In this document: positions 1 to 64,000 of the stretch, one piece after another | Numbering within the stretch: the first letter of the stretch is position 1 | Layout of the letters: each line of letters opens with the position of its first letter | Virus record (IMG/VR): IMGVR_UViG_3300027977_000006 | Direction: 5' to 3' (one strand) | Length of the DNA stretch: 64,000 nucleotides | Source: a virus | Taxonomy: Duplodnaviria; Heunggongvirae; Uroviricota; Caudoviricetes | Position numbers and translations under genes: made by a program | Notes under the pieces: generated by a model | Seen by the model: only the letters and a program-made list of their open reading frames with translations | The model's database searches: none | Told to the model about the DNA's origin: nothing

Positions 1-7
1 ATATTGT

Positions 8-223
8 TTATCTAGGTTGTTCATTTTTGACATTTTTCAATTTATTATTTTCTTTTTGTTCGTATAATAATTTTAGTATTGGACTCAAAGCTTCTCCAAG
101 ACCGATGTGAATTTCTTTTATCTTAGCTGGTATATCGGGGTCAGACAACAAAGATTCTTTTGTTTCTTCATAATGTTTAAGATGAGCTTCACCTTCTTGT
201 ATTAGTTTATCTATGTTATCCAT
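8..223 (-). CDS. hypothetical protein (71 aa)
   Basis: Intact ORF in the leftward compact gene array; protein-like composition. Confidence 0.5.
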   Translation of the reverse strand: MDNIDKLIQEGEAHLKHYEETKESLLSDPDIPAKIKEIHIGLGEALSPILKLLYEQKENNKLKNVKNEQPR

Positions 224-225
224 TA

Positions 226-429
226 TTATTTCTTTGTGTTTGTATTAATCATATCAGGTAAATCTTTACCATTACCTAATGCTAATAATTTAAAATATTT
301 TTCATCGCCTACAATACCATCAACAGACCATTCGGTTTTAATACCATTTTCATAAATTGGAATTGAATAAGTTGGTGATATAGGTTTGATAAACTCTTCA
401 CCTTTTAAATCGTATTTTTTGTCAATCAT
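226..429 (-). CDS. hypothetical protein (67 aa)
   Basis: ORF tightly packed (2-nt gap) with its neighbours. Confidence 0.5.
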   Translation of the reverse strand: MIDKKYDLKGEEFIKPISPTYSIPIYENGIKTEWSVDGIVGDEKYFKLLALGNGKDLPDMINTNTKK

Positions 430-844
430 TTGTAATTATTTTTTCTAATGTAATCGGTTTTTCAGATACAATTATATTTTTTCTAATCCCATCAAATACT
501 GCAATATCATCATAAGGACTAATGATATAAACCATTTCCGTTTTATCATCATTTAATTCTACCGTTAAAGTCATCTCAGGATGATAACTATCGTAGTATA
601 TCTTTACATCATCAACTTCTCCTAGATACAGAATTCCTCGCCAACCGTTACGTTCATACATTTTATCGTAGTAATCATGTCCGTGTTGAAATAAATCTCT
701 ATCCTCATAACCTGAGTAGAAAGCATCTGCTATCTGTTCTTTCTCTTTTTCAAGGAATATTTTTTTAACTCCAATTGGTACAGTTATATCAATTGATTCT
801 AGATTATCAAATAATTCTTGCATTGCTGTTTTTCTATTTTCCAT
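422..844 (-). CDS. hypothetical protein (140 aa)
   Basis: ORF overlapping its neighbour by 8 nt, typical phage packing. Confidence 0.55.
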   Translation of the reverse strand: MENRKTAMQELFDNLESIDITVPIGVKKIFLEKEKEQIADAFYSGYEDRDLFQHGHDYYDKMYERNGWRGILYLGEVDDVKIYYDSYHPEMTLTVELNDDKTEMVYIISPYDDIAVFDGIRKNIIVSEKPITLEKIITND

Positions 845-1226
845 CTGTTCCTATTAATATTATTAATTCTCTTCTTATCTTTTCCCAATATTGTTTGGTA
901 AATTCTAACCCATACTCATTCATTATACTCATAGATAGTATTTCCTCAACTGCTATATAAGCACACTGCTTAGCATGAGCCAATGCTTGGTGAGGTACAT
1001 AATCCTCACCTTCTTTGTATCTTCTTGAGAAATACATTTTATCAACTAACTCTTGTGCTTTTGCTTTGAATGACAGTTTATTTGTAGTTCCTGTATTGAT
1101 TTTATCAGCATTTGGATTGCTGAAGTCTACTTGTTGTATGTGTATATTTTTCAGTGGATTATTTTCTGAAGGTCCAAATTTAGTTGCTTCATTATATCCA
1201 GCTTCGTTTACTTTATTGTGATTCAT
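834..1226 (-). CDS. hypothetical protein (130 aa); shares the motif VDFSNPNADKI-x-GTTNK with CDS 51947..52873
   Basis: ORF; a ~58-bp nucleotide segment (1078-1135) is ~85% identical to 52297-52355. Confidence 0.55.
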   Translation of the reverse strand: MNHNKVNEAGYNEATKFGPSENNPLKNIHIQQVDFSNPNADKINTGTTNKLSFKAKAQELVDKMYFSRRYKEGEDYVPHQALAHAKQCAYIAVEEILSMSIMNEYGLEFTKQYWEKIRRELIILIGTDGK

Positions 1227-1360
1227 TTATCAATCCTTTTAATCGTTTAATTTCTGTAATTACATCATCACCCAATTCAATCTTAGACATCATTGTTAAG
1301 TCCATGATTTGCTGTTCATACAGGTCAATTAGTTCCTGTTGTAGTTTTATTTTTGTTTCG

Positions 1361-1684
1361 TTATTCATAATTTTCTATTTTTGTATCTTTGTATGTTATT
1401 GTTATTAGTTTGGTTGGTGTTGGTGTATAATATTGGTTATCAAAGTTTGGAATATTGTTTGAGTGAAAGTATCTTTCCATACCTGTTTCATAATTATTAT
1501 TAAACCATAGATGGTACCTCTCTTCCAAACTCAATTCTCTTTCTTCAATCTTTAACCCCCACTTTTCAGAGAACTCTCGATTGGTTTTAATTTCATGAAT
1601 AAAAAGTTCTTTTATTGGAACATCTTCATATCCAATATACTTGTCGGTGTATTTTTTATAGACCTCATCAATAACGTTATTCAT
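1361..1684 (-). CDS. hypothetical protein (107 aa)
   Basis: ORF. Confidence 0.5.
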   Translation of the reverse strand: MNNVIDEVYKKYTDKYIGYEDVPIKELFIHEIKTNREFSEKWGLKIEERELSLEERYHLWFNNNYETGMERYFHSNNIPNFDNQYYTPTPTKLITITYKDTKIENYE

Positions 1685-1701
1685 ATTTAAAAATTAAGGT
1701 T

Positions 1702-2154
1702 TTACTTTAATTTTTGATAATCACTTATTTTAGTCTGTAATATACTAACTAAATCATCATTGACATTTCCAGAACTAATATAACTACTTAAAACATTTAT
1801 AATTGATTCCATCATTAACTTGGTTGTATCCTCAATACTTACTGTTTTTTCAGCTGTTTTTAATTCATCAACTTCTTTTATAATCATAGATAAAGCAGCG
1901 TCAGACAATTTATCAAGTTTTTCAAAAGCAGTGTATTTATTTTTTATATGGGTGCTAAAAGCAGTTCCATTACTGTCAGACGTTTCTAACCTCATATAAT
2001 CAGTCGCCTCAACATTTGGGTACTTATATTGCCCACCATTGTTAAAAACAACTGTTAAATCTTTAGTAGCAGTATCATAAACTGAACCACAAATGGTTGA
2101 TGATGAATACATTGCTTTAATTTTTCCGTTTTTTTCTTGTCTTTTAAGAATCAT
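1702..2154 (-). CDS. hypothetical protein (150 aa)
   Basis: ORF. Confidence 0.55.
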   Translation of the reverse strand: MILKRQEKNGKIKAMYSSSTICGSVYDTATKDLTVVFNNGGQYKYPNVEATDYMRLETSDSNGTAFSTHIKNKYTAFEKLDKLSDAALSMIIKEVDELKTAEKTVSIEDTTKLMMESIINVLSSYISSGNVNDDLVSILQTKISDYQKLK

Positions 2155-2177
2155 TTTGTTTTATTTTATTTTATTTG

Positions 2178-2402
2178 TTATTGTGCATGTGTTTTGTAAG
2201 CCTCAACATCTTTTAGTGGAAATATTTTACCAGTGCTAGTTAATGTTCCGTTTATTTCATCACGTTCATCTATTATTACGATAATGTAATCACCAGTAAT
2301 CATCAAACCACAATCATTAAATGTTAATTTTACATTTGACATGGAATTTTTTTGGTCAGACTTTATAAGGAGTTCGACCTTTCCAAATTTTGGAGCTGTC
2401 AT
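2178..2402 (-). CDS. hypothetical protein (74 aa)
   Basis: ORF. Confidence 0.45.
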   Translation of the reverse strand: MTAPKFGKVELLIKSDQKNSMSNVKLTFNDCGLMITGDYIIVIIDERDEINGTLTSTGKIFPLKDVEAYKTHAQ

Positions 2403-2498
2403 TGTTTACATTTTGAGCAAAAATACTAATATTTATTAATAGAGTCAAGTGTTGTAAAAATAAAAATAATTTAGTACCTTTGCTAAAAGCCTAAGAAG

Positions 2499-3293
2499 AT
2501 GAACAGAGAAGTATACCCAAAAGTTAAAATTATAATTAACGAGTCTATTAAAGAGGCGAAATCGTTTAATGATTCAAAAGTTAGGCCAGAGTATTTGGTT
2601 CTTTCTATCTTGATGGATAATGATAATGAATGTGTTAAGGTACTTAAAGCGTTAAAAGTCAATACTTCAGAACTATATGATAGATTGTCAGACCATCTCA
2701 AAAGAAGTGATATAACCCCAAGAGTTGTTGTTTACCATAAAAAAACTGTTCCGTTTTCAGATGAAACAAAAGCTTTAATAAAGTCTTTGGACGAAGAATG
2801 TGAAAAATTAAATGACAATATGATTGATACAATACACATCATGTTGGCCATTTTAGCTAAAAAGAACAATATAAGTGAAATGTTAAACGAATTTTATGAT
2901 GTTACATACGATAATTTTAAAAATGTTATAAAAAATATGAAAGATGAAACCAACAGTGTATACGAAAACGAAAATATTAATGATGAAAGTGAATCATTTA
3001 AAAAGAAATCAAAGCAAAGTGACAACAAAAGTAAAACACCAGTTTTAGATAACTTCTGTAGAGATGTATCTAAAGCTGTTGAAAAAGGCGAAATAGACCC
3101 AGTAACTGGCCGTTCTGTTCAAATTAAAAGAGTTTCACAAATATTATCCAGAAGGAAAAAAAACAACCCTGTTTTGATTGGTGAACCTGGAGTGGGTAAG
3201 TGTATTTGTTCTGATACTAATATAGTTATTAGAAACGATATAACTGGTGAAGTTATTAAAATTAGTTTAAATGAATTTTTAAATAACAAATAA
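2499..3293 (+). CDS. clpC: ClpC-like AAA+ chaperone, N-terminal part: Clp-N repeats, start of NBD1 through the Walker A motif GEPGVGK, fused to a 30-aa intein N-fragment ([30 protein letters not shown]), ending at a TAA stop
   Basis: Matches ClpC TPxLDxFxRDLT...DPVIGR...[20 protein letters not shown]. Immediately after GK comes Cys plus an intein block A (CxxxDTxI), not the expected Thr. Confidence 0.8.
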
Positions 3294-3715
3294 CAATAAT
3301 AACAATAATAACAATGGAAACATTAAAAAAATTTACAAAAACGTGGAATATTAATAATTTTAGTATTCTTACTGATACTGGTTTTAAAAAAATTGATAAA
3401 TTACATGAAACAATTCTTTATGAAGTATACCATTTAAAATTAGCTGATGGAAAAGAACTTAAATGTGCTGATAATCATATTGTATTTGTTACTGAATATG
3501 ATGAAACTACTTTTGAAGCAGTTGGTTTAACTGAAATATTTGTTAAAGACCTAAAAATAGGTTCGTTCGTTATGGTATCTGATAATAATGGCAATTTAGT
3601 AGAATCTGAGGTTTTAGAAGTAAACAATTTGGGTTATAAAGAAATTATGTATGATTTTCAATTAAATGAAAATTCCAACAGACGTTATTTCACAAATGGA
3701 ATTTTATCACACAAC
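3201..3715 (+). other. Intein inserted in the P-loop of clpC. It is divided by a stop codon (3291-3293) and a -1 frame change into IntN (3201..3290, 30 aa) and IntC (3314..3715, 134 aa). The 23-nt spacer is made of AACAATAAT repeats
   Basis: Begins with Cys1, has DT in block A, and ends with HN followed by a +1 Thr. The insertion sits exactly between GK and T of GEPGVGKT. Confidence 0.75.
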
Positions 3716-5518
3716 ACATCAATTGTTGAAGGTCTGGCCCAACTTATTAAAGATGGTGACGCACCTAGAACACTAATAAACAAAAGAATATTCACGTTAG
3801 ATTTAGCATCAATTGTTGCTGGTACAAAATATCGTGGCCAATTTGAGGAAAGAATGAAAGCTGTTTTGGAAGAGTGCAAAGCAAACCCAGACATAGTTCT
3901 TTTTATTGATGAACTACATACGATTGTTGGAGCTGGAAACGCTTCTGGCTCATTAGATGCTTCAAATATATTTAAACCAGCCTTGGCTCGTGGAGAAATA
4001 CAAATCATTGGTGCCACAACATTGGATGAATATCGTGAGAATATTGAAAAAGATGGAGCACTTACAAGACGTTTTCAACAAGTATTGGTAGAAGAGCCAA
4101 CATTAGAAGAAACCAAAACAATTCTAATGAATATCAAAGAAAAGTATGAAAAACACCATAAAGTAACTTATACTGAAGAAGCAATTGACGAATGTGTTAA
4201 ATTATCAGCTAGATATATCATGGATAGGTCGATGCCAGATAAAGCAATTGATGTTTTGGATGAAGCTGGTGCAACAACAAATGTTGTGTTGGAAAAACCA
4301 GAAAAAATTAAAGAATTAGAAATCAAGAAAAGCCAAATCTTAGAAAAGAAAAAAGAGGTGGTTTTAAAACAAAAGTACGAAGAAGCTGCCAAACTTAGAG
4401 ATGAAGAAAGAAAAATTCTAGAGCAACTTCAATCGGCTATGGATGATTGGAATGCAACTCTAGAGAAAAAAACAACTGTGGTTGGTGTAGAACTAATCTC
4501 TGAAGTGGTTTCAATGATGACTGGTATACCTTTGACAAAAATATCAACACAGGAAAGCAAAAGACTAATGAACTTGGATAAAGAACTTACTGGTAAAGTT
4601 ATAGGACAAGATGCTGCCGTTACTAAAGTCGTAAAAGCTATAAAGCGTAATCGTATCGGTATCAAAAATAAAAATAAACCAGTTGGTTCTTTCATGTTCC
4701 TTGGTTCAAGCGGGGTAGGTAAAACTTTATTAGCTAAATTATTGGCTGAACATGTTTATGGTGATGTTGATGCGCTTGTAAGAATGGATATGTCTGAATA
4801 TATGGAAAAACACTCAGTATCCAGAATGGTTGGTGCGCCTCCAGGTTACGTTGGCTACGAACAAGGTGGTCAACTAACTGAAAAAGTAAGAAGAAAACCA
4901 CACTGCGTAATCTTATTTGATGAAATAGAAAAAGCACATGAAGACGTTTTCAACCTGTTACTTCAATTATTAGATGAAGGTCAACTAACTGATGGTTTAG
5001 GTCGTAAAGTAAACTTTAAAAACGCTCTTATTATCATGACATCAAATATTGGTGTTAAAGAAGTTAATTCTTTTGGAAAGAGCTTAGGGTTTGAAACGGC
5101 TGCGACTATTGTTAATGAAGAAAACAAAGCACGTGAGATAATTGAAAAGGCTTTAAAAAAGAAGTTCAGACCAGAATTCTTAAATCGTATTGATGAGGCT
5201 ATAATATTCAGAGGACTAACAGAAGAAGATATACATAAAATCATATATCTTGAAGTTGAAAGCTTAGAAAAACGTTTGAATGAAATGAACTTCAAATTAA
5301 AAATAAGCAAAGAAGCGGTTGAATACTTGGCTAAACAAGGATATGATGAAGCTTATGGTGCTAGACCATTAGCCAGAGCCATTCAACATTATGTGGAAGA
5401 TGCTGTTGCTGATGAAATTTTAAATGGAAACATAAAAGAAGGTGAAACAATTAGTATAGATTTTATTAAAGAAAAAGAAGCCATAATAATAAAGGGTAGT
5501 AAATCTAAATCTAAATAA
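3314..5518 (+). CDS. clpC: ClpC-like AAA+ chaperone, C-terminal part: a 134-aa intein C-fragment ending NGILSHN, then the extein TSIVEGLAQLI..., the rest of NBD1, a short middle domain and NBD2 (second Walker A GSSGVGKT; sensor and arginine-finger regions)
   Basis: The intein TxxH-like block (KCADNHIV) and the terminal block NGILSHN|T are present. The downstream sequence aligns with ClpC NBD1 and NBD2 (VIGQDAAV...FLGSSGVGKT...GYVGYEQGGQLTE...DEIEKAH...GARPL). Confidence 0.8.
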   Translation: METLKKFTKTWNINNFSILTDTGFKKIDKLHETILYEVYHLKLADGKELKCADNHIVFVTEYDETTFEAVGLTEIFVKDLKIGSFVMVSDNNGNLVESEVLEVNNLGYKEIMYDFQLNENSNRRYFTNGILSHNTSIVEGLAQLIKDGDAPRTLINKRIFTLDLASIVAGTKYRGQFEERMKAVLEECKANPDIVLFIDELHTIVGAGNASGSLDASNIFKPALARGEIQIIGATTLDEYRENIEKDGALTRRFQQVLVEEPTLEETKTILMNIKEKYEKHHKVTYTEEAIDECVKLSARYIMDRSMPDKAIDVLDEAGATTNVVLEKPEKIKELEIKKSQILEKKKEVVLKQKYEEAAKLRDEERKILEQLQSAMDDWNATLEKKTTVVGVELISEVVSMMTGIPLTKISTQESKRLMNLDKELTGKVIGQDAAVTKVVKAIKRNRIGIKNKNKPVGSFMFLGSSGVGKTLLAKLLAEHVYGDVDALVRMDMSEYMEKHSVSRMVGAPPGYVGYEQGGQLTEKVRRKPHCVILFDEIEKAHEDVFNLLLQLLDEGQLTDGLGRKVNFKNALIIMTSNIGVKEVNSFGKSLGFETAATIVNEENKAREIIEKALKKKFRPEFLNRIDEAIIFRGLTEEDIHKIIYLEVESLEKRLNEMNFKLKISKEAVEYLAKQGYDEAYGARPLARAIQHYVEDAVADEILNGNIKEGETISIDFIKEKEAIIIKGSKSKSK

Positions 5519-5546
5519 ATAATAAAGGCCCCTTTTTGGGGCCTTT

Positions 5547-6293
5547 TTGATATTTATAATTATGATTGAAGATGAAATTAAAAAACTTTACAGTGATTAT
5601 CTAGACGGATTGGATATTTATGAAAATAGAACCAGTTTAAAAATTAGTAGAATAGTTTTAAAACCAGAAGCTAGACAAGGTGGTGTGGGTACTAAAATTA
5701 TGCAAGCAATAGTTAATTATGCTGACAGAAATAAACAAATAGTGACACTAACACCTTCTTCTGATTTTGGTGGAAATAAAAACAGACTTATTCAATTTTA
5801 TAAACGTTTCGGTTTTAAACATAATAAAGGCATATACAAAAACTTTGAATTCATGGATTCAATGATAAGATACCCTAAATTAAATGAAAACATGAAACCA
5901 ATTATAAAAAAACTTCTTAGAGAAGCTCTTATGACAAAAGAAGAGTCAGCTATTAGAATAGTAGCTGACTTTACAAACTTTGCTAATGAGTTTTTAGGGA
6001 TAAATGATGGTGTACAAGTTAAACTAGCTTTTGAGAGAACTCCAGATTTAAAAACAACTGCGTATTACAATTCAACTGGTTTTCTTGTAGTTTATGTCAA
6101 AGACAGAGCAATAATCGATGTGTGTCGTTCTATAGCACATGAATTGGTACATCATAAACAGAATTTAGATGGAAAACTTAAAGACGCTGTTATAGATGGT
6201 GAAGATGGGAGCCCAATTGAAAACGAAGCAAATGCTGTTGCTGGTATCATAATTAGAAAATATGGTAGACTACACCCAGAGATTTATGTATAG
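5547..6293 (+). CDS. Two-domain protein: an N-terminal GNAT-like acetyltransferase fold (RQGGVGTKIM) and a C-terminal HExxH (IAHELVHH) zinc-peptidase-like domain
   Basis: Motif-level recognition only. Confidence 0.45.
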   Translation: MIFIIMIEDEIKKLYSDYLDGLDIYENRTSLKISRIVLKPEARQGGVGTKIMQAIVNYADRNKQIVTLTPSSDFGGNKNRLIQFYKRFGFKHNKGIYKNFEFMDSMIRYPKLNENMKPIIKKLLREALMTKEESAIRIVADFTNFANEFLGINDGVQVKLAFERTPDLKTTAYYNSTGFLVVYVKDRAIIDVCRSIAHELVHHKQNLDGKLKDAVIDGEDGSPIENEANAVAGIIIRKYGRLHPEIYV

Positions 6294-7143
6294 TACAAAA
6301 CAAATTTTAAGAGAAGAATTATACTTACATAATAAAAAAAAATTATTGTCAGAACATTCTTTATTGCTTATAGAAGATGATTATTATGTTACTACTATTT
6401 TAGGTGTTGATAAATCTTTATTTGAAAATAATTTATTTTCTTATAAACAAACAGTTATCGAACAACAAATTATAGTTGAAAATATGATTGATTCTATCAA
6501 TAGTTATTTAGGTAGTGTTGTTCAAAAAGGTAAAGAAAAATCTTTACAACTTATTAAAACAATTAAAGACACAAAAGAATTGGCTATATTATTTAAAAAT
6601 ATTTTATTAGACCCAAAATTAATGGAAGAAGCTATTGAAAATGTTAAAAAAAATCTTAATGAAACAATAGTTGAGATTAAAAAATTAATTAATAATATTT
6701 TAACTAAATTAGGTTTTAAAATTAAAGGGTTTACTGACAAATTAACAATTTTTTTAGATAAAATATTAGAATATGGTAATAAATTTTTAAATTCAAAAGG
6801 TTGGGTTGGTTTTGTAACAATGCTTGGATTAACAGTAATGTTAATATGGTGTAAAAAAAATTGGTTGGATAAGTTATTAAATTTAGCAATAGAGCAATTA
6901 GAAAATCAAATTACAAACATTACTAGTATTGTTAATATTTTTAATAGTTTAAAAGAATTAATATCTGATGCGGCATCTAACTTAGGGGTTGATGAAATTT
7001 TAAACTGGTTTATTGGTTTTGGTAAAAAAGAACCATTAATAGGTATTGTTTTTAGTGCGATAGAAATAGTTAATATTATATCAGAAATTCTAATACCAAC
7101 TGTAAAAACAATAACAACCAGATTTAATTTAAGTAAATCATAA
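6286..7143 (+). CDS. hypothetical protein with a coiled coil and one transmembrane segment (alternative start at 6262)
   Basis: ORF overlapping the upstream stop by 8 nt; a hydrophobic segment GWVGFVTMLGLTVMLIW. Confidence 0.5.
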   Translation: MYSTKQILREELYLHNKKKLLSEHSLLLIEDDYYVTTILGVDKSLFENNLFSYKQTVIEQQIIVENMIDSINSYLGSVVQKGKEKSLQLIKTIKDTKELAILFKNILLDPKLMEEAIENVKKNLNETIVEIKKLINNILTKLGFKIKGFTDKLTIFLDKILEYGNKFLNSKGWVGFVTMLGLTVMLIWCKKNWLDKLLNLAIEQLENQITNITSIVNIFNSLKELISDAASNLGVDEILNWFIGFGKKEPLIGIVFSAIEIVNIISEILIPTVKTITTRFNLSKS

Positions 7144-7159
7144 TTAAAATTTTAATAAA

Positions 7160-8500
7160 ATGCCTTATAAAGTTAAAGGAAATTGCGTGTACAAAAAAGA
7201 TACTGGAGCCAAAGTTGGTTGTACCAAAGGTTCGGTAGATAAATATTTAGCTGCTCTTTACGCAAATGCTAATGAATCTGTGGAAAAAAATAATTCAATC
7301 AAAGGTGGTAAAGCTGATAAGTTGTCTATTAAAGACATAGCAAAAAAATTTAACGTATCAGTTGAAAAAATTGAATCTCAAATTAAAAAAGGTATTGAGA
7401 TTGAAAAAGAACATACCAATGACAAAGAGAAAGCGACTGAAATAGCAATGGACCACGTTACTGAATTTCCAGATTACTATGATAGAATAGAAAAAATGGA
7501 AAAAGAAGCTAAGAAAAAATGGGAGAATGGAAAAGAAAAAACTAATGAAAATATAAAAAAATCAATAGCTGCTGCTGCTTTAGGGTTAGGTTTAATGGGA
7601 AGTCCTAACGTAAGCAAGGGTATGAATTTAACACCAACAACACAAACACAAACACAAACCCAAAAAGTATTATCTAAAGTAAATTTTGAAGCTTCACAAC
7701 CAATATCAAATCCAGATTTAGATTTAGTTCATGGTGCTTTAGGTTCAAATAGATTACAAGATGATTTTGAAAAAAGAATAGAAGATGAATTAACCAATCA
7801 AATTCAAAACGGTAATACACCTGATGTCTCTAATATAGAAGTAAAAACATACATACAAGGTGATAAAATAATAACCAAAGCATCTTGTGATATTATACAA
7901 TCACAAGATGGAATTGCATATAATCATTTTACAACCAGAGGTTCAATAGGTTCAAGATATGCTGAAAGACACGATAACCAAATAACTGGTTTGATTGATA
8001 GATTAGAAAATTATTATGGTGGTGGTGCTAAACAAGTTGGTAAACCAATTGATATTTCGTTTAATTTAAATGGTAAAGTTATAACATATAGACAAAGCTT
8101 TTTTGTTGCTTCTGATAATAAAAACACGTCAAATATAACTAATCAAACAACACAAAAAATAAGTGGTACTGATATCAATGATTTAAGAAATAAATTAAAT
8201 TCAGAAACCAAAAATGTTTATATTGATATTAACTCTATTAATGTTGATATGAATAACTACAGAATATCGTATAAAACTGGTAATGTTAAAATATATAAAA
8301 TTTCTTTATTGTTTGACGATTCTGGTAATTTAGATAATAGGTTAAGCAATATAAAATCACAAAACCCAACATTTAAAGAAATTAAAAGAGGTAAAATAGG
8401 TAATTTAGATTGGGTTGTTAGTATCATACCTTATGAAGAAATTAATGAAACTAAAGTTCTCATTAAAAAATTGTTAAATGAAAAATTAAACAGTTTTTAA
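7160..8500 (+). CDS. hypothetical protein (446 aa) with a conserved phage N-terminal domain (…DIAKKFNVSVEKIESQIKKGIEIEKEHT…DHVTEFPDYY) and an Asn/Thr-rich C-terminal region
   Basis: ORF; the domain is recalled from other phage proteins (DUF5661-like), unverified. Confidence 0.5.
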   Translation: MPYKVKGNCVYKKDTGAKVGCTKGSVDKYLAALYANANESVEKNNSIKGGKADKLSIKDIAKKFNVSVEKIESQIKKGIEIEKEHTNDKEKATEIAMDHVTEFPDYYDRIEKMEKEAKKKWENGKEKTNENIKKSIAAAALGLGLMGSPNVSKGMNLTPTTQTQTQTQKVLSKVNFEASQPISNPDLDLVHGALGSNRLQDDFEKRIEDELTNQIQNGNTPDVSNIEVKTYIQGDKIITKASCDIIQSQDGIAYNHFTTRGSIGSRYAERHDNQITGLIDRLENYYGGGAKQVGKPIDISFNLNGKVITYRQSFFVASDNKNTSNITNQTTQKISGTDINDLRNKLNSETKNVYIDINSINVDMNNYRISYKTGNVKIYKISLLFDDSGNLDNRLSNIKSQNPTFKEIKRGKIGNLDWVVSIIPYEEINETKVLIKKLLNEKLNSF

Positions 8501-8594
8501 ACTTTAACCTCACCTATAAACTCAAAACTACCACATAAACGTTTATTATCGGCATAGTGATTAAATATGATGAAAACATTATTGAGCGTTTAAA

Positions 8595-9682
8595 TCATAT
8601 TCTCACATAACCAATATACTCGTGTGAAAAACATATTCTTTTATTATCCGTGTAGTGGTTTTTAAATATGTTTAAATGATTAATATCAGTGCGTAAAACT
8701 CGGTTCTTGCTGGTTGGTCTCCATAATTTAGACCTTGAACGGTATAACCCCATTCTTGGATGGGCAGTTCTAGAAAAATATCTATGGCCTTGGTCTACAT
8801 GTATCTGACCAATAGCGTCAGAAAATCTAACACCAATACCCATTCCTTGATAGTCAGGCAAGACAACTGTTCTGTGTCCTCGCCAACCATTTTTTATATT
8901 TCCATTAGGTAATGTAAGCGTAGCTCCAAAAGCAACCACTTGGTCTTCCCAAACACCAATATAGCATCTGGATGCTTTATTTATATTCCCATCTAAATAG
9001 TGATGGTCTTTAAACATTCGCCAAGTATCATAGTTTGTGCGATATATTTTGATAATGATTGGTTTTCGGACAAAAAAAAACCGTTAAGCAATTCACCAGT
9101 GTCTGTGTTAAGCACCCAATCTGGTTCTATCCAATTTAAAATATCGTAATGGCATGTTGATAAAACAACGTTCTCAATGTCATTCGTCTTTATATAACGA
9201 GATAATGCTACACTGGCCGCTTTAGCCACGTTTCTATCAACAACACTAGTATATTCATCAATAACAGCGTTTGATTTAATTTTACGAGCTAAATCAGCCC
9301 TGAATTTTTCACCGTTTGATAAAACAGAATATGGTTTATACCATGAAGGTATAGAATTAAAACCTACTGAACTAAGTCTGTTGATTCCATCATCTGGAGA
9401 ATCAAAATGTGATATAACAGCCTTATTTAAGCCCCAAATGGGTTTTTCTTCGATACCAAAATGTTTTAACATCGTAGTTTTACCACTACCACTACTACCA
9501 ACAATAACACCTATTTTAAACTTTTCGGGTATTTTAGTTGGAAATTTCCATGGATAAAATTTAGAAGTACCGTCAAATAAACAATCAAACGATTTTTCAC
9601 TTGCAGAAATAAATTCATCCTTCTCAACACTAGATGTCAAAGGAATCGATTCTCTTTCTAATTTTTCTATTAATTTTTCCAT
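8595..9682 (-). CDS. ABC-type ATPase (Walker A GSSGSGKTT, signature LSNGEKF, Walker B VIDEYTSVVD) fused to a C-terminal GNAT-like domain (LPDYQGMGIGVRF). It is split into two ORFs by a frameshift at a T9 homopolymer (9076-9084 on plus = A9)
   Basis: Adding one T to the T9 run joins frame 1 (…LLNGFF) to …PIIIKIYRTNYDTWRMFKDHHYLDG, which is the start of the second ORF. Confidence 0.55.
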
Positions 9683-9780
9683 ATGTCACAAAAATAGAAT
9701 AAATTTGCGACAAGTAAATACAAAAAAATAGCTAGACATTCTGAAAAGATGCCTAGCCATTAATATTTTTGGCAGTATAA

Positions 9781-9993
9781 TTACTTCTTTTTGCTTTCAG
9801 TTAAAGACTTAACAGCGGACTCTAACTTAGCGATTTTGCTTTCTAATACAGTCGTTTTATCTATCTGTTTTTTAGCTTGTTCGCTAATCCACTCTTGTTT
9901 TTTAACTGTAACGGCTTCATTAACGATATTGTCAATTAAATCAACTAATTCACTTTCTTTGATTCTTACTGTTTTTTTTGTTACTTTTGACAT
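9781..9993 (-). CDS. hypothetical coiled-coil protein (70 aa)
   Basis: ORF; the opposite-strand ORF 9791..10063 is hydrophobic junk. Confidence 0.45.
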   Translation of the reverse strand: MSKVTKKTVRIKESELVDLIDNIVNEAVTVKKQEWISEQAKKQIDKTTVLESKIAKLESAVKSLTESKKK

Positions 9994-10281
9994 TTGCTTA
10001 AGGTTTTATAAAATCTTATTCTTACTAATAAATATGTTAACTTTGGTAAAAAGATACCAATAACTTAAAAATCTTTTAAGCTTGGCTAACCTCTACTATA
10101 GTAAATATTTAAACCAATTGATTTAGACTAAGTTTTTTTACCTCGGTAAAATATTCTTGAGCTTCAATAAGTGAATTAGCCATTGTGTAAGATATTGTCT
10201 CACCAATACTATTTTTAAGAGCGTACCTGTTCATTTTTAAATTTTTTACAAACATACTACTTTTTTTTAATAAATTACAAG

Positions 10282-10791
10282 TTAACATTTATTGTCGGCT
10301 GCATTTGAAGCTGCATACGCATCTGGTTTAACTTTAAAGTTATAACCCATACCTAATATATAACCAACGGCTTGTTGTAAAGCTTTATTAGACTCATAAC
10401 TTGGGTTTGGATTTATATCAGCGTGAACCTCTAATGGAATTTCATATAAGTCCAATAAAGGAGCTATCGCATAAGCAACCTCAATTGATTTGCTAACTTC
10501 AAATACCATTCTTTCATTTACCAATTCTTTGTTCTTAGCTTTAAAATCATTGTAATAAGTTGAAGAAATCACCATACCACCACGACCAACAGTAACTCCA
10601 CCGCCTAAATCTTCAAACATTCTTATAAGTATAACTGTTGCAAACTTATAAGCTCCTTTGCTAGCCTTTTGAGAGTCAGTCCCAATCGATACTTTTAAAG
10701 TGTAACCTTTCTCAAGCTCTTTGTCAAAAAGCTCGCTTAAGTAATCCACAATAGGTATTTTTATTACCTCATCATTTCTTTTCCATTTCAT
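10282..10791 (-). CDS. RNase H-fold protein, YkuK/DUF458-like (motif VSIGTDSQ)
   Basis: Motif recall only. Confidence 0.4.
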   Translation of the reverse strand: MKWKRNDEVIKIPIVDYLSELFDKELEKGYTLKVSIGTDSQKASKGAYKFATVILIRMFEDLGGGVTVGRGGMVISSTYYNDFKAKNKELVNERMVFEVSKSIEVAYAIAPLLDLYEIPLEVHADINPNPSYESNKALQQAVGYILGMGYNFKVKPDAYAASNAADNKC

Positions 10792-10821
10792 TTTTTTTTG
10801 TTTTTAAAATTCGTTATTAAA

Positions 10822-10850
10822 TAAAAAACCCCAGAAATTTTCTGGGGCTT
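10822..10850 (-). terminator. Rho-independent terminator (CCCCAGAAAATTTTCTGGGG plus a T-run on the minus strand), downstream of 10854..12266
   Basis: Perfect 6-bp GC stem followed by T6 on the minus strand. Confidence 0.6.
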
Positions 10851-10853
10851 AAT

Positions 10854-12266
10854 TTAGTTTATTAAAGTTTGCGGTAACAAACTTTTTAATTTACTGTAAT
10901 TTTCAGCCCCTATGTCTTGCTCTCTTACGCCTAGTCTGTGTAACGAACCACCATTGCTTTTGTCTAAATAAGAAATTTCAGACGGTATTTCAGTAATTCG
11001 ATTTCCAGTCAGGTTTAAAAAAACAAGGTTTTTAAGTTTCCCAATCTCACTAGGTAATTTTTTTATCTTGTTATCCGTCAATACCAACATCTCAAGATTT
11101 GTTAAATCACCCACAGATGGATGCAAATCAACCAAGCCAGCGCCAGTTATAATAAGCTGGTCTAACGTTTTAAATTTGCTCATATCAGGTAGTTTTGGTA
11201 CTTCTCTTTTCATGATTTTTATTGTTGGTACGTTCTCGTCATACATTTCAAATAAACTTTCAGCAAACCCAAACTTTATTAGAAAATCTAAATATTTGTT
11301 TGTATCTAACCCTTTTTTGTATTCTTTTGCCATTCCCATTAATTCTTCGTAAAAGAAATTGCTCAAGCCTTCACTTTCCACTAAAACATTTTCATAAATT
11401 CCAACGTTCTGAGCGTTTCTTCTGTCCTTCAATTGACCCGTTTCAAAGTGTATTTGAAACAATTCATCCGATTCTTTTGAGAAGAATTTATTGTTTATTA
11501 TGATATAAATATCTGAGTTTTTGCCGTTAGGTTTTTTATAGTTTTGAGTGTAGTTTTTAAACATTCCATTACCTTCTTTTGCAGTACACCAGTTAGCAAA
11601 TTTATCAAATATAACATTTGCCGCAGTTGTCTTTGGAATAAACAATGTAAATTTCCTATCTTTTACTGGTATTTCAGCTTGGCCAGATTCAACAAATTTA
11701 TTTATTGTTCTTTCTACAGCACTAGGTTCCCTTTCAATAAATGGGTCTACAGCATCAAACAATTGAGCCAATGACTTATACTGATTGATATTAGTAGGGT
11801 CGTTTATGTGTTTAAGACTATAGCTAACAGAACACAACTCTTTAAACTTCTTTTTACGCTTGTTGTCTTCAAACATAACTAGATAAGTGTTAGCTTGAGG
11901 TAAATCTTCAGTAACAAATCTAGAAGCTTGTGCAATATCCTTCTCACTACCAGCCTTTATGTATCTGGCGAAAGTGTTTAACATCCACTGCAAATACATC
12001 TTGTTTTCTGTTGGGTCAGCCATAACCATATCCGCAAAAACATTTGAAATAACACTAATCTTTTTTAGCTTTCTACCCTTTTCATTAAATTTCGTAGAAT
12101 CAATAGCAATAAGTTCTCCAGTATTTGTTAAAATTGGAACCCCTTGAAACCCTAAATCTAAAAGATTTTTTAACATTAAATTAGTGGTTTCAGAACCAAT
12201 GTTTTCAAAAACATCAAACTGTTCAGCCAAAAAAGTTAACCTATCTGTTACTGTTGCTTCTTTCAT
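10854..12266 (-). CDS. Leucine-rich-repeat protein: a 350-aa N-terminal region of unknown function plus C-terminal LRRs (LTNLEMLVLTDNKIKKLPSEIGKLKNLVFLNLTGNRITEIPSEI)
   Basis: Canonical LxxLxLxxNxIxxLP repeats. Confidence 0.6.
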   Translation of the reverse strand: MKEATVTDRLTFLAEQFDVFENIGSETTNLMLKNLLDLGFQGVPILTNTGELIAIDSTKFNEKGRKLKKISVISNVFADMVMADPTENKMYLQWMLNTFARYIKAGSEKDIAQASRFVTEDLPQANTYLVMFEDNKRKKKFKELCSVSYSLKHINDPTNINQYKSLAQLFDAVDPFIEREPSAVERTINKFVESGQAEIPVKDRKFTLFIPKTTAANVIFDKFANWCTAKEGNGMFKNYTQNYKKPNGKNSDIYIIINNKFFSKESDELFQIHFETGQLKDRRNAQNVGIYENVLVESEGLSNFFYEELMGMAKEYKKGLDTNKYLDFLIKFGFAESLFEMYDENVPTIKIMKREVPKLPDMSKFKTLDQLIITGAGLVDLHPSVGDLTNLEMLVLTDNKIKKLPSEIGKLKNLVFLNLTGNRITEIPSEISYLDKSNGGSLHRLGVREQDIGAENYSKLKSLLPQTLIN

Positions 12267-12312
12267 AACATATTTTAAACAATGATACTAAAATAATTTA
12301 AACAAGACAAGA

Positions 12313-12654
12313 CTATGGAAGAAATCTTTTCATCAAATCTTCATCCAAATATTCCTCAATCCTACGCTTCAAAAACCAAGTCAAACTGTCAAAATTATCA
12401 GAATCTCTTTCTAAAACATCAAGAAAAACAACATTAGGATTCTCACCATCTGTTAATCTGTACTTTATCTCTTTTATGGTATCAGTTTGGTCATAATTCA
12501 TAAGCTGTTGAAATATAACACTATAAATTTCCCACCTAGCTTCCTCCTCGTCACTCAATGTTTTTATGATATTAACCACATGCTGTTGGTACGCTTTATC
12601 TAGTGTAGACTTTTTACCTTTTATGGGTGATAATAACAAATTAAAATCCCTCAT
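12313..12654 (-). CDS. hypothetical protein (113 aa)
   Basis: ORF. Confidence 0.5.
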   Translation of the reverse strand: MRDFNLLLSPIKGKKSTLDKAYQQHVVNIIKTLSDEEEARWEIYSVIFQQLMNYDQTDTIKEIKYRLTDGENPNVVFLDVLERDSDNFDSLTWFLKRRIEEYLDEDLMKRFLP

Positions 12655-12709
12655 AAGCGTATTTTAAAATAGAATTGTTATTTAACTATAAATATCTTCA
12701 AAGTCCCAA

Positions 12710-13735
12710 TTAACCAAACTTTTGAATAACATCTTCTATTTTTGTCTGAGTATCAACCGAATAATTTATGCTATCTAAATCACTAGCACAAAATCTGCTT
12801 ATATTTGTCTGAAATTCATGCCATTTAGGTGTAAAATCACTAATCATAACTACGTGTGTACCAACTGCCCATGCCAACCAACTTAACCCAGAACTAACCC
12901 CCAAATGTGCCTTTGCGTGATAAATGTCTAATACCCTATTTTCCAAAGGTACATCACCAGTCGCATCAATAACATTTTTTAAGTTTGTTGGTTCTTTTGA
13001 AATAACCAAAACTTTAATACCTGTAGAAGTTAAATAATCAACCACCTTTTGCCAACCATCTTCTGCTTTCCATTTTTTGATATCTGAACTACCATATTCA
13101 GATAAAGTAACATAATCCCCATCTATCTTTGGATGTAAATGTTTACATAATATACTCAAATCTGGTCTTATTTCATGCCTATCCAACCCCAATATATCAG
13201 TAGCGACTATTTGTAACGGAACTTTGCTAAATTTAACTGGAGAATAATATGGGTTATCATCATCGCTGGCACCAATGTAATACTGCACATAAACATTATC
13301 AATTTGTGTATTTGGTTTTGCAAATATTATTTCTGGATATGAATCAATAAACAAATTATTATAAAAAGTGGAACAAATAACAGTACATTCATGTTTTTTC
13401 CTAAATTCTTCAACATATGGCATCCAAGCAATATTATCACCTAAAGCATACGAATCCATTTTAATAAAAACCTTTTTACCTTTTGGATTAAAATACTCAT
13501 GAAATGCTGGAACACCATTCTCATCTTCGATTATGATTATCCACTCAGTAAACCATTGTTTTGTTTTTCCGATTATTGTTTGATTTGTTTCACAAAAACC
13601 AGAAGTTACCAACCCACGATTAAGTTCATAAAAACATACTTTGTATTTTTTAAGTTCATCCCCAAAAATAGTAACTCTAGGTGCGTTTCCTTCTTTTGGT
13701 AAAGTAGTAACATAACTAACCTTAAAATGATTCAC
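12710..13735 (-). CDS. Glycosyltransferase family 9-like (heptosyltransferase fold) protein
   Basis: The C-terminal segment HLGVSSGLSWLAWAVGTHVVMISD resembles the GT9 motif xDSGxxHLAAALGxPxVxLFG. Confidence 0.45.
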   Translation of the reverse strand: MNHFKVSYVTTLPKEGNAPRVTIFGDELKKYKVCFYELNRGLVTSGFCETNQTIIGKTKQWFTEWIIIIEDENGVPAFHEYFNPKGKKVFIKMDSYALGDNIAWMPYVEEFRKKHECTVICSTFYNNLFIDSYPEIIFAKPNTQIDNVYVQYYIGASDDDNPYYSPVKFSKVPLQIVATDILGLDRHEIRPDLSILCKHLHPKIDGDYVTLSEYGSSDIKKWKAEDGWQKVVDYLTSTGIKVLVISKEPTNLKNVIDATGDVPLENRVLDIYHAKAHLGVSSGLSWLAWAVGTHVVMISDFTPKWHEFQTNISRFCASDLDSINYSVDTQTKIEDVIQKFG

Positions 13736-13736
13736 T

Positions 13737-14057
13737 CTAAAAATTTTTTATCTTGTAATATAACCTTTCTAACTCTGGTGTAAATGTTTTCAAGTCTTCC
13801 ATGCTTTCAATAATTGAATCATTTGTACTATTTTCTTCAGTTAACTTGTATTGTATTTCTTTAACTTTTAACATATTCTTTATTGAATGTTTAAGCTCTA
13901 AAATAATTTGATTATATGTAGCCCAAACTTTTCTTTTTTTAATGGATTTGGTCATAAGGTTTTCAGTAAGTTTAATCTCGTATTCATGTTCTAAATCACT
14001 CTTAAACCCACCATATTGTTCATTAAGAACTTGCCTTATTTTAACTTTTAAATCCAT
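13737..14057 (-). CDS. hypothetical protein (106 aa)
   Basis: ORF. Confidence 0.5.
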   Translation of the reverse strand: MDLKVKIRQVLNEQYGGFKSDLEHEYEIKLTENLMTKSIKKRKVWATYNQIILELKHSIKNMLKVKEIQYKLTEENSTNDSIIESMEDLKTFTPELERLYYKIKNF

Positions 14058-14061
14058 AACT

Positions 14062-14400
14062 CTAATTCATAGTCACATTTTTTGTTAATTGATAACTATT
14101 TGTAATGTTCCCAAAAACCCAATCTTTAATAACTTGTTTTGTAAACTCTTCACCCATATTGTATTTATATTTCATATATTCATACAATGATTTGGGAGAA
14201 ATAACCTCACCATCAGCCTTAACCTCAATCATTGGTGTTTCGTAATACTCACCACCCTCACGAACAAATTTTTGAACCGCTTCATAATTCATGTCTAACT
14301 CTTCTTTCATCCTCTTAACCATGCTTGAATGGGCGCTTTCATTCAAATTTTGTTTTAAACGATTAAACTGTCCCTCTGTTATTATAATTTTCTTTTTCAT
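14062..14400 (-). CDS. hypothetical protein (112 aa)
   Basis: ORF. Confidence 0.5.
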   Translation of the reverse strand: MKKKIIITEGQFNRLKQNLNESAHSSMVKRMKEELDMNYEAVQKFVREGGEYYETPMIEVKADGEVISPKSLYEYMKYKYNMGEEFTKQVIKDWVFGNITNSYQLTKNVTMN

Positions 14401-14423
14401 AATAATAAATATCTATTCACAAT

Positions 14424-14446
14424 AAAAAAGGGCTCATATGAGCCCT
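14424..14446 (-). terminator. Rho-independent terminator (GGGCTCATATGAGCCC palindrome plus a T-run on the minus strand), after trxA
   Basis: Perfect 6-bp GC-rich stem with flanking A6 / T-run. Confidence 0.6.
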
Positions 14447-14449
14447 TGA

Positions 14450-14773
14450 TTATAATAAGATATTGTTTATCTTATCTTCAATCTCGTTCTTTGGTTTAAA
14501 ACCGCTAAACCTCTCAACAATTTCACCGTTTTTGATAAAGATTACCGTTGGAATACCCCTAATACCATATTTAACAGCGGCCTCAGAATTCTCATCAACA
14601 TTAACTTTAACAATGTTGATTTTTTCGTTGTCTTTGAATTTATTAGATATTTCATCAATTACTGGGCCTAACAACCTACATGGACCGCACCATGGTGCCC
14701 AAAAATCTAATACGGTTACTTCTTTTTCGTTTAAAACACTTTCTAATGTGTTGTCTGTTACTTCTAATGCCAT
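14450..14773 (-). CDS. trxA: Thioredoxin
   Basis: FWAPWCGPC active site; 107-aa thioredoxin fold ending …GIPTVIFIKNGE. Confidence 0.85.
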   Translation of the reverse strand: MALEVTDNTLESVLNEKEVTVLDFWAPWCGPCRLLGPVIDEISNKFKDNEKINIVKVNVDENSEAAVKYGIRGIPTVIFIKNGEIVERFSGFKPKNEIEDKINNILL

Positions 14774-14833
14774 TTACTTAATTTTTATTTTTTGTTATAG
14801 TTATAAATATACAAAACAATTTTGTAATAATCA

Positions 14834-15085
14834 ATGTCTGATTCAGAAATTATTTGGAAATATTTAGATAGTGAATACCCTAATGAACATTTGGTTATTT
14901 ATTTGTACGTTTGTGGCAACGTAAGAAGCAATAAAAGAGCCCTTACAACTGTCATAGACGCAATAAATATAATATTTTATCCAGCGATGAGTGATGCAAT
15001 AATAAAAGCAACTGTTGAAGGATTCTTGGAAAACAAAAGAAAAAGGTATCAAAAAGGTGAAATAAAGGTGAAATCAATCTATTAA
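14834..15085 (+). CDS. hypothetical protein (83 aa)
   Basis: ORF; competes with two poorer minus-strand ORFs. Confidence 0.35.
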   Translation: MSDSEIIWKYLDSEYPNEHLVIYLYVCGNVRSNKRALTTVIDAINIIFYPAMSDAIIKATVEGFLENKRKRYQKGEIKVKSIY

Positions 15086-15396
15086 ATAACCTCTCCACAG
15101 TTTGGAAAAAACTCTTGAACCAATCTGACAGGCTCTTCAAACTTCTCATATTTTTCTAGAAAAAAGTATGCTGAAATATATTCACCACATTCTTCGTCAC
15201 TAAAAGAAAAAACATTCCCTAAGACATCAGAAATAATAGAAATGTGTTTAATCTCTTTTTTGGATAATACACCGTCTTTTAAAGAAGCCGACATTAACCT
15301 ACAATAACTTGAATGCGACATGCAATTTGTTTCTTTGTAAAGCTTCAAAGTTACTTCACAAATTAACATATAAACATGATTGTCAAATTTTTTCAT
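15082..15396 (-). CDS. hypothetical protein (104 aa)
   Basis: ORF. Confidence 0.45.
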   Translation of the reverse strand: MKKFDNHVYMLICEVTLKLYKETNCMSHSSYCRLMSASLKDGVLSKKEIKHISIISDVLGNVFSFSDEECGEYISAYFFLEKYEKFEEPVRLVQEFFPNCGEVI

Positions 15397-15420
15397 GTAA
15401 TTAATCGAATATTTATGAAT

Positions 15421-15669
15421 ATGAGTACTAATATAGATAAAAAGCTAATTAAAAAATTTTTAGAATCAAATTATCCAGTGTCCAGAATAAAGCACAATAT
15501 GAGATTTAGACGTGCGATGATTTTAGACGATGGTAGTGTTTTCATACTTGGCGAAAATAATTCCCAATCACTAAAATATAAACTACTAGAATCACTAAAA
15601 ATTGTTTTTAACTACGAAGACACAGTACTTGTACCAATATTGGATGAATTCTTGCCGTTTAAACCCTAA
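15421..15669 (+). CDS. hypothetical protein (82 aa; internal start MSTNIDKK)
   Basis: ORF divergent from 15082..15396. Confidence 0.35.
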   Translation: MSTNIDKKLIKKFLESNYPVSRIKHNMRFRRAMILDDGSVFILGENNSQSLKYKLLESLKIVFNYEDTVLVPILDEFLPFKP

Positions 15670-16254
15670 TTACCACGACTCAATTTTCTTCAAAGTAAGT
15701 TGTGTCCAATAACGGCAATTATACCCATCAATACTACCCTCCACCTCCTGTATCTGAAGAGCAACCAAACTGTCTTCCTCACTTATTGTTTGACCACTAA
15801 AAGGTCTAGCAGAACCACCCATCAATGATTGACCATATACTGGGTCTTCAATTATAGTGTGATAAAAACCAACATGATAAACAGCATACTGCTTGGTTGA
15901 ATCTCCATTTAGAATAAAATCACCGTATCCTGGAAAATTTATTGGTTTGTAAAAAGAATATGTTGTGTAATTTTTTATGATGGTTTCAATGTCAAACATA
16001 GGACCACCCCACCTTAAACTTGATGAATCTTTCCCATTCACAAAATGCCTGTAAACCTTTCTTTCTCCAGTTTCTTTGTTGTCAACATACATAACACCAT
16101 CAACAACCAAAAATTTACCCCACATACTCAAACCAGTAATACTGTCAAATTGTGGTTCTTTAAATGGATATTCCTCACTAGGTAAAAGTTCTTTTTCACA
16201 AGAAACCAACCCTAACAGTAAAACTAAACTAATTAAACTGAAATATTTTTTCAT
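15670..16254 (-). CDS. Putative lipoprotein (signal peptide with lipobox LGLVSC)
   Basis: N-terminal MKKYFSLISLVLLLGLVSCEKE. Confidence 0.55.
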   Translation of the reverse strand: MKKYFSLISLVLLLGLVSCEKELLPSEEYPFKEPQFDSITGLSMWGKFLVVDGVMYVDNKETGERKVYRHFVNGKDSSSLRWGGPMFDIETIIKNYTTYSFYKPINFPGYGDFILNGDSTKQYAVYHVGFYHTIIEDPVYGQSLMGGSARPFSGQTISEEDSLVALQIQEVEGSIDGYNCRYWTQLTLKKIESW

Positions 16255-16309
16255 ACCTGTTTTTTTTGCAAAGGTATGAATTTTTTTTTAATTTATCAAA
16301 TTTTTTGGA

Positions 16310-16765
16310 TTATAAAGTGTGAACAATTACTGTAACTGTTTTAACGACCAAATTACCTTGATTATCATTGGCTAAATCGACTTCAACATCATTGTCAATT
16401 GAAATAATACCAGAACCACGTTCTGTTTCTAATTCAACGTTATCCCAATCTATCTTAAAAGTAATTGGTTGAATTTTTGTGTTGTTGTCATCTAGGTAAA
16501 ATTCAATTTCAGTCTCCAATTCCTCTGGACCTTCAATACTGTATAATGATATGTCTTTTATACCCCAACTTCTTGCTTCAATTTCTATGGTATAAAATAA
16601 ACGAGCTGTAATACGTGATATATCGTTGATTTCCATACCATTAAACTTTACACCACCGTATGCGTTAAATTTGATGGTTACATCTTTGTTGTATTTGTCT
16701 GATGAGCCCTCAGTTAATCTAGATTTAATCCTTTCTAGTTGACTTTCAGTAATTCTTATTCTCAT
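16310..16765 (-). CDS. hypothetical protein (151 aa)
   Basis: ORF. Confidence 0.5.
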   Translation of the reverse strand: MRIRITESQLERIKSRLTEGSSDKYNKDVTIKFNAYGGVKFNGMEINDISRITARLFYTIEIEARSWGIKDISLYSIEGPEELETEIEFYLDDNNTKIQPITFKIDWDNVELETERGSGIISIDNDVEVDLANDNQGNLVVKTVTVIVHTL

Positions 16766-16821
16766 ATCTTTTTAACTATAAATATCTTTATTTTTTAAAA
16801 AAAAACCAGTATATTTGTTTT

Positions 16822-17274
16822 ATGGCAAACTTTAATTTTAAAAAAGACTTACACCTATCTAAAACTGGTGAAATAGAAATCAAAACATTTCTGGAGAAAA
16901 AAGGTTTAACCTTTGTGTCGTCAAATGACGACAATAAGTATGATTTGATAATGCATAAAAATAATAAAGAAATTAGCTACGAAATAAAGACAGATTTTAA
17001 ATGTGCGCCATTATTTGATACTGGAAATATTTTTGTCGAATTTGAATGCAGAAACCACCCTTCTGGAATAAGTGTCACACAGTCAGATTGGTTTGTAACA
17101 TATTTTATCTACCTTAAAGAACTATGGTTCATTAAAAGTGAAAAACTAAAAACCCTTATCTCTCAAAATAACTTTCAAATATTTATAGATGCTGGTGATG
17201 TAAATAGCGAAACAAAAGGTTATTTAATTAACCGAAAAGATTTTAAACATTTTTTTAATGTCTACAAAGTATAG
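16822..17274 (+). CDS. hypothetical protein (150 aa), possibly a PD-(D/E)xK-like nuclease (YDLIM…EIKTD)
   Basis: Weak motif. Confidence 0.45.
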   Translation: MANFNFKKDLHLSKTGEIEIKTFLEKKGLTFVSSNDDNKYDLIMHKNNKEISYEIKTDFKCAPLFDTGNIFVEFECRNHPSGISVTQSDWFVTYFIYLKELWFIKSEKLKTLISQNNFQIFIDAGDVNSETKGYLINRKDFKHFFNVYKV

Positions 17275-17851
17275 TAAAAAACCAAAACTTTTAATAGAAC
17301 TAGTCCCAAAAACGTGCCATTATAGTAACGTTAGAACAACAGTAACAAAAAAAGATTGGGATAAAATCCGTTTTATATCATATGAACAAGCAAACAATAA
17401 ATGCGAAATTTGCGGTGATACTGGAAAAAAACAAGGATATAACCATAATGTAGAATGTCACGAAATATGGGAATACGATGACGAAAATAAAATACAAAAA
17501 CTGGTCGGCCTTATTTCACTATGCCCAACATGCCACCAAGTTAAACACATAGGTAGAGCAATAGCCATAGGCAAACATAAACAAGTCTACGCACAACTTA
17601 TGAAAGTCAATAAATGGACCCAACAACAAGTTGAACTTCATATTCTTGAATCATTTGAAATCCACAAAGAAAGGTCAAATCATCAATGGGGTCTAGACAT
17701 ATCAATACTAGCTGAAGAACCTTACAATATAAAGTTAAAAAATACAACAACTAGAATTTTTGAAGTCAAAAAATTCAAGAAAAAAAGAAAACGCTCAAAA
17801 CCAAAGGTTAAGAAAAAAATTAATAAAAGACCGCCAAAGAATAAACAGTAA
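17258..17851 (+). CDS. HNH endonuclease-like zinc-binding protein with a Lys-rich tail
   Basis: CEICGD…HNVECHEIW…CPTCHQVKH (CxxC…H-N…CxxCHxxxH). Confidence 0.5.
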   Translation: MSTKYSKKPKLLIELVPKTCHYSNVRTTVTKKDWDKIRFISYEQANNKCEICGDTGKKQGYNHNVECHEIWEYDDENKIQKLVGLISLCPTCHQVKHIGRAIAIGKHKQVYAQLMKVNKWTQQQVELHILESFEIHKERSNHQWGLDISILAEEPYNIKLKNTTTRIFEVKKFKKKRKRSKPKVKKKINKRPPKNKQ

Positions 17852-17853
17852 TC

Positions 17854-18192
17854 TTACTCTTTCTTGTACCAACTACCAACTGAAACGTTTATGATTCTAA
17901 ACATTTCTTCGTCAGTCAAATTTATCACCCCATCTTCGCTGTCTTTGTACTTTTCCTTGTAATCACCTTGTATTACAATCTGGTACTTTTGATTGGTGTC
18001 AACAGTAAAACTAATAACCAACGTAAATGGATTGAATAATTTAGCAGTAGGATTCGTCACCATTTTGGTCTTGTTTTTGGTAATAATATCTTCACCCTTA
18101 GTCAAAAAAGTTTTTCCAATGTTTGCCAGTGTTTTTCCAAACATAACCATGATGCTATTACCACCAACTCTAAGTGTTGAATTTTCTATCAT
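17854..18192 (-). CDS. hypothetical protein (112 aa)
   Basis: ORF. Confidence 0.5.
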   Translation of the reverse strand: MIENSTLRVGGNSIMVMFGKTLANIGKTFLTKGEDIITKNKTKMVTNPTAKLFNPFTLVISFTVDTNQKYQIVIQGDYKEKYKDSEDGVINLTDEEMFRIINVSVGSWYKKE

Positions 18193-18578
18193 ACTTTATT
18201 TCTTTGTTTTCGTTCATTAATCAAATCAACCAAAATCCTTTCAAATTTAATCTTGACATCAAAATCTATATCCTTAACCAATACATAACTCCTTATATCA
18301 TGCAAAGATATTAAAAATCTATCGTCACCCTTGTAACTAGACAAATCAACACCTCCTTTGTACCTGCTCTGCTCAACCTCCTTAACTGGTTCAGATTTTA
18401 CATCACCACCCTTTAATTGATTGAATAAATCCACTATACCAACCTCCAAACCACCAGTCTTCAATCCCTTTAACTTCATGAATATGGTCTGCCTTTCAGT
18501 TAATGTAATCTGAATCTCACGGTCATCAACCTTTACCGTGGTTTCCCTAGTTATGTCTTTGTCTAAAATAGTTGCCAT
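18189..18578 (-). CDS. hypothetical protein (129 aa)
   Basis: ORF overlapping its neighbour by 4 nt. Confidence 0.5.
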   Translation of the reverse strand: MATILDKDITRETTVKVDDREIQITLTERQTIFMKLKGLKTGGLEVGIVDLFNQLKGGDVKSEPVKEVEQSRYKGGVDLSSYKGDDRFLISLHDIRSYVLVKDIDFDVKIKFERILVDLINERKQRNKV

Positions 18579-18628
18579 TTATTTTTACTTTATGGCAAAG
18601 GTACAAAATAAAAATAACATCTCCAAAT

Positions 18629-19357
18629 TTAATGGTGATTAATTATAGACCATTCACCATTATACTTCTCAACCAAAGCTGTTTTTGATTCCACCCAATC
18701 GCCAGAATTCATGTAAGAAATACCATCAATAACACTAATTTCTGACTTGTGAATGTGACCACATATTACACCATCATATCCGTTTTGTTTTGCGTATGAA
18801 ACCATATGATTTTCAAAATCACCAACATATTTTGTCGCTTGTTTAACGCTGTCTTTTATTACTTTAGACAAAGAAAAATACTTCAAACCCCTTCGTTCAC
18901 GGTACTTGTTATACCATTTGTTTAACCATAAACATAAATCATACCCAATACTACCTAATTTAGCTAACCATTTCATATCGCTTATAAAAACGTCAAATAT
19001 ATCACCATGTATAACCAAATATCTTTTGCCATCAACACCAATATGTTCTAAGTCTTTTTTTATAAAAACATTGCCAATATTAAAAGGAATAATTTCATTT
19101 AAAAAATCATCATGATTACCCATCACCCAAACAACTTCTGTGTCTTGCGATATCTTTAATAACTTTCTAGCACATTTCATGTGTTGTTCATTCCATGATG
19201 AACCCATATTCAGAGCCCATCCATCAACTATATCACCATTCAAAATTAATTTTTCGCACTTATTATTTTTTAAAAAATCAACAACGTCATTTGCCCTAGA
19301 ATATTGAGAACCCAAATGTATGTCTGATATGATTATTGTTTTGTATTTCATGACCAA
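18629..19357 (-). CDS. LpxH-like calcineurin-type metallophosphoesterase (UDP-2,3-diacylglucosamine hydrolase family)
   Basis: Motifs IISDIHLG, NGDIVDGW, GNHD and GHIH in LpxH order and spacing; length 242 aa. Confidence 0.65.
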   Translation of the reverse strand: MVMKYKTIIISDIHLGSQYSRANDVVDFLKNNKCEKLILNGDIVDGWALNMGSSWNEQHMKCARKLLKISQDTEVVWVMGNHDDFLNEIIPFNIGNVFIKKDLEHIGVDGKRYLVIHGDIFDVFISDMKWLAKLGSIGYDLCLWLNKWYNKYRERRGLKYFSLSKVIKDSVKQATKYVGDFENHMVSYAKQNGYDGVICGHIHKSEISVIDGISYMNSGDWVESKTALVEKYNGEWSIINHH

Positions 19358-20040
19358 TAGCCAATGTCTTTTTTAAAGTATTCTTTATTATTTTTATTGA
19401 TTAAATTTTTTATGAAATAAAAGACAAAACTGTTGATTCCAACTTTTTTAAAACGTCTATCATCAAAATAAACCCTTCTTTTTAATAACTTAAATTTGCT
19501 AGGTTTTACATTTTTACTCAAAAAATAATCTTCACAGTGCATCAAATCTTCGTCAAAACCACCAATATTTTGAAAGGTATCTTTTCTAATCATCAAGAAT
19601 CCACCAACAACAAAAGGTTTGTCTAATTTAGATAACAAAACAATAATATTGGTCAGGTAATATAACAACTTTACTCTTAAATTACTATCACTATCCAATA
19701 AAACCCCAACTAAATCATTGCCAGAGTTAATTGATTTAACCGCTTCAAATATAATATTTTTGTCGTTAAAATAGCAATCAGAATCCAAAAAAAGAAAAAT
19801 ATCACCAGAGGCTTCCATGACACCATTGTTTCTCCCAATGCTTGGTAAACCTCCTTTGATAACTCTTATAGGTAAAAAGTTTTTATATTCCTCAACAACC
19901 ATCAAGGTTTTATCAGTAGAGTTTGCATCAGCAATAATTATTTCATATGAAATTGGTAATTCTTGGCGAAGTATAGAGGTTAATAAATTACCGATATATT
20001 TCTCTTCATTTTTACAAGGTATGATAATAGATAATTCCAT
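19348..20040 (-). CDS. Glycosyltransferase family 2
   Basis: IIIPCKNEE…ADANSTD, DSD (FLDSDCYF) and ED (HCEDYF) motifs. Confidence 0.65.
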   Translation of the reverse strand: MELSIIIPCKNEEKYIGNLLTSILRQELPISYEIIIADANSTDKTLMVVEEYKNFLPIRVIKGGLPSIGRNNGVMEASGDIFLFLDSDCYFNDKNIIFEAVKSINSGNDLVGVLLDSDSNLRVKLLYYLTNIIVLLSKLDKPFVVGGFLMIRKDTFQNIGGFDEDLMHCEDYFLSKNVKPSKFKLLKRRVYFDDRRFKKVGINSFVFYFIKNLINKNNKEYFKKDIGYWS

Positions 20041-20146
20041 GAATATAAATAGAAGCTCAACTAATCAATTGTGTTAAGAAATTAATATTTTTAAATATTG
20101 AACAATTTGCTTTTCAAAAATATTTATAGAGAAAACTTACACACAA

Positions 20147-21217
20147 ATGAAATTTTTTAGAGCAAATAAATCATTATTAGTTGAAAATCAACAAATTATC
20201 CACCCAATACAACAATTGGATGAGATAGATGCTTTGGCTTCAACCATAGATGATAACATCTCAAAAGAAATAAAAATACCAAAAGACGTTCTAAATAGCT
20301 TTAAAATTAAAGATTCTCTTAATAAAGATATTTGGCAAGATGATAAACTTAACCCAAAAGTTAGAACAAATCTAGTTGATATCGCCAAAAACTTTATGAG
20401 AGATATAGAACTTCCAAAAGGTATAAAAATCAAAGATATTATTTTTACTGGTAGCTTAGCAAACTATAATTGGTCAAAGTTCTCAGATATTGACCTTCAT
20501 ATAGTTCTAGATTTTAAACAATTTGATGCCGACCAAAAATTAGTATATGATTTTTTCTATGCACAGAAATCAATATGGAACCAAGAACACGATATAACAG
20601 TCTTTGATTACCCAGTTGAACTCTACGTTCAAGACGTAAATCATGAACTGCTTGCCAATGCCGTTTATTCAGTTCTACGTGATAAATGGGTTAAAAAACC
20701 AAAACGTGAAAAATTTGATGTGGATAAAAAAGCAATCAAAGACGGTGCCGAAAAATATATTCACTACCTTAAAGATATTCGTCAAGATTATCAAGATAAA
20801 AAATATCAAACCGTTGTTGATAAAGTTACAAAACTTAAAAACAAAATAAAAAATATGAGAAAAGCTGGCTTGGAAAGCGGTGGTGAATATAGTTACGAAA
20901 ACCTAGTGTTTAAAGTACTTAGAAGAACACCATTCATGGATATCTTAGATAGCTATAAAGCCAAATCATATGATAACCTTATGTCAGTAGTTGAAAATGT
21001 AAACGAAAATATATCTAGTAAAGAAGAACAAATAATAGCAAAATATAGAATAGGTAAAAACTCCAAAGTCCAATTTAAAAATGACCCTAAAACATATTAT
21101 GTGAAAAATATATCAGCCGATAGAAAGAATTTGTTCGTAACTCTTAATAACCTACAAACATATAGCAAAAGAATAAGCAACCTAATTAAAGTAGATGAAA
21201 AAGACGTAAAACTATGA
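20147..21217 (+). CDS. Pol-beta superfamily nucleotidyltransferase domain protein
   Basis: FTGSLANYNWSKFSDIDLHIVLDF matches G[SG]x9-13DhD. Confidence 0.5.
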   Translation: MKFFRANKSLLVENQQIIHPIQQLDEIDALASTIDDNISKEIKIPKDVLNSFKIKDSLNKDIWQDDKLNPKVRTNLVDIAKNFMRDIELPKGIKIKDIIFTGSLANYNWSKFSDIDLHIVLDFKQFDADQKLVYDFFYAQKSIWNQEHDITVFDYPVELYVQDVNHELLANAVYSVLRDKWVKKPKREKFDVDKKAIKDGAEKYIHYLKDIRQDYQDKKYQTVVDKVTKLKNKIKNMRKAGLESGGEYSYENLVFKVLRRTPFMDILDSYKAKSYDNLMSVVENVNENISSKEEQIIAKYRIGKNSKVQFKNDPKTYYVKNISADRKNLFVTLNNLQTYSKRISNLIKVDEKDVKL

Positions 21218-21981
21218 AAGACTTTATTAGAAAAAGGTTACACGAAGCTATAAAATATTTGCCATATAGCGACAAAGAAGAACTTAAAGCAGCTGGCGCA
21301 TACTCAAGTCTTAATAAACCATCCTATAAACTAGACATAAATAAAATTAGGTATAGAATGGCAAAAGCAGCTAGCGTAGCTACTGAATATAAACAAAACA
21401 CTGGTGATGATAAATACTTTATGCTGCCAGATGATGGAGAAGGTTTCTATCAAGTAGAATTTAGACACGATGGCCAAATAAAAACAAAACACATCAGAGC
21501 CAGCGCTGATATGCAACAACTAGACACTCCTTTTAGACCTAGCGATGTGGGTACATGTAATTCATTTCAAAATATAGCTAGATATTGCTTCGTAAAAGCT
21601 GGTAAAAGACTTCCAAATGATAAGTTTAGCGTTGGAGCAAGCCCAGCTGAAGATGCTGCCAATAAAGCACTAATAATCTTTAAATATGAAATCCTAGACT
21701 TTTATGGTGATGCTGGTTATGGTGATGAAAAGTCCGCCCAAATATCAAAAGAAAAAATGACCGACAAACAAGCGCAACATAAACTTAAAAAAGACCTAGA
21801 AACAAAATTAGGTAGAAGACTTAGAGATGATGAATGGTTCAAATACTTGGAAACTGGTGAAGAACCACAACAAAAACAAACACTCTCAATAGACCCAGAA
21901 AAAGCTGCCGAATTTGAAAAAAGACAACAAGCAGCAATGGATAGAAGAGCAGCTGCATTAGCAAGACAAAAAAAGGGGTGA
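21214..21981 (+). CDS. hypothetical protein (255 aa)
   Basis: ORF overlapping the upstream stop by 4 nt. Confidence 0.5.
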   Translation: MKDFIRKRLHEAIKYLPYSDKEELKAAGAYSSLNKPSYKLDINKIRYRMAKAASVATEYKQNTGDDKYFMLPDDGEGFYQVEFRHDGQIKTKHIRASADMQQLDTPFRPSDVGTCNSFQNIARYCFVKAGKRLPNDKFSVGASPAEDAANKALIIFKYEILDFYGDAGYGDEKSAQISKEKMTDKQAQHKLKKDLETKLGRRLRDDEWFKYLETGEEPQQKQTLSIDPEKAAEFEKRQQAAMDRRAAALARQKKG

Positions 21982-22000
21982 TTTACACCCCTTTTATTTT
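21969..22000. terminator. Bidirectional rho-independent terminator (AGGGGTG-ATTT-ACACCCCT flanked by A- and T-runs) between convergent genes
   Basis: Hairpin plus TTTTATTTT. Confidence 0.6.
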
Positions 22001-22007
22001 AAAACCC

Positions 22008-23390
22008 TCAAAATATATTGTCAAGCTCCTCAACCGCATTCACTTGAACAACGTTGTTATTATATTTAATCAAATAGAATTTATCACTCTCTTCAGCCAG
22101 TTCCATCTCTTTGCTAATCATAAAATCTATCAACATCTTATTTACCCTATCATTTAACTCTTTAGGTGCTTCAGCATTATATTTTCCCCTAAACTGAACA
22201 TTCTTTAATACCTTCTTCTCAACATTCCTATACGTTGGAATTCCACCCTCATAACTCTCCTTTACCTGAAAACTCTCAGTTACATGAGATAATTCCAATG
22301 TATAACCGTCAACATGATATATAGCACACTGCCCCTTCTCAACCTTGTTGATATACGTACCAACACAATGATTCTGAATCATACCTTCAGCCAACATATC
22401 TTTGTTGGTAGATAATAAGTTGAACCCAGAATACTCAGCAAAAGCCTTGTAAATAGGACGTATATTCAAATCATACTCCAACTCACATTCCAAGATAATC
22501 CTAGTAATCTCCTTGGCCCATGTATCATGCTCCTCCTTTAATCTCTTTAATCCCCATTTGCAATTAACCTTCCTTCCAAGAGTCCTAGCCATTTTACACG
22601 TATCATAAAAATAAGGTGAATTAATCATCTCATCAGTCAAAAGGTCCACCCCATCCAATGACTTCATAAGCTCCTTCCAATGCTTTACCCCTTTGCCAGA
22701 CTCAGATACCATTTGTTTAAATGTCTTGCTCTCAGCAATCATCATGCCCAACTTGTGATGAACCCCAAGCACTTGCCGTGTCATGTCCTTTAACTTGAAT
22801 AACTCATCCTCAACAACCTTGTTGAATGTTAAACTACGTGAAACCTTGCTCTCATGAACGGTCTTGAACCAATGAAAACGATTGTAAAAATAATCATAAA
22901 TCTTTGACTTTTTTATATTGCCATCATTTTCACCATAAACATAGATGTTCTCATGGTTATTGATGAAAATAGTTAGATTGCCAAATGTTAATGGCTGAAA
23001 ATTCTTGTTCTGGTTAACCCAAAATTTATTTTTCACATATATAATGCTGGCATCCTTCTTCTGAGAACTATATATTTTATTGGTCGTGCTAATCCCAAAA
23101 GAAGTAGTAAAACTACACACCTCAAAATCACCATTATCAAATTCAAATAATACAAGCCGCCTAAACGAAAAATAACCCCTGCCTTTGTTGAAAAACTTCA
23201 CCCTAGCCTTTAATCGGTTCTCCTTGTAAACCCTAAATAATTCATTTACCTCATTGTTGCTGGATTCATACAATACCTTATGACTTGTACAAACACTCTT
23301 CTCACCATCTGCCTTTTTCTTTACCCTCTTCTTGGGCTTGACTTCCTTGATTTCTTTGATAACCCTTGGTTCAGTTAATAACTTTGTCAT
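22008..23390 (-). CDS. hypothetical protein (460 aa), possibly PcfJ-like (EGxxxNHCVGTY…CAIYH)
   Basis: Motif recall only. Confidence 0.4.
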   Translation of the reverse strand: MTKLLTEPRVIKEIKEVKPKKRVKKKADGEKSVCTSHKVLYESSNNEVNELFRVYKENRLKARVKFFNKGRGYFSFRRLVLFEFDNGDFEVCSFTTSFGISTTNKIYSSQKKDASIIYVKNKFWVNQNKNFQPLTFGNLTIFINNHENIYVYGENDGNIKKSKIYDYFYNRFHWFKTVHESKVSRSLTFNKVVEDELFKLKDMTRQVLGVHHKLGMMIAESKTFKQMVSESGKGVKHWKELMKSLDGVDLLTDEMINSPYFYDTCKMARTLGRKVNCKWGLKRLKEEHDTWAKEITRIILECELEYDLNIRPIYKAFAEYSGFNLLSTNKDMLAEGMIQNHCVGTYINKVEKGQCAIYHVDGYTLELSHVTESFQVKESYEGGIPTYRNVEKKVLKNVQFRGKYNAEAPKELNDRVNKMLIDFMISKEMELAEESDKFYLIKYNNNVVQVNAVEELDNIF

Positions 23391-23453
23391 GCTATATGAT
23401 TTAATGTTTTACACAAAGGTATAAAAACTTTTCCAATTCTCCAAATATTTTTC

Positions 23454-23927
23454 CTATCTTTTTTTCTCAGAATAATACTTCATATACGCAAATAAACACT
23501 TGCTCCTTATATCATGCCACTTCTTTTCATTTATCCTTACCCCAAGTAAAATCCCCAATTTATACCCTTCATCCCACGCTTTGAACTCCTCCTCTAAGCT
23601 GGAAACAATATAATCAATCCTTCGCTTATACTTGGATACGTTCTTGTAAAAATGAACCTTTTCAGCATGAGCCAATATTGGCATCTCCCTCTCAAATATA
23701 TTCCAATCCTTCCTTAACTGATGGTGTCCCAGCTCATGCAATAATATGTAAACCTTTATCTCTGTAGTATATTTGGACTCAATCATAATCTCCTTCGGCC
23801 AATTTAATGTGCCATCCGCCCAATTTATATAAGATATACTATCATGGTCAAAATTTATGGAATAACCCTCCTTGTTAGCCCAATGTGTTAAATTCTCTAA
23901 ACTCTTAGTATAGTTATATCTTCCCAT
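23454..23927 (-). CDS. HExxH zinc-metallopeptidase-like protein (ILLHELGHHQL)
   Basis: HExxH motif in a 157-aa protein. Confidence 0.4.
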   Translation of the reverse strand: MGRYNYTKSLENLTHWANKEGYSINFDHDSISYINWADGTLNWPKEIMIESKYTTEIKVYILLHELGHHQLRKDWNIFEREMPILAHAEKVHFYKNVSKYKRRIDYIVSSLEEEFKAWDEGYKLGILLGVRINEKKWHDIRSKCLFAYMKYYSEKKR

Positions 23928-24033
23928 ACCAATAAATATACGAAAATTATATCGTAAAAAATTTTTTATTCTAGTTTTTTCTATACGCTATTTATAAAGA
24001 TATAAACTAAACACCTATTAATAACAATAAACA

Positions 24034-24066
24034 AAAAAACCTAGATAATACTAGGCTTTTTTTATT
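24034..24066 (-). terminator. Rho-independent terminator (CCTAG-ATAATA-CTAGG with A7 / T7 flanks) after 24062..24388
   Basis: Hairpin plus T-run on the minus strand. Confidence 0.5.
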
Positions 24067-24388
24067 TCTTTACATTCTTTATTATTAATTCACCCAATAC
24101 CTCAAGACGACCCATCTCCCTCTGAAACTCAATCTGACCCATATCCATATTAATCTTCTTATACGTCTCCATAAACTCCTTCTTCGCAGACCCCAAATCA
24201 AACTTGCCCTCACCAGCCTTCTTGTAATATGGTAACTTAACCTTGAAGTGATGCCATGTTAATAATGAATAACCACCCTTTTCCTTCGCAGTATCCGCAA
24301 TCTTGCTAGCACCCTTCTCTCTCGTCTTTGCAAACTCATCAAACTTGTCAATAGACTCCCTTAATAAACCTTTTATATATTCTTTCAT
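24062..24388 (-). CDS. hypothetical protein (108 aa)
   Basis: ORF. Confidence 0.5.
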   Translation of the reverse strand: MKEYIKGLLRESIDKFDEFAKTREKGASKIADTAKEKGGYSLLTWHHFKVKLPYYKKAGEGKFDLGSAKKEFMETYKKINMDMGQIEFQREMGRLEVLGELIIKNVKK

Positions 24389-24389
24389 A

Positions 24390-24914
24390 TTATTTATTTA
24401 ATCTCTCTATTTTATTTATAACCCCATTTCCCCATATACAACCACTCGCAACATCCCAACCATAATACCAGTCAATCTTCCTTCTAGCTTCATAAATATA
24501 TGGCACAATCTCAATCCCACCATAATCATTAGCAACTTTACCCCAATCTATATTTGTATATTTCTTATAACCAAAGTTAAAAGGTACACCATATTCCTTG
24601 TCAAATTCAACCAATTCATCATAACCCCTAATAATCTTAATACTAGATTCATTTATGCCAATCTTAAATACATTTTCCGATTCCCATGCTGGCATCTCAC
24701 TCCTAACCCAATCAATCCATGATGACCCTATACCATACCATAAACCCCTAGGCTTAAATCCAACCTCTTGATTACCTATTGGTGTAGACCTAAAGTCTAT
24801 TTTATTATCCTTAGACATTATTAACCTAGATTTGGAATACTCAGTCTTTATAAGCTCATATACATCTGAACCTACCTCCCTTAATACACTATCATATATC
24901 TTACCAATCTTCAT
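24390..24914 (-). CDS. hypothetical protein (174 aa)
   Basis: ORF. Confidence 0.5.
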   Translation of the reverse strand: MKIGKIYDSVLREVGSDVYELIKTEYSKSRLIMSKDNKIDFRSTPIGNQEVGFKPRGLWYGIGSSWIDWVRSEMPAWESENVFKIGINESSIKIIRGYDELVEFDKEYGVPFNFGYKKYTNIDWGKVANDYGGIEIVPYIYEARRKIDWYYGWDVASGCIWGNGVINKIERLNK

Positions 24915-24929
24915 GTTATATAAATATCC

Positions 24930-25090
24930 AAAAAAAATCTGGAAAAAAATTTTTTGAAAAATAGGGGGTTAAAAATTTAAACCGAAAAAATCTGGAAAAA
25001 AATTTTTTGAAAAATAGGGGTTAAAAATTTAAACCGAAAAAATCTGGAAAAAAATTTTTTGAAAAAAGGGGGTGGTTAAAAATCAATTTC
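24930..25090. repeat. Three tandem direct repeats of a ~60-bp unit (AAAAAATCTGGAAAAAAATTTTTTGAAAAATAGGGGGTTAAAAATTTAAACCG); the third copy is diverged or partial
   Basis: Directly visible head-to-tail repeats with no unique spacers between them. Confidence 0.8.
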
Positions 25091-25140
25091 AAAAATTTCC
25101 CAAAAATTTTATTTACAGCATCATGGCCCCTATATAGCAT

Positions 25141-25210
25141 GGCAACGGGGGGGTATATAAGGGGGGTAACGGGGTAGGGGTACGTAGGGGGGTCTGTACG
25201 GGGGGGGGGT
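25141..25210 (+). repeat. G-tract cluster with at least 6 runs of G4-G9 within 70 bp (possible G-quadruplex former), in an otherwise ~30% GC genome
   Basis: GGGGGGG, GGGGGG, GGGG, GGGG, GGGGGG, GGGGGGGGG. Confidence 0.7.
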
Positions 25211-25373
25211 TATATTATTATCATGGTGCAAAGATAGTAAAATTATTCATAAAAACAAACATTTTTTGAAAATATTTTTTATTTGTTAAATAGGCTATTT
25301 TAAGCCGTTTTAAGCTACTTTATTTTATTTTGGTATATTGATATAGGCAAAGGGTTAAACGTGGCTATAAAGC

Positions 25374-25405
25374 AAAAAAACCGCCTTTTTAGGGGCGGTT
25401 TCTTT
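25374..25405 (-). terminator. Rho-independent terminator (AACCGCC…GGCGGTT plus T7 on the minus strand) after 25423..26307
   Basis: Hairpin plus T-run. Confidence 0.55.
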
Positions 25406-25422
25406 TATCGGTTTGGTTTGCC

Positions 25423-26307
25423 TTAGTTTAGTTCGGCAAATACAAGTTCGTGGGCTTTCGTGTTAAGGTCGTTTGCCCTTGCATATAGTATGCTTTCGAT
25501 ATTGCCTTCTGCGAGGTTGTGGGTAGTGTAGCGTGTAACACCTTGCAACAAGCTAAAGAGGTTTGCACCTGTATTTTGCATTTCGATTGCAACGGCTTGG
25601 TTTATGCTGTCTAAAATGTTACGCTTACGAGTGTTAAGGTCGTTGTATTCCTTAACATCATAGCCTGTTAATTCAGTCATAAACTTGTCAATATCGGCTT
25701 GTCTGATTGACTTTAAAGCGGCATTATTAAGAAGTTGCACATGGCTTTCAGTCATAGCAGCAGCCTTAACGATTTCGTTTGTAAAGTAGGCTATTTTGCT
25801 AACATTGCCCTGTGTATTTTTCATAGCAAGGTCAACATCTTTGCGCCAATTTTTCGCACCATTGGCACACCATAGGCGCAAAGAGTAAAATCCTAAAGAC
25901 ATTTTAGTTTTACCATCAAAGCCTGTGCGGAACTCTAAAGAGGTTTCCAACGTATCGCCTACCATAGGGGTTTCGATTTCGTATTTTTTGTAAGGCAAAC
26001 GAAAGGCAATTTTTGAACCGCCATAGTATTCGTTATATGTTAGTTTGGTAAGGTCTAAGTCAATACCGCTATTCAATACGCTGTGTTCAATAGCATCTAA
26101 GAATAGCTGTAAGTTCATAGGCTCAAATTGGCTACCAACAACGCCCAAAGGTTTACCGCCTGTGTGCTTATATACACCAAAGGCTTCGGGGCTATCAAAG
26201 CCTTCAATACCGCTATGTAGCTGTATTTTTTTGGCTTGTAGCACTTGGCTTTTAAGGGTTTCAATGTGGTTTACTTGGGTTTCGATTGTTTCAAAAATGC
26301 TGTTCAT
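25423..26307 (-). CDS. DUF932 (phage/plasmid-like TIGR03299-type) protein
   Basis: GKPLGVVGSQFEPMNLQ and SLRLWCANGA resemble the DUF932 conserved blocks; local GC is clearly higher (~45%). Confidence 0.5.
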   Translation of the reverse strand: MNSIFETIETQVNHIETLKSQVLQAKKIQLHSGIEGFDSPEAFGVYKHTGGKPLGVVGSQFEPMNLQLFLDAIEHSVLNSGIDLDLTKLTYNEYYGGSKIAFRLPYKKYEIETPMVGDTLETSLEFRTGFDGKTKMSLGFYSLRLWCANGAKNWRKDVDLAMKNTQGNVSKIAYFTNEIVKAAAMTESHVQLLNNAALKSIRQADIDKFMTELTGYDVKEYNDLNTRKRNILDSINQAVAIEMQNTGANLFSLLQGVTRYTTHNLAEGNIESILYARANDLNTKAHELVFAELN

Positions 26308-26338
26308 AAGTTTGTTTGTTTTTTAATTGTTAACGATA

Positions 26339-26386
26339 GTGCAAATATCGAAATAACTTTTGAGATTTCCAAATTTTAAGTTACTT
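26339..26386 (-). promoter_or_regulatory. Variant sigma-A promoter cassette (GTGCAAATATCGAAATAAnTTTTGAGATTTCCAAATTTT) for 25423..26307
   Basis: The first of three near-identical ~45-bp copies (also at 26546 and 27197). Confidence 0.55.
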
Positions 26387-26469
26387 TATTTAAAAAAAGT
26401 TTTTGCACATAGTGTTGATAACTTTATTTTGTAGTTTCAATTTTTTTTATTATATTACGCACGTGTGTA

Positions 26470-26538
26470 TGTATAAAAAAAATAAAAACCAGGTTGGAGT
26501 ATACTTTCCGTTCCCTTTTGAAAAACGTAACGTCTTAT
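26470..26538 (-). ncRNA. Candidate small RNA A: a promoter-proximal, ORF-free transcript with the core GUAUACUCCAACCUGG followed by a U-rich tail
   Basis: The promoter copy at 26546-26584 has no ORF downstream; a 16-nt core is shared with the rightward locus at 49719-49734. Confidence 0.3.
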
Positions 26539-26545
26539 TGACAAG

Positions 26546-26584
26546 TGCAAATATCGAAATAATTTTTGAGATTTCCAAATTTTA
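26546..26584 (-). promoter_or_regulatory. Variant sigma-A promoter cassette (copy 2) driving candidate sRNA A
   Basis: Identical to the cassettes at 26339 and 27197. Confidence 0.5.
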
Positions 26585-26605
26585 AATGAATTATTTTAAA
26601 AAAGT

Positions 26606-26636
26606 TTATCCACACTCTTTTTTGAGAGTGTGGATA
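26606..26636. promoter_or_regulatory. Inverted pair of perfect DnaA boxes (TTATCCACA … TGTGGATAA) forming a 12-bp-arm palindrome, just upstream of the promoter cassette
   Basis: Exact DnaA-box consensus on both strands 13 bp apart; degenerate versions at 26414-26422 and 27259-27283. Confidence 0.5.
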
Positions 26637-26650
26637 ACTTTGTGTGTGGT

Positions 26651-27169
26651 TTATTCAGCAAACATTACTTTTGCACCGCAAGTGATTTCTTTTATACCTT
26701 CTAACTTTACAGTTCTAACTATTACATCATTTTCAACACCTTGATTAGTTGCCTTACTTGGTGCAGGTTTAAATTGCTTAATAGTGGTGATTTCTTGCTC
26801 GGTAGCTTCAATACCATTAACGAAGTATTTTAGCGTTTTGGCATTGTTACAAGCGAAAAACAAATATAAGGCAGTTGTATCTTTGCGATTGCAAACGATA
26901 CTACCATTAAAGCCATCGTTTACTTTCTCAAACCAATTTTCTTTTGCTTGAAAATCAGCTTCTTTGCCTTCTTTTTTTAGTCGGTTGTTTACCATGTTGG
27001 TATAGTTAGCATTAAGTAGCATATTATAGCTAACTAACTTTGTTACCTTTGCTTTGGCTAATGGGTTGTTTGTTTTAAGTTGTTTTTCTTCAACTATTGC
27101 AGTCATTTGAGCAAATGTAGCTGAACCGCCATCATTAATAAGAGTTTCGATAATTGTTTGTTTGTTCAT
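26651..27169 (-). CDS. hypothetical protein (172 aa)
   Basis: ORF; elevated GC. Confidence 0.5.
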   Translation of the reverse strand: MNKQTIIETLINDGGSATFAQMTAIVEEKQLKTNNPLAKAKVTKLVSYNMLLNANYTNMVNNRLKKEGKEADFQAKENWFEKVNDGFNGSIVCNRKDTTALYLFFACNNAKTLKYFVNGIEATEQEITTIKQFKPAPSKATNQGVENDVIVRTVKLEGIKEITCGAKVMFAE

Positions 27170-27196
27170 TTTAAAAAAGTTTAATTGTTAACGATA

Positions 27197-27234
27197 GTGC
27201 AAATATCGGAACAATTTTTGAGATTTCCAAATTT
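27197..27234 (-). promoter_or_regulatory. Variant sigma-A promoter cassette (copy 3) for 26651..27169
   Basis: Same ~45-bp sequence. Confidence 0.55.
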
Positions 27235-27465
27235 TAAATGAATTATTTTAAAAATAGTTTATCAACATTTTTTTGTTAATAACTTTGTTTGGTTGTGTGG
27301 GAATTTATTTGTATCTTTGCAATGCTAAAAGAAATAAGTTATGAAAGCAACATTAGTAAAACATTAAAGTAATTTCTTTGGATTTAGAAAAGACAAAATG
27401 TACCACAATGGTACATTAAAAACAACCCTATCATTTGCATTGGGTAAATTCAGATTGTTATTGTA

Positions 27466-27765
27466 TTAATAATACATAGTCAGGTGGCGGAATTGGGTCA
27501 AGCTATGGTAGTGTTGTTTCAGTTGCTCACCAATACGTTCCAATTTAGCTCTTTGCTTATCGGTGCAAGGCTTATCAAAGGACGTAATAGTATCATTTAC
27601 ACATACTCTGCCTAATAGTCCACCACCTAAGTAGTTTTGATAGGCTGCCATTTTTTCACCCTTAAACCCTAAAGTTGTAAGGTCAATTTCAATTCCACCA
27701 CCACGTGAAGATACTTGTAAACGTAGGGTAATTGTTTGAAAGTTAATTTGTTTTGCTTTTGCCAT
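27466..27765 (-). CDS. hypothetical protein (99 aa)
   Basis: ORF; promoter at 27784-27822. Confidence 0.5.
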   Translation of the reverse strand: MAKAKQINFQTITLRLQVSSRGGGIEIDLTTLGFKGEKMAAYQNYLGGGLLGRVCVNDTITSFDKPCTDKQRAKLERIGEQLKQHYHSLTQFRHLTMYY

Positions 27766-27783
27766 TGTTGTTTGTTTTTGTTA

Positions 27784-27822
27784 CTGCAAAGATAAGTAAA
27801 TTAATTTGAAAATTCAAAATTT
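27784..27822 (-). promoter_or_regulatory. Consensus early promoter (CTGCAAAGATA…CAAAATTT on plus)
   Basis: Reverse complement gives -33 TTTG and -7 TATCTTTG. Confidence 0.6.
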
Positions 27823-27977
27823 ACAGCATTTAAATTATCAATTAGCTGTATTACTTTTTTGTACCTCTCTTTTTCATCTTTTGAATCTGTAAGGTCTGAA
27901 AGGTTTTTTAAGTGTTTTTGGTACTGCAAACGGCTAAGATAATCAATAGACCTTAGTTGTGTTTCAATTTGACTCAT
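27801..27977 (-). CDS. hypothetical protein (58 aa; start MSQIETQ; the longer ORF-track version would overlap its own promoter)
   Basis: Promoter at 27997-28034 lies inside the N-terminal extension. Confidence 0.5.
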   Translation of the reverse strand: MSQIETQLRSIDYLSRLQYQKHLKNLSDLTDSKDEKERYKKVIQLIDNLNAVNFEFSN

Positions 27978-27996
27978 TGCTTCTTTGTTTTTGTTA

Positions 27997-28034
27997 CTGC
28001 AAAGATAATAAAGTTTTTGGTGTTTCCAAAATTT
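27997..28034 (-). promoter_or_regulatory. Consensus early promoter
   Basis: CTGCAAAGATAATAAAGTTTTTGGTGTTTCCAAAAT. Confidence 0.6.
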
Positions 28035-28317
28035 ATTTAACATTTAGTTTTTTTAACAAATAGTCTTTATTTGACTTACTTATAATAAAAACATATTGTT
28101 TACTGTTTTTATCCATTTCGGAAAAGTAATATAAAACCTCTTTATCACCATGAAACTGATTGGCAATAACCACATTAGTAGTAATGACTTCGATATAATC
28201 ACCACCATTTACCAATTTCAATTCTTCGTTTATTACTAATTCTGTTTTATTGTTATTTGCTTTGGTAACAATAAAAGTAGTTGCTAATACCAATAAAATT
28301 AAAATGATTTTTTTCAT
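28033..28317 (-). CDS. Secreted small protein (signal peptide MKKIILILLVLATTFIVTKA)
   Basis: N-terminal signal peptide. Confidence 0.55.
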   Translation of the reverse strand: MKKIILILLVLATTFIVTKANNNKTELVINEELKLVNGGDYIEVITTNVVIANQFHGDKEVLYYFSEMDKNSKQYVFIISKSNKDYLLKKLNVK

Positions 28318-28336
28318 AGTTGTTTGTTTTTTGTTA

Positions 28337-28372
28337 CTGCAAAGATAATAAAGTTTTCCTAATTTCCAAACC
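28337..28372 (-). promoter_or_regulatory. Consensus early promoter
   Basis: CTGCAAAGATAATAAAGTTTTCCTAATTTCCAAA. Confidence 0.6.
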
Positions 28373-28380
28373 CCAATTTG

Positions 28381-28827
28381 TTAAAAATTAGGGTTTAGTT
28401 TCCATTCTAATTTATATGTAGGGTTATATCTACCACCCGAACACTTACCACATGAAGCCGAATTTTTAGGTGCTTTATGCTTTTTGTGTGTTGTATTACA
28501 ACCAACACATAGTGCAATATACCTTGATTGTGGTGTGTTCACTTCTGCTGAACTATAACAGCGTTCACCATTGCACCCTATCTCTATTGCTTTTCTTTTC
28601 CATACCCAATCATGCCCATGCTTTGCACCAACCAAAGCGTGTGCTATTTCATGTAGAATTGTGTCCTTTACTTTTGCTTCATCGTTTAAGGCTACGAGGT
28701 GTTGCGATAACCCTATTCTTTTGGTTCTGAATCTGCATACGCCAAACCTGCGCCTTGCGTTGTCAAATTCAAATTGCCAGCCACTTTGAATAAGCCCATG
28801 CTCCAACATAAGATTAAAGGGTTCCAT
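28381..28827 (-). CDS. SprT-like zinc metallopeptidase (HEIAHAL, HGHDWVW, Cys-rich zinc ribbon)
   Basis: HExxH…H plus CxxC…CxxC; start moved to MEPFNL to clear the promoter at 28847. Confidence 0.55.
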   Translation of the reverse strand: MEPFNLMLEHGLIQSGWQFEFDNARRRFGVCRFRTKRIGLSQHLVALNDEAKVKDTILHEIAHALVGAKHGHDWVWKRKAIEIGCNGERCYSSAEVNTPQSRYIALCVGCNTTHKKHKAPKNSASCGKCSGGRYNPTYKLEWKLNPNF

Positions 28828-28901
28828 TGTTGTTTTGTTTGATAAGGCAAAGATAGTAAAAGTTTTCCGAATTTCCAAATTAATTTAAAAAAAAAATTTT
28901 T

Positions 28902-28935
28902 TTGGAAATGTTATTTTTTATTTCTACCTTTGCAG
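28902..28935 (+). promoter_or_regulatory. Rightward consensus promoter (TTTGG…TACCTTTGCAG) for 28950..29129
   Basis: -33 TTTG and -7 TACCTTTG on the plus strand, divergent from the 28847 leftward promoter. Confidence 0.55.
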
Positions 28936-28949
28936 TAAATAATTCAAAT

Positions 28950-29129
28950 ATGATAGACGCATTATTAAGTATGTTTAGTAAGAAACAACAAAGTAATTCA
29001 GATATTACCCCAAAACCTGTTACCAACGTTACTTATCCATTCGAGGGTTATAAAAATCTATCTTTGGGTGAACGCTACAAAGTAATAGAGCAAGGTATGT
29101 TGGAAAATAAAGTCTTTATGAGAAAATAA
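28950..29129 (+). CDS. hypothetical protein (59 aa)
   Basis: ORF downstream of the plus promoter. Confidence 0.4.
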   Translation: MIDALLSMFSKKQQSNSDITPKPVTNVTYPFEGYKNLSLGERYKVIEQGMLENKVFMRK

Positions 29130-29142
29130 AGTTGAAGATAAA

Positions 29143-29176
29143 TTTGGAAATTAAATAAATTTGTCTATCTTTGCAC
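29143..29176 (+). promoter_or_regulatory. Rightward consensus promoter (TTTGG…TATCTTTGCA) for 29199..29465
   Basis: Motif match. Confidence 0.55.
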
Positions 29177-29198
29177 TGTTAAACAAAACAAACGTTCT

Positions 29199-29465
29199 AT
29201 GACAAATTTTGAAAAAGCTGTCGCCCAAGCTAAAGAGGGTAAACTGCAAACACCAAGTGTTAGCTATGGTAGCAAACAAATTGATTACTTTGGCTATCAA
29301 CTGGCAACTCATCACTTCAACCTTAAACTCATGGCAAAAGGCATGGCATTTAAACGTGTAAGGTTAAAAGACCTGAAAGATTACTATGGTCTGAAAGGTA
29401 GAACAGCTGCTGATTGTTTGCCACAATTTGAAAAGATTATGGCAGACTACAAAGCAAGTCTGTAA
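29199..29465 (+). CDS. hypothetical protein (88 aa)
   Basis: ORF. Confidence 0.5.
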   Translation: MTNFEKAVAQAKEGKLQTPSVSYGSKQIDYFGYQLATHHFNLKLMAKGMAFKRVRLKDLKDYYGLKGRTAADCLPQFEKIMADYKASL

Positions 29466-29469
29466 AAAT

Positions 29470-29500
29470 GAAGGGGCTACCAATTAGGTAGCCCTTTTTC
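29470..29500. terminator. Bidirectional terminator (GGGCTACC-AATTA-GGTAGCCC plus T5) between convergent genes
   Basis: Perfect 8-bp stem. Confidence 0.6.
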
Positions 29501-29711
29501 ATTTCCTTTTACTATCAGCCACAGCCCAATTCCAACGCTCTCTTAATTCATTATCCATATCACCAGAGTATATTTTAATTATCTCTTCACTGGTGAACCT
29601 TTCTGGACATCTTTTAAGATACCAATGCGACTTCGCATTTGGTGTAAAGTCTGTTGGATAAAATGCAAAGTCCATAAGCACAATCCAATCTAAAAAGTCT
29701 GTTGTATTCAT
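29499..29711 (-). CDS. hypothetical protein (70 aa)
   Basis: ORF. Confidence 0.5.
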   Translation of the reverse strand: MNTTDFLDWIVLMDFAFYPTDFTPNAKSHWYLKRCPERFTSEEIIKIYSGDMDNELRERWNWAVADSKRK

Positions 29712-30061
29712 TATCGTTGTATTTTAGACATCATTACAATTTTTCCTTTGCAGTACTCTTTCATTTCTTTCTTGGTGTGAAAGCAGATAGGGTTCTCAAA
29801 CCAAGCCACCCATTTCAGTTGTTTCTTTCTCTTTGTCGCCATATGTACGCAATTGTGTATAGTTAGGTTAAGACTGCTCTATCTAAGAGTATTTGATAAG
29901 CTAATTTGAACTCGTGTGCTCTGTTAAGACGCAAATTAAATTCTATTGCTATCAGCCTTAATTGTTTGATGACTAATGATACTGGCATAGTTTTTTTGTT
30001 TTTGATTATGGAAACAAAGATAAGGAGAATCTTTCAATTCTCCAAATCTTTGATAAATTAT

Positions 30062-30442
30062 TTATGAGGTAAAATATGGATTAACTTTATCCACAGCTTC
30101 ACTTTCAAGTCTTGCTTTAACGTAAGATGTCGCAACAACATCATTAGGGTCATATACATACGCTCCATTGCTTGAAGCAACCCCAAATTGCCCATTAGAT
30201 AACCCCCAAAAGTAATACCTTACATTTTCATCAATGGTATCTAATTGGTTTAAAGCATTGGCACATACTTCGTTTAATTCGGAGAATAATCTAACATTAC
30301 CCGTAACGCTAGATAAGATAGCCAATTTCATATTGCCATTGGCAAATTCTTTTGCTTCAGTTGTTCGTCCTACTTTGTTTAAAGCTTCAACCAAATATGG
30401 TTTGTAGGCTCCCGCTTGTGGTCTTGAGAATGGATTGTTCAT
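30062..30442 (-). CDS. hypothetical protein (126 aa)
   Basis: ORF; variant promoter (CTGCAAATATAGATAA…TCAAATTT) at 30461-30500. Confidence 0.5.
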   Translation of the reverse strand: MNNPFSRPQAGAYKPYLVEALNKVGRTTEAKEFANGNMKLAILSSVTGNVRLFSELNEVCANALNQLDTIDENVRYYFWGLSNGQFGVASSNGAYVYDPNDVVATSYVKARLESEAVDKVNPYFTS

Positions 30443-30805
30443 ATTTTTAATTGTTTAGACTGCAAATATAGATAAACTATTTTAAATTATCAAATTTATT
30501 TTACAATTTTTATAAATTCACTAATTTTTCTCTTGTAATAAATTCATTATTTCTCTTGTTAGAGAGCCTGCCGTTCTGAAACCATCATTACTCCACAATA
30601 TAATTAGATATTCTATTTCTGAATATAATTTTTTTTCTTCTTCTGTTAATTTTTCAAATTCCATAATTTATTTTTTTATAAGGTAAAACAAAAAAAAAAT
30701 ACATACTTATAACAACAAATATAAGAAATAAATTTTGATTCACCTAATTTTTATATCTATTTGTTTACTGCAAAGATAATAATTAAATCTGAATTACCAA
30801 ATGTT

Positions 30806-31099
30806 TTACTTAATTCTTTCAATATATTTTCCATGCATAAAAATATCACCCAACCCAACTTCATCAGTAGGTAAAACAACCGCCAAACAATAATTAAGAA
30901 TTTCCTCTCTATGCTCTTTGGCAATATCATCTTGTTCACCCTTTAATCGGTAAACAAATTCTCTCGGCTCACCTTCTTCCACATCATTTTCAAATGCGTG
31001 TAGTAGTTTTGTGTTTAAATCATAAAACACATCAAATGTATTGTCATTGGTAGTATTGTCTGCCAACTCAACTTCTTCTAAAAATAAATCTAAACTCAT
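30806..31099 (-). CDS. hypothetical acidic protein (97 aa)
   Basis: ORF; promoter of the next gene at 30766-30805. Confidence 0.5.
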   Translation of the reverse strand: MSLDLFLEEVELADNTTNDNTFDVFYDLNTKLLHAFENDVEEGEPREFVYRLKGEQDDIAKEHREEILNYCLAVVLPTDEVGLGDIFMHGKYIERIK

Positions 31100-31124
31100 C
31101 TTAATTTATTTAAGTGTTATACAA

Positions 31125-31322
31125 TTATTTATTCTCAACTTCAATTATGTATATGCCTTGTTCATCCCATTCCTCTTTGGTAAAAGGTTCGTCAGAATGT
31201 TGGTTTAAAAACTCAACCGCTTGTTCATCCGTTTCAAAATAAATTACTTCATTATCCTCATTAAGGACATATTCGTAATCATTCAATGATATACCCTCTT
31301 GGTGTCTTGCTATTACTTTCAT
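31125..31322 (-). CDS. hypothetical acidic protein (65 aa)
   Basis: ORF. Confidence 0.45.
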   Translation of the reverse strand: MKVIARHQEGISLNDYEYVLNEDNEVIYFETDEQAVEFLNQHSDEPFTKEEWDEQGIYIIEVENK

Positions 31323-31328
31323 CTTAAT

Positions 31329-31655
31329 TTATTTAAGTGTTATACTATTTTTACTGCAAACATATTCAATCAAATGTTTCTTTACTTCTTCATCCACAAC
31401 AAAGTTATCAAACGCTTTTTGGCTGAAACGTGCCATATCTTTAAGGTGTTTCTTAATTCCACTAAAAGCAGTAAAACTCTCACTTACCATTCCACCCTCG
31501 TGTGTTGTTCTGTTCACTGGTGAAACACTTAAATAAATTCCTCTACTTTCGTTTGTACTTGTAAAGTAATTCATTCCACCCTTTGTGTAATATAATTCCA
31601 CTTTCAAGTGTGTTGCGTTACCCGAAGCAACCTCTATGTATTCTTTATTTCTCAT
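31329..31655 (-). CDS. hypothetical protein (108 aa; start MRNKEYIE)
   Basis: Promoter at 31670-31706. Confidence 0.5.
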   Translation of the reverse strand: MRNKEYIEVASGNATHLKVELYYTKGGMNYFTSTNESRGIYLSVSPVNRTTHEGGMVSESFTAFSGIKKHLKDMARFSQKAFDNFVVDEEVKKHLIEYVCSKNSITLK

Positions 31656-31669
31656 TGTTTGTTTGTTTA

Positions 31670-31706
31670 ATGCAAAGATAATAAACTTTTTGGTATTTCC
31701 AAATTT
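31670..31706 (-). promoter_or_regulatory. Consensus early promoter
   Basis: AATGCAAAGATAATAAACTTTTTGGTATTTCCAAATTT. Confidence 0.6.
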
Positions 31707-31890
31707 ATCCTTCAATTAGTTTTAAATCTGCACAGTAAACTTCAATGTATTCTATTGCATCTGATACACCTAATACTGAATAGCTAAAATCTTCGTTCTC
31801 GATAACTATTTTTTCAACAAAGACAATAAATTCACGTTCATTACCTTTGAATATAGTTTTTTCTTCTAAATTGTTATAGATTTCGTACAT
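31705..31890 (-). CDS. hypothetical protein (61 aa)
   Basis: Promoter at 31906-31945. Confidence 0.45.
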   Translation of the reverse strand: MYEIYNNLEEKTIFKGNEREFIVFVEKIVIENEDFSYSVLGVSDAIEYIEVYCADLKLIEG

Positions 31891-31925
31891 AATTTTGTTT
31901 TAATTGTTTCTGCAAAGATAATAAA

Positions 31926-32213
31926 TTAATTTGAATTTCCAAATACTCTTTCAACTTCTGTATCTTGAAAAATTAAACACACTCCTTCTCTCTTTGCAAC
32001 TAATTTTGGTAGGTTATGTGAATATCGGTCAGGTTGTGAAAATCTTTTGCGTAAGAACATAGCAATACTTTCCATTTCAGAACAATTTACTTGTCCTATT
32101 ATTAATTCTAACCACCCACCATACGCTTTGCCAGCGTCATAAGGTTTTGCTTTTATGTTGGTATCTTCACTAAACGCTTCGTGTAGTTTATTTAAAAGGT
32201 TTTCTCGTGTCAT
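31926..32213 (-). CDS. hypothetical protein (95 aa)
   Basis: Promoter at 32232-32268. Confidence 0.5.
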   Translation of the reverse strand: MTRENLLNKLHEAFSEDTNIKAKPYDAGKAYGGWLELIIGQVNCSEMESIAMFLRKRFSQPDRYSHNLPKLVAKREGVCLIFQDTEVERVFGNSN

Positions 32214-32231
32214 TGTTATACGTTTTTGTTA

Positions 32232-32268
32232 CTGCAAAGATAATAAACTTTTTGGTATTTCCAAATTT
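32232..32268 (-). promoter_or_regulatory. Consensus early promoter
   Basis: CTGCAAAGATAATAAACTTTTTGGTATTTCCAAATTT. Confidence 0.6.
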
Positions 32269-32393
32269 TTATTTAATTTAATTTTTACAAACTTTGACAT
32301 AACCAAAAGGTTTAGTATAAGTTATTGTATAAGCATACTTTGTCCAATGAGCTATCCAAAGCTGTAATATGTAAAGTTCTTCCGCCTTATTCA
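32259..32393 (-). CDS. small hypothetical protein (44 aa, MNKAEELYILQLW…), below the ORF-track cutoff
   Basis: ORF placed exactly between its own consensus promoter (32416-32452) and the next promoter. Confidence 0.3.
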
Positions 32394-32457
32394 TATAAAT
32401 TTGTTTTTGTTAGGTCAAAGATAATAAAACTTTTTGGCATTTCCAAATTTTTCTTCA

Positions 32458-32487
32458 AAAAAAAAAAGGTGCATTTCTGCACCCCTT
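32458..32487 (-). terminator. Rho-independent terminator (GGTGCA-GAAA-TGCACC plus T10 on the minus strand) after 32516..33190
   Basis: Hairpin immediately followed by a 10-nt T-run. Confidence 0.65.
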
Positions 32488-32515
32488 TCATCATCAAACA
32501 AACAAACAAATTTAT

Positions 32516-33190
32516 TTAACTTTCAGCAACAAGTAATGTTTTATATTCTTGCTCTGTTAAGTGTCTTGCTGACTTTAACTCTGTATATTTTCCTTTTGGT
32601 TTAATCAGTATGCAATCACCTTGTCGGATAATCTTTTCAATGTTTCCTTTTGGTACATTGGTTTGTATCGTCCAAGCAATACATTGTAAGGCATTAATTT
32701 TGCTAACTTCAAAGTTCCAACTATTTTCGTTATTGGTGTTATACACACTTCTTGGTTCAACCCAAATAAGGTATTCTCTATCTGTTGAGGTATCTTTGCA
32801 TTTCACATAGTATGAATTTTGCATTTTTTGCCAACTTTCCAACCCTTTATTAAACACTTCACCCGATACTTCGTAAAATTCGTATGTATCATTAAATTTG
32901 TGTTCAACAACTTCACCATTCTCTGTTACCCAAATAGTTGTTTTAGACAGCGTTTTTTTGCTAATTAGTTTAGGGTTTACTTCACTAACCAACCTTTCCA
33001 ACCCCAATATAATGATACCAACTCGCCTTTGTTCAAGGTTCGGCAAACTCGCAATATCTTTAAAAGATAAAGGTTTAATGTCTGCCCAAATGTCAGCAAG
33101 TTCTTCAAATGGGCAAGTTTCGTGTTTCAGTTTAAGTAAACCGCACCCTAAATCGTAAGGGAATTTTGTGTTGTTGATTACTATTTGCAT
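32516..33190 (-). CDS. hypothetical protein (224 aa)
   Basis: ORF; promoter at 33211-33248. Confidence 0.55.
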   Translation of the reverse strand: MQIVINNTKFPYDLGCGLLKLKHETCPFEELADIWADIKPLSFKDIASLPNLEQRRVGIIILGLERLVSEVNPKLISKKTLSKTTIWVTENGEVVEHKFNDTYEFYEVSGEVFNKGLESWQKMQNSYYVKCKDTSTDREYLIWVEPRSVYNTNNENSWNFEVSKINALQCIAWTIQTNVPKGNIEKIIRQGDCILIKPKGKYTELKSARHLTEQEYKTLLVAES

Positions 33191-33258
33191 ATTGTTTATT
33201 GTTTAGTGGAACAAAGATAAGAAAAAGGTTTGGTATTACCAAATTTATTATGGTTTTT

Positions 33259-33891
33259 TTATTCACTTTCTGTATAAACGTAATACTCTCTTGATACACT
33301 CAAAGTCAGTTCGTTACCTTCAAGTGTTAGTTCTTCATTATCTTCGTTTGTTGTATATGTTATCCAATCACTCGCTTCACCTTGTGCATTTTCGGGTTCA
33401 AAATCATAAGCTACTTTATTTATTTTTTCTTCCAATTCAGCAACCAATTTTTCTTGACTATCAGTTACAATAAAATCTTTTTTGTAGTTTATTGTAAAGC
33501 CATCACCACCACCATTGATATTATCCACAAATTCACTCACAAAGGCAGTTTCTTCATCAGTCAATGTAACAATGGCTTGTCCTGTAAAATGTTCACTCCA
33601 TTCGCTTTGTGCGTTCTTTGAGTAGTAAAAATCATCTTCATCTTCATTTAAAGTAATTTCAACAGTTCCACTTTCACCCATATAGTGTCCATCTGAATTT
33701 ACATAAAAATCAACTCGGTTATACACTACTCGGTCAAAATAATTAACCAATTCTTGATTTTCAACCAACTCACCCTCTTTGTCAAAAATCTCAATATCGG
33801 TTTCATTCATACTATCACCACCACAACTAAAATTAAAATTAACGTGGTCAATGTTTAACTCTTTCCAAAGGTTTACGATTTCTTTTTCCAT
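33259..33891 (-). CDS. hypothetical acidic protein (210 aa)
   Basis: ORF; promoter at 33916-33952. Confidence 0.55.
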   Translation of the reverse strand: MEKEIVNLWKELNIDHVNFNFSCGGDSMNETDIEIFDKEGELVENQELVNYFDRVVYNRVDFYVNSDGHYMGESGTVEITLNEDEDDFYYSKNAQSEWSEHFTGQAIVTLTDEETAFVSEFVDNINGGGDGFTINYKKDFIVTDSQEKLVAELEEKINKVAYDFEPENAQGEASDWITYTTNEDNEELTLEGNELTLSVSREYYVYTESE

Positions 33892-33915
33892 TTTTTTTTG
33901 TTTTTATTTGTTTAC

Positions 33916-33952
33916 TGCAAAGATAAGTATTATTTTTTAATCTACCAAATTT
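33916..33952 (-). promoter_or_regulatory. Consensus early promoter
   Basis: CTGCAAAGATAAGTATTATTTTTTAATCTACCAAATTT. Confidence 0.6.
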
Positions 33953-34346
33953 ATTGACGAATTTTCTCTAAAAATTCTTTTGCCGTTTGTTCAGCTTCGG
34001 GATTGTCAATATCTTTTACACCATTGTTAAACCAGGGCTGAACTTCAATGTGCTTCAAATAATCTTGTGGTGTTGGAACAAATTTCATTTTAAAATCTTC
34101 TGCAATATGTAGCATAGCAATATCAACAGTATCTACACTTTTGCCATCGGAATTTACAATGTTATAGCCAAATATCTTTGGAATAATCGTATAAGCAAAC
34201 CAAGTGTTATGTGTTAATACCCTTGCTGAATTATTGTTCATTGTAGCTTTTGGGCTATCAATTAATTCGTGAATTGGTAAATAATCTTCTACCTTGCCAC
34301 CCCAACGCTTAACTGAACTTTTTGAATGAATTAAAGGATTTGCCAT
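33951..34346 (-). CDS. hypothetical protein (131 aa)
   Basis: ORF; promoter at 34377-34412. Confidence 0.5.
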   Translation of the reverse strand: MANPLIHSKSSVKRWGGKVEDYLPIHELIDSPKATMNNNSARVLTHNTWFAYTIIPKIFGYNIVNSDGKSVDTVDIAMLHIAEDFKMKFVPTPQDYLKHIEVQPWFNNGVKDIDNPEAEQTAKEFLEKIRQ

Positions 34347-34416
34347 AACTGTTTGTTTTATTTGTTATTGATTATGGTGCAAAGATAAACAATTATTTTG
34401 AATTTCCAAATTTTAT

Positions 34417-34752
34417 TTAATGTTTTACAAATTTATTTTCATCAACATAAAACGAGAACATATTCATATACGTTGCTGATATTGAATTTTTAACATATAC
34501 TTGAATGTTAATTTTTCTCTGTGGCATAAATGTTTTTAATGTCCTTGCAAGTTGTTTTAAATTAAACTCCATATTGCTGGGTAACATTTCTATATCATAA
34601 GATAAACTAATTTGTTTTAACCCTTCATCATCAACTAAAACATTACCCTCACTATCTCTTACTTCGATTGATATTTTATATTTTTCAATCTTATTTTCCA
34701 TAGCTTTTACATAAGCATTTCTACCCTTTTGTGTTGATAAATCGTGTATCAT
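34417..34752 (-). CDS. hypothetical protein (111 aa)
   Basis: ORF; promoter at 34768-34805. Confidence 0.5.
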   Translation of the reverse strand: MIHDLSTQKGRNAYVKAMENKIEKYKISIEVRDSEGNVLVDDEGLKQISLSYDIEMLPSNMEFNLKQLARTLKTFMPQRKINIQVYVKNSISATYMNMFSFYVDENKFVKH

Positions 34753-34802
34753 ATTTTGTTTATTTACTGCAAAGATAATAAAAAAATTTGAACTACCAAA
34801 TT

Positions 34803-35045
34803 TTATTTAGAATTTTTCAATACCTCACCAATAGCTGTATGCAAATTTTTTAATTGCTCTCTTGTCATCAAAGGTATCATAATTCTATTAAAATTCAAAT
34901 CTCTTCGTTCTGAACGACTATCTTCATCAGGGTAAAAGTTATTATCTTCTATGCTAACATAACCAATATCACCCGTTAAACCAATAGACATGATATGTCC
35001 ATTTGCATAGGTTTGTCTTTGAGCAAGTTTTTGTGTTTTTGCCAT
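34803..35045 (-). CDS. hypothetical protein (80 aa)
   Basis: ORF. Confidence 0.5.
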   Translation of the reverse strand: MAKTQKLAQRQTYANGHIMSIGLTGDIGYVSIEDNNFYPDEDSRSERRDLNFNRIMIPLMTREQLKNLHTAIGEVLKNSK

Positions 35046-35072
35046 TTTAAATTACTTTATTTAAAGTTACAA

Positions 35073-35106
35073 GAAAATGGGTTGAGAATATCCCAACCCA
35101 TTTTTG
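35073..35106. terminator. Terminator hairpin (AATGGGTTG-AGAATATC-CAACCCATT plus TTTT)
   Basis: 9-bp stem; T-run on the plus side and TTTTCTTG on the minus side. Confidence 0.5.
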
Positions 35107-35114
35107 TTAATAAA

Positions 35115-35381
35115 TCAATCCCAAACCCTTGACACACTTTGAGAGAATGGATTGTACTCTACTTGCCTACCCATTACCCAATTACCTTGTTCAACTTGCA
35201 GTCCTTTGTGTTCGGCAAATTTGCCATTAGGTTCTTCGTGTTTTAACACGCTATCTGCTTTCACAGATATTTCTGCAAAATCTGTTAATGTTGCTTCTGT
35301 TGAGAAGTTACCATACAAGGTGTGTTGGTTTGCACCCTCACCTTTTAAGATTGTTTGTTTTGTTTTTCTACGTTTTGCCAT
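35115..35381 (-). CDS. hypothetical basic protein (89 aa; start MAKRRKTKQ)
   Basis: Promoter at 35402-35440. Confidence 0.5.
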   Translation of the reverse strand: MAKRRKTKQTILKGEGANQHTLYGNFSTEATLTDFAEISVKADSVLKHEEPNGKFAEHKGLQVEQGNWVMGRQVEYNPFSQSVSRVWD

Positions 35382-35478
35382 ATTGATTAGTTTTATTTGA
35401 TTGCAAAGATAGTAAATAAAATGATAAAAGCAAATAAAAACGGAAAAAAAATTTTTTTTTAAGAAAGTAAGATAAAAG

Positions 35479-35511
35479 TTTGGAAATTCAAAATAATTGT
35501 TTATCTTTGCA
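35479..35511 (+). promoter_or_regulatory. Rightward consensus promoter (TTTGG…TATCTTTGCA) for 35532..35789
   Basis: Motif match; divergent from the 35402 promoter. Confidence 0.55.
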
Positions 35512-35531
35512 CCAATCAAACAATCAAATAC

Positions 35532-35789
35532 ATGTCACAATCAACTCAACGTCCGCTATACGAAATAGCAAGAGAAATCAGGAAAGACTGGAAAGCAACA
35601 TCCAAAAACGGTATCTACTTTGGTGCTGCGCCCTACTTGGATGCAATGGAAAGCCTGACAGATAAAAACAGCAAGTACGGCTACGATTCAGCTAGTAGCA
35701 TTGTTAACTACTTCTTGGCGAATGCGTCAACCTACAGAGGTGACACAGCCAAACGTATCAAAGCTGAACTGAAGGCTATCATTAAATAA
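35532..35789 (+). CDS. hypothetical protein (85 aa)
   Basis: ORF. Confidence 0.5.
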   Translation: MSQSTQRPLYEIAREIRKDWKATSKNGIYFGAAPYLDAMESLTDKNSKYGYDSASSIVNYFLANASTYRGDTAKRIKAELKAIIK

Positions 35790-35803
35790 AGTAGGCTAAA
35801 TAA

Positions 35804-35835
35804 AGGCCCCAGAGAATCTCTGGGGTTTTTTTTTT
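35804..35835 (+). terminator. Rho-independent terminator (GGCCCCAGAGA-ATC-TCTGGGG plus T10)
   Basis: GC stem plus a 10-T run. Confidence 0.7.
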
Positions 35836-35895
35836 CAAAGCTTTTAGATGGTTTTGTTTACAGTAAGATATTTACAGTAAACAAAATTATTTAAA

Positions 35896-36207
35896 ATGAA
35901 AAACAACTACTTCTTCGGATGGGAAAACATCAAATGGTTTATCAGAGAAATTGGTAAAATCTATTCAGCTCAAGACTCATTCTTCTCTAAAAAAAGAATA
36001 GAATCTGGTGTAGCTTTCATCATTGCCCAATGGGGTATGATTTATTTCTTCCTTACACATCTTCCAACCCTAACAATGGGTGAATTCCTTTTATGGGCTG
36101 CTGCTGAATTCGCTGTTTCAGGTTATATCATAAACCAAATTCAAAAGGAAAAGATTACTTCAAAACCTGAAGAATCAGAACAAAATCCACAACAACTTAA
36201 CGATTAA
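35896..36207 (+). CDS. hypothetical membrane protein (103 aa; 2 transmembrane segments)
   Basis: ORF with hydrophobic segments. Confidence 0.5.
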   Translation: MKNNYFFGWENIKWFIREIGKIYSAQDSFFSKKRIESGVAFIIAQWGMIYFFLTHLPTLTMGEFLLWAAAEFAVSGYIINQIQKEKITSKPEESEQNPQQLND

Positions 36208-36209
36208 CT

Positions 36210-36660
36210 CAGCTCGGCTGTGGTCGTGTACACAAATGTGTTCACATTACAAAAGGCAAATGCCCAGACCGCAATATAGCAATCTGGGCACCGCTTTGTT
36301 TACATAATGAGTGTGAGCTCCGTTGATTACAAGGTTGCTCATTTCCTTGCAACCAACGGCACTCATTTTTGGCTCAATGGGATGCCTTCCCACCGACTTA
36401 CGCCTCTTGGCAGAGAACCGATTGGTTGAGATAGCGTGGAATCACTGCTACGGTACACAGAGGTTCTCGTCAGAGAGTTACGCATGGAAGTTGCCATCCC
36501 TAACCAAATGCACAAGTCAATGGCTAAAAACGGAACGGCATCGCTGGGGAACATAAGTTCCCCTACAAACAGAGGCTGTATCTTGAACGGAGATTAACAT
36601 GAGAGAGGTGTATTAAACCGACCTACTCAAACCAATATTTTAAAGAACTTCTATTAACTT
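36210..36660 (-). ncRNA. Candidate structured ncRNA 1 (~450 nt): GC-rich (~50%), ORF-free, promoter-driven
   Basis: Promoter at 36667-36703. Long hairpins that need G-U pairs only in the minus-strand transcript: CCGUUGGUUGCAAGG/CCUUGUAAUCAACGG (15 bp), GCCCAGAUUGC/GCGGUCUGGGC (11 bp), GGGGAAC-UUAU-GUUCCCC. Confidence 0.4.
36227..36246. repeat. Palindrome TGTACACAAATGTGTTCACA (copy with 1 mismatch)
   Basis: Shared with 50343-50360 and 50632-50651. Confidence 0.6.
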
Positions 36661-36666
36661 CGATAG

Positions 36667-36703
36667 TACAAAGGTACGAAAACTTTTTGAAACTACCAAA
36701 TCT
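36667..36703 (-). promoter_or_regulatory. Early-type promoter (TACAAAGGTACGAAAACTTTTTGAAACTACCAAAT)
   Basis: Motif match; no ORF downstream. Confidence 0.5.
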
Positions 36704-36719
36704 TTTTGAAACTTTTTTT

Positions 36720-36880
36720 TACCTCATAGAGAGTGGCTACTCCCTCGCATATCATTGGGCATTATTGCTATCGCCAGTGAATCTCTATAAAGTAATTAAA
36801 TCATACCGATAAAGTCTGCTCACGGAATATCGGCAAGTCGTGGCACTTTATGATTTAATGTTTCTCTCTCAATGAACGTA
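36720..36880 (-). ncRNA. Candidate structured ncRNA 2 (~160 nt), ORF-free and promoter-driven
   Basis: Promoter at 36880-36918; only short stop-interrupted frames. Confidence 0.3.
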
Positions 36881-36918
36881 CTGCAAAGGTAGTAAAACTT
36901 TTTGAAACCACCAAATAT
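36880..36918 (-). promoter_or_regulatory. Early-type promoter (CTGCAAAGGTAGTAAAACTTTTTGAAACCACCAAAT)
   Basis: Motif match. Confidence 0.5.
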
Positions 36919-36923
36919 ATTTC

Positions 36924-37199
36924 TTACAATTTGTAAGATTTTTTTATCTGACTTAATTCAAAATCATCAGAAGCATATAAACTAATTTGTTCTACTTTAT
37001 TTGTAACTGGATGAAATCTATGTCTGAATGAATGAATCACCTTATTACCTTGTTTAAAGCTTCCCATATACTGCCAAGCTTCACCTTCATATAAAGCAAC
37101 GTCTGGCTGTTCCAGACCTTCATTTAATGGATGACTGGCCAACCAGTTCCACATATAATCCCATTCAGGACTACCTATTTCTATAATAACAAATTCCAT
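36924..37199 (-). CDS. hypothetical protein (91 aa)
   Basis: ORF. Confidence 0.5.
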   Translation of the reverse strand: MEFVIIEIGSPEWDYMWNWLASHPLNEGLEQPDVALYEGEAWQYMGSFKQGNKVIHSFRHRFHPVTNKVEQISLYASDDFELSQIKKSYKL

Positions 37200-37236
37200 G
37201 CTACAAATGTAACATGGAATCTATCAAAAGTCAAGC

Positions 37237-37410
37237 TAAACTCAACCAAGATTATCAGGTTGACACTGCATTATCATTACGGAATAAACCTTACCGCTAT
37301 CTGTGGTTATCCACATACTACCGCAATTTTCTTCCGTAGATACTACCTCACCATCTACCTCACCCTTTACATAGGCTGCAATTTCTGCATTAATTGTTTC
37401 TTCTTTGCTC
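37237..37410 (-). CDS. small hypothetical protein (57 aa, MSKEETINAEIAAYVKGEVDG…)
   Basis: ORF below the track cutoff, filling the gap in an apparent three-gene operon. Confidence 0.3.
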
Positions 37411-37427
37411 ATTTTATATAAATTTAT

Positions 37428-37667
37428 TTAATCTTCTTCAATTACTTCCAACCCTTCGCTTTCCCCTGCAATATCAATTGCCAACCAAATTTGTTCCATT
37501 GTTGCATCATTTTCCAAAGCATCTTTTAAAATACTCTGCGCAGTTTCATCATCACATTTGAATTTGCCTTTTACATCGTCAACGTGCCATAAGTTATCCA
37601 CAAAGTAACCATTATCCCTTAGCAACTGCTTTGCTTTTTCGATTTCTTTTTGTTGTTCTATTGTCAT
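37428..37667 (-). CDS. hypothetical protein (79 aa; start MTIEQQKEIEK)
   Basis: Promoter at 37685-37720. Confidence 0.5.
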   Translation of the reverse strand: MTIEQQKEIEKAKQLLRDNGYFVDNLWHVDDVKGKFKCDDETAQSILKDALENDATMEQIWLAIDIAGESEGLEVIEED

Positions 37668-37700
37668 ATTATTTGATTTTGATACTGCAAAGATAAACAA

Positions 37701-37928
37701 TTATTTTGGAATATCCAAATATAAATGGTCAAAACCTTTAATTTTATTTGTTGGACTTCCGTTTCTACGCCACATACCTGATATATAACCCTCATTCAAA
37801 GTAAGCTTTCCCATATAAGGACACTTCACCAACCCAACAATAATGTTGTCCAAAGGCAACCAACGAAGGTCTTTTACTTCATGATTCCCAATAGTATGGG
37901 TTATAGTATTAAGATATTCTTGTTTCAT
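37701..37928 (-). CDS. hypothetical protein (75 aa; start MKQEYLN)
   Basis: Promoter at 37938-37975. Confidence 0.5.
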   Translation of the reverse strand: MKQEYLNTITHTIGNHEVKDLRWLPLDNIIVGLVKCPYMGKLTLNEGYISGMWRRNGSPTNKIKGFDHLYLDIPK

Positions 37929-38025
37929 ATTTAATTTTTGACAAAGATAACACAATTTTTTCGTTTTTCCAAAAACCAACGAAAGTTTTTTACTTTTTTA
38001 TACATATTTATAATAAACAAAAGAT

Positions 38026-38685
38026 ATGACTGAGGAACAAAAAGCAAAAAAGAAAATCACCGATAAAGCTTATCGAGATAGAAATAAAGCTAAAATTAAA
38101 GAACGTGATAAACTTTATTATGAAAATAATAAAGAAAAAATCAAATTAGCGAATAAAGAATACGCTGAAAAAAACAAAGAAACAAAAAAAGCATACAAAG
38201 AAAAATGGGTTAGTGAAAATAAAGACCGAATTAAGAAATACTATGAAGATAATAAAACTGAATTAAAAAGTAAACGTAAAACTTACATAGAAAGAAATAG
38301 AGATAAAATTCGTGAATATGATAGAAATTACCGTAAACGTAAAATGGTTGAAGACCCATTGTATAGGTTAAAAGCCCATCTGAGAATTTTAATAAATAAA
38401 TCATTAAGAGCCAAACAATACGTTAAAAACTCAAAAACTATTGAAATTTTAGGTTGTTCGTATGAAGAGTTTAAACAACACATTGAATCATTATGGCAAC
38501 CATGGATGAATTGGGGTAATAAAGGTTTATACAATGGCCAACCAAATTATGGTTGGGATATTGACCATATTACTCCATTATCAACTGGTATGACAAAAGA
38601 AGAATTAATAAAGTTAAATCATTATACTAACTTACAACCATTATGTAGTTATATTAATAGGGATGTAAAAAGAGATAATATTTGA
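38026..38685 (+). CDS. Free-standing HNH endonuclease, paralog 1 (basic N-terminal K/E/N-rich repeats plus a C-terminal ILGCSYEEFKQHIES…NYGWDIDHITP…LNHYTNLQPLCSYINR HNH core)
   Basis: The D-H…N…N-L-Q-P-L-C HNH motif; paralogous to 39842..40492 and 41499..42194; oriented against the surrounding genes. Confidence 0.6.
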   Translation: MTEEQKAKKKITDKAYRDRNKAKIKERDKLYYENNKEKIKLANKEYAEKNKETKKAYKEKWVSENKDRIKKYYEDNKTELKSKRKTYIERNRDKIREYDRNYRKRKMVEDPLYRLKAHLRILINKSLRAKQYVKNSKTIEILGCSYEEFKQHIESLWQPWMNWGNKGLYNGQPNYGWDIDHITPLSTGMTKEELIKLNHYTNLQPLCSYINRDVKRDNI

Positions 38686-38818
38686 TTCCTGTGGCTGTAT
38701 GTGTTATAGTATTAAGATATTCTTGTTTCATAATGCAAAGATAAAAAAACGGTTTGAGTAATTTGTTTTAATTCCATACTGCAAAGATAAGAAAGTTTTT
38801 ATATTTTCCAAATTTAAC

Positions 38819-39256
38819 TTAATTAATTATGCTTATTACATCAATATAACCATCTTCCATTTTAGTTGGGTCAACTATGTGGAAAGCAAAATAATCTCCT
38901 TCGTCAACCAATAATAGGTATTTTCCGTTATCTAAAGTAAGTTTTTCCCATTCCCAGCAATCAAAATACTTTGAGAACGCTTTGGGTGTATCATACATAA
39001 ACCAACCATCACAAAAATCATCATCGATGAAATCATGGTTACAAATGGCAATTTCAATATCCCCATTTTTCTCAATATCCCACTCCCAACCGTAATCGTC
39101 AAAAGCACATATTTCGGTGTCTTGGTTTTCTTTAAAAAACTTTTTAATGAAGTTGGTTAGTTTTTTATTTTTAGTGCAGGTTTTCAACAATGCTATTTCT
39201 ACTTGTTCATTTGTAGTATCAAGTGGCAAGTCGAGTAAATACAATTCTTTTTTCAT
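38819..39256 (-). CDS. hypothetical protein (145 aa)
   Basis: ORF. Confidence 0.5.
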   Translation of the reverse strand: MKKELYLLDLPLDTTNEQVEIALLKTCTKNKKLTNFIKKFFKENQDTEICAFDDYGWEWDIEKNGDIEIAICNHDFIDDDFCDGWFMYDTPKAFSKYFDCWEWEKLTLDNGKYLLLVDEGDYFAFHIVDPTKMEDGYIDVISIIN

Positions 39257-39294
39257 AATATTATTTTTTTAATGCAAAGGTTCTAAACATTTTT

Positions 39295-39567
39295 CTATTT
39301 TCCAACCCTAACGTAACTTATAAAACTATCAGTTAATGTATCTAATTCTTGGTTATTTACGCCATCCATAAAATCAGGTAATTCATAAATCATTATATCA
39401 CCTAAACTGCCATCTACTTCCTCTTTAGCCAAAAATTTACCTATTTCAGCTGTACCCTCAAACTTCATATTTTCAATAAGCTCACAAACTTTTCTTGAAT
39501 TATGGTAATCAACAGGCACTATAACAACAAATATTTTTTCCATGTTCTTTTGTTTTTGTTTATGCAA
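39295..39567 (-). CDS. hypothetical protein (90 aa)
   Basis: ORF. Confidence 0.5.
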   Translation of the reverse strand: MHKQKQKNMEKIFVVIVPVDYHNSRKVCELIENMKFEGTAEIGKFLAKEEVDGSLGDIMIYELPDFMDGVNNQELDTLTDSFISYVRVGK

Positions 39568-39613
39568 AGATAAGAAAAAGAAATGACACTACCAAATAGT
39601 AGCGTCACTTTTT

Positions 39614-39805
39614 TTATTCCGCAAAATTTGGTTTAATTTCTGTAAACCCTTGTGGTTTTTTGCTTTCAACACTTATTACATCTCTAGCCCAAGTACCAAC
39701 ATAATTGTTCGAACCCCTAAAGTCACCACCGCCCCTGCCGTTTAAAAAAATCGCCTCCACTTCGTTCTTTTTTACTTTTCTTAGATATTTATTATTATAA
39801 TGCAA
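39614..39805 (-). CDS. Truncated paralog (63 aa) of the C-terminal ~45 aa of 40507..41043 (NGRGGGDFRGSNNYVGTWARDVISVESKKPQGFTEIKPNF)
   Basis: Clear amino-acid similarity to …GNLRGGGDYTSKNGAEFVGTWARDLISVSSKKPNGYKEIKPNF; separated from the full-length copy by an HNH gene. Confidence 0.5.
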   Translation of the reverse strand: MHYNNKYLRKVKKNEVEAIFLNGRGGGDFRGSNNYVGTWARDVISVESKKPQGFTEIKPNFAE

Positions 39806-39841
39806 ATATAAGATTAAATTATGAACTAAACAAATTTATTT

Positions 39842-40492
39842 ATGAAAACCGATAGAAAAATTATTCAACAACGATATAGAGAAAAAAATCGTGAAATACT
39901 TAGAGAAAAAAATAGACTATATAAAGAAAAAAATGCTGAGTCAATTAAACTAAAAAATAAACTCTATAAAGAACAACATAGTGAAACAATATCTGAATAT
40001 AATCATAAAACAAAAGACCAAAAAAAACTAACAGATAAATTGTACCGTGAAAAAAATGCTGAATCAATTAAACAGAAAAAAAGAGAGTATTACGAAGCTA
40101 ATAAAACTAAAATTAGAGAATATAATCGAAACTATAAAATTAATCGTATGAAAGACGACCCTTTATTTTTTCTTAAACGAAAAATTCATAATATTATTTA
40201 TAAAGCTATAAAACATAATTATACCAAAAATAAATCAACATTACAAATACTCGGATGTTCTTATGAAGAATTTAAACAGCATCTCGAAAGTCAGTTTGAA
40301 TCGTGGATGAATTGGGAAAATTATGGCTTATATAAAAAAGGAGAATTAAATTATGGTTGGGATATTGACCATATAATCCCAACCAGTTCTGCTAAAACAG
40401 AAGATAAATTAATTCAATTAAACCATTATACTAATTTAAAACCACTTTGTTCTTATACTAATAGATATATAAAAAAGGATAACCTTATATAA
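39842..40492 (+). CDS. Free-standing HNH endonuclease, paralog 2
   Basis: Same architecture: …ILGCSYEEFKQHLESQFESWMNW…NYGWDIDHIIP…LNHYTNLKPLCSYTNR. Confidence 0.6.
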   Translation: MKTDRKIIQQRYREKNREILREKNRLYKEKNAESIKLKNKLYKEQHSETISEYNHKTKDQKKLTDKLYREKNAESIKQKKREYYEANKTKIREYNRNYKINRMKDDPLFFLKRKIHNIIYKAIKHNYTKNKSTLQILGCSYEEFKQHLESQFESWMNWENYGLYKKGELNYGWDIDHIIPTSSAKTEDKLIQLNHYTNLKPLCSYTNRYIKKDNLI

Positions 40493-40506
40493 GGTTATCC
40501 AATTTA

Positions 40507-41043
40507 TTAGTCTTCATTAAAATTAGGTTTTATTTCTTTGTAACCATTAGGTTTCTTTGAACTAACAGAAATTAAATCTCTTGCCCATGTACCGACAAAT
40601 TCAGCACCATTTTTAGAAGTATAATCTCCACCCCCCCTTAAATTTCCTTCGCAGGTAAGCAAAGGTAGAGGGTGTATCTTTGTTCCTTTCCAAGTCGCTA
40701 TTTCGGGTACGTTAAACTTATCAACAAATTCTTTTTTGCTGTGGTTTACAATATAACGTGTTTCAGTTACACTTACCCTTTCTGTTGGGTTGGCTTTTTC
40801 AGTATCCTTGCAACGCTTATACAAATTTGTTTTTCTGCCTTTGCACTCATCGGCATAATCACCAGCCCATACAACCCTTTGAGGGTTATTTTTAATAAGA
40901 CTTTCAAAAGAACTTACAAAATGATTTCCAATATAGGAATGTTCCATAAGTTTAAGCCCATTATCGTATTCGTGTGAATACATCCAAGACTTAACACTTT
41001 TTTTGTTTTCTGCAAGTAAAATTGGTTTAAAATACTGACCCAT
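40507..41043 (-). CDS. hypothetical protein (178 aa), the full-length relative of 39614..39805
   Basis: ORF. Confidence 0.5.
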   Translation of the reverse strand: MGQYFKPILLAENKKSVKSWMYSHEYDNGLKLMEHSYIGNHFVSSFESLIKNNPQRVVWAGDYADECKGRKTNLYKRCKDTEKANPTERVSVTETRYIVNHSKKEFVDKFNVPEIATWKGTKIHPLPLLTCEGNLRGGGDYTSKNGAEFVGTWARDLISVSSKKPNGYKEIKPNFNED

Positions 41044-41117
41044 AATGTTAATGTTTTTAGTTAATAAAATATTTACAATGCAAAGATAAACAATTATTTT
41101 GAATTTCCAAACTTTTT

Positions 41118-41411
41118 TTAAAAAATATTTTGCAGCTTTACTTTTGATTCAATCCACTTCAAAATGGTATCAGCATAATAAGAAGTAGTCAAATCAGTTA
41201 AAAAGAAATACATCTTACGATACGCTTCACTATCATCAGCAGTTATCGTACCCCTCGTAAATTCTTTTGCATTGCTTTGGTTACTCGATTTGCGATACCC
41301 TGTTGAAGTATCCCAATCTTTCCCAATGATAGCAATTACCTTTCCAGTAATTTCAACGGTGATTACACCGCCCCTACATTGTTCTCCAATTTTAAAAGTC
41401 TTTTTTGCCAT
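41118..41411 (-). CDS. hypothetical protein (97 aa)
   Basis: ORF; promoter at 41438-41475. Confidence 0.5.
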   Translation of the reverse strand: MAKKTFKIGEQCRGGVITVEITGKVIAIIGKDWDTSTGYRKSSNQSNAKEFTRGTITADDSEAYRKMYFFLTDLTTSYYADTILKWIESKVKLQNIF

Positions 41412-41498
41412 AATTTTATTTTTTATTGATTAATAATAATGCAAAGATAAGAATAATTTTCAACTTTCCAAAAATTTGTGATATTTATTTTAAAATAG

Positions 41499-42194
41499 GT
41501 GAGTATGCAAAAAAAATGTCAAAAATGTAGTGAATTAAAAGATATTAATTCATTTAGTAAACAATCAACAAATAAAGATGGTTATAAAAGCACATGCAAA
41601 ATTTGTGTTGCTGAATATGGTAAAAAATATAGATTAAATAATATTGAAAAAGAAAAAGATAGAAGTAATTCTTATTATAAAAACAATAAAGATAAACGCT
41701 CCGATTATTTTAATTCAAAAAAAGAAGAAAAAAAAGAATACGCAAAAAAATATCGTAAAGAGAATAAAGTAAAAATTAGCGAACAACGCAAAAAAAAATA
41801 TCTAGAAAATAAAGAAATTATTAGCAAAAAAAATTATGAATACCATAAACGAAAAATGGAAACCGACCCTTTATTTAAATTAAAAAAACAACTCAAAGGT
41901 TTAATCAGGGATAGTTTAAGAAATCAAAATTTAAAAAAATCAGATAAAACAATAGATATATTGGGCTGCACTATACAAGAATTTAAACAACATATTGAAT
42001 CACAATTTGAGTCATGGATGACTTGGGAAAATAAAGGGTTATATAATGGTGAATTAAACTATGGGTGGGATATCGACCATATCATTCCAACTTCTAGCGG
42101 TTCAACTTATGAAGAAATTATTAAACTTAACCATTACAGCAATTTACAACCTTTATGTGGTTATATTAATAGGCATGTAAAAAGAAATAATTAA
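41499..42194 (+). CDS. Free-standing HNH endonuclease, paralog 3, with an extra N-terminal zinc ribbon (CQKCSELK…CKICVAEY)
   Basis: CxxC…CxxC plus repeats plus the conserved HNH C-terminus. Confidence 0.6.
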   Translation: MSMQKKCQKCSELKDINSFSKQSTNKDGYKSTCKICVAEYGKKYRLNNIEKEKDRSNSYYKNNKDKRSDYFNSKKEEKKEYAKKYRKENKVKISEQRKKKYLENKEIISKKNYEYHKRKMETDPLFKLKKQLKGLIRDSLRNQNLKKSDKTIDILGCTIQEFKQHIESQFESWMTWENKGLYNGELNYGWDIDHIIPTSSGSTYEEIIKLNHYSNLQPLCGYINRHVKRNN

Positions 42195-42310
42195 CTTGAC
42201 AATACTCGCCAATTTTCCATGTTTTAGTTACTTTTGCCATTTGTTTAATTATTTTGTTACCGCAAATATAAAAAAAAGGTTTGGAATTACCAAACCTTTT
42301 CTGACTTTTT

Positions 42311-43126
42311 TTATTCAGCTATTTCTTTATTTTTCAATAACCTATCAATTTCAATAATCCTCTCATATTGCTCATCAGCCAATGCAAGTTCTTTTAATTT
42401 ATTTAAAACAACAACTGGATATTCAGCAACAAGGTATTGTTCCTCATGAGCAATTTCAACAAGACTTTCGGCAAATTCGCCTAATTCCTCATCTAATTCA
42501 TCGCATAAGTAATTCTCCAAATAATACTCTAGGTCACCATTTATATCCATTGCCATTCGCAGAGCCTCTTTGCTACCACCATTAGGTATATAAATATAAG
42601 TTATTACCCCATTTTCTATATGGTATTCACCAACATTATACCCAAAATCCTCATCAGCATATTGAATACAGAATTTAGCATTTGGGTATTTTATAGACAA
42701 CAACTGTATTGCCATTTGAGAGGTACTCCACGCTGTACAGAATACAATCTCATTGTCGCAAATACTTTGGTCATAAGCATTCCATTTAGTACCCCAATTT
42801 TGAATACTCCAGTCATACCAATTATCAGCACCAAACTTGTCTTGGTATTCAGCAGATATTTCTTTTGTTATTCCCCTGCTAACGCCAAAATTCTTTTCTA
42901 AGTCAGTCAATTCATTTTTGGCAATCCTTTCCTCTTGCTTATCATAATCCTCTTGGCTTATAATACTAGTAGGACTGGTAATTGACCTTAATTCATTTGG
43001 CATTGGTGCGAATGTATTAAAGTCAATAAATTGGTCATCTTGACTTCCTTTGATTTCCGATAATACTTTCGCTACTTCCGTTTCTTCACCAATAATGGTT
43101 AATCTGTTTGTTACGTGATTAGGCAT
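42311..43126 (-). CDS. hypothetical protein (271 aa), possibly DUF1281-like (N-terminal MPNHVTNRLTIIG)
   Basis: Weak N-terminal motif recall. Confidence 0.4.
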   Translation of the reverse strand: MPNHVTNRLTIIGEETEVAKVLSEIKGSQDDQFIDFNTFAPMPNELRSITSPTSIISQEDYDKQEERIAKNELTDLEKNFGVSRGITKEISAEYQDKFGADNWYDWSIQNWGTKWNAYDQSICDNEIVFCTAWSTSQMAIQLLSIKYPNAKFCIQYADEDFGYNVGEYHIENGVITYIYIPNGGSKEALRMAMDINGDLEYYLENYLCDELDEELGEFAESLVEIAHEEQYLVAEYPVVVLNKLKELALADEQYERIIEIDRLLKNKEIAE

Positions 43127-43180
43127 ATACTTTATCTTTTGTTTACTGCAAAGATAAAAAAAAGGTTTGGTAATTCCAAA

Positions 43181-43471
43181 TTATTCTTCAAAAAAATCTT
43201 CTATGGGCACTTTACATTCTTCAAAAGCCATATAACCCATTACACCTACAGCATTCCATAAGTTCTCATCAGAATCCAAATAAGAATAATAATCCTCTTC
43301 AATGAATTCAGTTTCCAACATACTATTAACAAATTCACCATTTATCATCCACCTATCTTTCATGAAGATTCGTATGTCTTCAATAGTACCTGTAAGTACT
43401 TTACTTCCATTGTCGTCCAAGTCTATCAACTGATAAACTGTAACTCCGTTTCGCATCTTTTCCATCTTCAT
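43181..43471 (-). CDS. hypothetical protein (96 aa)
   Basis: ORF. Confidence 0.5.
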   Translation of the reverse strand: MKMEKMRNGVTVYQLIDLDDNGSKVLTGTIEDIRIFMKDRWMINGEFVNSMLETEFIEEDYYSYLDSDENLWNAVGVMGYMAFEECKVPIEDFFEE

Positions 43472-43495
43472 TTTTATTTTAATTTATTTAAAACC

Positions 43496-43759
43496 CTACA
43501 TCCACCCCTCTTTAACTTTGACTGGTTTACCATTACTTAAACTCCAAACTTCGTAGTACTCACCCCATTCACCTCTACGGCTTCTTGATACATAAACCAT
43601 TTCATCATGACTTGCATTAAGCATAGCTTTCATTGCACTTATTAGTTTATCATAAGTAGGATATACATTGGTAATCTCCCTGCTTTTACGGAATCCATTA
43701 CGATAATCTCGTATGCTTTCGTCTGTGGCAAAACTTGCCTGTGGTTTAAATTTTGGCAT
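43496..43759 (-). CDS. hypothetical protein (87 aa)
   Basis: ORF; promoter at 43776-43800. Confidence 0.5.
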   Translation of the reverse strand: MPKFKPQASFATDESIRDYRNGFRKSREITNVYPTYDKLISAMKAMLNASHDEMVYVSRSRRGEWGEYYEVWSLSNGKPVKVKEGWM

Positions 43760-43792
43760 ATGTCTTTAATTTTATGTTGCAAAGATAGTAAA

Positions 43793-44350
43793 TTATTTCT
43801 TTTCTTGCAAAATTATTTTTTTCAAATGTTCAACATAATTTGGAGCTTCCGCATAACTCGCATGAAGGTATTGAAAATAATCAGCTTCCGTTTTTATGTC
43901 AGATAGATATTGCGCTTGATAAAAAGCATAATCAACAACACTCTCTTTCCAATTATCATAATAAGCGTGTCCATTCTCCTCACCCTTATTGGTAGTTGGT
44001 CGTCTTGTGGCAACCTTCATTCCAAATAAATTATGATTGGTTTTAAAGATTTCACTCTTAAAATTACCACTCTCCAACCTCGCTTGTGCATACACAATAT
44101 GTGGGAACTTTATGTTCAATTCCAATATATATGCTTTCAATTTTTGTGCGCTAAATTCATTGAGCTTATTGGATTCGCTTAAAATGATTGCTTTTGTTTC
44201 CTCACTTATGTACTTCACTTGATTTACCCTGTAAACAAGCAAACAAACAATAATTCCACTCGTAACAAACGCTAACCCAATTATCAATAGCATAGCTTTC
44301 TTTGTTACATTCTCGTAAACCAAATTTTCTTTGTTGTAAAAATAAATCAT
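43793..44350 (-). CDS. Membrane-anchored peptidoglycan hydrolase, glucosaminidase (GH73/FlgJ-like) domain
   Basis: N-terminal transmembrane helix (MLLIIGLAFVTSGIIVCLLVY) plus AQARLESGNFKSEIFKTNHNLFGMK; promoter at 44360-44400. Confidence 0.55.
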   Translation of the reverse strand: MIYFYNKENLVYENVTKKAMLLIIGLAFVTSGIIVCLLVYRVNQVKYISEETKAIILSESNKLNEFSAQKLKAYILELNIKFPHIVYAQARLESGNFKSEIFKTNHNLFGMKVATRRPTTNKGEENGHAYYDNWKESVVDYAFYQAQYLSDIKTEADYFQYLHASYAEAPNYVEHLKKIILQEKK

Positions 44351-44401
44351 ACTATTTTGTTTAGATTGCAAATATAAGAATAATTTTTCAACCAACCAAA
44401 T

Positions 44402-44608
44402 TTATTTCGAATTATTTTGCTTCCTCTTATGATAATCAGTCAGTATCCTTTTGTATTTGACTAAATAATCTTCGTATAGCCCAACGTTAACTTCTTTTAA
44501 TTTGTTTAAAGATTCTGGTGCTCTAGTATTACTAGGTTCCTTGATGCCCATACGTATGGCTCGAATTCCAGCTTCAATATTTTTTATGTACAATTCCTCC
44601 GCTGTCAT
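44402..44608 (-). CDS. hypothetical protein (68 aa)
   Basis: ORF. Confidence 0.45.
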   Translation of the reverse strand: MTAEELYIKNIEAGIRAIRMGIKEPSNTRAPESLNKLKEVNVGLYEDYLVKYKRILTDYHKRKQNNSK

Positions 44609-44611
44609 CCC

Positions 44612-44815
44612 TTACACCTCAATTAATTTACAATAATCCAAAAGGTCTTCAATTGCTATTCTGCCATGTCTTGCAGAACTATAATAGCCCTGCCTTTTAT
44701 AACCTTCTACCCATTGCGTAGCAGCGGCAATAGCTGCTTTTCTGCTTGTATACGTATTACTAAAGTGAATAGAAAATCCATCAGGTGACAATACATCGTA
44801 CTTTTTCTTAGCCAT
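44612..44815 (-). CDS. hypothetical protein (67 aa)
   Basis: ORF; promoter at 44838-44880. Confidence 0.45.
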   Translation of the reverse strand: MAKKKYDVLSPDGFSIHFSNTYTSRKAAIAAATQWVEGYKRQGYYSSARHGRIAIEDLLDYCKLIEV

Positions 44816-44875
44816 GTTATTTAAATTTAATTGATTAAAACTGCAAAGTTAGTAAATTATTTGATTCTACCAAAT

Positions 44876-45421
44876 TTATTCTTCATCTTCATTCCACTCA
44901 TCATCTTCATCTTTACCAATGTATTCAACATAGAACGCAACATACTCACCACTTTCATCCTTACAACCATATACATTATATGAACCATCTCCAAACCCTG
45001 AACTAGATACAGCACCACCACTCAATACACCCCAACTTTCTTTTGCTAATGTCAAATCACATACAGCACGATACCAACTATCACCCTCGTTTACATCGTA
45101 ATCATCACCAAAATCATGCTTTGGCAAATCCTTTGCAACTTCATCATTACGATAAAAATCCCTATCAAAGAACCCAAACTGCCCACTATCAACACCACCA
45201 TTAAAATTAAGTAGTTTAAAACCACCACTTAGTTTAGCGTTGACATGGTTTACCTTTAATACAGCAATACGTTCACCCCAACCACCCTCGTTACTTGTTT
45301 CAACTTCGGCTTCCCATTCGCCATTCTTTACGTTTTCAACAATCCCTTGACACCATGTAGGTATTTCATAACATGGGTCGGAACAAACCATAACTCCTGA
45401 AGTAATATTAAATTTTTTCAT
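44876..45421 (-). CDS. hypothetical acidic protein (181 aa)
   Basis: ORF. Confidence 0.5.
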   Translation of the reverse strand: MKKFNITSGVMVCSDPCYEIPTWCQGIVENVKNGEWEAEVETSNEGGWGERIAVLKVNHVNAKLSGGFKLLNFNGGVDSGQFGFFDRDFYRNDEVAKDLPKHDFGDDYDVNEGDSWYRAVCDLTLAKESWGVLSGGAVSSSGFGDGSYNVYGCKDESGEYVAFYVEYIGKDEDDEWNEDEE

Positions 45422-45473
45422 ATTTTAGTGTTTTTGTTTGTGTAAAATTAACTTAATTTTTTAAAAAAACAAA

Positions 45474-45659
45474 TTATTCATCATCTTTTTTTTCCAAAAT
45501 GTTGATTAGTGTGTCTTCATAGTAGCATAACGCTTCTTCTGCTTGAGGATGGTTTTTATCAATAGCATTCGCTAAGTCAACCATTTTATCACCCCAAATC
45601 TCTAAATGTAAAGCAAACAATGCTAATAGCTTAAATCTTTTTTCAACTGATGTATTCAT
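45474..45659 (-). CDS. hypothetical protein (61 aa)
   Basis: ORF. Confidence 0.45.
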   Translation of the reverse strand: MNTSVEKRFKLLALFALHLEIWGDKMVDLANAIDKNHPQAEEALCYYEDTLINILEKKDDE

Positions 45660-45686
45660 TTTTTTTTAATTACTTGGTTAATGATA

Positions 45687-45724
45687 CTGCAAAGATAGTA
45701 AATTATTTCTAACCACCAAATATT
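45687..45724 (-). promoter_or_regulatory. Consensus early promoter (GATACTGCAAAGATAGTAAATTATTTCTAACCACCAAAT)
   Basis: Motif match. Confidence 0.6.
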
Positions 45725-46044
45725 TCAGCAAGTTTTTTTTGCCTTTCCAAATCTTCCTTTATTTGTTTGGCTGTCAATAAATGAGCATAACCAAATTCCC
45801 ACGCATCCCACAAAGGTATATGAATCAACTCAACTGGTTTCAAACTCGCAACCATGTATTCAGCATAGCCGTCAGCAACAGGGAATCTCAATATCTCACC
45901 AACATATTTACCATTATTCCTCCGTTTTACTAACTCCCTTAATTCATTGATGTAGTTTTCACAATCTTTTTGATACTTGCCAACTTCCTTAAAATTCAAT
46001 TCAGGAAGCGCAATACTTTTTGGTGGAGAATAAATTGTAGCCAT
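45709..46044 (-). CDS. hypothetical protein (111 aa)
   Basis: ORF. Confidence 0.5.
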   Translation of the reverse strand: MATIYSPPKSIALPELNFKEVGKYQKDCENYINELRELVKRRNNGKYVGEILRFPVADGYAEYMVASLKPVELIHIPLWDAWEFGYAHLLTAKQIKEDLERQKKLAEIFGG

Positions 46045-46072
46045 TTTTTTTTTATTTACTTGGTTAATGATA

Positions 46073-46109
46073 CTGCAAAGATAAACAAATTTTTGATACT
46101 ACCAAATTT
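46073..46109 (-). promoter_or_regulatory. Consensus early promoter, the hyper-conserved 40-bp version (CTGCAAAGATAAACAAATTTTTGATACTACCAAATTT)
   Basis: Near-identical copies at 46621, 47190, 47948 and 48580. Confidence 0.65.
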
Positions 46110-46592
46110 TTAAGCCTTTTCTTTTTCAACAACTTCTGTTAAAAAATCTTCTGCTTTACCCTCAAACAATATGCGTTTTTTATTAACGTAAATGTCCTCA
46201 CCTTTTTTATTTTTAGCCATGTAGCCAATCTCGATACAACGAAATATTACTTGGTTGTTATCGTTAACCTCAATTTCGTATTCATAATCTTGTCCGCAAT
46301 CTTTCGCTTTTGGATTATATAAATAAAACCCACCAGCACCCTCTTTAAAATGCCCAACCAATTGCGCTGCCAAACAACCTGCACCATTGAACACCCTTTT
46401 AGAGTTTAGGTCGTCCATACCTAGTCCATTGACTACTTTGCTACCACTCAAAAACTCAACCAAATCAGCACCCATTCCACTTGGATAGCCATCATATTGG
46501 CGATACATACAAATTATTTTCTCTTTTTTTACCTTGTTGGTTTTTTCATCTTTCCAACTTTCGATTACTTTTGTTAAAGACCTAGTTCCCAT
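46110..46592 (-). CDS. hypothetical protein (160 aa)
   Basis: ORF. Confidence 0.5.
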   Translation of the reverse strand: MGTRSLTKVIESWKDEKTNKVKKEKIICMYRQYDGYPSGMGADLVEFLSGSKVVNGLGMDDLNSKRVFNGAGCLAAQLVGHFKEGAGGFYLYNPKAKDCGQDYEYEIEVNDNNQVIFRCIEIGYMAKNKKGEDIYVNKKRILFEGKAEDFLTEVVEKEKA

Positions 46593-46620
46593 TTTTTTGT
46601 TATTTAATTGATTAATGATA

Positions 46621-46657
46621 CTGCAAAGATAAACAAATTTTTGATACTACCAAATTT
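46621..46657 (-). promoter_or_regulatory. Consensus early promoter (hyper-conserved copy)
   Basis: CTGCAAAGATAAACAAATTTTTGATACTACCAAATTT. Confidence 0.65.
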
Positions 46658-46661
46658 ATTT

Positions 46662-47165
46662 TCAAAATAATTCTTGTGGTAGGTTTTTATTCAATACCTC
46701 TTTTCCATCTCGTCTTAATTCATTTAACTTAACCCTAATGCTTAGCACCCATTGTGGGTGTTGAAGTAGGCTCTTAATGGTATGTCCTTTCCATTGAATA
46801 AGTGAATACCCATTATCAGTTTTATAACAAATACCTTTAAGACAATCCTTTTCCAACTTCTTGTCTAATCTCTTTTGGTCTTTTGCCTTTAACCAATCTT
46901 CCAACAACAAATCAATCTTAAACTCCAAATTCATTGGCAATTCCATAGAATACGCTTTAATCGGTGGCAATGCCAAACAAAATTGTTCAGCTTGTTCAAC
47001 CAACTCACGCATTCCCTCGTAAGCATGATAAAAGGTACAACCACCATGCCCATCGTTTTTTGCATAGGCAACCTTTTGTTCGTTTACATATACATCAGCA
47101 ACAAACGCATTGGTTTCTTCCGATAGTGCTTCACTAAACTTAATGTTTTTTAATTCTATTTTCAT
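46662..47165 (-). CDS. hypothetical protein (167 aa)
   Basis: ORF. Confidence 0.5.
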   Translation of the reverse strand: MKIELKNIKFSEALSEETNAFVADVYVNEQKVAYAKNDGHGGCTFYHAYEGMRELVEQAEQFCLALPPIKAYSMELPMNLEFKIDLLLEDWLKAKDQKRLDKKLEKDCLKGICYKTDNGYSLIQWKGHTIKSLLQHPQWVLSIRVKLNELRRDGKEVLNKNLPQELF

Positions 47166-47189
47166 TGTTTTTTATTTAGTTGATTAATA

Positions 47190-47226
47190 CTGCAAAGATA
47201 AACAAATTTTTGATACTACCAAATTT
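47190..47226 (-). promoter_or_regulatory. Consensus early promoter (hyper-conserved copy)
   Basis: Identical 37-mer. Confidence 0.65.
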
Positions 47227-47280
47227 ATTTTGAAAAAAAAAATTCCTCCAAATAAATGAAGAGATTTTATCCTACTTTAT

Positions 47281-47925
47281 TTAACTTACCAAATTAACAA
47301 ACATTTTTTGCACCTCTTTATCGGTTTGAATTAATTCATCCAAAGTGCTTGTATTAATAGTTTTTTCTCTGTGTAGGTAACTAAAGGTTCTTCTGTATTC
47401 CAACCCCACAACCTTATAGACAATAACTTCTTTACCACTTTCAAGCTTATGTGCCACTCGTTCACGTTTGAAGTCAACATAAAGTTGTAAGTAATTCTTA
47501 CCATTACAATAGTCATATCTACTATCACTACCCAAATACTGCTTTGTTTTGCTTACAATGAATAATTCCATTTCGTAAATCTCATTATTGGCTAATGGCT
47601 TTTCCTTTGTCATTTCACTTAATATATCTAAAGTAGCGTATGGTTTACCATAACTATCACGACCTATTTGTGTTGTCAAAACTTTCCCAAATTCGTTCTT
47701 AAACTCTTTCAGTTCATCGTTAAACTGATTAACAAATACCTTAATCATGGTAAGGTTATGCTTGGTAATGGTGTCTTTAAACCTTTGTTCCTCACGATTA
47801 CAATCGTTAATTGTTTCTAAAGTAAATCGTTTAGAACCCTCTGCTTTTGGTTTAGGGTTGATACGATTAAATTCTTTGATAAGGTCAGTAACCAATCCTT
47901 GTTGTAGTGGTGTTAAATTTTCCAT
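47281..47925 (-). CDS. hypothetical protein (214 aa)
   Basis: ORF. Confidence 0.5.
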   Translation of the reverse strand: MENLTPLQQGLVTDLIKEFNRINPKPKAEGSKRFTLETINDCNREEQRFKDTITKHNLTMIKVFVNQFNDELKEFKNEFGKVLTTQIGRDSYGKPYATLDILSEMTKEKPLANNEIYEMELFIVSKTKQYLGSDSRYDYCNGKNYLQLYVDFKRERVAHKLESGKEVIVYKVVGLEYRRTFSYLHREKTINTSTLDELIQTDKEVQKMFVNLVS

Positions 47926-47947
47926 TTTTTTGATTATTTGATTATGA

Positions 47948-47984
47948 GTGCAAAGATAAACAAATTTTTGATATTACCAAATTT
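47948..47984 (-). promoter_or_regulatory. Consensus early promoter (hyper-conserved copy)
   Basis: GTGCAAAGATAAACAAATTTTTGATATTACCAAATTT. Confidence 0.65.
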
Positions 47985-47993
47985 ATTTAAAGA

Positions 47994-48335
47994 TTAAAAA
48001 ATTGCTCTTAAATTTCCATAAGCCAAAGGTATTCCACAATTACCCCATTGAACATTCTCATCCAAATACTCTTGCTTCATATCAGTTGTAATCGTATCAA
48101 CAAGGTATTCATACGCAATCTTAACCATTTCAGGTCTATTGGTAGTAGGTGGATAAAACCCTAATTTGTTATCCTTCACCCCAACAAACAATATAAACAA
48201 TCTACGTTTACCATTGCCGTATTGGTGAATGTCAACAAGCTTTTTGAACTTGGCAAAGCTTATAGGTTCGCCACTCTCTGTAATCAAACCCAACTCTTTG
48301 AGTTTGTGTGTTAGTATTGCTATCGGTAATCTCAT
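47994..48335 (-). CDS. hypothetical protein (113 aa; start MRLPIAIL)
   Basis: Promoter at 48340-48380 overlaps the longer ORF-track version. Confidence 0.5.
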   Translation of the reverse strand: MRLPIAILTHKLKELGLITESGEPISFAKFKKLVDIHQYGNGKRRLFILFVGVKDNKLGFYPPTTNRPEMVKIAYEYLVDTITTDMKQEYLDENVQWGNCGIPLAYGNLRAIF

Positions 48336-48363
48336 ACTGTAAAGATAATACTTTTTTTTTAAT

Positions 48364-48561
48364 TTACCAAAATAAAGACAAATAATTATTGTACACCTCT
48401 TTGTTCTTCTCCACCTCCATAAAACTCTTCTCACTCGGCTTTAATCTGCCATACTTCTCATTGGCCAGCTTTATAGCCTCTTCCCTGCTAACAGCAAATA
48501 CAGTATTCCAACCACCACCCTCAAAGGTGAACATCCATTCTACTTTGTTTTGATTTTCCAT
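48364..48561 (-). CDS. hypothetical protein (65 aa)
   Basis: ORF. Confidence 0.45.
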   Translation of the reverse strand: MENQNKVEWMFTFEGGGWNTVFAVSREEAIKLANEKYGRLKPSEKSFMEVEKNKEVYNNYLSLFW

Positions 48562-48579
48562 TGTTGTTTGTTTTTGTTA

Positions 48580-48616
48580 CTGCAAAGATAAACAAATTTT
48601 TGATACCACCAAATTT
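48580..48616 (-). promoter_or_regulatory. Consensus early promoter (hyper-conserved copy)
   Basis: CTGCAAAGATAAACAAATTTTTGATACCACCAAATTT. Confidence 0.65.
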
Positions 48617-48731
48617 ATTTTAAACTTTTTTTTAAATAAATTAGTTTAACCTAGCCAACATAAAAGCAACCAATTCATCCAATACCACATACACTGGCAC
48701 ACCTCTCTTCTTGGCAATCATCTCCAATTCC

Positions 48732-49502
48732 TTAATTGTTATGTTTAACATCATTTACCCCCTTTTCTGTTTTAATTACAAACCCACTCTCAAAAGCTGC
48801 CTTGTTCTTTTCAGCACCACCTTTGCCTGTCATTTTCTTATACTTCAACCCACATATAACTCCCTTCTTATCCAAAAACCTCAAATCATCCAAATCAGCA
48901 TTTATAACTTCAAACCCTTCAAAGGTTTCGGGTAATTTGTCAAATACCATTGCTACATTTATACCTTGCTTTAGCAACTCAATTGCTTTATCATGATTGG
49001 TTTCACTTCTGCTAAAAGTTAAATGATAATTCTTTGGCAATTCCTTTTCAAACCGCTTATGATTTTTGGTATAGTCATAAAATTGTATATTAGGAAACAA
49101 CTCAAATATATTCTTACCACCCTCAAATACCTTAAACTTTTCCCATACCACATCACTAGTGCCATTAAACCTAAATGTTACAATAGCTTTACCCTCATTC
49201 TTTTTAATAGCCTTTTCAACCTCTTCTCTCAATTGTTTCAAAAAACCCTCTCTATCACTCAAAAAATACTCTGTCTTGTTAACCCTACCTTGCATTACGC
49301 TAGTGTACATTCCACCAAAACCACTACCCACCAAACAACTTTCAGCACAACCCTTACTAGCATGTGGGCACAAATTAATTCCTTTAGAATTTGCCTTGAA
49401 TGGCGACATGTACAATATGTAAGTCATGTAACCTAGCTTTTCTCCTTTGATAGTCTTTGCATTGTTAGTAGTTAACAACGGCTTTCTTTTAATTGCTTGC
49501 AT
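48732..49502 (-). CDS. GP88-family-like phage protein (256 aa)
   Basis: GINLCPHASKGCAESCLVGSGFGGMYTSVMQGRVNKTEYF resembles the Cys-rich N-terminal block of Pfam GP88; promoter at 49526-49562. Confidence 0.4.
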   Translation of the reverse strand: MQAIKRKPLLTTNNAKTIKGEKLGYMTYILYMSPFKANSKGINLCPHASKGCAESCLVGSGFGGMYTSVMQGRVNKTEYFLSDREGFLKQLREEVEKAIKKNEGKAIVTFRFNGTSDVVWEKFKVFEGGKNIFELFPNIQFYDYTKNHKRFEKELPKNYHLTFSRSETNHDKAIELLKQGINVAMVFDKLPETFEGFEVINADLDDLRFLDKKGVICGLKYKKMTGKGGAEKNKAAFESGFVIKTEKGVNDVKHNN

Positions 49503-49635
49503 ATAAATGTTTATTTGATTAATGACTGCAAAGATAGATATTATTTTGAAACTACCAAATTTTATCTCACCTTTTTTAAATTATTTTTTTTAACCCCCTT
49601 TTTATATAATAAGGTATAAAACTTTTTCTGAAATA

Positions 49636-49670
49636 AATTTGGTAATGTCATTTTCTTTTCCTATCTTTGC
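49636..49670 (+). promoter_or_regulatory. Rightward consensus promoter P1 (AAATTTGGTAATGTCA…TATCTTTGC), no ORF downstream
   Basis: Motif match on the plus strand. Confidence 0.55.
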
Positions 49671-49676
49671 TGTGTC

Positions 49677-49750
49677 AAAATTAAATAAGACGGGTTCGAT
49701 ATGAGAATATCGCAGAGGGTATACTCCAACCTGGGCATTATTTTAAAATG
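49677..49750 (+). ncRNA. Candidate small RNA B, a homolog of candidate sRNA A at 26470-26538 (shared AAUAAGACG…GUAUACUCCAACCUGG plus a U-rich tail)
   Basis: Immediately downstream of P1; contains a CGAUAU-GAGAA-UAUCG hairpin; no ORF. Confidence 0.35.
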
Positions 49751-49765
49751 TTAACGAATGTTAAA

Positions 49766-49799
49766 AATTTGGTAATGTCAAAAATCTTTCATACCTTTG
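49766..49799 (+). promoter_or_regulatory. Rightward consensus promoter P2 (AAATTTGGTAATGTCAAAAATCTTTCATACCTTTG)
   Basis: Motif match. Confidence 0.55.
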
Positions 49800-49834
49800 T
49801 GGTTTAACTTAAATTTTATCTATATGATTAGGTA

Positions 49835-49859
49835 TGTTGATAACTTTGTTGATAACTTT
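49835..49859. repeat. Tandem direct repeat GTTGATAACTTT x2 (DnaA-box-like TTGATAAC cores)
   Basis: Seen directly; related TGTTGATAACTTT / TGTGGATAACTTT / TGTTAATAACTTT at 26412, 26626 and 27275. Confidence 0.5.
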
Positions 49860-49867
49860 ACCAAAAT

Positions 49868-49904
49868 AAATTTGGTAATGTCAAAAATCTTTTATACCTT
49901 TGCA
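49868..49904 (+). promoter_or_regulatory. Rightward consensus promoter P3 (AAATTTGGTAATGTCAAAAATCTTTTATACCTTTGCA)
   Basis: Motif match; followed by ~800 bp with no convincing ORF. Confidence 0.55.
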
Positions 49905-50342
49905 TTCACTAACTTAACCCATATTATGCCCTTATGAAAAATTAAAATTACATATCGCAAAAAAATTTAACACACCTTAAATAAAGGTCGTGTTGCACCC
50001 ACTCCGTAAGGATGATGGGTTATTCGTGTTTCTCTACGTGTACTTTAAAAATGTTCTACGTGGAACGCTACACCTATACCCAAAAATTTCAGCCGAAAAA
50101 TCATCGAGAATTTGTGAAAGGTATAATACTTTTAGCAGTTTTTTCATTACTTTTTCATTACTTTTTAGATTATGTTAAATGATACTTTTATGGTGTTTAT
50201 AACCCTCTGGTAATCAATCTCCTATTTTTCAGGTGAAATCTCACCACAATTTCCCACAATTTACCACTTTTTACCAAAAAAACACAAAAAGCCTTAAAAA
50301 AAAGCAAACGTGCGAATGTGGGTACAGTTTTGTGGGGTTTGT

Positions 50343-50360
50343 GTACACAAATGTGTACAT
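50343..50360. repeat. Perfect 18-bp palindrome TGTACACA-AA-TGTGTACA
   Basis: Seen directly. Confidence 0.7.
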
Positions 50361-50400
50361 ATTTAGGGTATATATGAACCTATATATAATATGATATATG

Positions 50401-50577
50401 GGTATTATTTAGGTTATTCATTATTCTTATTTTTGCTTTTAGGCTTATCTTCTGGTGTAGGGATTATTTTGTCCAATTTAGGTATTAGGTATTTCTTTTT
50501 CCATTGTTCGAAGGTTAGGTTTAGGCTGGGGTTTTTTTTAAGAAAGGTTTCATACTGGGTTTTTAGGGTAGACATAA
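50401..50577 (-). CDS. small hypothetical protein (58 aa, MSTLKTQYETFLKKNPSLNLTFEQWKKKYLIPKLDK…), flanked by the two palindromes
   Basis: Hydrophilic protein-like ORF just below the track cutoff; no recognisable promoter. Confidence 0.3.
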
Positions 50578-50631
50578 TATGTATAATATGATAATGTAAT
50601 AGGTGTAGTATGTGTATAGATTTTATAAGTT

Positions 50632-50651
50632 ATGTACACAAATGTGTACAT
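50632..50651. repeat. Perfect 20-bp palindrome ATGTACACA-AA-TGTGTACAT
   Basis: Seen directly. Confidence 0.7.
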
Positions 50652-50707
50652 AGGTTTTAGGTGGATAAGGTAATATTGGATATTTTACTTTAGATTGTTG
50701 TAGCATT

Positions 50708-51160
50708 TTATTCTGATATAAGAATTAATTCTTGATTTGTCAATGCAAAATATATATTCTGTAATTGATGAACATATATTATATCTACCATTGAAAATGC
50801 CCTTAAATCATCAAATGTATTATCTAAAATTGTGTAATTTGCGTTATTTCTTCTAACATCAATTTGTAAATAATAATCATGATTTGGGTCAGTATATGTA
50901 ATATAATCATTATCACCTTTATCTATATTTTGGAATCCAAACTTATATAACCAATCTTCTGTTAATAAAATACCTTCTATGTTCTCAATAAGTCCAAAAT
51001 CTCCACATCTAAATCCAACTTCTTCTTTACAAATTGAAGCGACCAAAGCTATCTCTTGATGGTCATCTCCATTCCAGTTCACCCAATTCCCAATTTTTAA
51101 TTCATTTGCTGTCATCTTATTTCTTTTTAAATTGTTCAAACCATTGTTCAAAAGTATCAT
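50708..51160 (-). CDS. hypothetical protein (150 aa)
   Basis: ORF. Confidence 0.5.
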   Translation of the reverse strand: MILLNNGLNNLKRNKMTANELKIGNWVNWNGDDHQEIALVASICKEEVGFRCGDFGLIENIEGILLTEDWLYKFGFQNIDKGDNDYITYTDPNHDYYLQIDVRRNNANYTILDNTFDDLRAFSMVDIIYVHQLQNIYFALTNQELILISE

Positions 51161-51401
51161 ATTTCATCGAAATACCCATATCAGACCAAGATGTCACCCA
51201 ACTACCATCTTTAAACGCTTTTCTCATATCTTCCTCACTATACATTTTTTCTTGTTGCAATTTAGCAAATTCAATTAAATCTTTTGGTTGTACATCTTCA
51301 AAGAAATCACCAACACCATTACATTCTGGGTCATTACAACACATTCTCTGGCAACCTTGTCTAATTAAAAATTCTTCTGCTATTTCTTCAAGTGTTTTCA
51401 T
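51117..51401 (-). CDS. hypothetical Cys-rich protein (94 aa)
   Basis: ORF. Confidence 0.45.
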   Translation of the reverse strand: MKTLEEIAEEFLIRQGCQRMCCNDPECNGVGDFFEDVQPKDLIEFAKLQQEKMYSEEDMRKAFKDGSWVTSWSDMGISMKYDTFEQWFEQFKKK

Positions 51402-51402
51402 T

Positions 51403-51957
51403 TTATTTTTTAGTATTTAATTGTTCAATAAATTCAATTACAACTTCACACATTTTAGATGATGAATAGGGTCTACGTTCAATTATTTCTGAGTAAAGAA
51501 ATTGTAGTATTTGTTCTTGTTGCCATTTAGCACCCTCAATAAAACCTTTTTTCTTATCTGAGTTAATCCCATAATTATAAGGTTCTGGTAATTCATTAGC
51601 ATATTTTTCAGCGGCTTCTTCTAATGTTTCTTGTTTAGGTTCAATCCTATCTAACATTTGAGCATCTAAAGAAGTTTTATATCCTAATACTACATCTTTA
51701 GCATCACTTCCCTCACTTCCATAAGTTTCGTTGTAGTATTGTTTGCAATTATATAAATCTCCATTTCCTCCTCCAATAACATAACCTTCTGTATGAGCAT
51801 CAATTATCTGTTCCTTCTCAACTGATAATTTACCTAAACATCTTAATCTAATAGTTTCAAGAGTCATTCTTGAATCATCACTCAAATCATCATCGTATGT
51901 AAGATGTTCAACTATTTCATTAATTAGTTGTTGCATTGCTGTTTGTTTAGTTTCCAT
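51403..51957 (-). CDS. hypothetical protein (184 aa; start METKQTAM)
   Basis: ORF; overlaps the upstream stop by 11 nt. Confidence 0.5.
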   Translation of the reverse strand: METKQTAMQQLINEIVEHLTYDDDLSDDSRMTLETIRLRCLGKLSVEKEQIIDAHTEGYVIGGGNGDLYNCKQYYNETYGSEGSDAKDVVLGYKTSLDAQMLDRIEPKQETLEEAAEKYANELPEPYNYGINSDKKKGFIEGAKWQQEQILQFLYSEIIERRPYSSSKMCEVVIEFIEQLNTKK

Positions 51958-52873
51958 ATTTTTTAAATTTTTCGTTATAAATTTCATTGCTTTTTTCTTG
52001 CAGGTAATCTTTTGTGAAGTCATCATCTGCAAATTTTGTTTTGGCAAGTTTCTCATAATAATCTTCAGCACTTTTTAAAGCATATTCAAATCCTTCAAAA
52101 AAACCATTTTCAAAAACTAAAGGTCTTGTTTGTTCTCTATTTTTAATAAATGTTTCTGTCATTTTATCAAATTGACTTTGCTCCATTTCTTTGGCTTGTT
52201 TTTTATACTCATCAATATGTTTTTGTTGCAACGATATTGAAGGTGTTAATTTTTCAATTAACCAATCTACTGCTGTTTGTTTATTTCCCAAAGGTTTATT
52301 TGTAGTTCCTGAAGTTATTTTATCAGCATTAGGATTGCTGAAATCTACATAATGAGAGTCTAACGCACCTTTTAAACTCATATAGTTTGCAGCTCTTTGT
52401 TTAGCTTCTTCTGAAATTGTAGGTTCTTCTGTTGGAATGATTATTTTGTAAGTAGCTTTATTTTGTAAAAATCCATATTTATCCTTATGTGAAAATTCAA
52501 CCTCAACACTCTCACAACTTGGATTCTCAACAAACCAGTTAAGAAACTCATCATCAATAGCTTGTACACCATCAGCAATAAGTTCTTGGTCTGTTGTTAG
52601 GATGATTTTTTTACAATTGTAAAAATGATGCCATTGTTCTTCATTGCTTTTATCAACTTTAATAATTTTACTTTTGAAAGAATTAGTTAAAGCATAACAA
52701 TCTTTAACTTCTTCATCATCAGATGTGATGTACAAATATTGATTTCCAGCATTTACTGTTCTAACAGGAAACTCTTCAAAGTATAACTTATCATTTACTT
52801 TGTAAAGTTTACTTGGCTTATCCGTTGGTAATACGTGTAAATTTTTCATATTATTTGTTTTTAACAATTTCAA
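51947..52873 (-). CDS. hypothetical protein (308 aa) carrying the VDFSNPNADKITSGTTNK motif shared with 834..1226
   Basis: ORF; nucleotide repeat 52297-52355 versus 1078-1135. Confidence 0.55.
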   Translation of the reverse strand: MKLLKTNNMKNLHVLPTDKPSKLYKVNDKLYFEEFPVRTVNAGNQYLYITSDDEEVKDCYALTNSFKSKIIKVDKSNEEQWHHFYNCKKIILTTDQELIADGVQAIDDEFLNWFVENPSCESVEVEFSHKDKYGFLQNKATYKIIIPTEEPTISEEAKQRAANYMSLKGALDSHYVDFSNPNADKITSGTTNKPLGNKQTAVDWLIEKLTPSISLQQKHIDEYKKQAKEMEQSQFDKMTETFIKNREQTRPLVFENGFFEGFEYALKSAEDYYEKLAKTKFADDDFTKDYLQEKSNEIYNEKFKKYGN

Positions 52874-53219
52874 TTAATTTAATTAAACAAGCAAGTTCTG
52901 CTTCTTCGTATGTTTTTGTTAATTTATCATATTTTTTTATCATTTTTAACTCATCATTTGATATGTCATAAATGAAATACGTATGGATATTTACTTGACC
53001 AAATAGATTATAATTCTCTCTAAACCAACGGAATGATTGAGAATAAGTTGGTGCTAATATTCCATCATTCTGTTCAGCCATCCAAGCATCTTCTTGTTTA
53101 GCAACATACATAACATCATACTTACTACCTCTTCCTATCCAAATTCCAAAACAAGGTTCATCAAACCCTAATTCTTTTAAAGCTAATGCTTGTTCGTAAG
53201 GTATAAATTCTTTGTTCAT
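52851..53219 (-). CDS. Paralog family member 1 (122 aa; EFIPYEQALALKELGFDEPC…EEAELACLIKLIEIVKNK)
   Basis: Tandem paralogs. Confidence 0.55.
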   Translation of the reverse strand: MNKEFIPYEQALALKELGFDEPCFGIWIGRGSKYDVMYVAKQEDAWMAEQNDGILAPTYSQSFRWFRENYNLFGQVNIHTYFIYDISNDELKMIKKYDKLTKTYEEAELACLIKLIEIVKNK

Positions 53220-53220
53220 A

Positions 53221-53619
53221 TTATTTTGATTTAACTATTTCAATTAATTTTTTTAAACAAGCAAGTTCTGTTTCTTCGTAGGATTCATAAGAATTATTTG
53301 CTTTAACAATTCTTCCACCTTGTAATATGGTGTAGAAGAAATTAATCATATCACTATTGTATATCCAACTTGATAGGTTATGCTTCTCTCTAAAAAATCT
53401 GAATGCTTGTGAGAATGTTGGCAATCCAATGTTCTCAACTGGTTTGTTATCAATTTTGGCATTCCATTCTTCTTGAATGTTTGTAATTGGACTTCTACCT
53501 TCAGAATAACAATATCTGACATCTTCATCAGATATATTATACCAAGCCCAGCAAGGTTCATCAAATCCAAGTTCTTTTAGCTCTAAAGCTGGTTTGTAAG
53601 GTAAAAATTCTTGTTCCAT
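53221..53619 (-). CDS. Paralog family member 2 (132 aa)
   Basis: EFLPYKPALELKELGFDEPC…ETELACLKKLIEIVKSK. Confidence 0.55.
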   Translation of the reverse strand: MEQEFLPYKPALELKELGFDEPCWAWYNISDEDVRYCYSEGRSPITNIQEEWNAKIDNKPVENIGLPTFSQAFRFFREKHNLSSWIYNSDMINFFYTILQGGRIVKANNSYESYEETELACLKKLIEIVKSK

Positions 53620-53620
53620 A

Positions 53621-54004
53621 TTATTTCTGTTTTACTAATTCAATTAATTTTTTAAGACAAGCAAGTTCTGCTTCTTCGTGTTTCTTCCATTGTTCATTTA
53701 GATTTTCATCATTCCAATCAATTTCTGAGTATATTACATAATCATACCAAGCAGTTTTAGTGGTTTTCCCACCCTTGAATTTCACTTCACCAATTATGTG
53801 ATACTTCTCTCTAAACCATCTAAATGCTTGTTGATATAGTGGTGCTGAACATATTTGTCCATGAAATTGCTCATGTGATTTACACTGAGTAGGATAGAAT
53901 GTTTTATCATTATGATATAAACCAAAACAAGGTTCATCAAATCCTAATTCTTTAAGTTCTAATACTTGTTCGTAAGGTATAAATTCTTTTTCTAATTTAC
54001 TCAT
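53621..54004 (-). CDS. Paralog family member 3 (127 aa)
   Basis: EFIPYEQVLELKELGFDEPC…EEAELACLKKLIELVKQK. Confidence 0.55.
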   Translation of the reverse strand: MSKLEKEFIPYEQVLELKELGFDEPCFGLYHNDKTFYPTQCKSHEQFHGQICSAPLYQQAFRWFREKYHIIGEVKFKGGKTTKTAWYDYVIYSEIDWNDENLNEQWKKHEEAELACLKKLIELVKQK

Positions 54005-54236
54005 ATCTAATAATTTGTTGTGTTTTAATATTAATTACTTTTATTACTGTAAATTTATTATCAAAATAAGCTAATATACTTTCTTGATTAATATTAAAAT
54101 ATAAACCAAAATAAACCATAAAATCATCTAAAGATTTAACTAAAGGTTCTTTACAATTTAATTTATAATAATCATAAAATAATTGAAAATTAAAAGCATT
54201 ATTATTTCTTTGTTTTATATATTCTTCTCTATTCAT
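53997..54236 (-). CDS. hypothetical protein (79 aa)
   Basis: ORF. Confidence 0.45.
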   Translation of the reverse strand: MNREEYIKQRNNNAFNFQLFYDYYKLNCKEPLVKSLDDFMVYFGLYFNINQESILAYFDNKFTVIKVINIKTQQIIRYE

Positions 54237-54255
54237 AACTTTTATTTTTGTTTAG

Positions 54256-54327
54256 TAGTCAGGACAAGATTCGAACTTGTATTCTATTACTTCCGTAATC
54301 GCCATTACCATTATCGACCACCTGACT
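54256..54327 (-). tRNA. tRNA-like element (72 nt): 7-bp acceptor stem AGTCAGG/CCTGACT, discriminator A, T-arm ACAAG-TTCGAAT-CTTGT. The anticodon and D region is non-canonical (GTAAT-GGCG-ATTAC-GGAA-GTAAT alternative hairpins)
   Basis: Hand folding; driven by the promoter-like element at 54454-54490. The overlapping plus ORF 54183..54452 is implausible. Confidence 0.4.
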
Positions 54328-54453
54328 ATGTTTTAGGAAAGAGGAAGATGGGCGTGTGGACATCCTCTTTTACGATTGGCGTTACTAGCACGCACCTCCG
54401 ATACCAAACCAAATTGTGTGGCATCATTCCCCAATCAACCTATTTATTTTAGT

Positions 54454-54490
54454 AATGCAAAGGTAGATAAAATTTTTTAAATTTGCAAGT
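54454..54490 (-). promoter_or_regulatory. Early-type promoter variant (AATGCAAAGGTAGATAAAATTTTTTAAATTTGCAAG)
   Basis: -7 TACCTTTG; weaker -33. Confidence 0.4.
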
Positions 54491-54611
54491 TTAGAGCAAT
54501 TTTTTTTTAAATCTGTAGCCAACCCACCATAAATCAACTCTAAAAAACCAGTCTCCAATATGTTTCCCAAAACCTATTCTAAGCATTCTATTATTAGAAT
54601 CCAAAAGTATT

Positions 54612-54794
54612 TTATTTATTTGTATCATTTGGTTTACAGCTTTCGCAATATTGTGGTTTTAGGTGTTTTTCTCCTTTACATGCTTTATGTTCATCTTCAG
54701 TGAATTCATAACCAACTTTAATTATCTTGCTACAAGCAGAGCATAATAAAGCTAGGTTACCAGAATTAAATTTGAATATAGCTTTTCCCTTCAT
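54612..54794 (-). CDS. Small zinc-ribbon protein (60 aa; CSAC…CESC)
   Basis: CxxC…CxxC. Confidence 0.45.
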   Translation of the reverse strand: MKGKAIFKFNSGNLALLCSACSKIIKVGYEFTEDEHKACKGEKHLKPQYCESCKPNDTNK

Positions 54795-54837
54795 TTTGGT
54801 GTATTATTAAAAATATTTGAAACTTCCAAATTTAATC

Positions 54838-54960
54838 ATAAAAATCATCAAATGAATCCATGATACTATCTATAATATCAACACCCATTTTTTTGAGGAT
54901 GAGGTAAGCTACTATGAGAATAACCCCAAATGATAATAAAAATATTAACCAGTTCATATT
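54838..54960 (-). CDS. small membrane peptide (~40 aa, MNWLIFLLSFGVILIVAYLILKKMG…)
   Basis: Below the ORF-track cutoff; a single transmembrane helix. Confidence 0.25.
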
Positions 54961-54973
54961 ATTTAAAATTATA

Positions 54974-55017
54974 AAACCCCTTGCCTTTTTTTTTGACAAG
55001 GGGTTTATTTTTATTTA
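54974..55017 (-). terminator. Terminator hairpin (CCCCTTG…CAAGGGG) with flanking T-runs, after 55021..55833
   Basis: 7-bp GC stem. Confidence 0.45.
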
Positions 55018-55020
55018 TTA

Positions 55021-55833
55021 TTACTTGTGAACAAGGTTATAAAATGTTTTGGAGTTGTCGCCAACAACTTGTGGTGTAGGACATCCAGCTTTAACCCAAC
55101 CTTCGATTGCCATTTTTTGTAGGATTTCATCAGTCAAACCTTTTGACAAGATAATGTTTTCTTGTGCTTTAAGTTCTGCGAGTTCATTCTTTTTCCGTTG
55201 TTCTTGAATTTGTTGGTCAAGCACTGACAAGTTTGTATTAACTTCGTTACGATTATCAATCTTTTCTTTTACCTTTGCACTAAAGTCAAGGTTGCAGCTG
55301 AATGATATGAGTTTCAAACCTTTTTCTTCGAATGATTTTAACACTAGTACTTGTACTCTTTCTTCAAATTTAAGTGAACCACCATTAGCCATTAGAGAGT
55401 CTGTAACATATTTACGGCTTTCTTCTTTGATAATATCATAGATGTGTGGTTCAAGTACGTTATCTTCAAGGGCTGACATGAATTCATTTCCGCTTCCTAG
55501 TCGAGCATTTTGAAAAACAACATCAACAGCACGGTCTTCAATAACCCTATAAGAATAAAGTGGTTTTGATGTAAATTCTGTATTGTCAGCTGCTTTTAGG
55601 TGTAACGTAGCACCTCCAAAGTTTGCACGTTGTTCAAATAGGGGGACTTGATAAAGAGAGGTACCAGGAGCGATTACGGATACACGGCCTTTTACATTTT
55701 GGAAATCTGATTTTCCATTTTTACCAAAGTTTGTCATAAGTACACCTTGATAGTTTGGTTGTACTGATTCGCATGATTGCATTAAGATTGCTAATACGAA
55801 GATTGCTAGAATTGATTTGAAACTTTTTTTCAT
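55021..55833 (-). CDS. SPFH/band-7 domain lipoprotein (signal peptide with lipobox ILMQSC)
   Basis: MKKSFKSILAIFVLAILMQSC plus an SPFH-like core NFGKNGKSDFQNVKGRVSVIAPGTSLYQVPLFEQ. Confidence 0.5.
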   Translation of the reverse strand: MKKSFKSILAIFVLAILMQSCESVQPNYQGVLMTNFGKNGKSDFQNVKGRVSVIAPGTSLYQVPLFEQRANFGGATLHLKAADNTEFTSKPLYSYRVIEDRAVDVVFQNARLGSGNEFMSALEDNVLEPHIYDIIKEESRKYVTDSLMANGGSLKFEERVQVLVLKSFEEKGLKLISFSCNLDFSAKVKEKIDNRNEVNTNLSVLDQQIQEQRKKNELAELKAQENIILSKGLTDEILQKMAIEGWVKAGCPTPQVVGDNSKTFYNLVHK

Positions 55834-55859
55834 TTTTTTTTTGTTTTTAATTAATTTTT

Positions 55860-56036
55860 TAGTCTTTTTTGTTAATATAATTTTTGATGTCATTTTCAAG
55901 GTAGACACCTGCACCTATTAGGGCTCCGAGAATTACTGCTATACCACCCCAAGCAGTTAGGAAATTAAATACGTACCATCCTACGTAAAGGACCAGCAAG
56001 AATACTAGAATTTTTAAACTTGTTCTTAAAATCATA
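55860..56036 (-). CDS. small membrane protein (59 aa, 2 transmembrane segments; MILRTSLKILVFLLVLYVGWYVFNFLTAWGGIAVILGALIGAGVYLEN…)
   Basis: Just below the ORF-track cutoff; promoter at 56053-56095. Confidence 0.35.
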
Positions 56037-56089
56037 TTTTTTTTATTTTAGTAATGCAAAGGTATGGAAAATATTTGAACTTTACAACT

Positions 56090-56488
56090 TTAATTAAAAA
56101 TTTGTTTTAAAGTTTTATAAACCTTTAGCATATGTGATTTATTTTCATATATTGACATAAATGAACCGACAGGTTCTTTCACCGTAAATAATATTTTTGT
56201 AAAGAAATTGTTATTAAAAAATCTTGACTGACATGGTTCCAATATTTCGGCACAATCAGCTTCTGATGTCAACATACCACAGACCCAGTGCTCTTTATGC
56301 TTTTCCAATAAAATATAAGGGTGTACAAATATGGGGTGCATAAAGACATCACCAACTTTAAATTCATTTGGGGTTACCTTAGATGAAGTATTGGGCAAAG
56401 CATTTGCCCAACCTAGAATTTTATCTCTATCAGGTTGTGGCAAATGTGACATAAGCTTGACCTTTTCTATTAATTGCGATTTATCCAT
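56090..56488 (-). CDS. hypothetical protein (132 aa)
   Basis: ORF; promoter at 56489-56530. Confidence 0.5.
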   Translation of the reverse strand: MDKSQLIEKVKLMSHLPQPDRDKILGWANALPNTSSKVTPNEFKVGDVFMHPIFVHPYILLEKHKEHWVCGMLTSEADCAEILEPCQSRFFNNNFFTKILFTVKEPVGSFMSIYENKSHMLKVYKTLKQIFN

Positions 56489-56515
56489 GATGCAAAGGTA
56501 ATAAAAGGAAATGAA

Positions 56516-56854
56516 TTATGCAAATGTTTTTCTAAGATTTTGTAATTCTTCTTTAACTATTTTGTTAATGGCAAGTTGTTCAGCAATGTTTCTTTCTATT
56601 GTAGTGGCTAATTTATTAAGTCTACGTTTTAATAGCGTTTCTTCGCTATTTCCTTGACCTTTAAGACAGATAAAGCAGTCCCAAGGTATGTTCTTCTTTT
56701 CACCGTTTTTAACGACAACAAAGTACTCTAATTTTATTTCATGGACTTTGAAGCACCCAGTGAATGACTTGATGTGAACAAAGTCACCATCAAAACATGG
56801 CTTAGGTTTTTTATAGAGTTCACCATTTATTTTATAGTACCACGGATTGTTCAT
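56516..56854 (-). CDS. hypothetical protein (112 aa; start MNNPWYYK)
   Basis: Internal start avoids a 90-nt overlap. Confidence 0.45.
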   Translation of the reverse strand: MNNPWYYKINGELYKKPKPCFDGDFVHIKSFTGCFKVHEIKLEYFVVVKNGEKKNIPWDCFICLKGQGNSEETLLKRRLNKLATTIERNIAEQLAINKIVKEELQNLRKTFA

Positions 56855-56864
56855 ATGACAAAAT

Positions 56865-57335
56865 TTATTTAAACCAAAATGGGATTTCTCTTTCTTTCCA
56901 GTTAGCGAAACTACGTTTTTCAGCGATATAGTATTGTCTGTATGAATCAACAGCATTACCTATTTTACATTCATCTGGCATTGCTAAAGCAAATGTAGTG
57001 ATATTACCATTTACACGTAAATTAGGTTTATGAACCATAGCCCATTCAATTATGTCTTGTGACTTATGACGTTTACCATAACGATAGGTATATTCCTCAC
57101 ACAGTTCAATACCCAACTCACAAAGCCAATTGTAGTTTTCAATACATTCTCTGGCCCAAATGCAACAAGGATGATTCTTATGTGACAACCCATATGGTAT
57201 GTCAAACAAGCTATTTGTCATATGATGAACCCCACATAAAATTTGGCTTGTTTCCAGCACCATTTTGACCACGTGTTTGTCAACGTGATATTCAGCACAT
57301 TTCTTGGTATCGGTATCTAGGACAAATATATTCAT
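56865..57335 (-). CDS. hypothetical Cys/His-rich protein (156 aa)
   Basis: ORF. Confidence 0.5.
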   Translation of the reverse strand: MNIFVLDTDTKKCAEYHVDKHVVKMVLETSQILCGVHHMTNSLFDIPYGLSHKNHPCCIWARECIENYNWLCELGIELCEEYTYRYGKRHKSQDIIEWAMVHKPNLRVNGNITTFALAMPDECKIGNAVDSYRQYYIAEKRSFANWKEREIPFWFK

Positions 57336-57658
57336 TATAGTTCAATTAGCGTTTTATTTTCGATTATACGATACTTTTCTCTATTAATAGCGTTTGCATC
57401 TGTTTGATGTTCAAAGTTGATTAAAAGCCTTAAAACTACCAAAAATTCATAATCTAGTTCCTTAATCTTTTTATCAAACTTTATACCATTACCATCATTG
57501 GTTATTGACATAATCTTTTCACCTCTAACATGTGAATACCAGATTTTGCTATTTGACCGATAAGCGGTAATTTTTTCACCTTCATCAGTAAGTTCTTTCA
57601 CGATGTCGTATTCGTGCTCACCTTCATGGTTCAATACCATGTATGTTTGTTTATCCAT
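57335..57658 (-). CDS. hypothetical protein (107 aa)
   Basis: ORF. Confidence 0.5.
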   Translation of the reverse strand: MDKQTYMVLNHEGEHEYDIVKELTDEGEKITAYRSNSKIWYSHVRGEKIMSITNDGNGIKFDKKIKELDYEFLVVLRLLINFEHQTDANAINREKYRIIENKTLIEL

Positions 57659-57673
57659 AATATAGTTTTTTTA

Positions 57674-58063
57674 TTAAATAAAAGGTAAATATCTGCTTGG
57701 TTTGGCTCCTTCACCAGACACATATTCTTCTGCACGTTGTTCAGACACGCCTTGTTCAAGGTATTCTTGTTTCTTTACCATTTGGAAGCCTTTAATCAAT
57801 GTCTGAGCCATTTTCTTGCTATCTTCATTACGACCATCTGTATGATAGTTTTCAGAAGCCATATCTTCAATTAGTTCTAGGAACATGCGGAACATGGATT
57901 GTTGTAGGGTTCTATGTTCACGTTTGAATGCTTCTGCAAACGCTTTGTTTGATTTGCGATAGTTTACATAATCCGATAGGGTATCGGTTATTTTTTTGGC
58001 ATCATAGAGTTCTTGTTCTTTTTTAAGAAGCTCCATTTCTTGTTGTTCAAAGTCTTGTATCAT
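57674..58063 (-). CDS. hypothetical protein (129 aa)
   Basis: ORF; promoter at 58079-58117. Confidence 0.5.
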   Translation of the reverse strand: MIQDFEQQEMELLKKEQELYDAKKITDTLSDYVNYRKSNKAFAEAFKREHRTLQQSMFRMFLELIEDMASENYHTDGRNEDSKKMAQTLIKGFQMVKKQEYLEQGVSEQRAEEYVSGEGAKPSRYLPFI

Positions 58064-58078
58064 ATTTATTAGTTTAGT

Positions 58079-58117
58079 AGTGCAAAGGTAAGTAAAGTTT
58101 TTGACACTACCAAATTT
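58079..58117 (-). promoter_or_regulatory. Consensus early promoter (GTGCAAAGGTAAGTAAAGTTTTTGACACTACCAAATTT)
   Basis: Motif match. Confidence 0.6.
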
Positions 58118-58974
58118 TATATGGGTAAATTTACTTTTGACAATATTTGATTTGAAACATGAGTATAAATTTCAGTAGTTTTAACACTAGAATGCCCTAG
58201 AATTTTCTGTATTAATTTTAAATCCGTTCCATTTTCTAGAAGATTTGTGGCACAACTATGTCTTAGAGTATGTATATGTCCAGACAATTCAATGTATTTT
58301 TTATACATTTCTTGACAACTTCTTACAGAATATTGATTTGTCATTTGGCCATTAAATAGATATTCAGTTGGTCTATATTCTTTAAAATATTCTCTCAGTA
58401 GATTGAGGACATTTTGTGATAATGGGACCACTCTATCTTTCCTACCTTTAGCATTTTTTATATGAACCAGCATCCTTTTTGAATCAATATCTTCAATTTT
58501 TATATTGACAATTTCAGAAACTCTTAAACCAACTGAATATGTTAGTGTGAGAATTGCTTTGTGTTTAAGATTTTCAATTTTAGATAATCTTTCTTTGATA
58601 AATTCTCCATCAATAACTCTTGGAAGTTTCTTCTCTGATTTTGGTCTGTTAAAATTGACTTTATCATATTTTTTATCAAGCCCGTATTTGTATAAAAAAC
58701 GGATTGCATTTATCACTTGATTCTGTTGAGAAACAGAGGAAAATTGATACTTGTCCAAGTAGGACTGAAAATTTTTGGAATTACAATGAATAATTTGCTT
58801 TTCACCTAAAGATTTAAGAAAGTCTTTGATGTGACTTATGTAATTATCTTTTGTTCTTGGAGAATAGTTTAAGTATATAAACTTTTGCTCACAAATCTTT
58901 ATAATTTTTTGATTCAAAGTATTGATTTTAAAGGGTTTAGGGTATACTTGTTTATATATGATAGTTAGCACCAA
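58117..58974 (-). CDS. int: Tyrosine recombinase / phage integrase family protein
   Basis: GLRVSE, box II HTLRHSCATNLLENGTDLKLIQKILGHSSVKTTEIYTHV (R…H-x-x-R…Y). Confidence 0.8.
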   Translation of the reverse strand: MVLTIIYKQVYPKPFKINTLNQKIIKICEQKFIYLNYSPRTKDNYISHIKDFLKSLGEKQIIHCNSKNFQSYLDKYQFSSVSQQNQVINAIRFLYKYGLDKKYDKVNFNRPKSEKKLPRVIDGEFIKERLSKIENLKHKAILTLTYSVGLRVSEIVNIKIEDIDSKRMLVHIKNAKGRKDRVVPLSQNVLNLLREYFKEYRPTEYLFNGQMTNQYSVRSCQEMYKKYIELSGHIHTLRHSCATNLLENGTDLKLIQKILGHSSVKTTEIYTHVSNQILSKVNLPI

Positions 58975-58981
58975 TACTACA

Positions 58982-59317
58982 TCAGTGCTTCGATTTATAA
59001 TATTCTATAAACCCTTTAAATATATCATAATCATTTTCTAACTTAGAAATAACACACCATTCTGAATACATTTCAAATATTTTAATAAAATCAGTTTCCT
59101 TAAATTCTACGTACAATTTTCTAGTTATAGGTATAAATAATGTTTGGAAATTTTCTTCGCAATTATCAACGTTTATTAAAAATTTAGTAAAATCTTCATA
59201 TAAGTGAGATAATTCTAATTTATTTTCTTCTGGTATTCCATCAAGGAAATAAAGTTTTTCGTATTTTTTAACTAATTCTTTCATATTTTTAAATTTAATT
59301 TTATTATTATAAGTCAT
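58982..59317 (-). CDS. hypothetical protein (111 aa)
   Basis: ORF. Confidence 0.5.
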   Translation of the reverse strand: MTYNNKIKFKNMKELVKKYEKLYFLDGIPEENKLELSHLYEDFTKFLINVDNCEENFQTLFIPITRKLYVEFKETDFIKIFEMYSEWCVISKLENDYDIFKGFIEYYKSKH

Positions 59318-59654
59318 TTTTTCTAATCTCCCACATTAAGGATTCATAGTGTTTTCGTCTTTTAGCGTAATCACTAGATAAAAATGTCTTACCATCTATC
59401 TTACCACTTAATTTTTTCCATCTTCGGTATATTAAATATAGTAATATTTTATCTAATATTTTAAACCCTTTATATTTATTCTCCATATGATAATAATTTT
59501 CTAAGGTTTCTACCAAAATCATTATCATAATTCTAAATTTATCCCTTAATGATATATATAATTCTTCATAACTAACGGATTGAACTGATTTTGTTTCAGT
59601 TATTTTAATATCAATATCTTTTTCCATAATTCTTTTTTTTTTACAAATATACAA
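59307..59654 (-). CDS. hypothetical protein (115 aa)
   Basis: ORF. Confidence 0.5.
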   Translation of the reverse strand: MYICKKKRIMEKDIDIKITETKSVQSVSYEELYISLRDKFRIMIMILVETLENYYHMENKYKGFKILDKILLYLIYRRWKKLSGKIDGKTFLSSDYAKRRKHYESLMWEIRKNDL

Positions 59655-59714
59655 CTAATTATTCAATTAATCAAGTTTACCTTAAATTCACCGTACTGGT
59701 GCTAACAAGGTGTA

Positions 59715-59790
59715 TAAGAAAGTTTGCTATCAGCAGTTGTGGTAATTATGAGAGTTTATCAAAGCAAACCTTCTCATACACCCAACCGTT
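59715..59790. repeat. Nested inverted repeat: outer GGTGTATAAGAA / TTCTCATACACC (11 of 12 bp), inner GTTTGCT / AGCAAAC, ~45-bp loop
   Basis: Seen directly; ~750 bp from the integrase gene. Confidence 0.5.
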
Positions 59791-59801
59791 ATACAACATA
59801 A

Positions 59802-60140
59802 TTAAATCCACTCTTCTATAAATTGTTGTAATGTTTGTCCTTTCTTACTATATTCCTTATCAAAATCTTCGTAATAATTACCATCACCATCATCATACCA
59901 TTCATAAAATTCTAATTTATATGTACCATCTTTTTGTGGTACAATTACCTTAGTTTTATTATCATCTTCATAATAATAAAGACCAGAATTTTTTGAATTA
60001 TCTTGTGTAAATCCGACACTTCGTAAGTATTCAATATCAGATTTTGATAATAACAAATTACGTTGTATAACACCAGATATATTCAAGTTTTTATCTGTGT
60101 TCTGTTCAAATGTTTTCAAATGTTTAAGTTCCTTTTTCAT
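59802..60140 (-). CDS. hypothetical protein (112 aa)
   Basis: ORF. Confidence 0.5.
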   Translation of the reverse strand: MKKELKHLKTFEQNTDKNLNISGVIQRNLLLSKSDIEYLRSVGFTQDNSKNSGLYYYEDDNKTKVIVPQKDGTYKLEFYEWYDDGDGNYYEDFDKEYSKKGQTLQQFIEEWI

Positions 60141-60202
60141 ATTAAAGTTTATTTGTATATATATATATATTAAAATAAAAACCTGAAATATATCTGTGTC
60201 CG

Positions 60203-60550
60203 TTATGTGTTATTTTTGGAACGTCTTTCCATAAATTCACGATATTTACCACCATACATACCAGCACCAATATCAATACATTCTTCTTCAAATATTGTTA
60301 ATGCTAAATTTTTATCTGTGGTATAGATATAAATCCATTCTAACGGGGAATCACCCATTGATAACCCATAATCAATGAAAATATTATCTTTACCTAATTT
60401 AATTTTATTCAGATAACCATGTTCGTGTTTTTCAAACGAATATTCATTACCATTTTTTTTAAAATCGTTAATTTCTATTAAAACGGGGGTTTCTATTTTT
60501 TTTGTGTTATAAACACAATACAATATTTCATTCATAATAAAACAACACAT
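60203..60550 (-). CDS. hypothetical protein (115 aa)
   Basis: ORF. Confidence 0.5.
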   Translation of the reverse strand: MCCFIMNEILYCVYNTKKIETPVLIEINDFKKNGNEYSFEKHEHGYLNKIKLGKDNIFIDYGLSMGDSPLEWIYIYTTDKNLALTIFEEECIDIGAGMYGGKYREFMERRSKNNT

Positions 60551-60671
60551 AACAAAGAATATAAGTAATAACCGAGTTATGTGGTTTATTTAAGTTATTA
60601 CTTTTTACAATCATTTATACGTAATTCAAAGTATTTTGTTTCAAATCGGTTACTACTTATATTCTCAACCG

Positions 60672-61409
60672 TTATCGGCAAGCGTAAGATGACCACTGCA
60701 CAGCCATAGCATTTGCAATTCCATCAAATGTTTTAGAACGATGTTTTTTAAATTCTGCTGTATCATAGCCATATTTTTTACCATCAATTTCAAGTTGCCT
60801 AACATTCCATTCACTTTGCTTTATCCCTCGACTATCTACATAATACTTCACTTCGTCAGCTACATTGTTTGTAGGTTCTAATTTTGGCAATCCTTTCAAC
60901 CATAAGCAAGTTGATTTTTTAACAGGGTCGCCAAATTCAAACGGCTGAATAATTTGTTGATGTTTTATTGGTAATCCATATTTTTCAGCCAAATCGGGAA
61001 AGTGTTCTTTAATATAATTTCCACTAATAATCCCTATTGGATTTTCAACTGCTACGAATTTGCAATCAACATCAAGGAATTTCATAAAAAAATCTATTGC
61101 TTCACGTTGTCTGCCATCTTCTCGTTTTTTAATAAAGTGCCTTGAACCACTTACTGCTAAATGTGTACAAGGTGGGTGTGCTATTATTATATCCCATTTT
61201 AGTTTTAGCAAGTCGGTTACATCGTGTTGAATATGCCATTCGGGATGTCCACCACTACAAGGGATAATATCACACGAAAATGCTTCGTGTCCTAATTTTC
61301 TAAATTCTTTTGTTACTGTTTGACTTTCTTCACAGGCAATCAAAACTCGTAAAACGCCAGCCGATAACACGGGTTTGGCAAAATGGCTGTTTAGTTCTTC
61401 TATCAACAT
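60672..61409 (-). CDS. Cytosine-C5 methyltransferase-like protein (motif IV AHPPCTHLAVSG with a catalytic Cys; motif VI VAVENPIG); motif I is degenerate (ACEESQ instead of F/AGxGG); only 245 aa
   Basis: PC and ENV motifs in the right order and spacing; no GxG SAM loop; no obvious target-recognition domain. Confidence 0.45.
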   Translation of the reverse strand: MLIEELNSHFAKPVLSAGVLRVLIACEESQTVTKEFRKLGHEAFSCDIIPCSGGHPEWHIQHDVTDLLKLKWDIIIAHPPCTHLAVSGSRHFIKKREDGRQREAIDFFMKFLDVDCKFVAVENPIGIISGNYIKEHFPDLAEKYGLPIKHQQIIQPFEFGDPVKKSTCLWLKGLPKLEPTNNVADEVKYYVDSRGIKQSEWNVRQLEIDGKKYGYDTAEFKKHRSKTFDGIANAMAVQWSSYACR

Positions 61410-61650
61410 TCGTTTTTAATTTTTAAGTTTAGTAATTCTATTTAGCTTCGGGTTCAACCACTTCGCCAAGCCCTAATCCGTTATACACAATTGCTTTTTT
61501 AAGTTATACGTAAATAATTAATTTTTGTTACAAGCAACTGTGTATAACAGCAAATATAACCAATGCTCTCAGTACTTCGTAGTAAAGTTTGTATGTTAAT
61601 TACCATAATTTTTATTTTTTTGCCCACGCACTTCAGTTTTTTCAAAACTG

Positions 61651-62196
61651 TTAGAGTTTTTTAATTTCATAACCAATTGGATTGATACCATCTTTTATTG
61701 TAACTTCTTCTTCGTGGTCAACAGAAACATTGTTATACACTGTATGATATATGTCAATATCATCCTTTTTAAATTTTGCGATGATAATATATGCAAACTC
61801 TTCGTCAGTCATATTAAATTGCGACATTATTGAACTAATATGGTCTTTAATCAATTTTTCATTTCTAACCCAATGTTTGCCTAAAAATTTAGTATTTAAT
61901 TTGTTTTCATCATCAAGAAAAACTACACGATATAATATAAATGTATTTGGAATATTTTTTAGTCCACCATTGTTGAAGTCGGTGTTAAAAATATTTTTAA
62001 TAAATTTTTTAGCTAATTGAATTGATTTACTTTTTGGTTCATCATAATCTATCCACGCACCTTGTTCTAAAGCATCGGTATTATTTACAATATCATTAGA
62101 TAAGTCATTAATAAATTGTTTTGAAAAATCTTCATTTAAATTATTTAATTCTTCTCTAATCAATTTGCGTATAAAATCTTCTTGTTTCGTAATCAT
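61651..62196 (-). CDS. hypothetical protein (181 aa)
   Basis: ORF. Confidence 0.5.
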   Translation of the reverse strand: MITKQEDFIRKLIREELNNLNEDFSKQFINDLSNDIVNNTDALEQGAWIDYDEPKSKSIQLAKKFIKNIFNTDFNNGGLKNIPNTFILYRVVFLDDENKLNTKFLGKHWVRNEKLIKDHISSIMSQFNMTDEEFAYIIIAKFKKDDIDIYHTVYNNVSVDHEEEVTIKDGINPIGYEIKKL

Positions 62197-62400
62197 AATA
62201 TTTAGTTTTTACTTTATATATAAATATTAAAGAATTAATTTCCCACCCTAAAAAATAAAAATTATTACATTTGTGTTTCAATCAAACTTTTGTGGTAGCA
62301 CTGGTTATATTTGCAACCGTTATATGCAATGCTACGTTTCTGCTTCGTATTAAGTTTCGTGGTTATAATCTTTTTATTTTATTTTTTCCCACCCATAAAT

Positions 62401-62925
62401 TTAAGAAAAAATATTATCATCTCCAATATCCCAAGTTCCATCATTTTCAACGGATTTTATTTGATTTGGTTTAAATGTAACATAAACAGTATCGGAATCT
62501 TGATAATCCTCATCGTCAAACCAAGCATCTTTTATATTTATAAAGATAATACCATCATATTTACTTCTATCAACATTTGCCACCACTTCTCTCGTTGATG
62601 TTCCATATTCTGTTTCAATATCATCCCATTTTTTATCTTTACCATCTACAATTAATGGTCTTTTAATACTCAAATAAACCTCATATACAGTTCCATCACC
62701 AGCATAGCCATCAGCATTAAAATAATCTGGTGTGAAATATGTATCACCCATAAAACTATCAAACTCTTCTGGTGAACCGTGATAAACTGGTAATGGTTTT
62801 CCATTATAAACAACTTTACTACCACTAAACCATTTTCTAAAATTATTATTTATATTGGTTTCAGTTTCTTGTTGTTCATTCAAATATTCACGTATAGTAG
62901 TTGCTATAAATTTTCTTAATTCCAT
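62401..62925 (-). CDS. hypothetical acidic protein (174 aa)
   Basis: ORF. Confidence 0.5.
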   Translation of the reverse strand: MELRKFIATTIREYLNEQQETETNINNNFRKWFSGSKVVYNGKPLPVYHGSPEEFDSFMGDTYFTPDYFNADGYAGDGTVYEVYLSIKRPLIVDGKDKKWDDIETEYGTSTREVVANVDRSKYDGIIFINIKDAWFDDEDYQDSDTVYVTFKPNQIKSVENDGTWDIGDDNIFS

Positions 62926-63159
62926 ATTATTAAATAGTTTACTTTATATATAAATATTCAAATTTTAAATTTCCACCCACAAAAATAAAACAAAAAGGTT
63001 CTGTGCTTTGTATCAACATTTCTACAATATATCCGCACTGCATATAACACGCTGTATAGTTAATAAGCCGTGATAGTTTTGTGCTTTGATTCGGGGCTGT
63101 GTGGTCGGCTTACATAACCATACAGCCATCCGTTAGCAGTAATAGTTTGCCAACGCACA

Positions 63160-63468
63160 TTAGCACATATTCTCAATTTCGTCTTGGAATAAGAAAATTC
63201 GTTCCTGATACCACAAAACATTTTCATAGTTCTGTTTTTCGTTTTCAGTAAAGTTTTTTACAAGTAGTTCAACTCGTTTCTTTTGTCCCCCATCTCGTTT
63301 ACCAAAAACGTCCTTATGCCAAAAATTCATATAGCAAAAAGCATATCCTATTTCAGCCAGCATTTTTTGCCTCAAGTCTTTGGTGTTTTGTGGTAAATGT
63401 TCATAGGTTTTCGGGTCATCTAAATCAACCTCAAAATCCCCAAATGGTCTGCATACAAATTTTCTCAT
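63160..63468 (-). CDS. hypothetical protein (102 aa)
   Basis: ORF. Confidence 0.5.
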   Translation of the reverse strand: MRKFVCRPFGDFEVDLDDPKTYEHLPQNTKDLRQKMLAEIGYAFCYMNFWHKDVFGKRDGGQKKRVELLVKNFTENEKQNYENVLWYQERIFLFQDEIENMC

Positions 63469-63586
63469 TTTATTATATTTTAATTTTGTTAATCCACGCT
63501 AAACTACTACTGCTAACACCACCTATACGCAAGTTTTGTGAAAAACAAAACCTGACGTATAGCTGTAACCGTTAGGTTCAATTAAA

Positions 63587-63868
63587 TTATTGTTTTGGTT
63601 TATCAGGTAAAAAATATTCACCATCAAAATCAACTGGTTCTTTAAATTTACTCATTAAATCCTTTACCGCTTGTTTTGTTTCATCCTTTTTCCAAAATTC
63701 CCACCATTTTTTACGTGGTTTAACTGGTATCGTAAATTTCATACGGACTTTATTATCACCAATAATATTCCAATTTATATCTTCCATATTTTTTATTTTT
63801 AATTTGTAAAACAATAATTTAACAAAACCTAACAAATGATAAACAACATTAAAACGATTGTTTATCAT
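63587..63868 (-). CDS. hypothetical protein (93 aa)
   Basis: ORF. Confidence 0.5.
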   Translation of the reverse strand: MINNRFNVVYHLLGFVKLLFYKLKIKNMEDINWNIIGDNKVRMKFTIPVKPRKKWWEFWKKDETKQAVKDLMSKFKEPVDFDGEYFLPDKPKQ

Positions 63869-64000
63869 TAGACGTTATGCTCCATGCCTTAGTTCAGTTC
63901 TTCGATTTGAGTTTTGTGATGAAAAACAAAAAGAATTTTACCAACACACTAAAAAATTAACCATAAAAATTAGCTATACTTTTAAAACTAACTTGTTTAT

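Follow-up and report, generated by a model that had tools for sequence, protein, structure and literature searches.

Organization of the locus

The window, i.e., the whole stretch of 64,000 nt that was analysed from the virus IMGVR_UViG_3300027977_000006, carries two neighboring ORFs at 2499-5518 on the + strand. The ORFs were taken from the sequence and the ORF list, and the boundaries of the pieces, which are named below by their predicted roles, were verified by translation of each segment. A slash within a motif marks the insertion point.

2475-2482, + strand: promoter-like box TACCTTTG (TAnnTTTG), 16 nt upstream of the ORF1 ATG
2499-3293, + strand: ORF1, frame 0, 264 aa, with GEPGVGK/CICS…FLNNK and the stop at its 3' end
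2499-3200, + strand: N-extein, 234 codons, i.e., Clp_N domain, linker and the start of D1 through the Walker A motif GEPGVGK
3201-3290, + strand: IntN, 30 codons, with block A and the Cys1 nucleophile
3291-3293, + strand: TAA stop at the end of the N precursor, identical in five independent assemblies
3294-3313, + strand: spacer caataataacaataataaca, 20 nt, A/C-rich, without a Shine-Dalgarno sequence
3314-5518, + strand: ORF2, frame 2, 734 aa
3314-3715, + strand: IntC, 134 codons, with METLKK, KCADNHIVF (block B), MYDFQL (block F) and NGILSHN (block G, His-Asn)
3716-5518, + strand: C-extein, 600 codons (3716-5515) and the stop, i.e., Thr+1, the remainder of D1, a short M-domain with a UVR-like motif, and D2
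5524-5546, + strand: intrinsic-terminator-like hairpin and T run, 9 pairs including 6 G-C, closing the two-gene unit

The two ORFs are separated by the TAA stop, 20 nt and a change of frame. The ORF2 product starts with METLKK, passes through KCADNHIVFV and reaches GILSHN/TSIVEGLA (METLKKFTKTWNINNFSILTDTGF...KCADNHIVFV...YDFQLNENSNRRYFTNGILSHN/TSIVEGLAQLIKDGD). The two-ORF arrangement given in the preliminary description, with its coordinates, was exact to the base. The spacer was also found as described, but its length is 20 nt, as the reported 23 nt includes the stop codon.

A single promoter-like box precedes ORF1 and ORF2, and a single terminator-like hairpin follows them. The TAnnTTTG motif, which we take to be the Bacteroidota -7 consensus, precedes dozens of the window ORFs at a distance of 13-31 nt. 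No + strand copy lies between the box at 2475 and the ORF2 ATG at 3314, and the next one is at 3508, within ORF2. The box at 2475-2482 is likely the single promoter serving both ORFs. A Shine-Dalgarno-like motif was found in just 5 of the 86 window ORFs, many leaders read aaacaaacaaaca, and the spacer between ORF1 and ORF2 is similar to the other gene leaders of the window. The phage is large and probably infects Bacteroidota.

The stop and the frame change are genuine and not a sequencing artefact. Five loci (L001-L005) from JGI, Logan and ENA assemblies showed 0 mismatches to the window across 2499-5518, with the comparison of L005 limited to the first 954 nt of the locus, where its contig stops. 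The exact 264-aa ORF1 product, stop included, was found in at least 23 contigs (27 collection blocks). In all five contigs with gene lists the next gene starts 20 nt after ORF1; it is the 734-aa gene in four of them, and in L005 it is cut by the contig end.

Extein and its relation to ClpC

In-silico removal of the 30 and 134 residues gave a protein of 834 aa. The predicted spliced product was aligned to Staphylococcus aureus ClpC over residues 13-818 (E = 3e-221), gap-free at GEPGVGK-T, which bears out the earlier claim that the ClpC sequence resumes exactly after the insert. The N-extein aligned to ClpC residues 14 to approximately 213 and matched Pfam Clp_N (E = 2.5e-12), and the Pfam domains AAA_lid_9, UVR, AAA_2 and ClpB_D2-small were recognized in the C-extein. 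The D2 of the C-extein has an intact Walker A motif, GSSGVGKT, an LGF loop, and the D2 small domain. In NCBIfam, the spliced extein had no match above any curated cut-off.

The spliced product aligned in one stretch to ClpC and in two stretches to ClpB and Hsp104. With the Firmicutes ClpC proteins (S. aureus 6EM9 and B. subtilis 3J3S) the single stretch covered the full length, and Clp_N, D1, the short M-domain with the UVR-like motif and D2 are shared. The LGF tripeptide was matched to the GF in S. aureus ClpC, which puts the (L)GF loop where ClpC has its ClpP-docking loop. The extein is a ClpC-class Hsp100/Clp ATPase with a putative ClpP-docking loop. No ClpP-like active-site motif was found within the 64-kb window. 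Unlike the Firmicutes proteins, the spliced product is phage-encoded.

An orthologous phage ClpC (L029), which is 71-77% identical, has an uninterrupted D1 site reading GEPGVGKTAIVEGLAQLIKDG. Exact deletion of the insert restores a ClpC sequence that is uninterrupted in this orthologue, and this supports the reading of ORF1 and ORF2 as two halves of one gene.

Intein homology and catalytic residues

The intein HMM search that had been proposed for the insert succeeded by E-value and failed by curated cut-off. The fused 164-aa insert matched Pfam Intein_splicing (PF14890; E = 1.4e-6, 28.6 bits, cut-off 35.8) and Pfam Hint (PF01079; E = 2.3e-5, 24.5 bits, cut-off 29.7), and NCBIfam intein_Nterm (TIGR01445) aligned over the fused junction, at residues 1-89 (18.5 bits, cut-off 24.5). 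Thus, no curated intein model of Pfam or NCBIfam scored above its own cut-off, though the Pfam E-values were significant. Significant homology was instead taken from the search against solved structures. The best match was CatC (6dsl_B; E = 5.7e-7), aligned at residues 41-163 of the query and 12-111 of the chain; the window IntC and CatC both begin approximately 10 residues ahead of this aligned core. IntN alone matched no solved chain, so homology to characterised members was obtained for the C piece only. The Pfam and CatC matches of the insert, with the gap-free ClpC alignment at the junction, go well beyond what chance would give.

Profiles of the two pieces were specific within the window. 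The IntN profile had a single match site (E = 3e-19), and IntC was the only window match of the IntC profile that was significant, i.e., above the inclusion threshold (E = 1.6e-50). The IntN sequence was 75-82% identical to the N pieces that close other ClpC N-fragments (P0031-P0034).

The catalytic motifs are present in the insert. Cys1 directly follows GEPGVGK and is kept in the N pieces of the relatives. IntC contains KCADNH (block B), MYDF with the Asp of block F, and GILSHN/T (block G and Thr+1). In block B the window IntC has Ala in place of Thr (ADNH), a position at which Cat and gp41-1 have Ser. In an alignment of 21 sequences, C-A-D-N-H was invariant and each residue of S-H-N-T was conserved at 90% or more. 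The insert is thus an intein homologue that retains all catalytic residues. The preliminary description had placed a 164-aa mini-intein without an endonuclease domain in the D1 Walker A motif, with its insertion point following the Lys (GK/T), and had given it Cys1, the block-B His (ADNH), the terminal His-Asn and Thr+1, and all of this was confirmed.

Predicted fold

The AlphaFold2 model of the insert had a mean pLDDT of 79.9, with 85-95 in the IntC part. The IntN part had a pLDDT of 60-69, and its docking was unconvincing. All Foldseek matches in the PDB at E<=0.001 were inteins or other HINT domains (hedgehog, BIL), among them the atypically split VidaL (6vgv), Cat and PolB16 (8cpn). The gp41-1 intein superposed on the model at 3.0 A over 120 columns, and the RMSD of the model against whole inteins was 11-14 A. 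The closest experimentally characterised intein was Cat, with just 24% identity in the Foldseek alignment. A HINT fold is accordingly predicted for the insert by the model, in which the split junction falls at the end of, or inside, the first helix after beta2.

Related inteins in other phages

Relatives of the intein were found at no fewer than 525 IMG/VR loci, and the 80 best of these at least 525 loci were examined in detail. These 80 loci hold 82 intein copies, of which 46 are in ClpC-type exteins, and the HN/T junction was present in 81 of the 82. The atypical split type had been called rare and a phage-encoded ClpC uncommon. The former does not hold with so many loci encoding relatives, and the latter does not hold for this phage group. 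Split inteins of this kind occur commonly in phage metagenomes and cannot be called rare in nature.

Among the 80 best loci together with L006, 68 of the 69 IntN/IntC pairs are broken at the same point. The spacers of the relatives range from -4 to 425 nt, or reach 1-2.6 kb with intervening genes, and the frame offsets 0, 1 and 2 were all seen. For example, L006, L007 and L010 have the same D1 split with two genes (2.6 kb) separating the halves. The ORF2 start, Met-x-(E/N/T)-L-K-K, is shared with other D1-site relatives.

A Vsr-like endonuclease gene is frequent between the halves of the relatives, and 44 of the 55 ORFs found there belong to this one family. Its sole matches among solved structures were I-Bth0305I and Vsr, and Pfam DUF559 and REase matches were also obtained. 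The window has only 20 nt at this place, and its element represents a mobile family in the endonuclease-free state. Contiguous family members are the D2 intein of L029 and the TerL inteins of Ackermannviridae, and sister phages have the intein in contiguous form, in both P-loops, or in the P-loop that it does not occupy in the window.

Comparison with known split inteins

The S2 split site and the trans-splicing of AceL-TerL, GOS-TerL and Cat have been described (PMC13014065, PMC11766414), and only AceL-TerL, GOS-TerL, VidaL and PolB16 were named in 2026 as natural split inteins whose short N piece is within reach of synthesis (PMC13014065). Cat (PDB 6DSL) is an engineered consensus of the atypical split inteins AceL-TerL and GOS-TerL. 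In AceL-TerL, GOS-TerL and Cat the N piece is 25-37 aa and the C piece 104-115 aa, against 30 and 134 aa in the window, i.e., the window IntC, whose activity is predicted, is approximately 30 residues longer. In all of them the split follows helix alpha1, ahead of block B (S2 site), which agrees with the earlier assignment of the break between blocks A and B to the atypical point. All are class-1 inteins of phage or metagenome origin, with Cys1 except for GOS-TerL (Ser1). CatC and the window IntC share the block-B motif C-(S/A)-D-N-H and the end NGI(L/V)SHN.

The AceL and GOS TerL inteins are probably inserted at the Walker B motif of terminase, whereas the window intein is at Walker A GK/T. 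The host protein is also different, i.e., a ClpC-like AAA+ unfoldase in the window and a terminase for AceL-TerL and GOS-TerL, and the +1 residue is Thr in the window and Cys in AceL-TerL, GOS-TerL and Cat (PMC11766414). Because of the ClpC-like host and Thr+1, the window intein is a different allele of the same structural kind and not an AceL-TerL orthologue. The kind of intein is already known, whereas ClpC is new as its host protein.

VidaL and PolB16 OarG are natural split inteins of metagenomic phage-type genes, with N pieces of 16 and 15 aa, and their fold was matched by the model of the window intein. However, they are split one element earlier, directly after strand beta2 (S1 site; PMC13014065). 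PolB16 has a PolB-type DNA polymerase as its host and Ser1/Ser+1 chemistry. The split inteins gp41-1, NrdJ-1 and IMPDH-1 of Dassa et al. 2009 reportedly have the canonical split with a long N piece.

Dassa et al. 2009 described fractured genes, which consist of N-extein-IntN, a free-standing homing endonuclease gene and IntC-C-extein (PMC2677866). The same layout was found exactly in L006, L017, L032, L044 and other close relatives, and the Vsr-like family between their halves is the endonuclease family defined in that paper (PMC2677866). In contrast, nothing but the 20 nt separates the halves in the window. ClpC is absent from the eight host enzyme types given in the same paper (PMC2677866).

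The P-loop mini-inteins in TerL of Ackermannviridae, e.g., Klebsiella phages 0507-KN2-1 and Magnus and Vibrio phage VAP7, belong to the same family, with 33-43% identity to IntC. Their insertion site is alike (…RQSGK/C…SHN/TT…), and their block motifs are the same as in the window. However, they are single ORFs in a terminase host, for which cis splicing is expected, and have a linker at the point where the window intein is broken. The intein in TerL of phage Magnus has been noted before (PMC6763660).

Proposed trans-splicing and alternative explanations

ORF1 and ORF2 very probably make up a single phage clpC-like gene in two halves, whose Walker A motif in D1 (GEPGVGK/T) is interrupted by a naturally split S2 class-1 mini-intein. 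The intein is split where helix alpha1 ends, after block A and before block B, i.e., at the S2 or atypical site. By analogy with characterised relatives, the two products are probably stitched together by the split intein through trans-splicing.

The steps can be proposed from Cat and the AceL-TerL relatives. One mRNA would be translated separately into an N precursor of 264 aa and a C precursor of 734 aa, and until splicing D1 would have no complete P-loop. The short IntN would dock on the larger IntC to complete the HINT fold, and a thioester would be formed by Cys1. The N-extein would then be transferred to the hydroxyl of Thr+1, and cyclisation of the terminal Asn with an O-to-N shift would give a peptide bond between Lys234 and Thr. 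The expected products are an 834-aa (~95 kDa) ClpC-like unfoldase and the free intein pieces of 30 and 134 aa. The tryptic junction peptide, which had been suggested as an assay of splicing, would be a poor target because trypsin cleaves exactly at GVGK/T.

It is improbable that the intein halves serve instead as a dimerisation module joining the ClpC fragments without splicing. An unspliced intein would remain in the D1 Walker A loop, between Lys and Thr. Moreover, Cys1, the block-B His, the block-F Asp, the terminal His-Asn and Thr+1 are conserved, with HN/T in 81 of 82 copies, and conservation of splicing residues is not expected of a mere docking domain. The precedent for such an assembly is a fragmented phage ribonucleotide reductase, the fragments of which are reported to be joined by intein halves without splicing (PMC3045599), and the C fragment of the window alone does have a complete D2 module.

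Quite improbable is also a decayed element, i.e., a once contiguous intein with a nonsense and a frameshift lesion that leaves clpC as a pseudogene without splicing. The homing endonuclease gene of many relatives is indeed absent from the window locus, and splicing of the window element is a prediction. However, both extein ORFs are intact (234 and 600 codons), and dN/dS was 0.07-0.20 for the exteins against orthologues and 0.22-0.28 for IntC, values that are rough because dS is near saturation. These rough values point to purifying selection on the exteins and IntC, and all catalytic residues of the intein are retained. ORF2 starts at the conserved Met-x-(E/N/T)-L-K-K, as in other D1-site relatives, and the same break point recurs in dozens of diverged loci, a pattern that would not result from independent decay.

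If the ORF1 stop were read through or bypassed by a programmed -1/+2 frameshift, one polypeptide would result, with its intein contiguous and splicing in cis, and the two frames do overlap briefly, with the ORF2 frame open from 3287 and the ORF1 stop at 3291. Such recoding is very improbable, as a slippery heptamer is absent at AAT AAC AAA TAA, and the relatives have spacers of -4 to 425 nt in all three offsets and, in many cases, 1-2.6 kb of other genes between the halves, which recoding could not bridge.

The chance that the true genome holds a contiguous cis-splicing mini-intein, the fallback of the preliminary description, is practically nil: although indels are conceivable in the spacer, a short repeat of the AACAATAAT type, and contiguous members exist in the family (L029 D2, Ackermannviridae TerL), both the TAA stop and the frame change would have to stem from an indel or miscall, while five assemblies are 100% identical, at least 23 contigs have the identical truncated ORF1, the spacer in the ORF2 frame (QITIITIIT) is unlike the linker of the contiguous relatives, and 68 of 69 related pairs are split at the same place with varied spacers, offsets and whole genes.

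Possible mobility of the family and its potential use

With the two-halves reading of the locus, a phage AAA+ unfoldase is apparently made in two pieces, and ligation would be needed post-translationally inside its ATP-binding loop. Split inteins with a synthesisable short N piece are prized for protein semisynthesis and labelling. The locus contributes one more candidate, which has an N piece of 30 aa, would use Cys1 and Thr+1, and is set in a new extein, and its hundreds of natural relatives could be screened for speed, orthogonality and extein tolerance.

In a tentative wider reading, taken with less than even confidence, the relatives appear to move among unrelated P-loop ATPases, i.e., ClpC D1, ClpC D2, TerL, a small AAA ATPase, and ClpX-like and SbcC-like proteins, and also from one P-loop to the other within the same ClpC. 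This mobility would probably be driven by the dedicated free-standing Vsr-like endonuclease gene. On the same tentative reading, the window element may be regarded as one tip of a very large GK/T-targeting, S2-split clade of mobile phage inteins that is undescribed in the searchable literature. If so, the clade would offer a natural series for tracing the origin of split inteins and, for protein engineering, a large number of split inteins that combine a short IntN with Thr+1. Three states occur in one family, i.e., contiguous, split without the endonuclease gene, and split with it, so the fractured-gene model of origin is directly testable by phylogenetics.

Locus organization

The split ClpC-like gene was recognized by sequence reading and in the ORF list, and its extein and intein boundaries were placed by translation. 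The gene is divided into two adjacent plus-strand genes, ORF1 and ORF2, and the intein pieces, i.e., IntN and IntC, interrupt the Walker A (P-loop) GK|T of D1, one of the two AAA+ modules of ClpC. The features are as follows.

2475-2482 (+), promoter-like TAnnTTTG copy TACCTTTG, 16 nt before ORF1
2499-3293 (+), ORF1, 264 aa
2499-3200 (+), N-extein, 234 codons
3201-3290 (+), IntN, 30 codons
3294-3313, spacer between ORF1 and ORF2, 20 nt, caataataacaataataaca
3314-5518 (+), ORF2, 734 aa, in a frame different from that of ORF1
3314-3715 (+), IntC, 134 codons
3716-5515 (+), C-extein, 600 codons
5524-5546, strong terminator-like hairpin after ORF2

The order of ORF1, stop codon, short spacer, frame change and ORF2 was as the preliminary description had read it. 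The ORF2 product starts with METLKKFTKTWNINNFSILTDTGF, continues with KCADNHIVFV, and shows MYDFQLNENSNRRYFTNGILSHN | TSIVEGLAQLIKDGD at the intein/C-extein junction. No second copy was found in the window by IntC and IntN profile searches of the six-frame translation, and motif scans agreed. The only other intact Walker A of the window, GSSGSGKT, belongs to a 229-aa ORF without an intein (8993-9682, minus strand), which matched PHROG 11143 (E = 3e-61) and showed weak ABC ATPase likeness.

Intein identity and excision

The fused 164-aa insert matched Pfam Intein_splicing (E = 1.4e-6), Hint (E = 2.3e-5) and NCBIfam intein_Nterm, all three under the curated cut-offs, and the intein_Nterm alignment spans the IntN-IntC fusion point. 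The closest solved structure was chain B of 6DSL (E = 5.7e-7), i.e., CatC, the C piece of Cat, which is an engineered consensus of the atypically split TerL inteins AceL and GOS. The block B (C-A/S-D-N-H) and block G (NGI-L/V-SH) motifs were aligned between the two, and the aligned core starts approximately 10 residues into both C pieces. IntN alone had no matches among solved structures; it may resemble the IntN of AceL-TerL.

The AlphaFold2 model of the fused intein had a mean pLDDT of 79.9, with 85-95 in IntC and 60-69 in IntN, for which the underlying alignment gave no coverage. In Foldseek searching against the PDB (E<=0.001), every match was an intein or other HINT domain, including VidaL, Cat and PolB16 OarG.

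In-silico excision of the insert gave an 834-aa protein, which was aligned to Staphylococcus aureus ClpC in a single stretch (residues 13-818, E = 3e-221). The ClpC of L029, a viral contig, is 71-77% identical to this spliced product and has no interruption at D1 (GEPGVGKTAIVEGLAQLIKDG). All catalytic residues are present in the insert, an intein homologue, and its removal exactly restores Walker A. No NCBIfam model named the extein over its cut-off, and no ClpP active-site motif was detected in the window, a result of little weight because these 64 kb come from a genome that reaches 300 kb or more.

Reproducibility of the split

The preliminary description had left room for a sequencing indel hiding a contiguous mini-intein. 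This fails, since five assemblies carry the identical locus and at least 23 contigs carry the stop codon. Those contigs, recorded in 27 collection blocks, encode exactly the same 264-aa ORF1 product, stop included, and come from JGI (3300027970, 3300028044), Logan (SRR8441833, SRR8441488) and ENA (ERZ27250438) assemblies. Five loci showed no mismatches to window 2499-5518, one of them (L005) compared over its first 954 nt only. In all five contigs with listed genes the next gene begins 20 nt after ORF1; four have the 734-aa gene there, and in the fifth the contig stops inside the gene.

The longest contig encoding the 264-aa product is 300,480 bp, and eight of ten large ORFs of the window matched PHROG phage families. 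Together with the repeated assembly, these indicate that the source is a large uncultured phage, assembled repeatedly. By DNA, GenBank phages shared only clpB/clpC-like stretches of 66-70% identity, the best from two 'uncultured phage' records (634-642 kb, unannotated), and the source phage itself was absent from this set.

A pseudogene is argued against by the low pairwise dN/dS of the extein halves (0.07-0.20) and IntC (0.22-0.28), which are rough values as dS exceeds 1. The start of ORF2, Met-x-(E/N/T)-L-K-K, is kept in other D1-site relatives.

The family of related inteins

In a protein search with the fused intein, all C pieces start proteins, in the order Met, short leader, IntC…SHN|T and C-extein. 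N pieces 75-82% identical to IntN of the window close ClpC N-fragments of 112-113 aa. Three loci (L006, L007 and L010) showed the same D1-site split with halves 2.6 kb and two ORFs apart, and L011 showed the same kind of split in a small AAA ATPase, with a gap of 276 nt.

By scan, relatives were encoded at at least 525 IMG/VR loci, of which the 80 best, plus L006, were used for a census of pairs. The break position was the same in 68 of 69 IntN/IntC pairs. The gap between the aligned intein domains was <500 nt in 23 pairs and 963-2643 nt in 46, and the closely spaced splits had stop-to-start spacers of -4 to 425 nt with frame offsets of 0, 1 and 2 all present. A shared break point with varied gaps, spacers and frames rules out that sequencing error or recoding explains the splits in general. 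At the ORF1 stop itself, recoding was rejected because the sequence lacks a slippery site and family members differ in frame and spacer.

The split-intein interpretation of the preliminary description is supported by the CatC homology, the exact excision, the empty-site orthologue and the family-wide split. The split intein in this phage ClpC-like gene is real.

Within the census, the only contiguous copy was in L029, at the P-loop of D2, the other AAA+ module. Split C pieces of the D2 type begin with a leader homologous to the linker of this copy, …DRFDEIQKRIKKTNNVLLFDKHEL…. In this ClpC orthologue (L029:2300-5338) the D1 P-loop is empty and D2 carries a contiguous intein of approximately 173 aa of the same family, the reverse of the occupancy in the window.

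The 82 full-length copies were assigned to host sites by a simple motif, so the classes are approximate: 37 ClpC-D2-like, 16 TerL-like, nine ClpC D1, eight small AAA ATPase, three SbcC/Rad50-like, two ClpX-like and seven other. Thr was at +1 in 81 of the 82. In three ClpC genes (L016, L030 and L032) both the D1 and the D2 P-loop hold a split intein of this family, so the ClpC comes in three separately encoded pieces; their D2 halves are usually separated by a Vsr-like gene.

N pieces of D2-type relatives were not found on the short contigs L014 and L015, where the upstream ORFs are unrelated. Both ends of L014, when translated, read MCIRDR and LSLIHI, as is typical of residual sequencing-adaptor sequence, so those contig ends are not biological. 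The TerL fragments P0026 and P0027 are opened by IntC at the P-loop and closed by a second IntN, with junctions …FIDE|CIGGDSKITVRNKKTGEIEQITMEEFYNRLK and …AIN|CQTGNAIVTIKDNVTGEIEKLTFEELEQRL…, respectively. Such an arrangement implies that the terminase comes in three pieces and has two atypical split inteins, the second of which, in P0026, seems to sit at Walker B. L010 shows a further break in its ClpC C piece (5001-7163; 233 aa and 404 aa, gap 246 nt), and an IS605 OrfB/TnpB (Cas12f-like) gene (7866-9005) lies approximately 0.7 kb downstream.

Genes between the intein halves of relatives

Of 55 ORFs found between intein halves, 44 were of one family, i.e., L006:5406-6899 and 43 further ORFs of loci L016-L095, with lengths of 190-524 aa apart from two shorter fragments. 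The motif E-(F/Y)-(D/N/H)-G-x-x-(Y/W/F)-H marks the C-terminal domain, and the N-terminal part combines repeated '…YW..KG.S.EEAK…' modules with Cys clusters. A 30-sequence profile matched only four solved chains, all weakly (E ~0.3), i.e., I-Bth0305I (3R3P) and three Vsr endonuclease entries. Weak Pfam matches were to MTES_1575, a restriction endonuclease (11/30), and DUF559 (8/30); searched singly, the 497-aa ORF between the L006 halves had none in Pfam. From the 30-sequence profile, the family is tentatively assigned as Vsr-like, and it probably supplies these inteins with their homing endonuclease.

In Dassa et al. 2009 (PMC2677866), a Vsr-like family of free-standing homing endonucleases defines 'fractured genes', and the family found here fits those endonucleases. 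Compared with the fractured genes described there, the window, without an endonuclease gene, shows an endonuclease-free, adjacent form. The second ORF between the L006 halves (6913-7908, 331 aa) had a weak match below cut-off (E = 1e-4) to ART-PolyVal, the ADP-ribosyltransferase domain of polyvalent proteins.

Expression signals and probable host

In Bacteroidota, the -7 promoter box is TAnnTTTG and Shine-Dalgarno sequences are little used. TAnnTTTG was observed 216 times in the window against approximately 94 expected, typically 13-31 nt 5' of ORF starts, e.g., 2475-2482 (+), 47958/47985 (-) and 33925/33953 (-), and a second TAAATTTG often lies approximately 27 nt further 5'. A Shine-Dalgarno-like motif was found in only five of 86 ORFs, and many have A/C-rich leaders similar to the 20-nt spacer. 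These three features make a Bacteroidota host probable.

No further plus-strand TAnnTTTG was found between the 2475-2482 copy and the ORF2 ATG, and we infer that ORF1 and ORF2 would share a single two-gene transcript. At approximately 26.6-49.5 kb, the minus strand has a long run of small ORFs of about 90-270 aa. The majority have a promoter-like motif pair of their own, together with an aaacaaaca-type leader.

Proposed mechanism and comparison with known inteins

Trans-splicing by the two intein pieces is strongly suggested, with steps that would follow those of characterized relatives. The N precursor (264 aa) and C precursor (734 aa) would associate via IntN and IntC, completing the HINT fold. 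A thioester would form at Cys1, the N-extein would move to Thr+1, Asn would cyclize, and an O-to-N acyl shift would give the 834-aa ClpC-like unfoldase. Prior to splicing, D1 would have no contiguous P-loop.

The split, like that of AceL-TerL and GOS-TerL, is at alpha1 (S2), and the intein is homologous to Cat. It differs from these three in its ClpC-like host protein and in Thr, not Cys, at +1. The insertion site, we presume, also differs from that of AceL-TerL and GOS-TerL. A 2026 list of natural atypical splits (PMC13014065) has them only after beta2 (VidaL, PolB16) or alpha1 (AceL-TerL, GOS-TerL) and gives N pieces 15-37 aa long.

P-loops are a well-known intein hot spot (PMC4760082), and in the passages covered of that intein survey ClpP is the only Clp protein mentioned. 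In the searchable literature, no description was found of split inteins from ClpC, ClpB or any other Clp ATPase. The element is of a known kind, its host protein is new, and it has Thr at +1. It was overstated as rare in the preliminary description and is less exceptional, since viral metagenomes hold many members of the family.

In 291 GenBank phage records, most of them from Ackermannviridae, the P-loop of TerL holds a contiguous relative, 33-43% identical to IntC. Unlike the split intein of the window, this TerL mini-intein (…RQSGK|C…SHN|TTVVAAF…) is contiguous, and one of its type is already in print (PMC6763660). The intein-bearing CDSs inspected, NC_022343.1 (L096, 115108-117318) and NC_048765.1 (L097, 98545-100815), were annotated plainly as 'terminase large subunit', as in most of the 40 records listed of the 291.

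Follow-up and report, generated by a model that had tools for sequence, protein, structure and literature searches.

Duplicated promoter cassettes with a candidate operator box, and a conserved single-copy C-run module that is possibly a DnaA-independent origin, in the genome of an uncultivated Caudoviricetes phage

The features described here lie in a stretch of 64,000 nucleotides from an uncultivated Caudoviricetes phage (IMG/VR record IMGVR_UViG_3300027977_000006), which was analysed over its whole length and is called the window below. By position and strand, they are as follows.

24390–24914, minus strand: 174-aa gene (PHROG 8582), immediately downstream of the C-run element.
24915–25113, no strand assigned: array of four ~52-bp units, found by TRF and a repeat search.
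24930–24955, 24985–25008, 25037–25060 and 25091–25110: A/T junctions with TTCYNRGAA-like motifs.
25107–25214, minus strand (sense strand): conserved core of the C-run element, located by a sequence model.
25229–25259, minus strand: predicted strict Bacteroidota-type promoter, TTTG-N19-TATCTTTG, pointing into the C-runs 19 nt downstream.
25288–25322, no strand assigned: three 10-bp-phased repeats GCYTAAAAYR (TRF); the same array lies upstream in relatives.
25378–25405, minus strand: GC-rich intrinsic terminator of the DUF932 gene, AAACCGCCCC..GGCGGTTTTTTT.
25423–26307, minus strand: 294-aa DUF932-like gene (PHROG 1221), below the Pfam cut-off.
26322–26421, minus strand: cassette A, with the predicted promoter (26339–26379) of the DUF932 gene and the box half-site TGTTGATAAC (26413–26422).
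26463–26539, minus strand: small-RNA gene, putatively driven by cassette B.
26528–26637, minus strand: cassette B, with a predicted promoter (26545–26585) and the box palindrome (26606–26637).
26651–27169, minus strand: 172-aa gene, product with a predicted Sm-like/SH3-like beta-barrel (AF2 model, pLDDT 89).
27180–27283, minus strand: cassette C, with the predicted promoter (27197–27237) of the 172-aa gene and an imperfect box pair (27259–27283).
27288–27319, plus strand: predicted strict promoter TTTGG-N19-TATCTTTG, starting 4 nt past the box and divergent from cassette C.
49835–49858, plus strand: two direct box copies (TGTTGATAACTT x2); the −33 element of a plus-strand promoter (49871–49902) follows after 14 nt.

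The initial annotation had described three near-identical promoter cassettes, and this description was borne out: the segments 26339–26379, 26545–26585 and 27197–27237 fit one 41-mer with 0–2 mismatches, where the chance expectation is 0, and they belong to longer copies (26322–26421, 26528–26627 and 27180–27279; repeat family D15) of 65–84% identity. The minus-strand sequence of the cassettes, TTTGG-N19-GATATTTG, has the form of a Bacteroidota-type promoter, that is, a −33 TTTG and a −7 TAnnTTTG about 19–21 nt apart (PMC6847099, PMC2483708). Strict matches to TTTG-N17-22-TAnnTTTG number 61 in the window, each upstream of a gene and 49 of them on the minus strand. Judged by sequence, the three cassettes are minus-strand Bacteroidota-type promoters. 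Each of these duplicated units of ~100 bp joins such a promoter to an upstream 10-bp box, TGTKRATAAC, present singly or as an inverted pair; transcription of the DUF932 gene, of a small RNA and of the 172-aa gene would start from these cassettes, and a box would be shared with the divergent plus-strand promoter. The small-RNA gene consists of variable hairpins, then an invariant GTATACTCCAACCT, then a U-run, and a second copy is found at 49673–49750 on the plus strand.

In cassette B, TTATCCACA at 26606–26614 faces TGTGGATAA at 26629–26637 within the perfect 13-nt arms TTATCCACACTCT and AGAGTGTGGATAA. The exact inverted pair of DnaA boxes noted here previously was thus found, with arms of 13 nt and not 12 bp. 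Both sites that had been taken as degenerate versions of this pair also exist; 26413–26421 is only a single half-site (TGTTGATAA), and 27259–27267 with 27275–27283 forms an imperfect inverted pair. TRF also recovered the tandem repeat that had been seen at 49835–49859, as TGTTGATAACTT x2.1. The motif TTATCHACA occurs 16 times, against 3.9 expected. Family-wide the box is the 10-mer TGTKRATAAC, of which the TTATCCACA palindrome is one variant; it has 149 non-redundant occurrences in 589 kb of related loci, and its central KR positions are most often TA (58), GG (24) or TG (22).

How should this box be read? Given that the arms at 26606 and 26629 match the DnaA consensus TTATNCACA at 9/9 positions, as do boxes in three related loci (L045, L050 and L087), DnaA binding is possible on sequence grounds. 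However, the commonest form, TGTTAATAAC (58/149), violates this consensus: as a 9-mer it is TGTTAATAA, in which A replaces the consensus C. The distance from the box to the −33 TTTGG peaks at 4 nt (17 cases), 14–15 nt (8) and 25–26 nt (10), and in the window 26 nt separate the box from this element in the minus-strand cassettes, against 4 nt in the plus-strand promoter at 27288. Because these distances are helically quantised, the box behaves like an operator or activator site, for which a fixed, helically phased position is the hallmark. Boxes also form direct arrays (four copies with an 18-bp period in L032, two copies at 49835 in the window); in relatives the arms of inverted pairs are often not mutually complementary, and the copy at 27259–27283 lies between divergent promoters, away from gene ends. 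The box is a candidate binding site for a transcription regulator, and the earlier suggestion that the boxes regulate the adjacent promoters is supported in form by the phased spacing, the direct arrays and the palindromes.

The palindrome at 26606–26637 may additionally serve as a terminator hairpin. The stop codon of the 172-aa gene lies 13 nt before it, its predicted hairpin has −21.4 kcal/mol (z = −7.1), and with the T-run that follows on the minus strand it can double as a terminator. The pair at 27259–27283 (−6.7 kcal/mol, 114 nt after another terminator) does not have the character of a terminator, nor was a terminator hairpin found at the single half-site at 26413. Repeated promoters with stem-loops that flank small variable genes, as seen here in three copies, recall the PeSL cassettes of T4-type phages, which are composites of an early promoter and a stem-loop (PMC2839356, PMC4122927) and likewise stand as near-identical promoter-plus-palindrome cassettes of ~100 bp between small early genes. 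Unlike in PeSL cassettes, the promoters here are of the Bacteroidota type, and the box that forms the palindrome arms is conserved in sequence, is found in direct arrays as well and keeps phased distances from −33, which indicates that the palindrome is more than a terminator.

Downstream of the DUF932 gene lies the second assembly of features. TRF detected a tandem repeat at 24932–25073 (period 52, 2.7 copies, 96% matches), and the repeat search (family D17) gave three copies over 24915–25113 with spacings of 53 and 52 bp; a fourth unit, at 25091–25110, is diverged and partly inverted. Three head-to-tail copies had been proposed and are present, with a unit of 52–53 bp in place of the ~60 bp first given. 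Each unit carries an A-tract/T-tract junction and a TTCYNRGAA-like motif, which reads TTTGGGAAA in unit 1 (25091–25110) and, in inverted orientation, TTTCCAGA in units 2–4. A6T7-type tracts occur in all units of 24915–25113, as in AT-rich unwinding elements, and near-identical contigs contain 3 or 2 copies of the unit.

Next to the array, the plus strand carries six G-runs within 25147–25209, arranged as G7-N7-G6-N4-G4-N2-G4-N6-G6-N7-G10; the at least six runs of 4–9 G previously counted in 25141–25210 are there, the longest reaching G10. Runs of at least four G occur 33 times in the 64 kb and cluster only here, and G4Hunter marks 25139–25224 (mean 1.99, maximum 2.52) as the only strong region of the window. 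The cluster is predicted to be G-quadruplex-forming, in that it has at least four G-runs of at least three G with loops of 1–7 nt. Read on the sense strand, 75 nt of this DNA contain 55% C against 8% G, and the six C-runs are spaced 6–17 nt apart. The core comprises these C-runs, a near-invariant GTTACCCCCCTTATATACCCCCCCGT (25166–25141), a single G-run (plus-strand CCCC at 25127–25130) and ATGATGCTGT. It is the sole match in the window to a sequence-only model (72.4 bits, E = 6e-22), which was built from 40 loci and has the window's own copy in its training set. By its sequence, the ensemble of tandem repeats and G-run cluster (24915–25322) is one conserved module of ~400 bp. In the sense (minus-strand) direction it is ordered as the 3 x 10-bp array, a host-type promoter (in this phage), a putatively G4-prone C-run cluster with a near-invariant core of 22–26 nt, the G-run, and finally one to four ~52-bp units that are rich in A/T-tracts and bear palindrome-like motifs.

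The initial annotation had treated repeats, G-runs and boxes as one region and suggested a theta-type origin; on this reading the tandem repeats would be iterons for a Rep protein, and the TTATCCACA pairs would recruit host DnaA. Tandem repeats and AT-rich DNA do exist here, and the palindrome arms of this phage match the DnaA consensus exactly; P1 oriR, pSC101 and RK2 similarly have direct repeats beside AT-rich DNA and DnaA-box matches in the region. Iterons, however, are typically 17–22 bp and lie beside a rep gene, whereas the units here measure 52–53 bp in 3–4 copies, and the DUF932-like, PHROG 8582 and Sm-like-fold neighbours contain no Rep, winged-helix or primase domain, so that an adjacent initiator gene was not found. 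DnaA boxes would be expected within a few hundred bp of an origin, but 24900–25420 contains none; the nearest (26413) is 1.3 kb away across the 294-aa gene, and the boxes as a whole lie 1.3–2.3 kb from the repeats, separated from them by two protein genes and the small-RNA gene. They belong, moreover, to promoters, from which they keep helically phased distances, and across the family the box consensus deviates from TTATNCACA. Cumulative GC skew, which had been proposed as a check, has no inflection in the window and only a 3-kb plateau at 25–28 kb. An iteron/DnaA-box origin is thus extremely improbable, and the cassettes are not part of an origin. Skew in the window simply tracks gene orientation.

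Is the C-run module peculiar to this phage? Pattern scans recovered it in viral and metagenome contigs, and the sequence model sets 78 true loci, in phage contigs from freshwater, marine and soil samples, at 43–82 bits apart from false hits, none of which exceeds 27 bits; each locus, like the window, has one full copy. Sequence comparison indicates that the C-run element is a previously undescribed, single-copy non-coding element of ~80 uncultivated phage contigs; the claim that a special cis-acting site lies at 24.9–25.3 kb is therefore strongly upheld by its conservation in related loci. The same architecture stands upstream of homologues that are only 55–65% identical. The usual location is just downstream of the gene for a small Sm-like-fold protein, and members of the 172-aa protein's family are usually encoded just upstream of the element in relatives. 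No conserved RNA structure was found in the element (0 pairs in 40 sequences), and Rfam gave no match at gathering thresholds in the 64 kb, the best hit in 24800–27500 having E > 1. In this phage the module occupies a border between the 25–50 kb region, with 49 host-type promoters, and the 5–25 kb block, to which TATTTAT-N-ATG gene starts are confined; the start of the 174-aa gene follows this pattern, with ATATTTAT-N8-ATG leading into it.

What might such a module do? We considered that it could act at the RNA level, the C-runs being a very strong Rho-loading (rut) leader and the units, as hairpins with U-tracts, a pause or termination zone. Transcription from the 25229–25259 promoter, or read-through from the early block, would stop there, and would pass to turn on the downstream genes only if a phage protein blocked Rho, possibly the Sm-like neighbour. 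Rof/YaeO is an Sm-like Rho inhibitor (PMC11018626, PMC11018607), and YaeO is the best fold match of the modelled barrel of the 172-aa product, although this match is not Rof-specific. In this phage, the ~75 nt of C-rich, G-poor, unstructured sense strand behind a promoter resemble the ~70–80 nt of a rut site, and secondary structure is not conserved; a strict promoter lies 19 nt upstream here, with a clean promoter 5–26 nt before the first C-run in ~12 other lineages; in 58 of 63 cases the upstream gene and the C-rich strand share one orientation; and the element sits at the border of two transcription regimes. The family as a whole fits less well. A near-invariant stretch of 22 nt, such as this core has, is at odds with the degeneracy of rut sites. 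G-runs just ahead of the C-runs, which would pair with them, are present in 28/61 copies; a terminator-like hairpin lies at most 240 nt upstream in 38/61 copies, and in 17/61 no promoter-like motif follows it. Of 31 downstream genes, 17 share the orientation of the element and 14 are convergent, which leaves nothing to gate in the latter cases. Finally, the unit motif is found in both orientations, and the element is single-copy, unlike a general terminator type. An RNA-level gate is, in our estimation, unlikely.

We infer instead that the module works at the DNA level, as a protein assembly site, because RNA structure is not conserved, the unit motifs occur in both orientations (the 10-bp array, too, is inverted between clades) and many copies stand behind a terminator. 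Against this reading, the co-orientation with the upstream gene and a promoter that points into a C-rich, G-poor region are both as expected of an RNA-level Rho-loading site. Our best guess for a single function, held with modest confidence, is a DnaA-independent origin, in which a GC cluster and AT-rich unwinding repeats would be activated by adjacent transcription, and which would stand where the early block with its host-type transcription gives way to a gene block of another organisation. The promoters before the C-runs in ~12 lineages fit transcription-activated origins. The primary origin of T7 consists of tandem promoters and an AT-rich segment, and T4 oriF and oriG of a middle promoter and a downstream unwinding element; here, too, a promoter points into non-coding DNA with AT-rich repeats at its far end, between early genes and the next gene block. 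The present element differs in that a C/G-run cluster with a near-invariant core separates the promoter from the AT-rich part and that the promoter is found in only a minority of relatives. In yeast mitochondrial ori/rep and the CSB of vertebrate mtDNA, GC clusters in AT-rich DNA lie by a promoter that primes replication. Short G/C clusters, some mutually pairable, with G-quadruplex potential and an adjacent promoter are shared with these systems in architecture only, there being no sequence relationship, and the G-rich strand here is the template and not the RNA-like strand. C-rich RNA on a G-rich template is an unfavourable orientation for a stable hybrid, and the minus-strand promoter would thus be poorly suited to forming an R-loop primer. 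It also counts against an origin that no polymerase, helicase, primase or initiator gene was recognised beside the element and that GC skew has no inflection at 25 kb, though skew follows gene orientation.

Other transactions of DNA were weighed in the same light, namely a T5 iss-like injection stop or early-region boundary, or a packaging (pac/cos-like) site, where translocation or cleavage of the DNA would be halted or steered by structure-prone G/C runs and by repeats with bound proteins. The module, which borders the early, host-transcribed block, is a complex non-coding array in single copy that combines direct repeats with inverted motifs and palindromes. The T5 iss region is similarly a large untranslated region by early genes, in which numerous repeats, inverted repeats and palindromes are described along with 8 DnaA boxes (bioRxiv 10.1101/866236). 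DnaA-box-like 9-mers with no assumed origin function are found nearby in both phages; those of T5 lie within the repeat region and near a genome end, whereas here they belong to promoter cassettes apart from the repeats. Of the related metagenome contigs, fourteen stop 25–27 nt after the 22-nt search pattern, 1–3 nt past the G-run; one more (L062) stops 15 nt after the pattern, and two begin ~104 nt before it. However, L060, a false-positive contig unrelated to these, breaks off at this offset too, which suggests that homopolymer runs gave rise to an artefact of sequencing or assembly. Many long contigs, among them the 300-kb source contig, continue through the element, near-identical contigs of this phage break elsewhere, and no terminase gene was found near the element. 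We consider a site of this kind quite unlikely.

A stand-alone C-rich non-coding RNA, possibly acting with the Sm-like neighbour as a host-factor sponge or base-pairing with G-rich targets, would account for L018, L021, L023 and L043, in which a box-plus-promoter module points into the C-runs and a single unit separates these from a convergent 207-aa gene, implying a transcript with no coding target. Promoters directly before the C-runs elsewhere and linkage to the Sm-like-fold gene agree with such an RNA. Yet most copies have no recognisable promoter and many follow a terminator, neither a conserved structure nor a defined 3′ end is seen, and motifs in both orientations point to recognition of double-stranded DNA; such an RNA seems to us very unlikely.

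Taken as a whole, promoter–operator cassettes at 26.3–27.3 kb together with a conserved, single-copy, cis-acting module at 24.92–25.32 kb, the latter most likely a DnaA-independent origin, form an account that we put at somewhat short of an even chance. More speculatively, and with doubt prevailing, the C-run element and its linked Sm-like-fold protein might constitute a previously undescribed module of large Bacteroidota phages, which would be either a new type of origin with a G-quadruplex/i-motif core, or a device that captures or disarms Rho by means of a 'perfect' rut and a Rof-like protein.

What kind of site does this region contain? We have fairly high confidence, from comparison with related sequences, that the module at 24.92-25.32 kb is a conserved cis-acting DNA site, and high confidence that the features at 26.3-27.3 kb are promoter-operator cassettes and no part of an origin. 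The main features are as follows.

Features of the window discussed here
24390-24914, minus strand, gene for a 174-aa protein
24915-25113, three in-register tandem units
25091-25110, fourth, diverged unit
25107-25214, minus strand, core of the C-run element
25147-25209, G-run cluster (C-runs on the minus strand)
25229-25259, strict promoter firing into the C-runs
25423-26307, minus strand, DUF932-like gene
26413-26421, single box half-site
26463-26539, minus strand, small-RNA gene
26606-26637, inverted box pair
26651-27169, minus strand, gene for a 172-aa protein
27259-27283, imperfect box pair
27288-27319, plus strand, strict promoter
49673-49750, plus strand, second small-RNA gene
49835, direct box pair

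The tandem repeat of the initial annotation is present, but its unit is not ~60 bp: the period is 52-53 bp, with 2.7 copies reported by TRF at 24932-25073. The G-run cluster was recovered as G7, G6, G4, G4, G6 and G10; it is the sole cluster among the window's 33 runs of G>=4 and the sole strongly quadruplex-prone stretch. The suggested comparison of repeat copy number was made among near-identical genomes from other samples, in which the 52-bp unit occurs three times (the window and L006) or twice (L001, L002 and L005), and the longest C-run is 10 C here versus 12 C in L001. The same architecture is found upstream of homologues of the 174-aa protein that are only 55-65% identical, and core pattern scans located the element in lake, ocean and soil sequences (10 viral and ~62 metagenome contigs). 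With a sequence-only model trained on 40 cores, true loci (n=78) scored 43-82 bits and false matches no more than 27 bits; the window has a single copy by this model (72.4 bits), and each related locus has one full copy. In the lineage of L018, L021 and L023, the full element is followed, ~830 nt downstream, by a second, partial core copy (L018 4525-4577; 27 bits over model positions 64-117).

Parts of the C-run element, in order along the sense (minus) strand
Part 1: GCYTAAAAYR, three copies phased by 10 bp (25288-25322), inverted in the marine clade
Part 2: several C-runs
Part 3: near-invariant GTWACCCCNCTTAYATANCCCCCCGT
Part 4: variable, 10-14 nt
Part 5: ATAGGGGG
Part 6: ATGATGNTGT
Part 7: AAAATTTTTYTGGGAATTTTT
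Part 8: 0-3 more units of ~52 bp, every one containing an A6T7 junction, a TTCYNRGAA-like motif and a short GC palindrome, frequently GGGGTACCCC

The window has a G+C content of ~30% and carries dense small genes, mostly on the minus strand. The few annotatable ones are phage- or mobile-element-like (GP88, tyrosine recombinase, SprT-like, PcfJ-like and a ClpB-like ATPase). The last, a double AAA+ protein (3314-5518, plus strand), has weak Hint/intein-splicing matches near its N-terminus, so that an intein is possible, and the gene just before it (2499-3293) encodes Clp_N repeats. Three paralogous genes of ~125-130 aa stand in tandem at 52842-54055 (53621-54004, 53221-53619 and 52851-53219), with DNA repeats 64-86% identical and spaced 370-420 bp, and ARAGORN reports a tRNA-like gene at 54255-54327 (minus strand) with an undetermined two-base anticodon (tRNA-???). 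A DUF932-like protein of identical sequence is encoded on 23 metagenome contigs of up to 300,480 bp, and IMG/VR viral contigs of 40-170 kb carry relatives of neighbouring genes. Neither region 24000-28000 (megablast) nor the DUF932 protein (tblastn) matched any of 50,697 phage records, which appear to include no close cultured phage; the 174-aa protein matched actinophage hypothetical proteins only, and single-protein searches of viral contigs found no related loci. Scanning genome contigs did not identify the host, because the sole match was false. The motif TTTG-N19-TAnnTTTG, which is the Bacteroidota promoter consensus (PMC6847099, PMC2483708), precedes nearly all genes between 25 and 50 kb; its strict form occurs 61 times in the window, including 49 times on the minus strand. 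From this promoter type we infer that the source is a large phage of a Bacteroidota host.

Does the element act as RNA or as DNA? Several observations count for RNA. First, the strict promoter of this phage fires into C-runs lying 19 nt downstream, and a clean -7 box precedes the first C-run by 5-26 nt in ~12 other lineages. Second, C makes up 55% and G 8% of the sense strand, and the absence of conserved pairing in the core (0 pairs in RNAalifold) was counted in the same direction. Third, the upstream gene runs in the direction of the C-rich strand in 58 of 63 cases. Against RNA, a terminator-like hairpin with a T-run lies within 240 nt upstream in 38 of 61 copies, 17 of which lack a promoter-like motif after the hairpin; G-runs that would sequester the C-runs lie immediately upstream in 28 of 61; and in 14 of 31 cases a convergent gene comes next. 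Moreover, the unit motif occurs in both orientations, as units 2-4 show against unit 1 within the window itself, clades differ in the direction of the 10-bp array, and the element is unique per genome segment rather than a terminator type that recurs. Linkage explains the orientation bias: the element travels with one upstream gene, usually that for a 172-200-aa protein (HMM match in at least 20 loci, with more distant relatives elsewhere) or the DUF932 gene. We therefore favour a DNA-level site for protein assembly and regard a functional C-rich RNA as improbable; a Rho-loading gate with a Rof-like partner is somewhat less so, though still unlikely. For the 172-aa family, Pfam and PHROG gave no match, a PDB sequence search only chance nanobody matches, and Foldseek against the PDB nothing below E = 0.1.

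Taking the module as a DNA-level site, we tentatively consider a DnaA-independent replication origin to be its most likely single function. In this model a structure or boundary would be set by the GC clusters, protein binding and unwinding would fall to the phased AT-rich units, and transcription alongside would assist activation. The T7 primary origin, T4 oriF/oriG and the mitochondrial ori/CSB regions work in such a manner. The iteron/DnaA theta origin originally proposed is very improbable: the boxes at 26.3-27.3 kb belong to promoter-operator cassettes outside any origin, and the cumulative GC skew shows a local plateau only, tracking gene orientation elsewhere.

An injection-stop or packaging site, modelled on the T5 iss region (bioRxiv 10.1101/866236), is a rather improbable alternative, to which contig ends near the G-run are relevant. 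Fourteen related metagenome contigs from several assembly pipelines (L034, L036, L039, L043, L044, L050, L063, L067, L068, L073, L074, L079, L085 and L095) stop 25-27 nt beyond the 22-nt search pattern, which places their ends 1-3 nt past the G-run, and a fifteenth, L062, stops 15 nt beyond the pattern. Such ends may mark a physical terminus of the DNA, but an artefact of sequencing or assembly at homopolymers is at least as likely, because an unrelated false-positive contig (L060) has the same end offset and contigs of this phage itself break at other places. L037 and L042 begin ~104 nt ahead of the pattern; the sum 47 + 103 = 150 equals a read length in common use.

Alignments of the element also led us to reject several other ideas: a leader peptide from the conserved ATGATG (frames are not conserved; the window reads MML*), a T7-like promoter ending in TATAGGG (the -12 to -8 equivalent varies), a sigma-54 promoter (wrong GG/GC spacing), an ECF-sigma promoter of the form GTAAC..CGT (half the family has GTTAC), a Chi-like protection site (wrong orientation), and a helix of CCCCTTAYATA with TATAGGGG (without compensatory changes). 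Phase variation was rejected likewise, because the poly-C tract lies downstream of the -7 box and its length cannot alter promoter spacing.

The module also occupies a distinctive position. Host-type promoters number 49 in 25-50 kb versus 10 in 0-25 kb, and gene starts of the form TATTTAT-N3-12-ATG are confined to 5-25 kb (5551, 14411, 15410, 16784, 20051, 23938 and 24926), with none in 25-64 kb; the 174-aa gene, right after the element, is among these seven. Such starts suggest that the phage has a second promoter or initiation signal of its own, nearly leaderless, and because both signals differ across the element, it marks the border between two transcription regimes. Base composition changes sharply between adjacent minus-strand genes (22008-24914 versus 25423-27169), with a GC skew of -0.38 to -0.54 to the left, where the coding strand is nearly C-free, and of ~0 to +0.17 to the right.

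The three near-identical promoter cassettes described initially were confirmed as minus-strand promoters driving, in order, the 172-aa gene, the ORF-less small RNA and the DUF932 gene. Their inverted box pair is likewise real, with perfect 13-nt arms containing TTATCCACA / TGTGGATAA, as are the degenerate half-site and imperfect pair and the distant tandem of two TGTTGATAACTT. The palindrome lies 13 nt past the stop codon of the 172-aa gene and can probably terminate transcription, because a stable fold (-21.4 kcal/mol) is followed by a U-tract. The role of such boxes must go beyond termination. The pair at 27259-27283 is weak (-6.7 kcal/mol), lies 114 nt past another terminator and stands between divergent promoters, cassette C and the plus-strand promoter. 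In 589 kb of related loci, the box is a sequence-conserved 10-mer, TGTKRATAAC (n=149 non-redundant copies), which forms inverted pairs with 6-16-nt spacers and often non-complementary arms, as well as direct arrays (four copies at an 18-bp period in L032; two at 12 bp at 49835). It stands at quantised distances from the -33 TTTGG (4, 14-15 and 25-26 nt), in steps of one helical turn. The box thus behaves like a site bound by a protein that has to face RNA polymerase. This promoter-phased spacing fits the earlier alternative that the boxes regulate adjacent promoters. The boxes include TGTGGATAAC and TGTTAATAAC; the latter, the commonest variant, breaks the DnaA consensus TTATNCACA, and where this phage matches DnaA exactly, it has the family motif in its "GG" form. 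DnaA may bind the boxes, although no finding requires it. As promoter-plus-palindrome modules that recur among small early genes, the cassettes recall those termed PeSL in T4-type phages (PMC2839356, PMC4122927).

The small-RNA genes (~65-75 nt) occur in several copies per genome, each with its own Bacteroidota-type promoter, and combine one or two variable-sequence hairpins, an invariant GTATACTCCRACCTAC and a U-run. Related phage loci contain at least 23 distinct homologues (e.g., L007 1500-1569; L020 3417-3483 and 5960-6031; three copies in L051); their variable hairpins misalign, and Rfam has no match. The second copy lies in a 1.2-kb stretch (49500-50710) without an ORF of at least 90 aa, together with three tandem plus-strand promoters (49638, 49768 and 49871), the direct box pair, two copies of the palindrome TGTACACAAATGTGTACA (~50341-50360 and ~50635-50652) and a local turn of the GC skew to positive.

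The functional class of the C-run element, either an origin or a regulatory site, is probably known; its architecture and wide conservation appear to be new. It had no Rfam match at gathering or E-value thresholds, a literature search on motifs and C-rich elements in jumbo or Bacteroidota phages returned nothing relevant, and neither the element nor the 10-bp box nor the small RNA was found described in any Rfam family, paper or annotated phage record.

Almost no origins, packaging sites or regulatory switches have, to our knowledge, been mapped in large uncultivated phages. Here, a ~400-bp non-coding module, always single-copy and usually tied to one small protein, recurs in phage contigs from freshwater, the sea and soil, and its 22-nt core is conserved more strongly than the proteins around it. 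It offers experimenters a short, testable DNA fragment with a candidate partner protein, and a marker sequence by which this phage group can be recognised in metagenomes. The boxes provide a cautionary case, in that a DnaA-box consensus in a perfect inverted pair can be a lineage-specific variant of another promoter-associated motif. Together with the multi-copy small RNA, the promoter-linked 10-bp box gives handles on early-gene control in Bacteroidota phages.

Follow-up and report, generated by a model that had tools for sequence, protein, structure and literature searches.

A probable family of small structured non-coding RNAs shared by unrelated Bacteroidota phages

Two promoter-proximal stretches on opposite strands of a 64,000-nucleotide piece of phage DNA, the whole of which is called the window here, are very probably genes of one non-coding RNA family that is carried by many unrelated Bacteroidota phages. 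Comparative evidence lends this confidence to an RNA that is small (about 55–80 nt) and structured, is driven by its own strong promoter and has the architecture described below. Neither Rfam 15 nor the searchable literature holds a description of a Bacteroidota-phage RNA motif of this kind; set against these two sources, the family is a new one within a known kind, the phage-encoded small non-coding RNAs. It is unusual in that genomes have several copies, in that it has spread horizontally among phages that are not related, and in that its loop is invariant although no target is visible.

A shared 16-mer and a common layout at both loci had been reported in the preliminary description, and both were confirmed. 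The exact 16-mer GTATACTCCAACCTGG is found at 26489–26504 on the minus strand and at 49719–49734 on the plus strand, and when up to three mismatches are allowed the window contains three matches where 0.17 are expected, a number that was reached in none of 100 shuffles. Comparison of the two regions in transcript orientation (26470–26545, minus strand; 49673–49750, plus strand) shows that both copies, termed A and B in this order, follow the layout UGUCAA..AAUAAGACG..hairpin..GUAUACUCCAACCUGG and continue into a U-rich tail. The promoter-proximal location of both loci likewise held, as a promoter cassette of the same class (TTTGGnAATsTCA, a spacer and a TTTG −7 box) lies 45–55 nt upstream of each copy. 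The cassette occurs 15 times in the window against 1.0 expected, and we take it to be of the Bacteroidota sigma-A type. The only ORFs overlapping the two stretches are short (21–42 aa) and unconserved.

Copy B, on the plus strand, extends from 49674 to 49745 and is defined by a covariance-model match, its fold and family-wide pair counts. Its promoter, assigned by box match to about 49636–49670 (−33 TTTGG at 49638–49642; −7 TAtcTTTG at 49662–49669), is the first of three tandem 35-nt cassettes. A 5′ hairpin of the GUC/GAC type (49674–49691) is followed by stem P1, in which GGGUU (49692–49696) pairs with AACCU (49728–49732), and between these two strands lie the hairpin P2 (CGAUAU-GAGA-AUAUCG, 49697–49712) and the invariant segment CAGAGGGUAUACUCC (49713–49727); the tail reads GGGCAUUAUUUU. 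Copy A, on the minus strand (26472–26543), is identified by a weak model match, a two-hairpin fold and its orthologues, and its promoter, again a box match, occupies 26546–26584 (−33 box at 26567–26579; −7 ..ATATTTG ending at 26548). It comprises the 5′ hairpin GUC-AAUAA-GAC (26532–26542), a P1 reduced to GUU/AAC (26529–26531 with 26493–26495), the P2 hairpin CGUUUUU-CAAAA-GGGAACG (26509–26527), the loop GAAAGUAUACUCC (26496–26508) and a U-run (26475–26488). The ends of both RNAs are inferred; since a simple scan called no intrinsic terminator at copy A or copy B, the 3′ ends were placed from the U-runs.

A scan of viral contigs with the 16-mer returned true homologues in L003/L009/L013 and in L005, each with a promoter, a differently sequenced hairpin, the 16-mer and a U-run, as well as unrelated coding matches that are due to chance. 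The concern that the 16-mer might be part of a coding region conserved in relatives thus did not materialize, because within the family it never lies in such a region. A blastn search for relatives of the motif, as foreseen in the preliminary description, led to Tenacibaculum phage Larrie (ON950054, Cbastvirus), a cultured phage. With the consensus AGAGGGTANACTCCAACC, 14 genuine member loci were found among 15 matches in viral contigs, and metagenomes contributed at least 119 loci, freshwater sites being the source of most members. R1, a covariance model of the RNA core, recovered at least 104 matches at 37–72 bits from viral and metagenome contigs, corresponding to at least 102 distinct canonical sequences. 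Among 50,697 deposited phage genomes the motif is present only in Larrie, megablast of 5 kb of the window against the 50,697 phage records gave no match, and the motif is absent from the plasmids of PLSDB. A two-strand search of 185,579 species genomes located the exact 19-mer of the core at three loci, of which one is a chance match in a coding region and two are genuine, namely on a 39-kb Lentimicrobium (Bacteroidota) contig with phage-type promoters and on a 4-kb contig labelled Woesearchaeota. Outside these two short contigs, none of the cellular genomes searched contained a genuine locus. Essentially no proteins are common to the window phage and Larrie (one weak tblastn hit), which argues that the RNA moves between unrelated phages.

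The canonical element is ordered, from 5′ to 3′, as promoter, P0, the 5′ strand of P1 (GGGUU), P2, the invariant segment, AACCU and a tail. P0 is the GUC..GAC hairpin, which covaries to GUU/AAC, GUUGU/ACAAC and other combinations, and P2 is a hairpin of arbitrary sequence enclosed by the closing stem GGGUU/AACCU. The near-invariant segment is AGAGGGUA(G/U)ACUCCAACCU, which can also be written as (G)CAGAGGGUA(G/U)ACUCC or as (C)AGAGGGUA(G/U)ACUCC followed by AACCU; the loop motif of the RNA is GUAGACUCC, with G or U, and also A or C, at its middle position. At least 19 nt, in the arrangement GG(U)..C..AGAGGGUA.ACUCCAACCU, are conserved in 97% or more of the members. Beyond the 3′ strand of P1, (R)CCUUAU leads into an AU-rich hairpin or a U-run.

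In an alignment of 102 distinct sequences that was fitted to R1, all four modelled P2 pairs change on both sides and 99.5% of the cells pair. The covariation score is 0.291 as compared with 0.062 for column shuffles, none of 500 of which reached the observed value, and with 0.003–0.05 for slid-partner controls; in an independent MAFFT alignment of 23 sequences all five P2 pairs covary. The fold is strand-specific, since G-U pairs are conserved. In canonical members P1 and a small GAG/CUC stem are nearly invariant and are therefore beyond the reach of a covariation test. The closing stem of variants reads GGC/GUC, GGAC/GUCU, GGGAC/GUCCC or GUUCGG/CCGAAC, and this concerted change of both strands argues that it is really a stem. 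Two finer structural interpretations were dropped: a boxB-like GNRNA pentaloop (GUAGA, GUAUA, GUGUA), because the 5′ strand of the small stem shifts and the loop varies from 4 to 8 nt, and a kissing interaction of the 5′-hairpin loop (..UACC..) with GGUA, because members without ACC still have GGUA.

Among the 104 members listed, a Bacteroidota −7 box precedes AGAGGG by 40–80 nt in 72, a CGTATAA box lies 28–52 nt upstream in a further 17, and a hairpin or T-run comes just downstream in 77. The spacing of the conserved blocks ranges from 17 to 38 nt and is spread over all three mod-3 classes (60/23/15), so that no frame is kept and the element is non-coding; a protein-coding micro-ORF was rejected on the same grounds. 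The earlier proposal of a functional small RNA of about 60–75 nt is strongly supported by at least 102 canonical homologues, about 50 variants, the covariation of P2 and the lack of a frame.

Whereas the homology of the two window copies stands, their equivalence does not. Copy B matches R1 over 49686–49738 with 55.9 bits (E 2e-13), as against 13.5 bits (E 0.12) over 26485–26532 for copy A; B is a full canonical member and A a degenerate variant. Despite its degeneracy copy A is a conserved gene. An RNA upstream of DUF932, at the position of copy A, is also present in L157, L158/L159 and L155/L156, where the DUF932 proteins are 88%, 80% and 71% identical to that of the window, respectively; the P0 and P2 sequences of these orthologues are unrelated, and the U-run and the loop are kept (GAGAGGUAUACUCC, GGUAGGUAUACUCC, GAGAGAGUAUACUCC). 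The looser motif GT[AG][GT]ACTCC uncovered about 50 further degenerate copies, nearly all of them behind promoters and often two to four per locus (four within 6.9 kb in L155, three in L158, four in L009), and by this motif Larrie has at least four copies, a canonical one at 19413–19466 (plus strand) and variants at 18780–18834 (plus strand), at 17007–17056 (minus strand) and on the plus strand in convergent orientation to the latter. A two-hairpin 5′ fold ending 2–3 nt before the motif was predicted for 15 of 15 variants, copy A included, with hairpin sequences that are unrelated to one another. Degenerate paralogues have dropped P1, have loops of 4 to 8 nt or have P2 moved outside the closing stem; the common denominator of their loops is GUR(G/U)ACUCC, and the flanking AACCU varies freely. 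The pairing of a canonical with a degenerate copy recurs in L013 and in Larrie, and convergent pairs are found in L020, L026, L067 and L139. As a separate observation, a promoter-like box on the opposite strand points into A-type RNAs in L158 (about 2330–2400, minus strand; a good match) and in the window (about 26400–26470, plus strand; a poor match), which would give rise to an antisense transcript.

Rfam 15 (4227 models) gave no hits in the whole window at the gathering threshold, and with the motif no hits were obtained at E ≤ 1 in eight member loci or at E ≤ 0.5 in seven others. The RNA contains the hexamers GGUUCG and GGUAGA, with GGUU pairing to AACC instead of forming a T-loop; ARAGORN, run on the window, found nothing at either copy, and tRNA or tmRNA identity was rejected for lack of a cloverleaf at the copies and in view of the GGUU/AACC pairing. 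Elsewhere in the window (54255–54327, minus strand) ARAGORN reports an odd tRNA-like gene with a two-base 'anticodon'. In L013 a tRNA gene (2370–2460) is located about 350 nt beyond the RNA and has a Bacteroidota promoter to itself; it opens with bases (UGUCAAGG) similar to those at the RNA start, a likeness that probably reflects only the shared context of transcription start. Many freshwater members have, 30–200 nt downstream of the RNA and before a convergent 110-aa gene, a conserved element of about 110 nt (..CAUCUUGAnCUUUACG..CUGAACAACUAAUUCCCUACUGUGGGGAAAAUGA..) with a CCCCAC/GUGGGG hairpin (L036, L044, L068, L084, L107, L142, L143, L145 and others), for which Rfam yielded no match. A segment at about 49985–50040 of the window, past the third tandem promoter, reads GUGUUGCACCCACUCCGUAAGGAUGAUGGGUUAUUCGUGUUU and resembles its L123 equivalent (GUAGUGUCCACCC...GGGGAUUCUGUGUUU); judged by this likeness, it may be a second non-coding RNA.

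The gene directly downstream of copy A (25423–26307, minus strand) is assigned to DUF932 (Pfam E 2.7e-4, below the cut-off; PHROG 1221) and has its own promoter with a −33 box at 26361–26373. Apart from the window, the RNA is found just upstream of DUF932 in L024, L027, L031, one cluster of eight loci and L155–L158, usually with a second promoter in between. DUF932 is thus a recurrent neighbour of the RNA, and a partnership between the two is only putative. The structure predicted for the protein is a confident model (pLDDT 88.7); a fold search with it gave no informative match and no RNA-binding-like fold, and the model offers no clue to an RNA partner. Divergent from copy B is a GP88-family gene (PF17338; Pfam E 1e-44; 48732–49502, minus strand). 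GP88 genes are also located downstream of or beside the RNA in L021, L031, nine clustered loci and L005, and in L160 GP88 adjoins DUF932. A 172-aa gene of unassigned function lies directly upstream of copy A (26651–27169, minus strand); its homologues follow a canonical RNA in L029 and separate two RNA copies in L157. SprT-like and PcfJ-like genes also occur near RNA loci, as exemplified by the PcfJ-like gene of the window (22008–23390) and the SprT-like gene of L155 (4989–5456). The PcfJ-like, DUF932, GP88 and SprT-like genes are clustered amid many small ORFs. Genes of these types are typical of the leading regions of plasmids and ICEs, and by analogy such a cluster suggests an early establishment or anti-defence island. 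The convergent 110-aa gene is common to 27 loci. Larrie has no DUF932, GP88, PcfJ-like or SprT-like neighbour genes, so that the association is not obligatory, and it may only reflect a shared early region.

For 71 members the flanks were long enough to assign the first downstream ORF: it shares the strand of the RNA in 28 and lies on the opposite strand in 34, and 9 have no ORF within 1.2 kb. In Larrie the copies at 18780–18834 and 19413–19466 (both plus strand) are oriented against all annotated genes. This makes the element a gene in its own right and not a consistent 5′ leader.

Several further observations concern the surroundings of the RNA. The 1.2 kb at 49503–50707 of the window lack a credible ORF and contain three tandem rightward promoters of the same class, of which only the first drives copy B (the second and third are at 49765–49799 and 49868–49902, plus strand). 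The layout is also seen in L123/L005, and in Larrie the canonical copy is followed by a 1.1-kb unannotated gap (L015 2790–3925); the window region may be a regulatory hub or an origin. The palindrome TGTACACAAATGTGTACA occurs in it twice, 291 nt apart (50342–50361 and 50631–50650), as well as twice in L123 and once in L160 (about 1850), and is probably a protein operator. Seven perfect DnaA boxes are present in the window; a 14-bp hairpin terminator that precedes the copy A promoter (26606–26637) contains perfect box sequences (TTATCCACA), and others are at 20719, 30087, 33521, 37307 and 37594. When one mismatch is allowed, DnaA boxes are about 7-fold enriched within 800 nt of the window copies, but not family-wide. 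In L155 (4150–4600) and L160 (3400–4100; two of about 230 nt), AT-rich iteron-like repeats separate the 3′ end of DUF932 from a convergent RNA copy. By hand count, about 14 of 24 contigs of at least 30 kb have the RNA within about 10 kb of a contig end (loci at contig ends include L005, L009, L013, L016, L017, L019, L020, L024, L078, L103, L119, L133 and L155), a position that may represent a genome terminus or an assembly break at repeated promoter/RNA cassettes. Away from both copies, the window encodes a ClpB/ClpA-like double-AAA ATPase of 734 aa (3314–5518, plus strand) with a weak N-terminal Hint-module hit (residues 37–105), and the protein may carry an intein or a Hint remnant.

As to function, our reading is tentative, possible rather than probable: the RNA would act in trans as a free small molecule, and variable scaffolds would present the invariant loop in which its function lies. 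Its partner, most probably a protein, would be a macromolecule that is conserved among Bacteroidota hosts and is bound by sequence and shape. Made early and in abundance, the RNA would be a decoy or modulator that serves host take-over or anti-defence, at a dose increased by the presence of two to four or more copies in a genome. Action in trans is suggested because there is often no same-strand gene downstream, and the loop is the likely carrier of function because GUR(K)ACUCC is retained in all paralogues even as the scaffold changes. A protein-like partner appears likelier because 19 nt are unchanged across phages unrelated in their proteins, no long complement was found in the species genomes searched and the mid-loop position is free. 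No single pairing partner explains this free position (G/U, also A/C), and guided base-pairing to a long target is less likely than binding of a macromolecule. A 5′ hairpin together with a 3′ hairpin or U-tail is the usual mark of a stable RNA, and the early accessory context with its DUF932, GP88, PcfJ-like and SprT-like neighbours counts for an early role. Against this reading, imperfect 13-mer complements are mildly enriched, which leaves room for short-seed pairing, and the 28 of 71 members with a same-strand gene downstream leave room for a role in cis in some contexts. A more specific version of the same reading, which we regard as less likely, is a horizontally mobile anti-defence or host-takeover decoy whose GAGGGUA(G/U)ACUCC loop would capture and disable a conserved Bacteroidota protein; examples would be a ribonuclease, an immune effector that senses RNA, or part of the machinery for transcription or translation.

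A regulatory antisense sRNA, in which the C/A-rich single-stranded ACUCCAACCU would serve as the seed for pairing to a G-rich site (AGGUUGGAGU) of its target, either a stable RNA or an mRNA of host or phage, is unlikely but deserves to be weighed. The 5′ hairpin, the accessible conserved stretch and the U-tail make up the classical layout of a trans-acting sRNA, and complement-like 13-mers are more numerous in the window than for permuted patterns (29 vs 15 ± 6; p ~0.03), mostly on the coding strand (minus strand, 22 vs 9.7 ± 4.6). The best of these complements, with two mismatches, lies within the GP88 gene at 48838–48850. However, the window contains no complement with fewer than two mismatches and no convincing site, and the suggested targeting of early mRNA leaders is conjectural. 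In addition, the complement of the 19-mer is absent from 185,579 species genomes, a scan that rules out a long antisense guide to a sequenced bacterium, and with GUR(K)ACUCC as the constant part of the variants and AACCU free, the constant seed is reduced to 5 nt, the K position tolerating G, U, A and C. P1/P7 C4 antisense RNA and lambda OOP RNA are phage-encoded small regulatory RNAs which, like the family described here, are small, are each equipped with a dedicated promoter and terminator, conserve their arrangement of hairpins and occur in many phages; they pair with nearby phage mRNA, whereas no complementary site was found near the phage RNA. HK022 putL/putR and lambda nutL/nutR are promoter-proximal RNA elements of phage early operons, and the resemblance to these homologous structured RNAs of about 60–70 nt, with two hairpins, just past early promoters and on opposite strands, speaks for a cis-acting leader, be it a put/nut-like antiterminator or a riboswitch with P1 and the U-run as terminator. 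The copies follow early promoters directly, on both strands and in several transcription units, the two hairpins were predicted in 15 of 15 variants, the promoter box is 40–80 nt upstream in 72 of the 104 members listed, the U-run comes directly after P1 in the CCUGG sub-group, and a same-strand ORF, often DUF932 at about 130–150 nt, lies within about 400 nt in 28 of 71 members. Such a leader is nevertheless distinctly unlikely. The put and nut elements act in cis on their own polymerase, ahead of genes that they help to express, whereas at least half of the members of the phage RNA family lack a same-strand downstream gene (34 of 71 with an opposite-strand ORF and 9 of 71 with none), a placement unlike that of put and nut in their operons, and the Larrie copies are oriented against all genes. 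The phage RNA is usually followed by a terminator and by a new promoter ahead of the next gene, and it has no sequence or Rfam similarity to put/nut. As regards a riboswitch, the downstream genes are heterogeneous (DUF932 at 8 loci, GP88 at 9, many others or none), and variants without P1 keep the loop alone although an aptamer should need the whole junction.

A catalytic or ligand-binding RNA could be a self-cleaving ribozyme of a new type or a free aptamer that sequesters a small molecule, for instance a nucleotide of immune signalling. It would fit the conservation pattern, known from ribozymes and aptamers, of a three-way junction of about 50 nt in which the stems covary freely and about 20 junction and loop nucleotides are near-invariant, and also the lack of an Rfam match. 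It is improbable, however, given that paralogues without P1, with an altered loop or with a moved P2 are conserved in place, which is hard to reconcile with a precise tertiary fold, and that the sequence has no sign of a cleavage site. Similarly, a transcript associated with a replication origin or regulatory hub, as primer or activator, would account for the location of copy B at the head of 1.2 kb that lack ORFs and contain three promoters and, twice, the palindrome TGTACACAAATGTGTACA, for the same layout in L123, for the copies that point into AT-rich iterons in L155 and L160, and for the enrichment of DnaA-box-like sites near both window copies. This explanation is very improbable, since DnaA boxes are not enriched family-wide (0.53 vs 0.58 per kb), many members are located between ordinary genes, and neither multiple copies nor a single loop conserved across unrelated replication systems is expected of origin transcripts. 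An element that acts as DNA, be it a site of recombination or protein binding or the debris of repeated promoters, without a functional RNA, is exceedingly improbable: the window copies are mutually inverted and their promoters are themselves repeated cassettes, but covariation preserves pairing on the transcribed strand only, with conserved G-U pairs, the distance to the promoter is fixed, and pairing is kept though the hairpin sequences are unrelated among members. Cas13b (type VI-B) systems are largely confined to Bacteroidota. We consider it just as remote that the RNA is an RNA anti-CRISPR in the form of a solitary mimic of their direct repeat. By eye the 3′ halves are alike, the repeats ending in ..GAAGGGUACACACAAC or ..GAGUGGUAUAGACAAC (PMC13187072, Dataset EV2) and the RNA in ..GAGGGUAGACUCCAAC or ..GAGAGGUAUACUCCAAC, with GUU/AAC closing both, and PMC13187072 describes a lowering of crRNA levels from a VI-B array by extraneous crRNA supplied in trans. 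No mimic of type VI has been reported (PMC10651486). Mimicry of the Cas13b repeat is disfavoured because R2, a covariance model for which 26 VI-B/Bt/F repeats were taken from Dataset EV2 of PMC13187072, matched none of the RNA copies at E ≤ 10 (window, L015, L155, L158, L020), because AGGGUA is the 3′ strand of an internal stem in the repeat whereas the hairpin of the phage RNA is separate and variable, and because ACUCCAAC is in none of the repeat tables; for CRISPR mimics of any type, no array with the exact 19-mer was found in the 185,579 species genomes. Racrs, the RNA anti-CRISPRs that consist of solitary repeat units (PMC10651486), are similar to the phage RNA in that they are single small non-coding phage RNAs near anti-defence-type genes and are thought to be decoys for host proteins. 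They are, however, defined by identity to a host CRISPR repeat, whereas the phage RNA matches none of the repeat models tested.

The T4 stable RNAs C and D (species 1 and 2) are orphan phage RNAs. They are small, stable and abundantly transcribed RNAs without a known target or function, and in these respects they are comparable to the family described here. They differ in being restricted to T4-like phages, where they lie in the tRNA cluster, whereas the RNA studied here is distributed across unrelated Bacteroidota phages, is multi-copy and has no link to tRNA genes.

To our knowledge, only a few families of structured RNAs encoded by phages have been defined, with hardly any from phages of Bacteroidota, and Bacteroidota themselves have neither Hfq nor ProQ; translation initiation in these bacteria is largely independent of Shine-Dalgarno sequences. 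Our analysis adds a family of more than 100 distinct members, with one covariation-supported hairpin and a 19-nt near-invariant core that is found across phages unrelated in their proteins. Its conservation and multi-copy nature, together with its near-absence from cellular genomes, point to an interaction with something conserved in the host. If the RNA were indeed a decoy for a host protein, it would represent a protein-free counter-measure distinct from CRISPR-repeat mimics. The cultured pair of Tenacibaculum and phage Larrie makes its function directly testable and, even if its role should turn out to be modest, the family deserves an entry in Rfam and fills unannotated gaps in many phage genomes.
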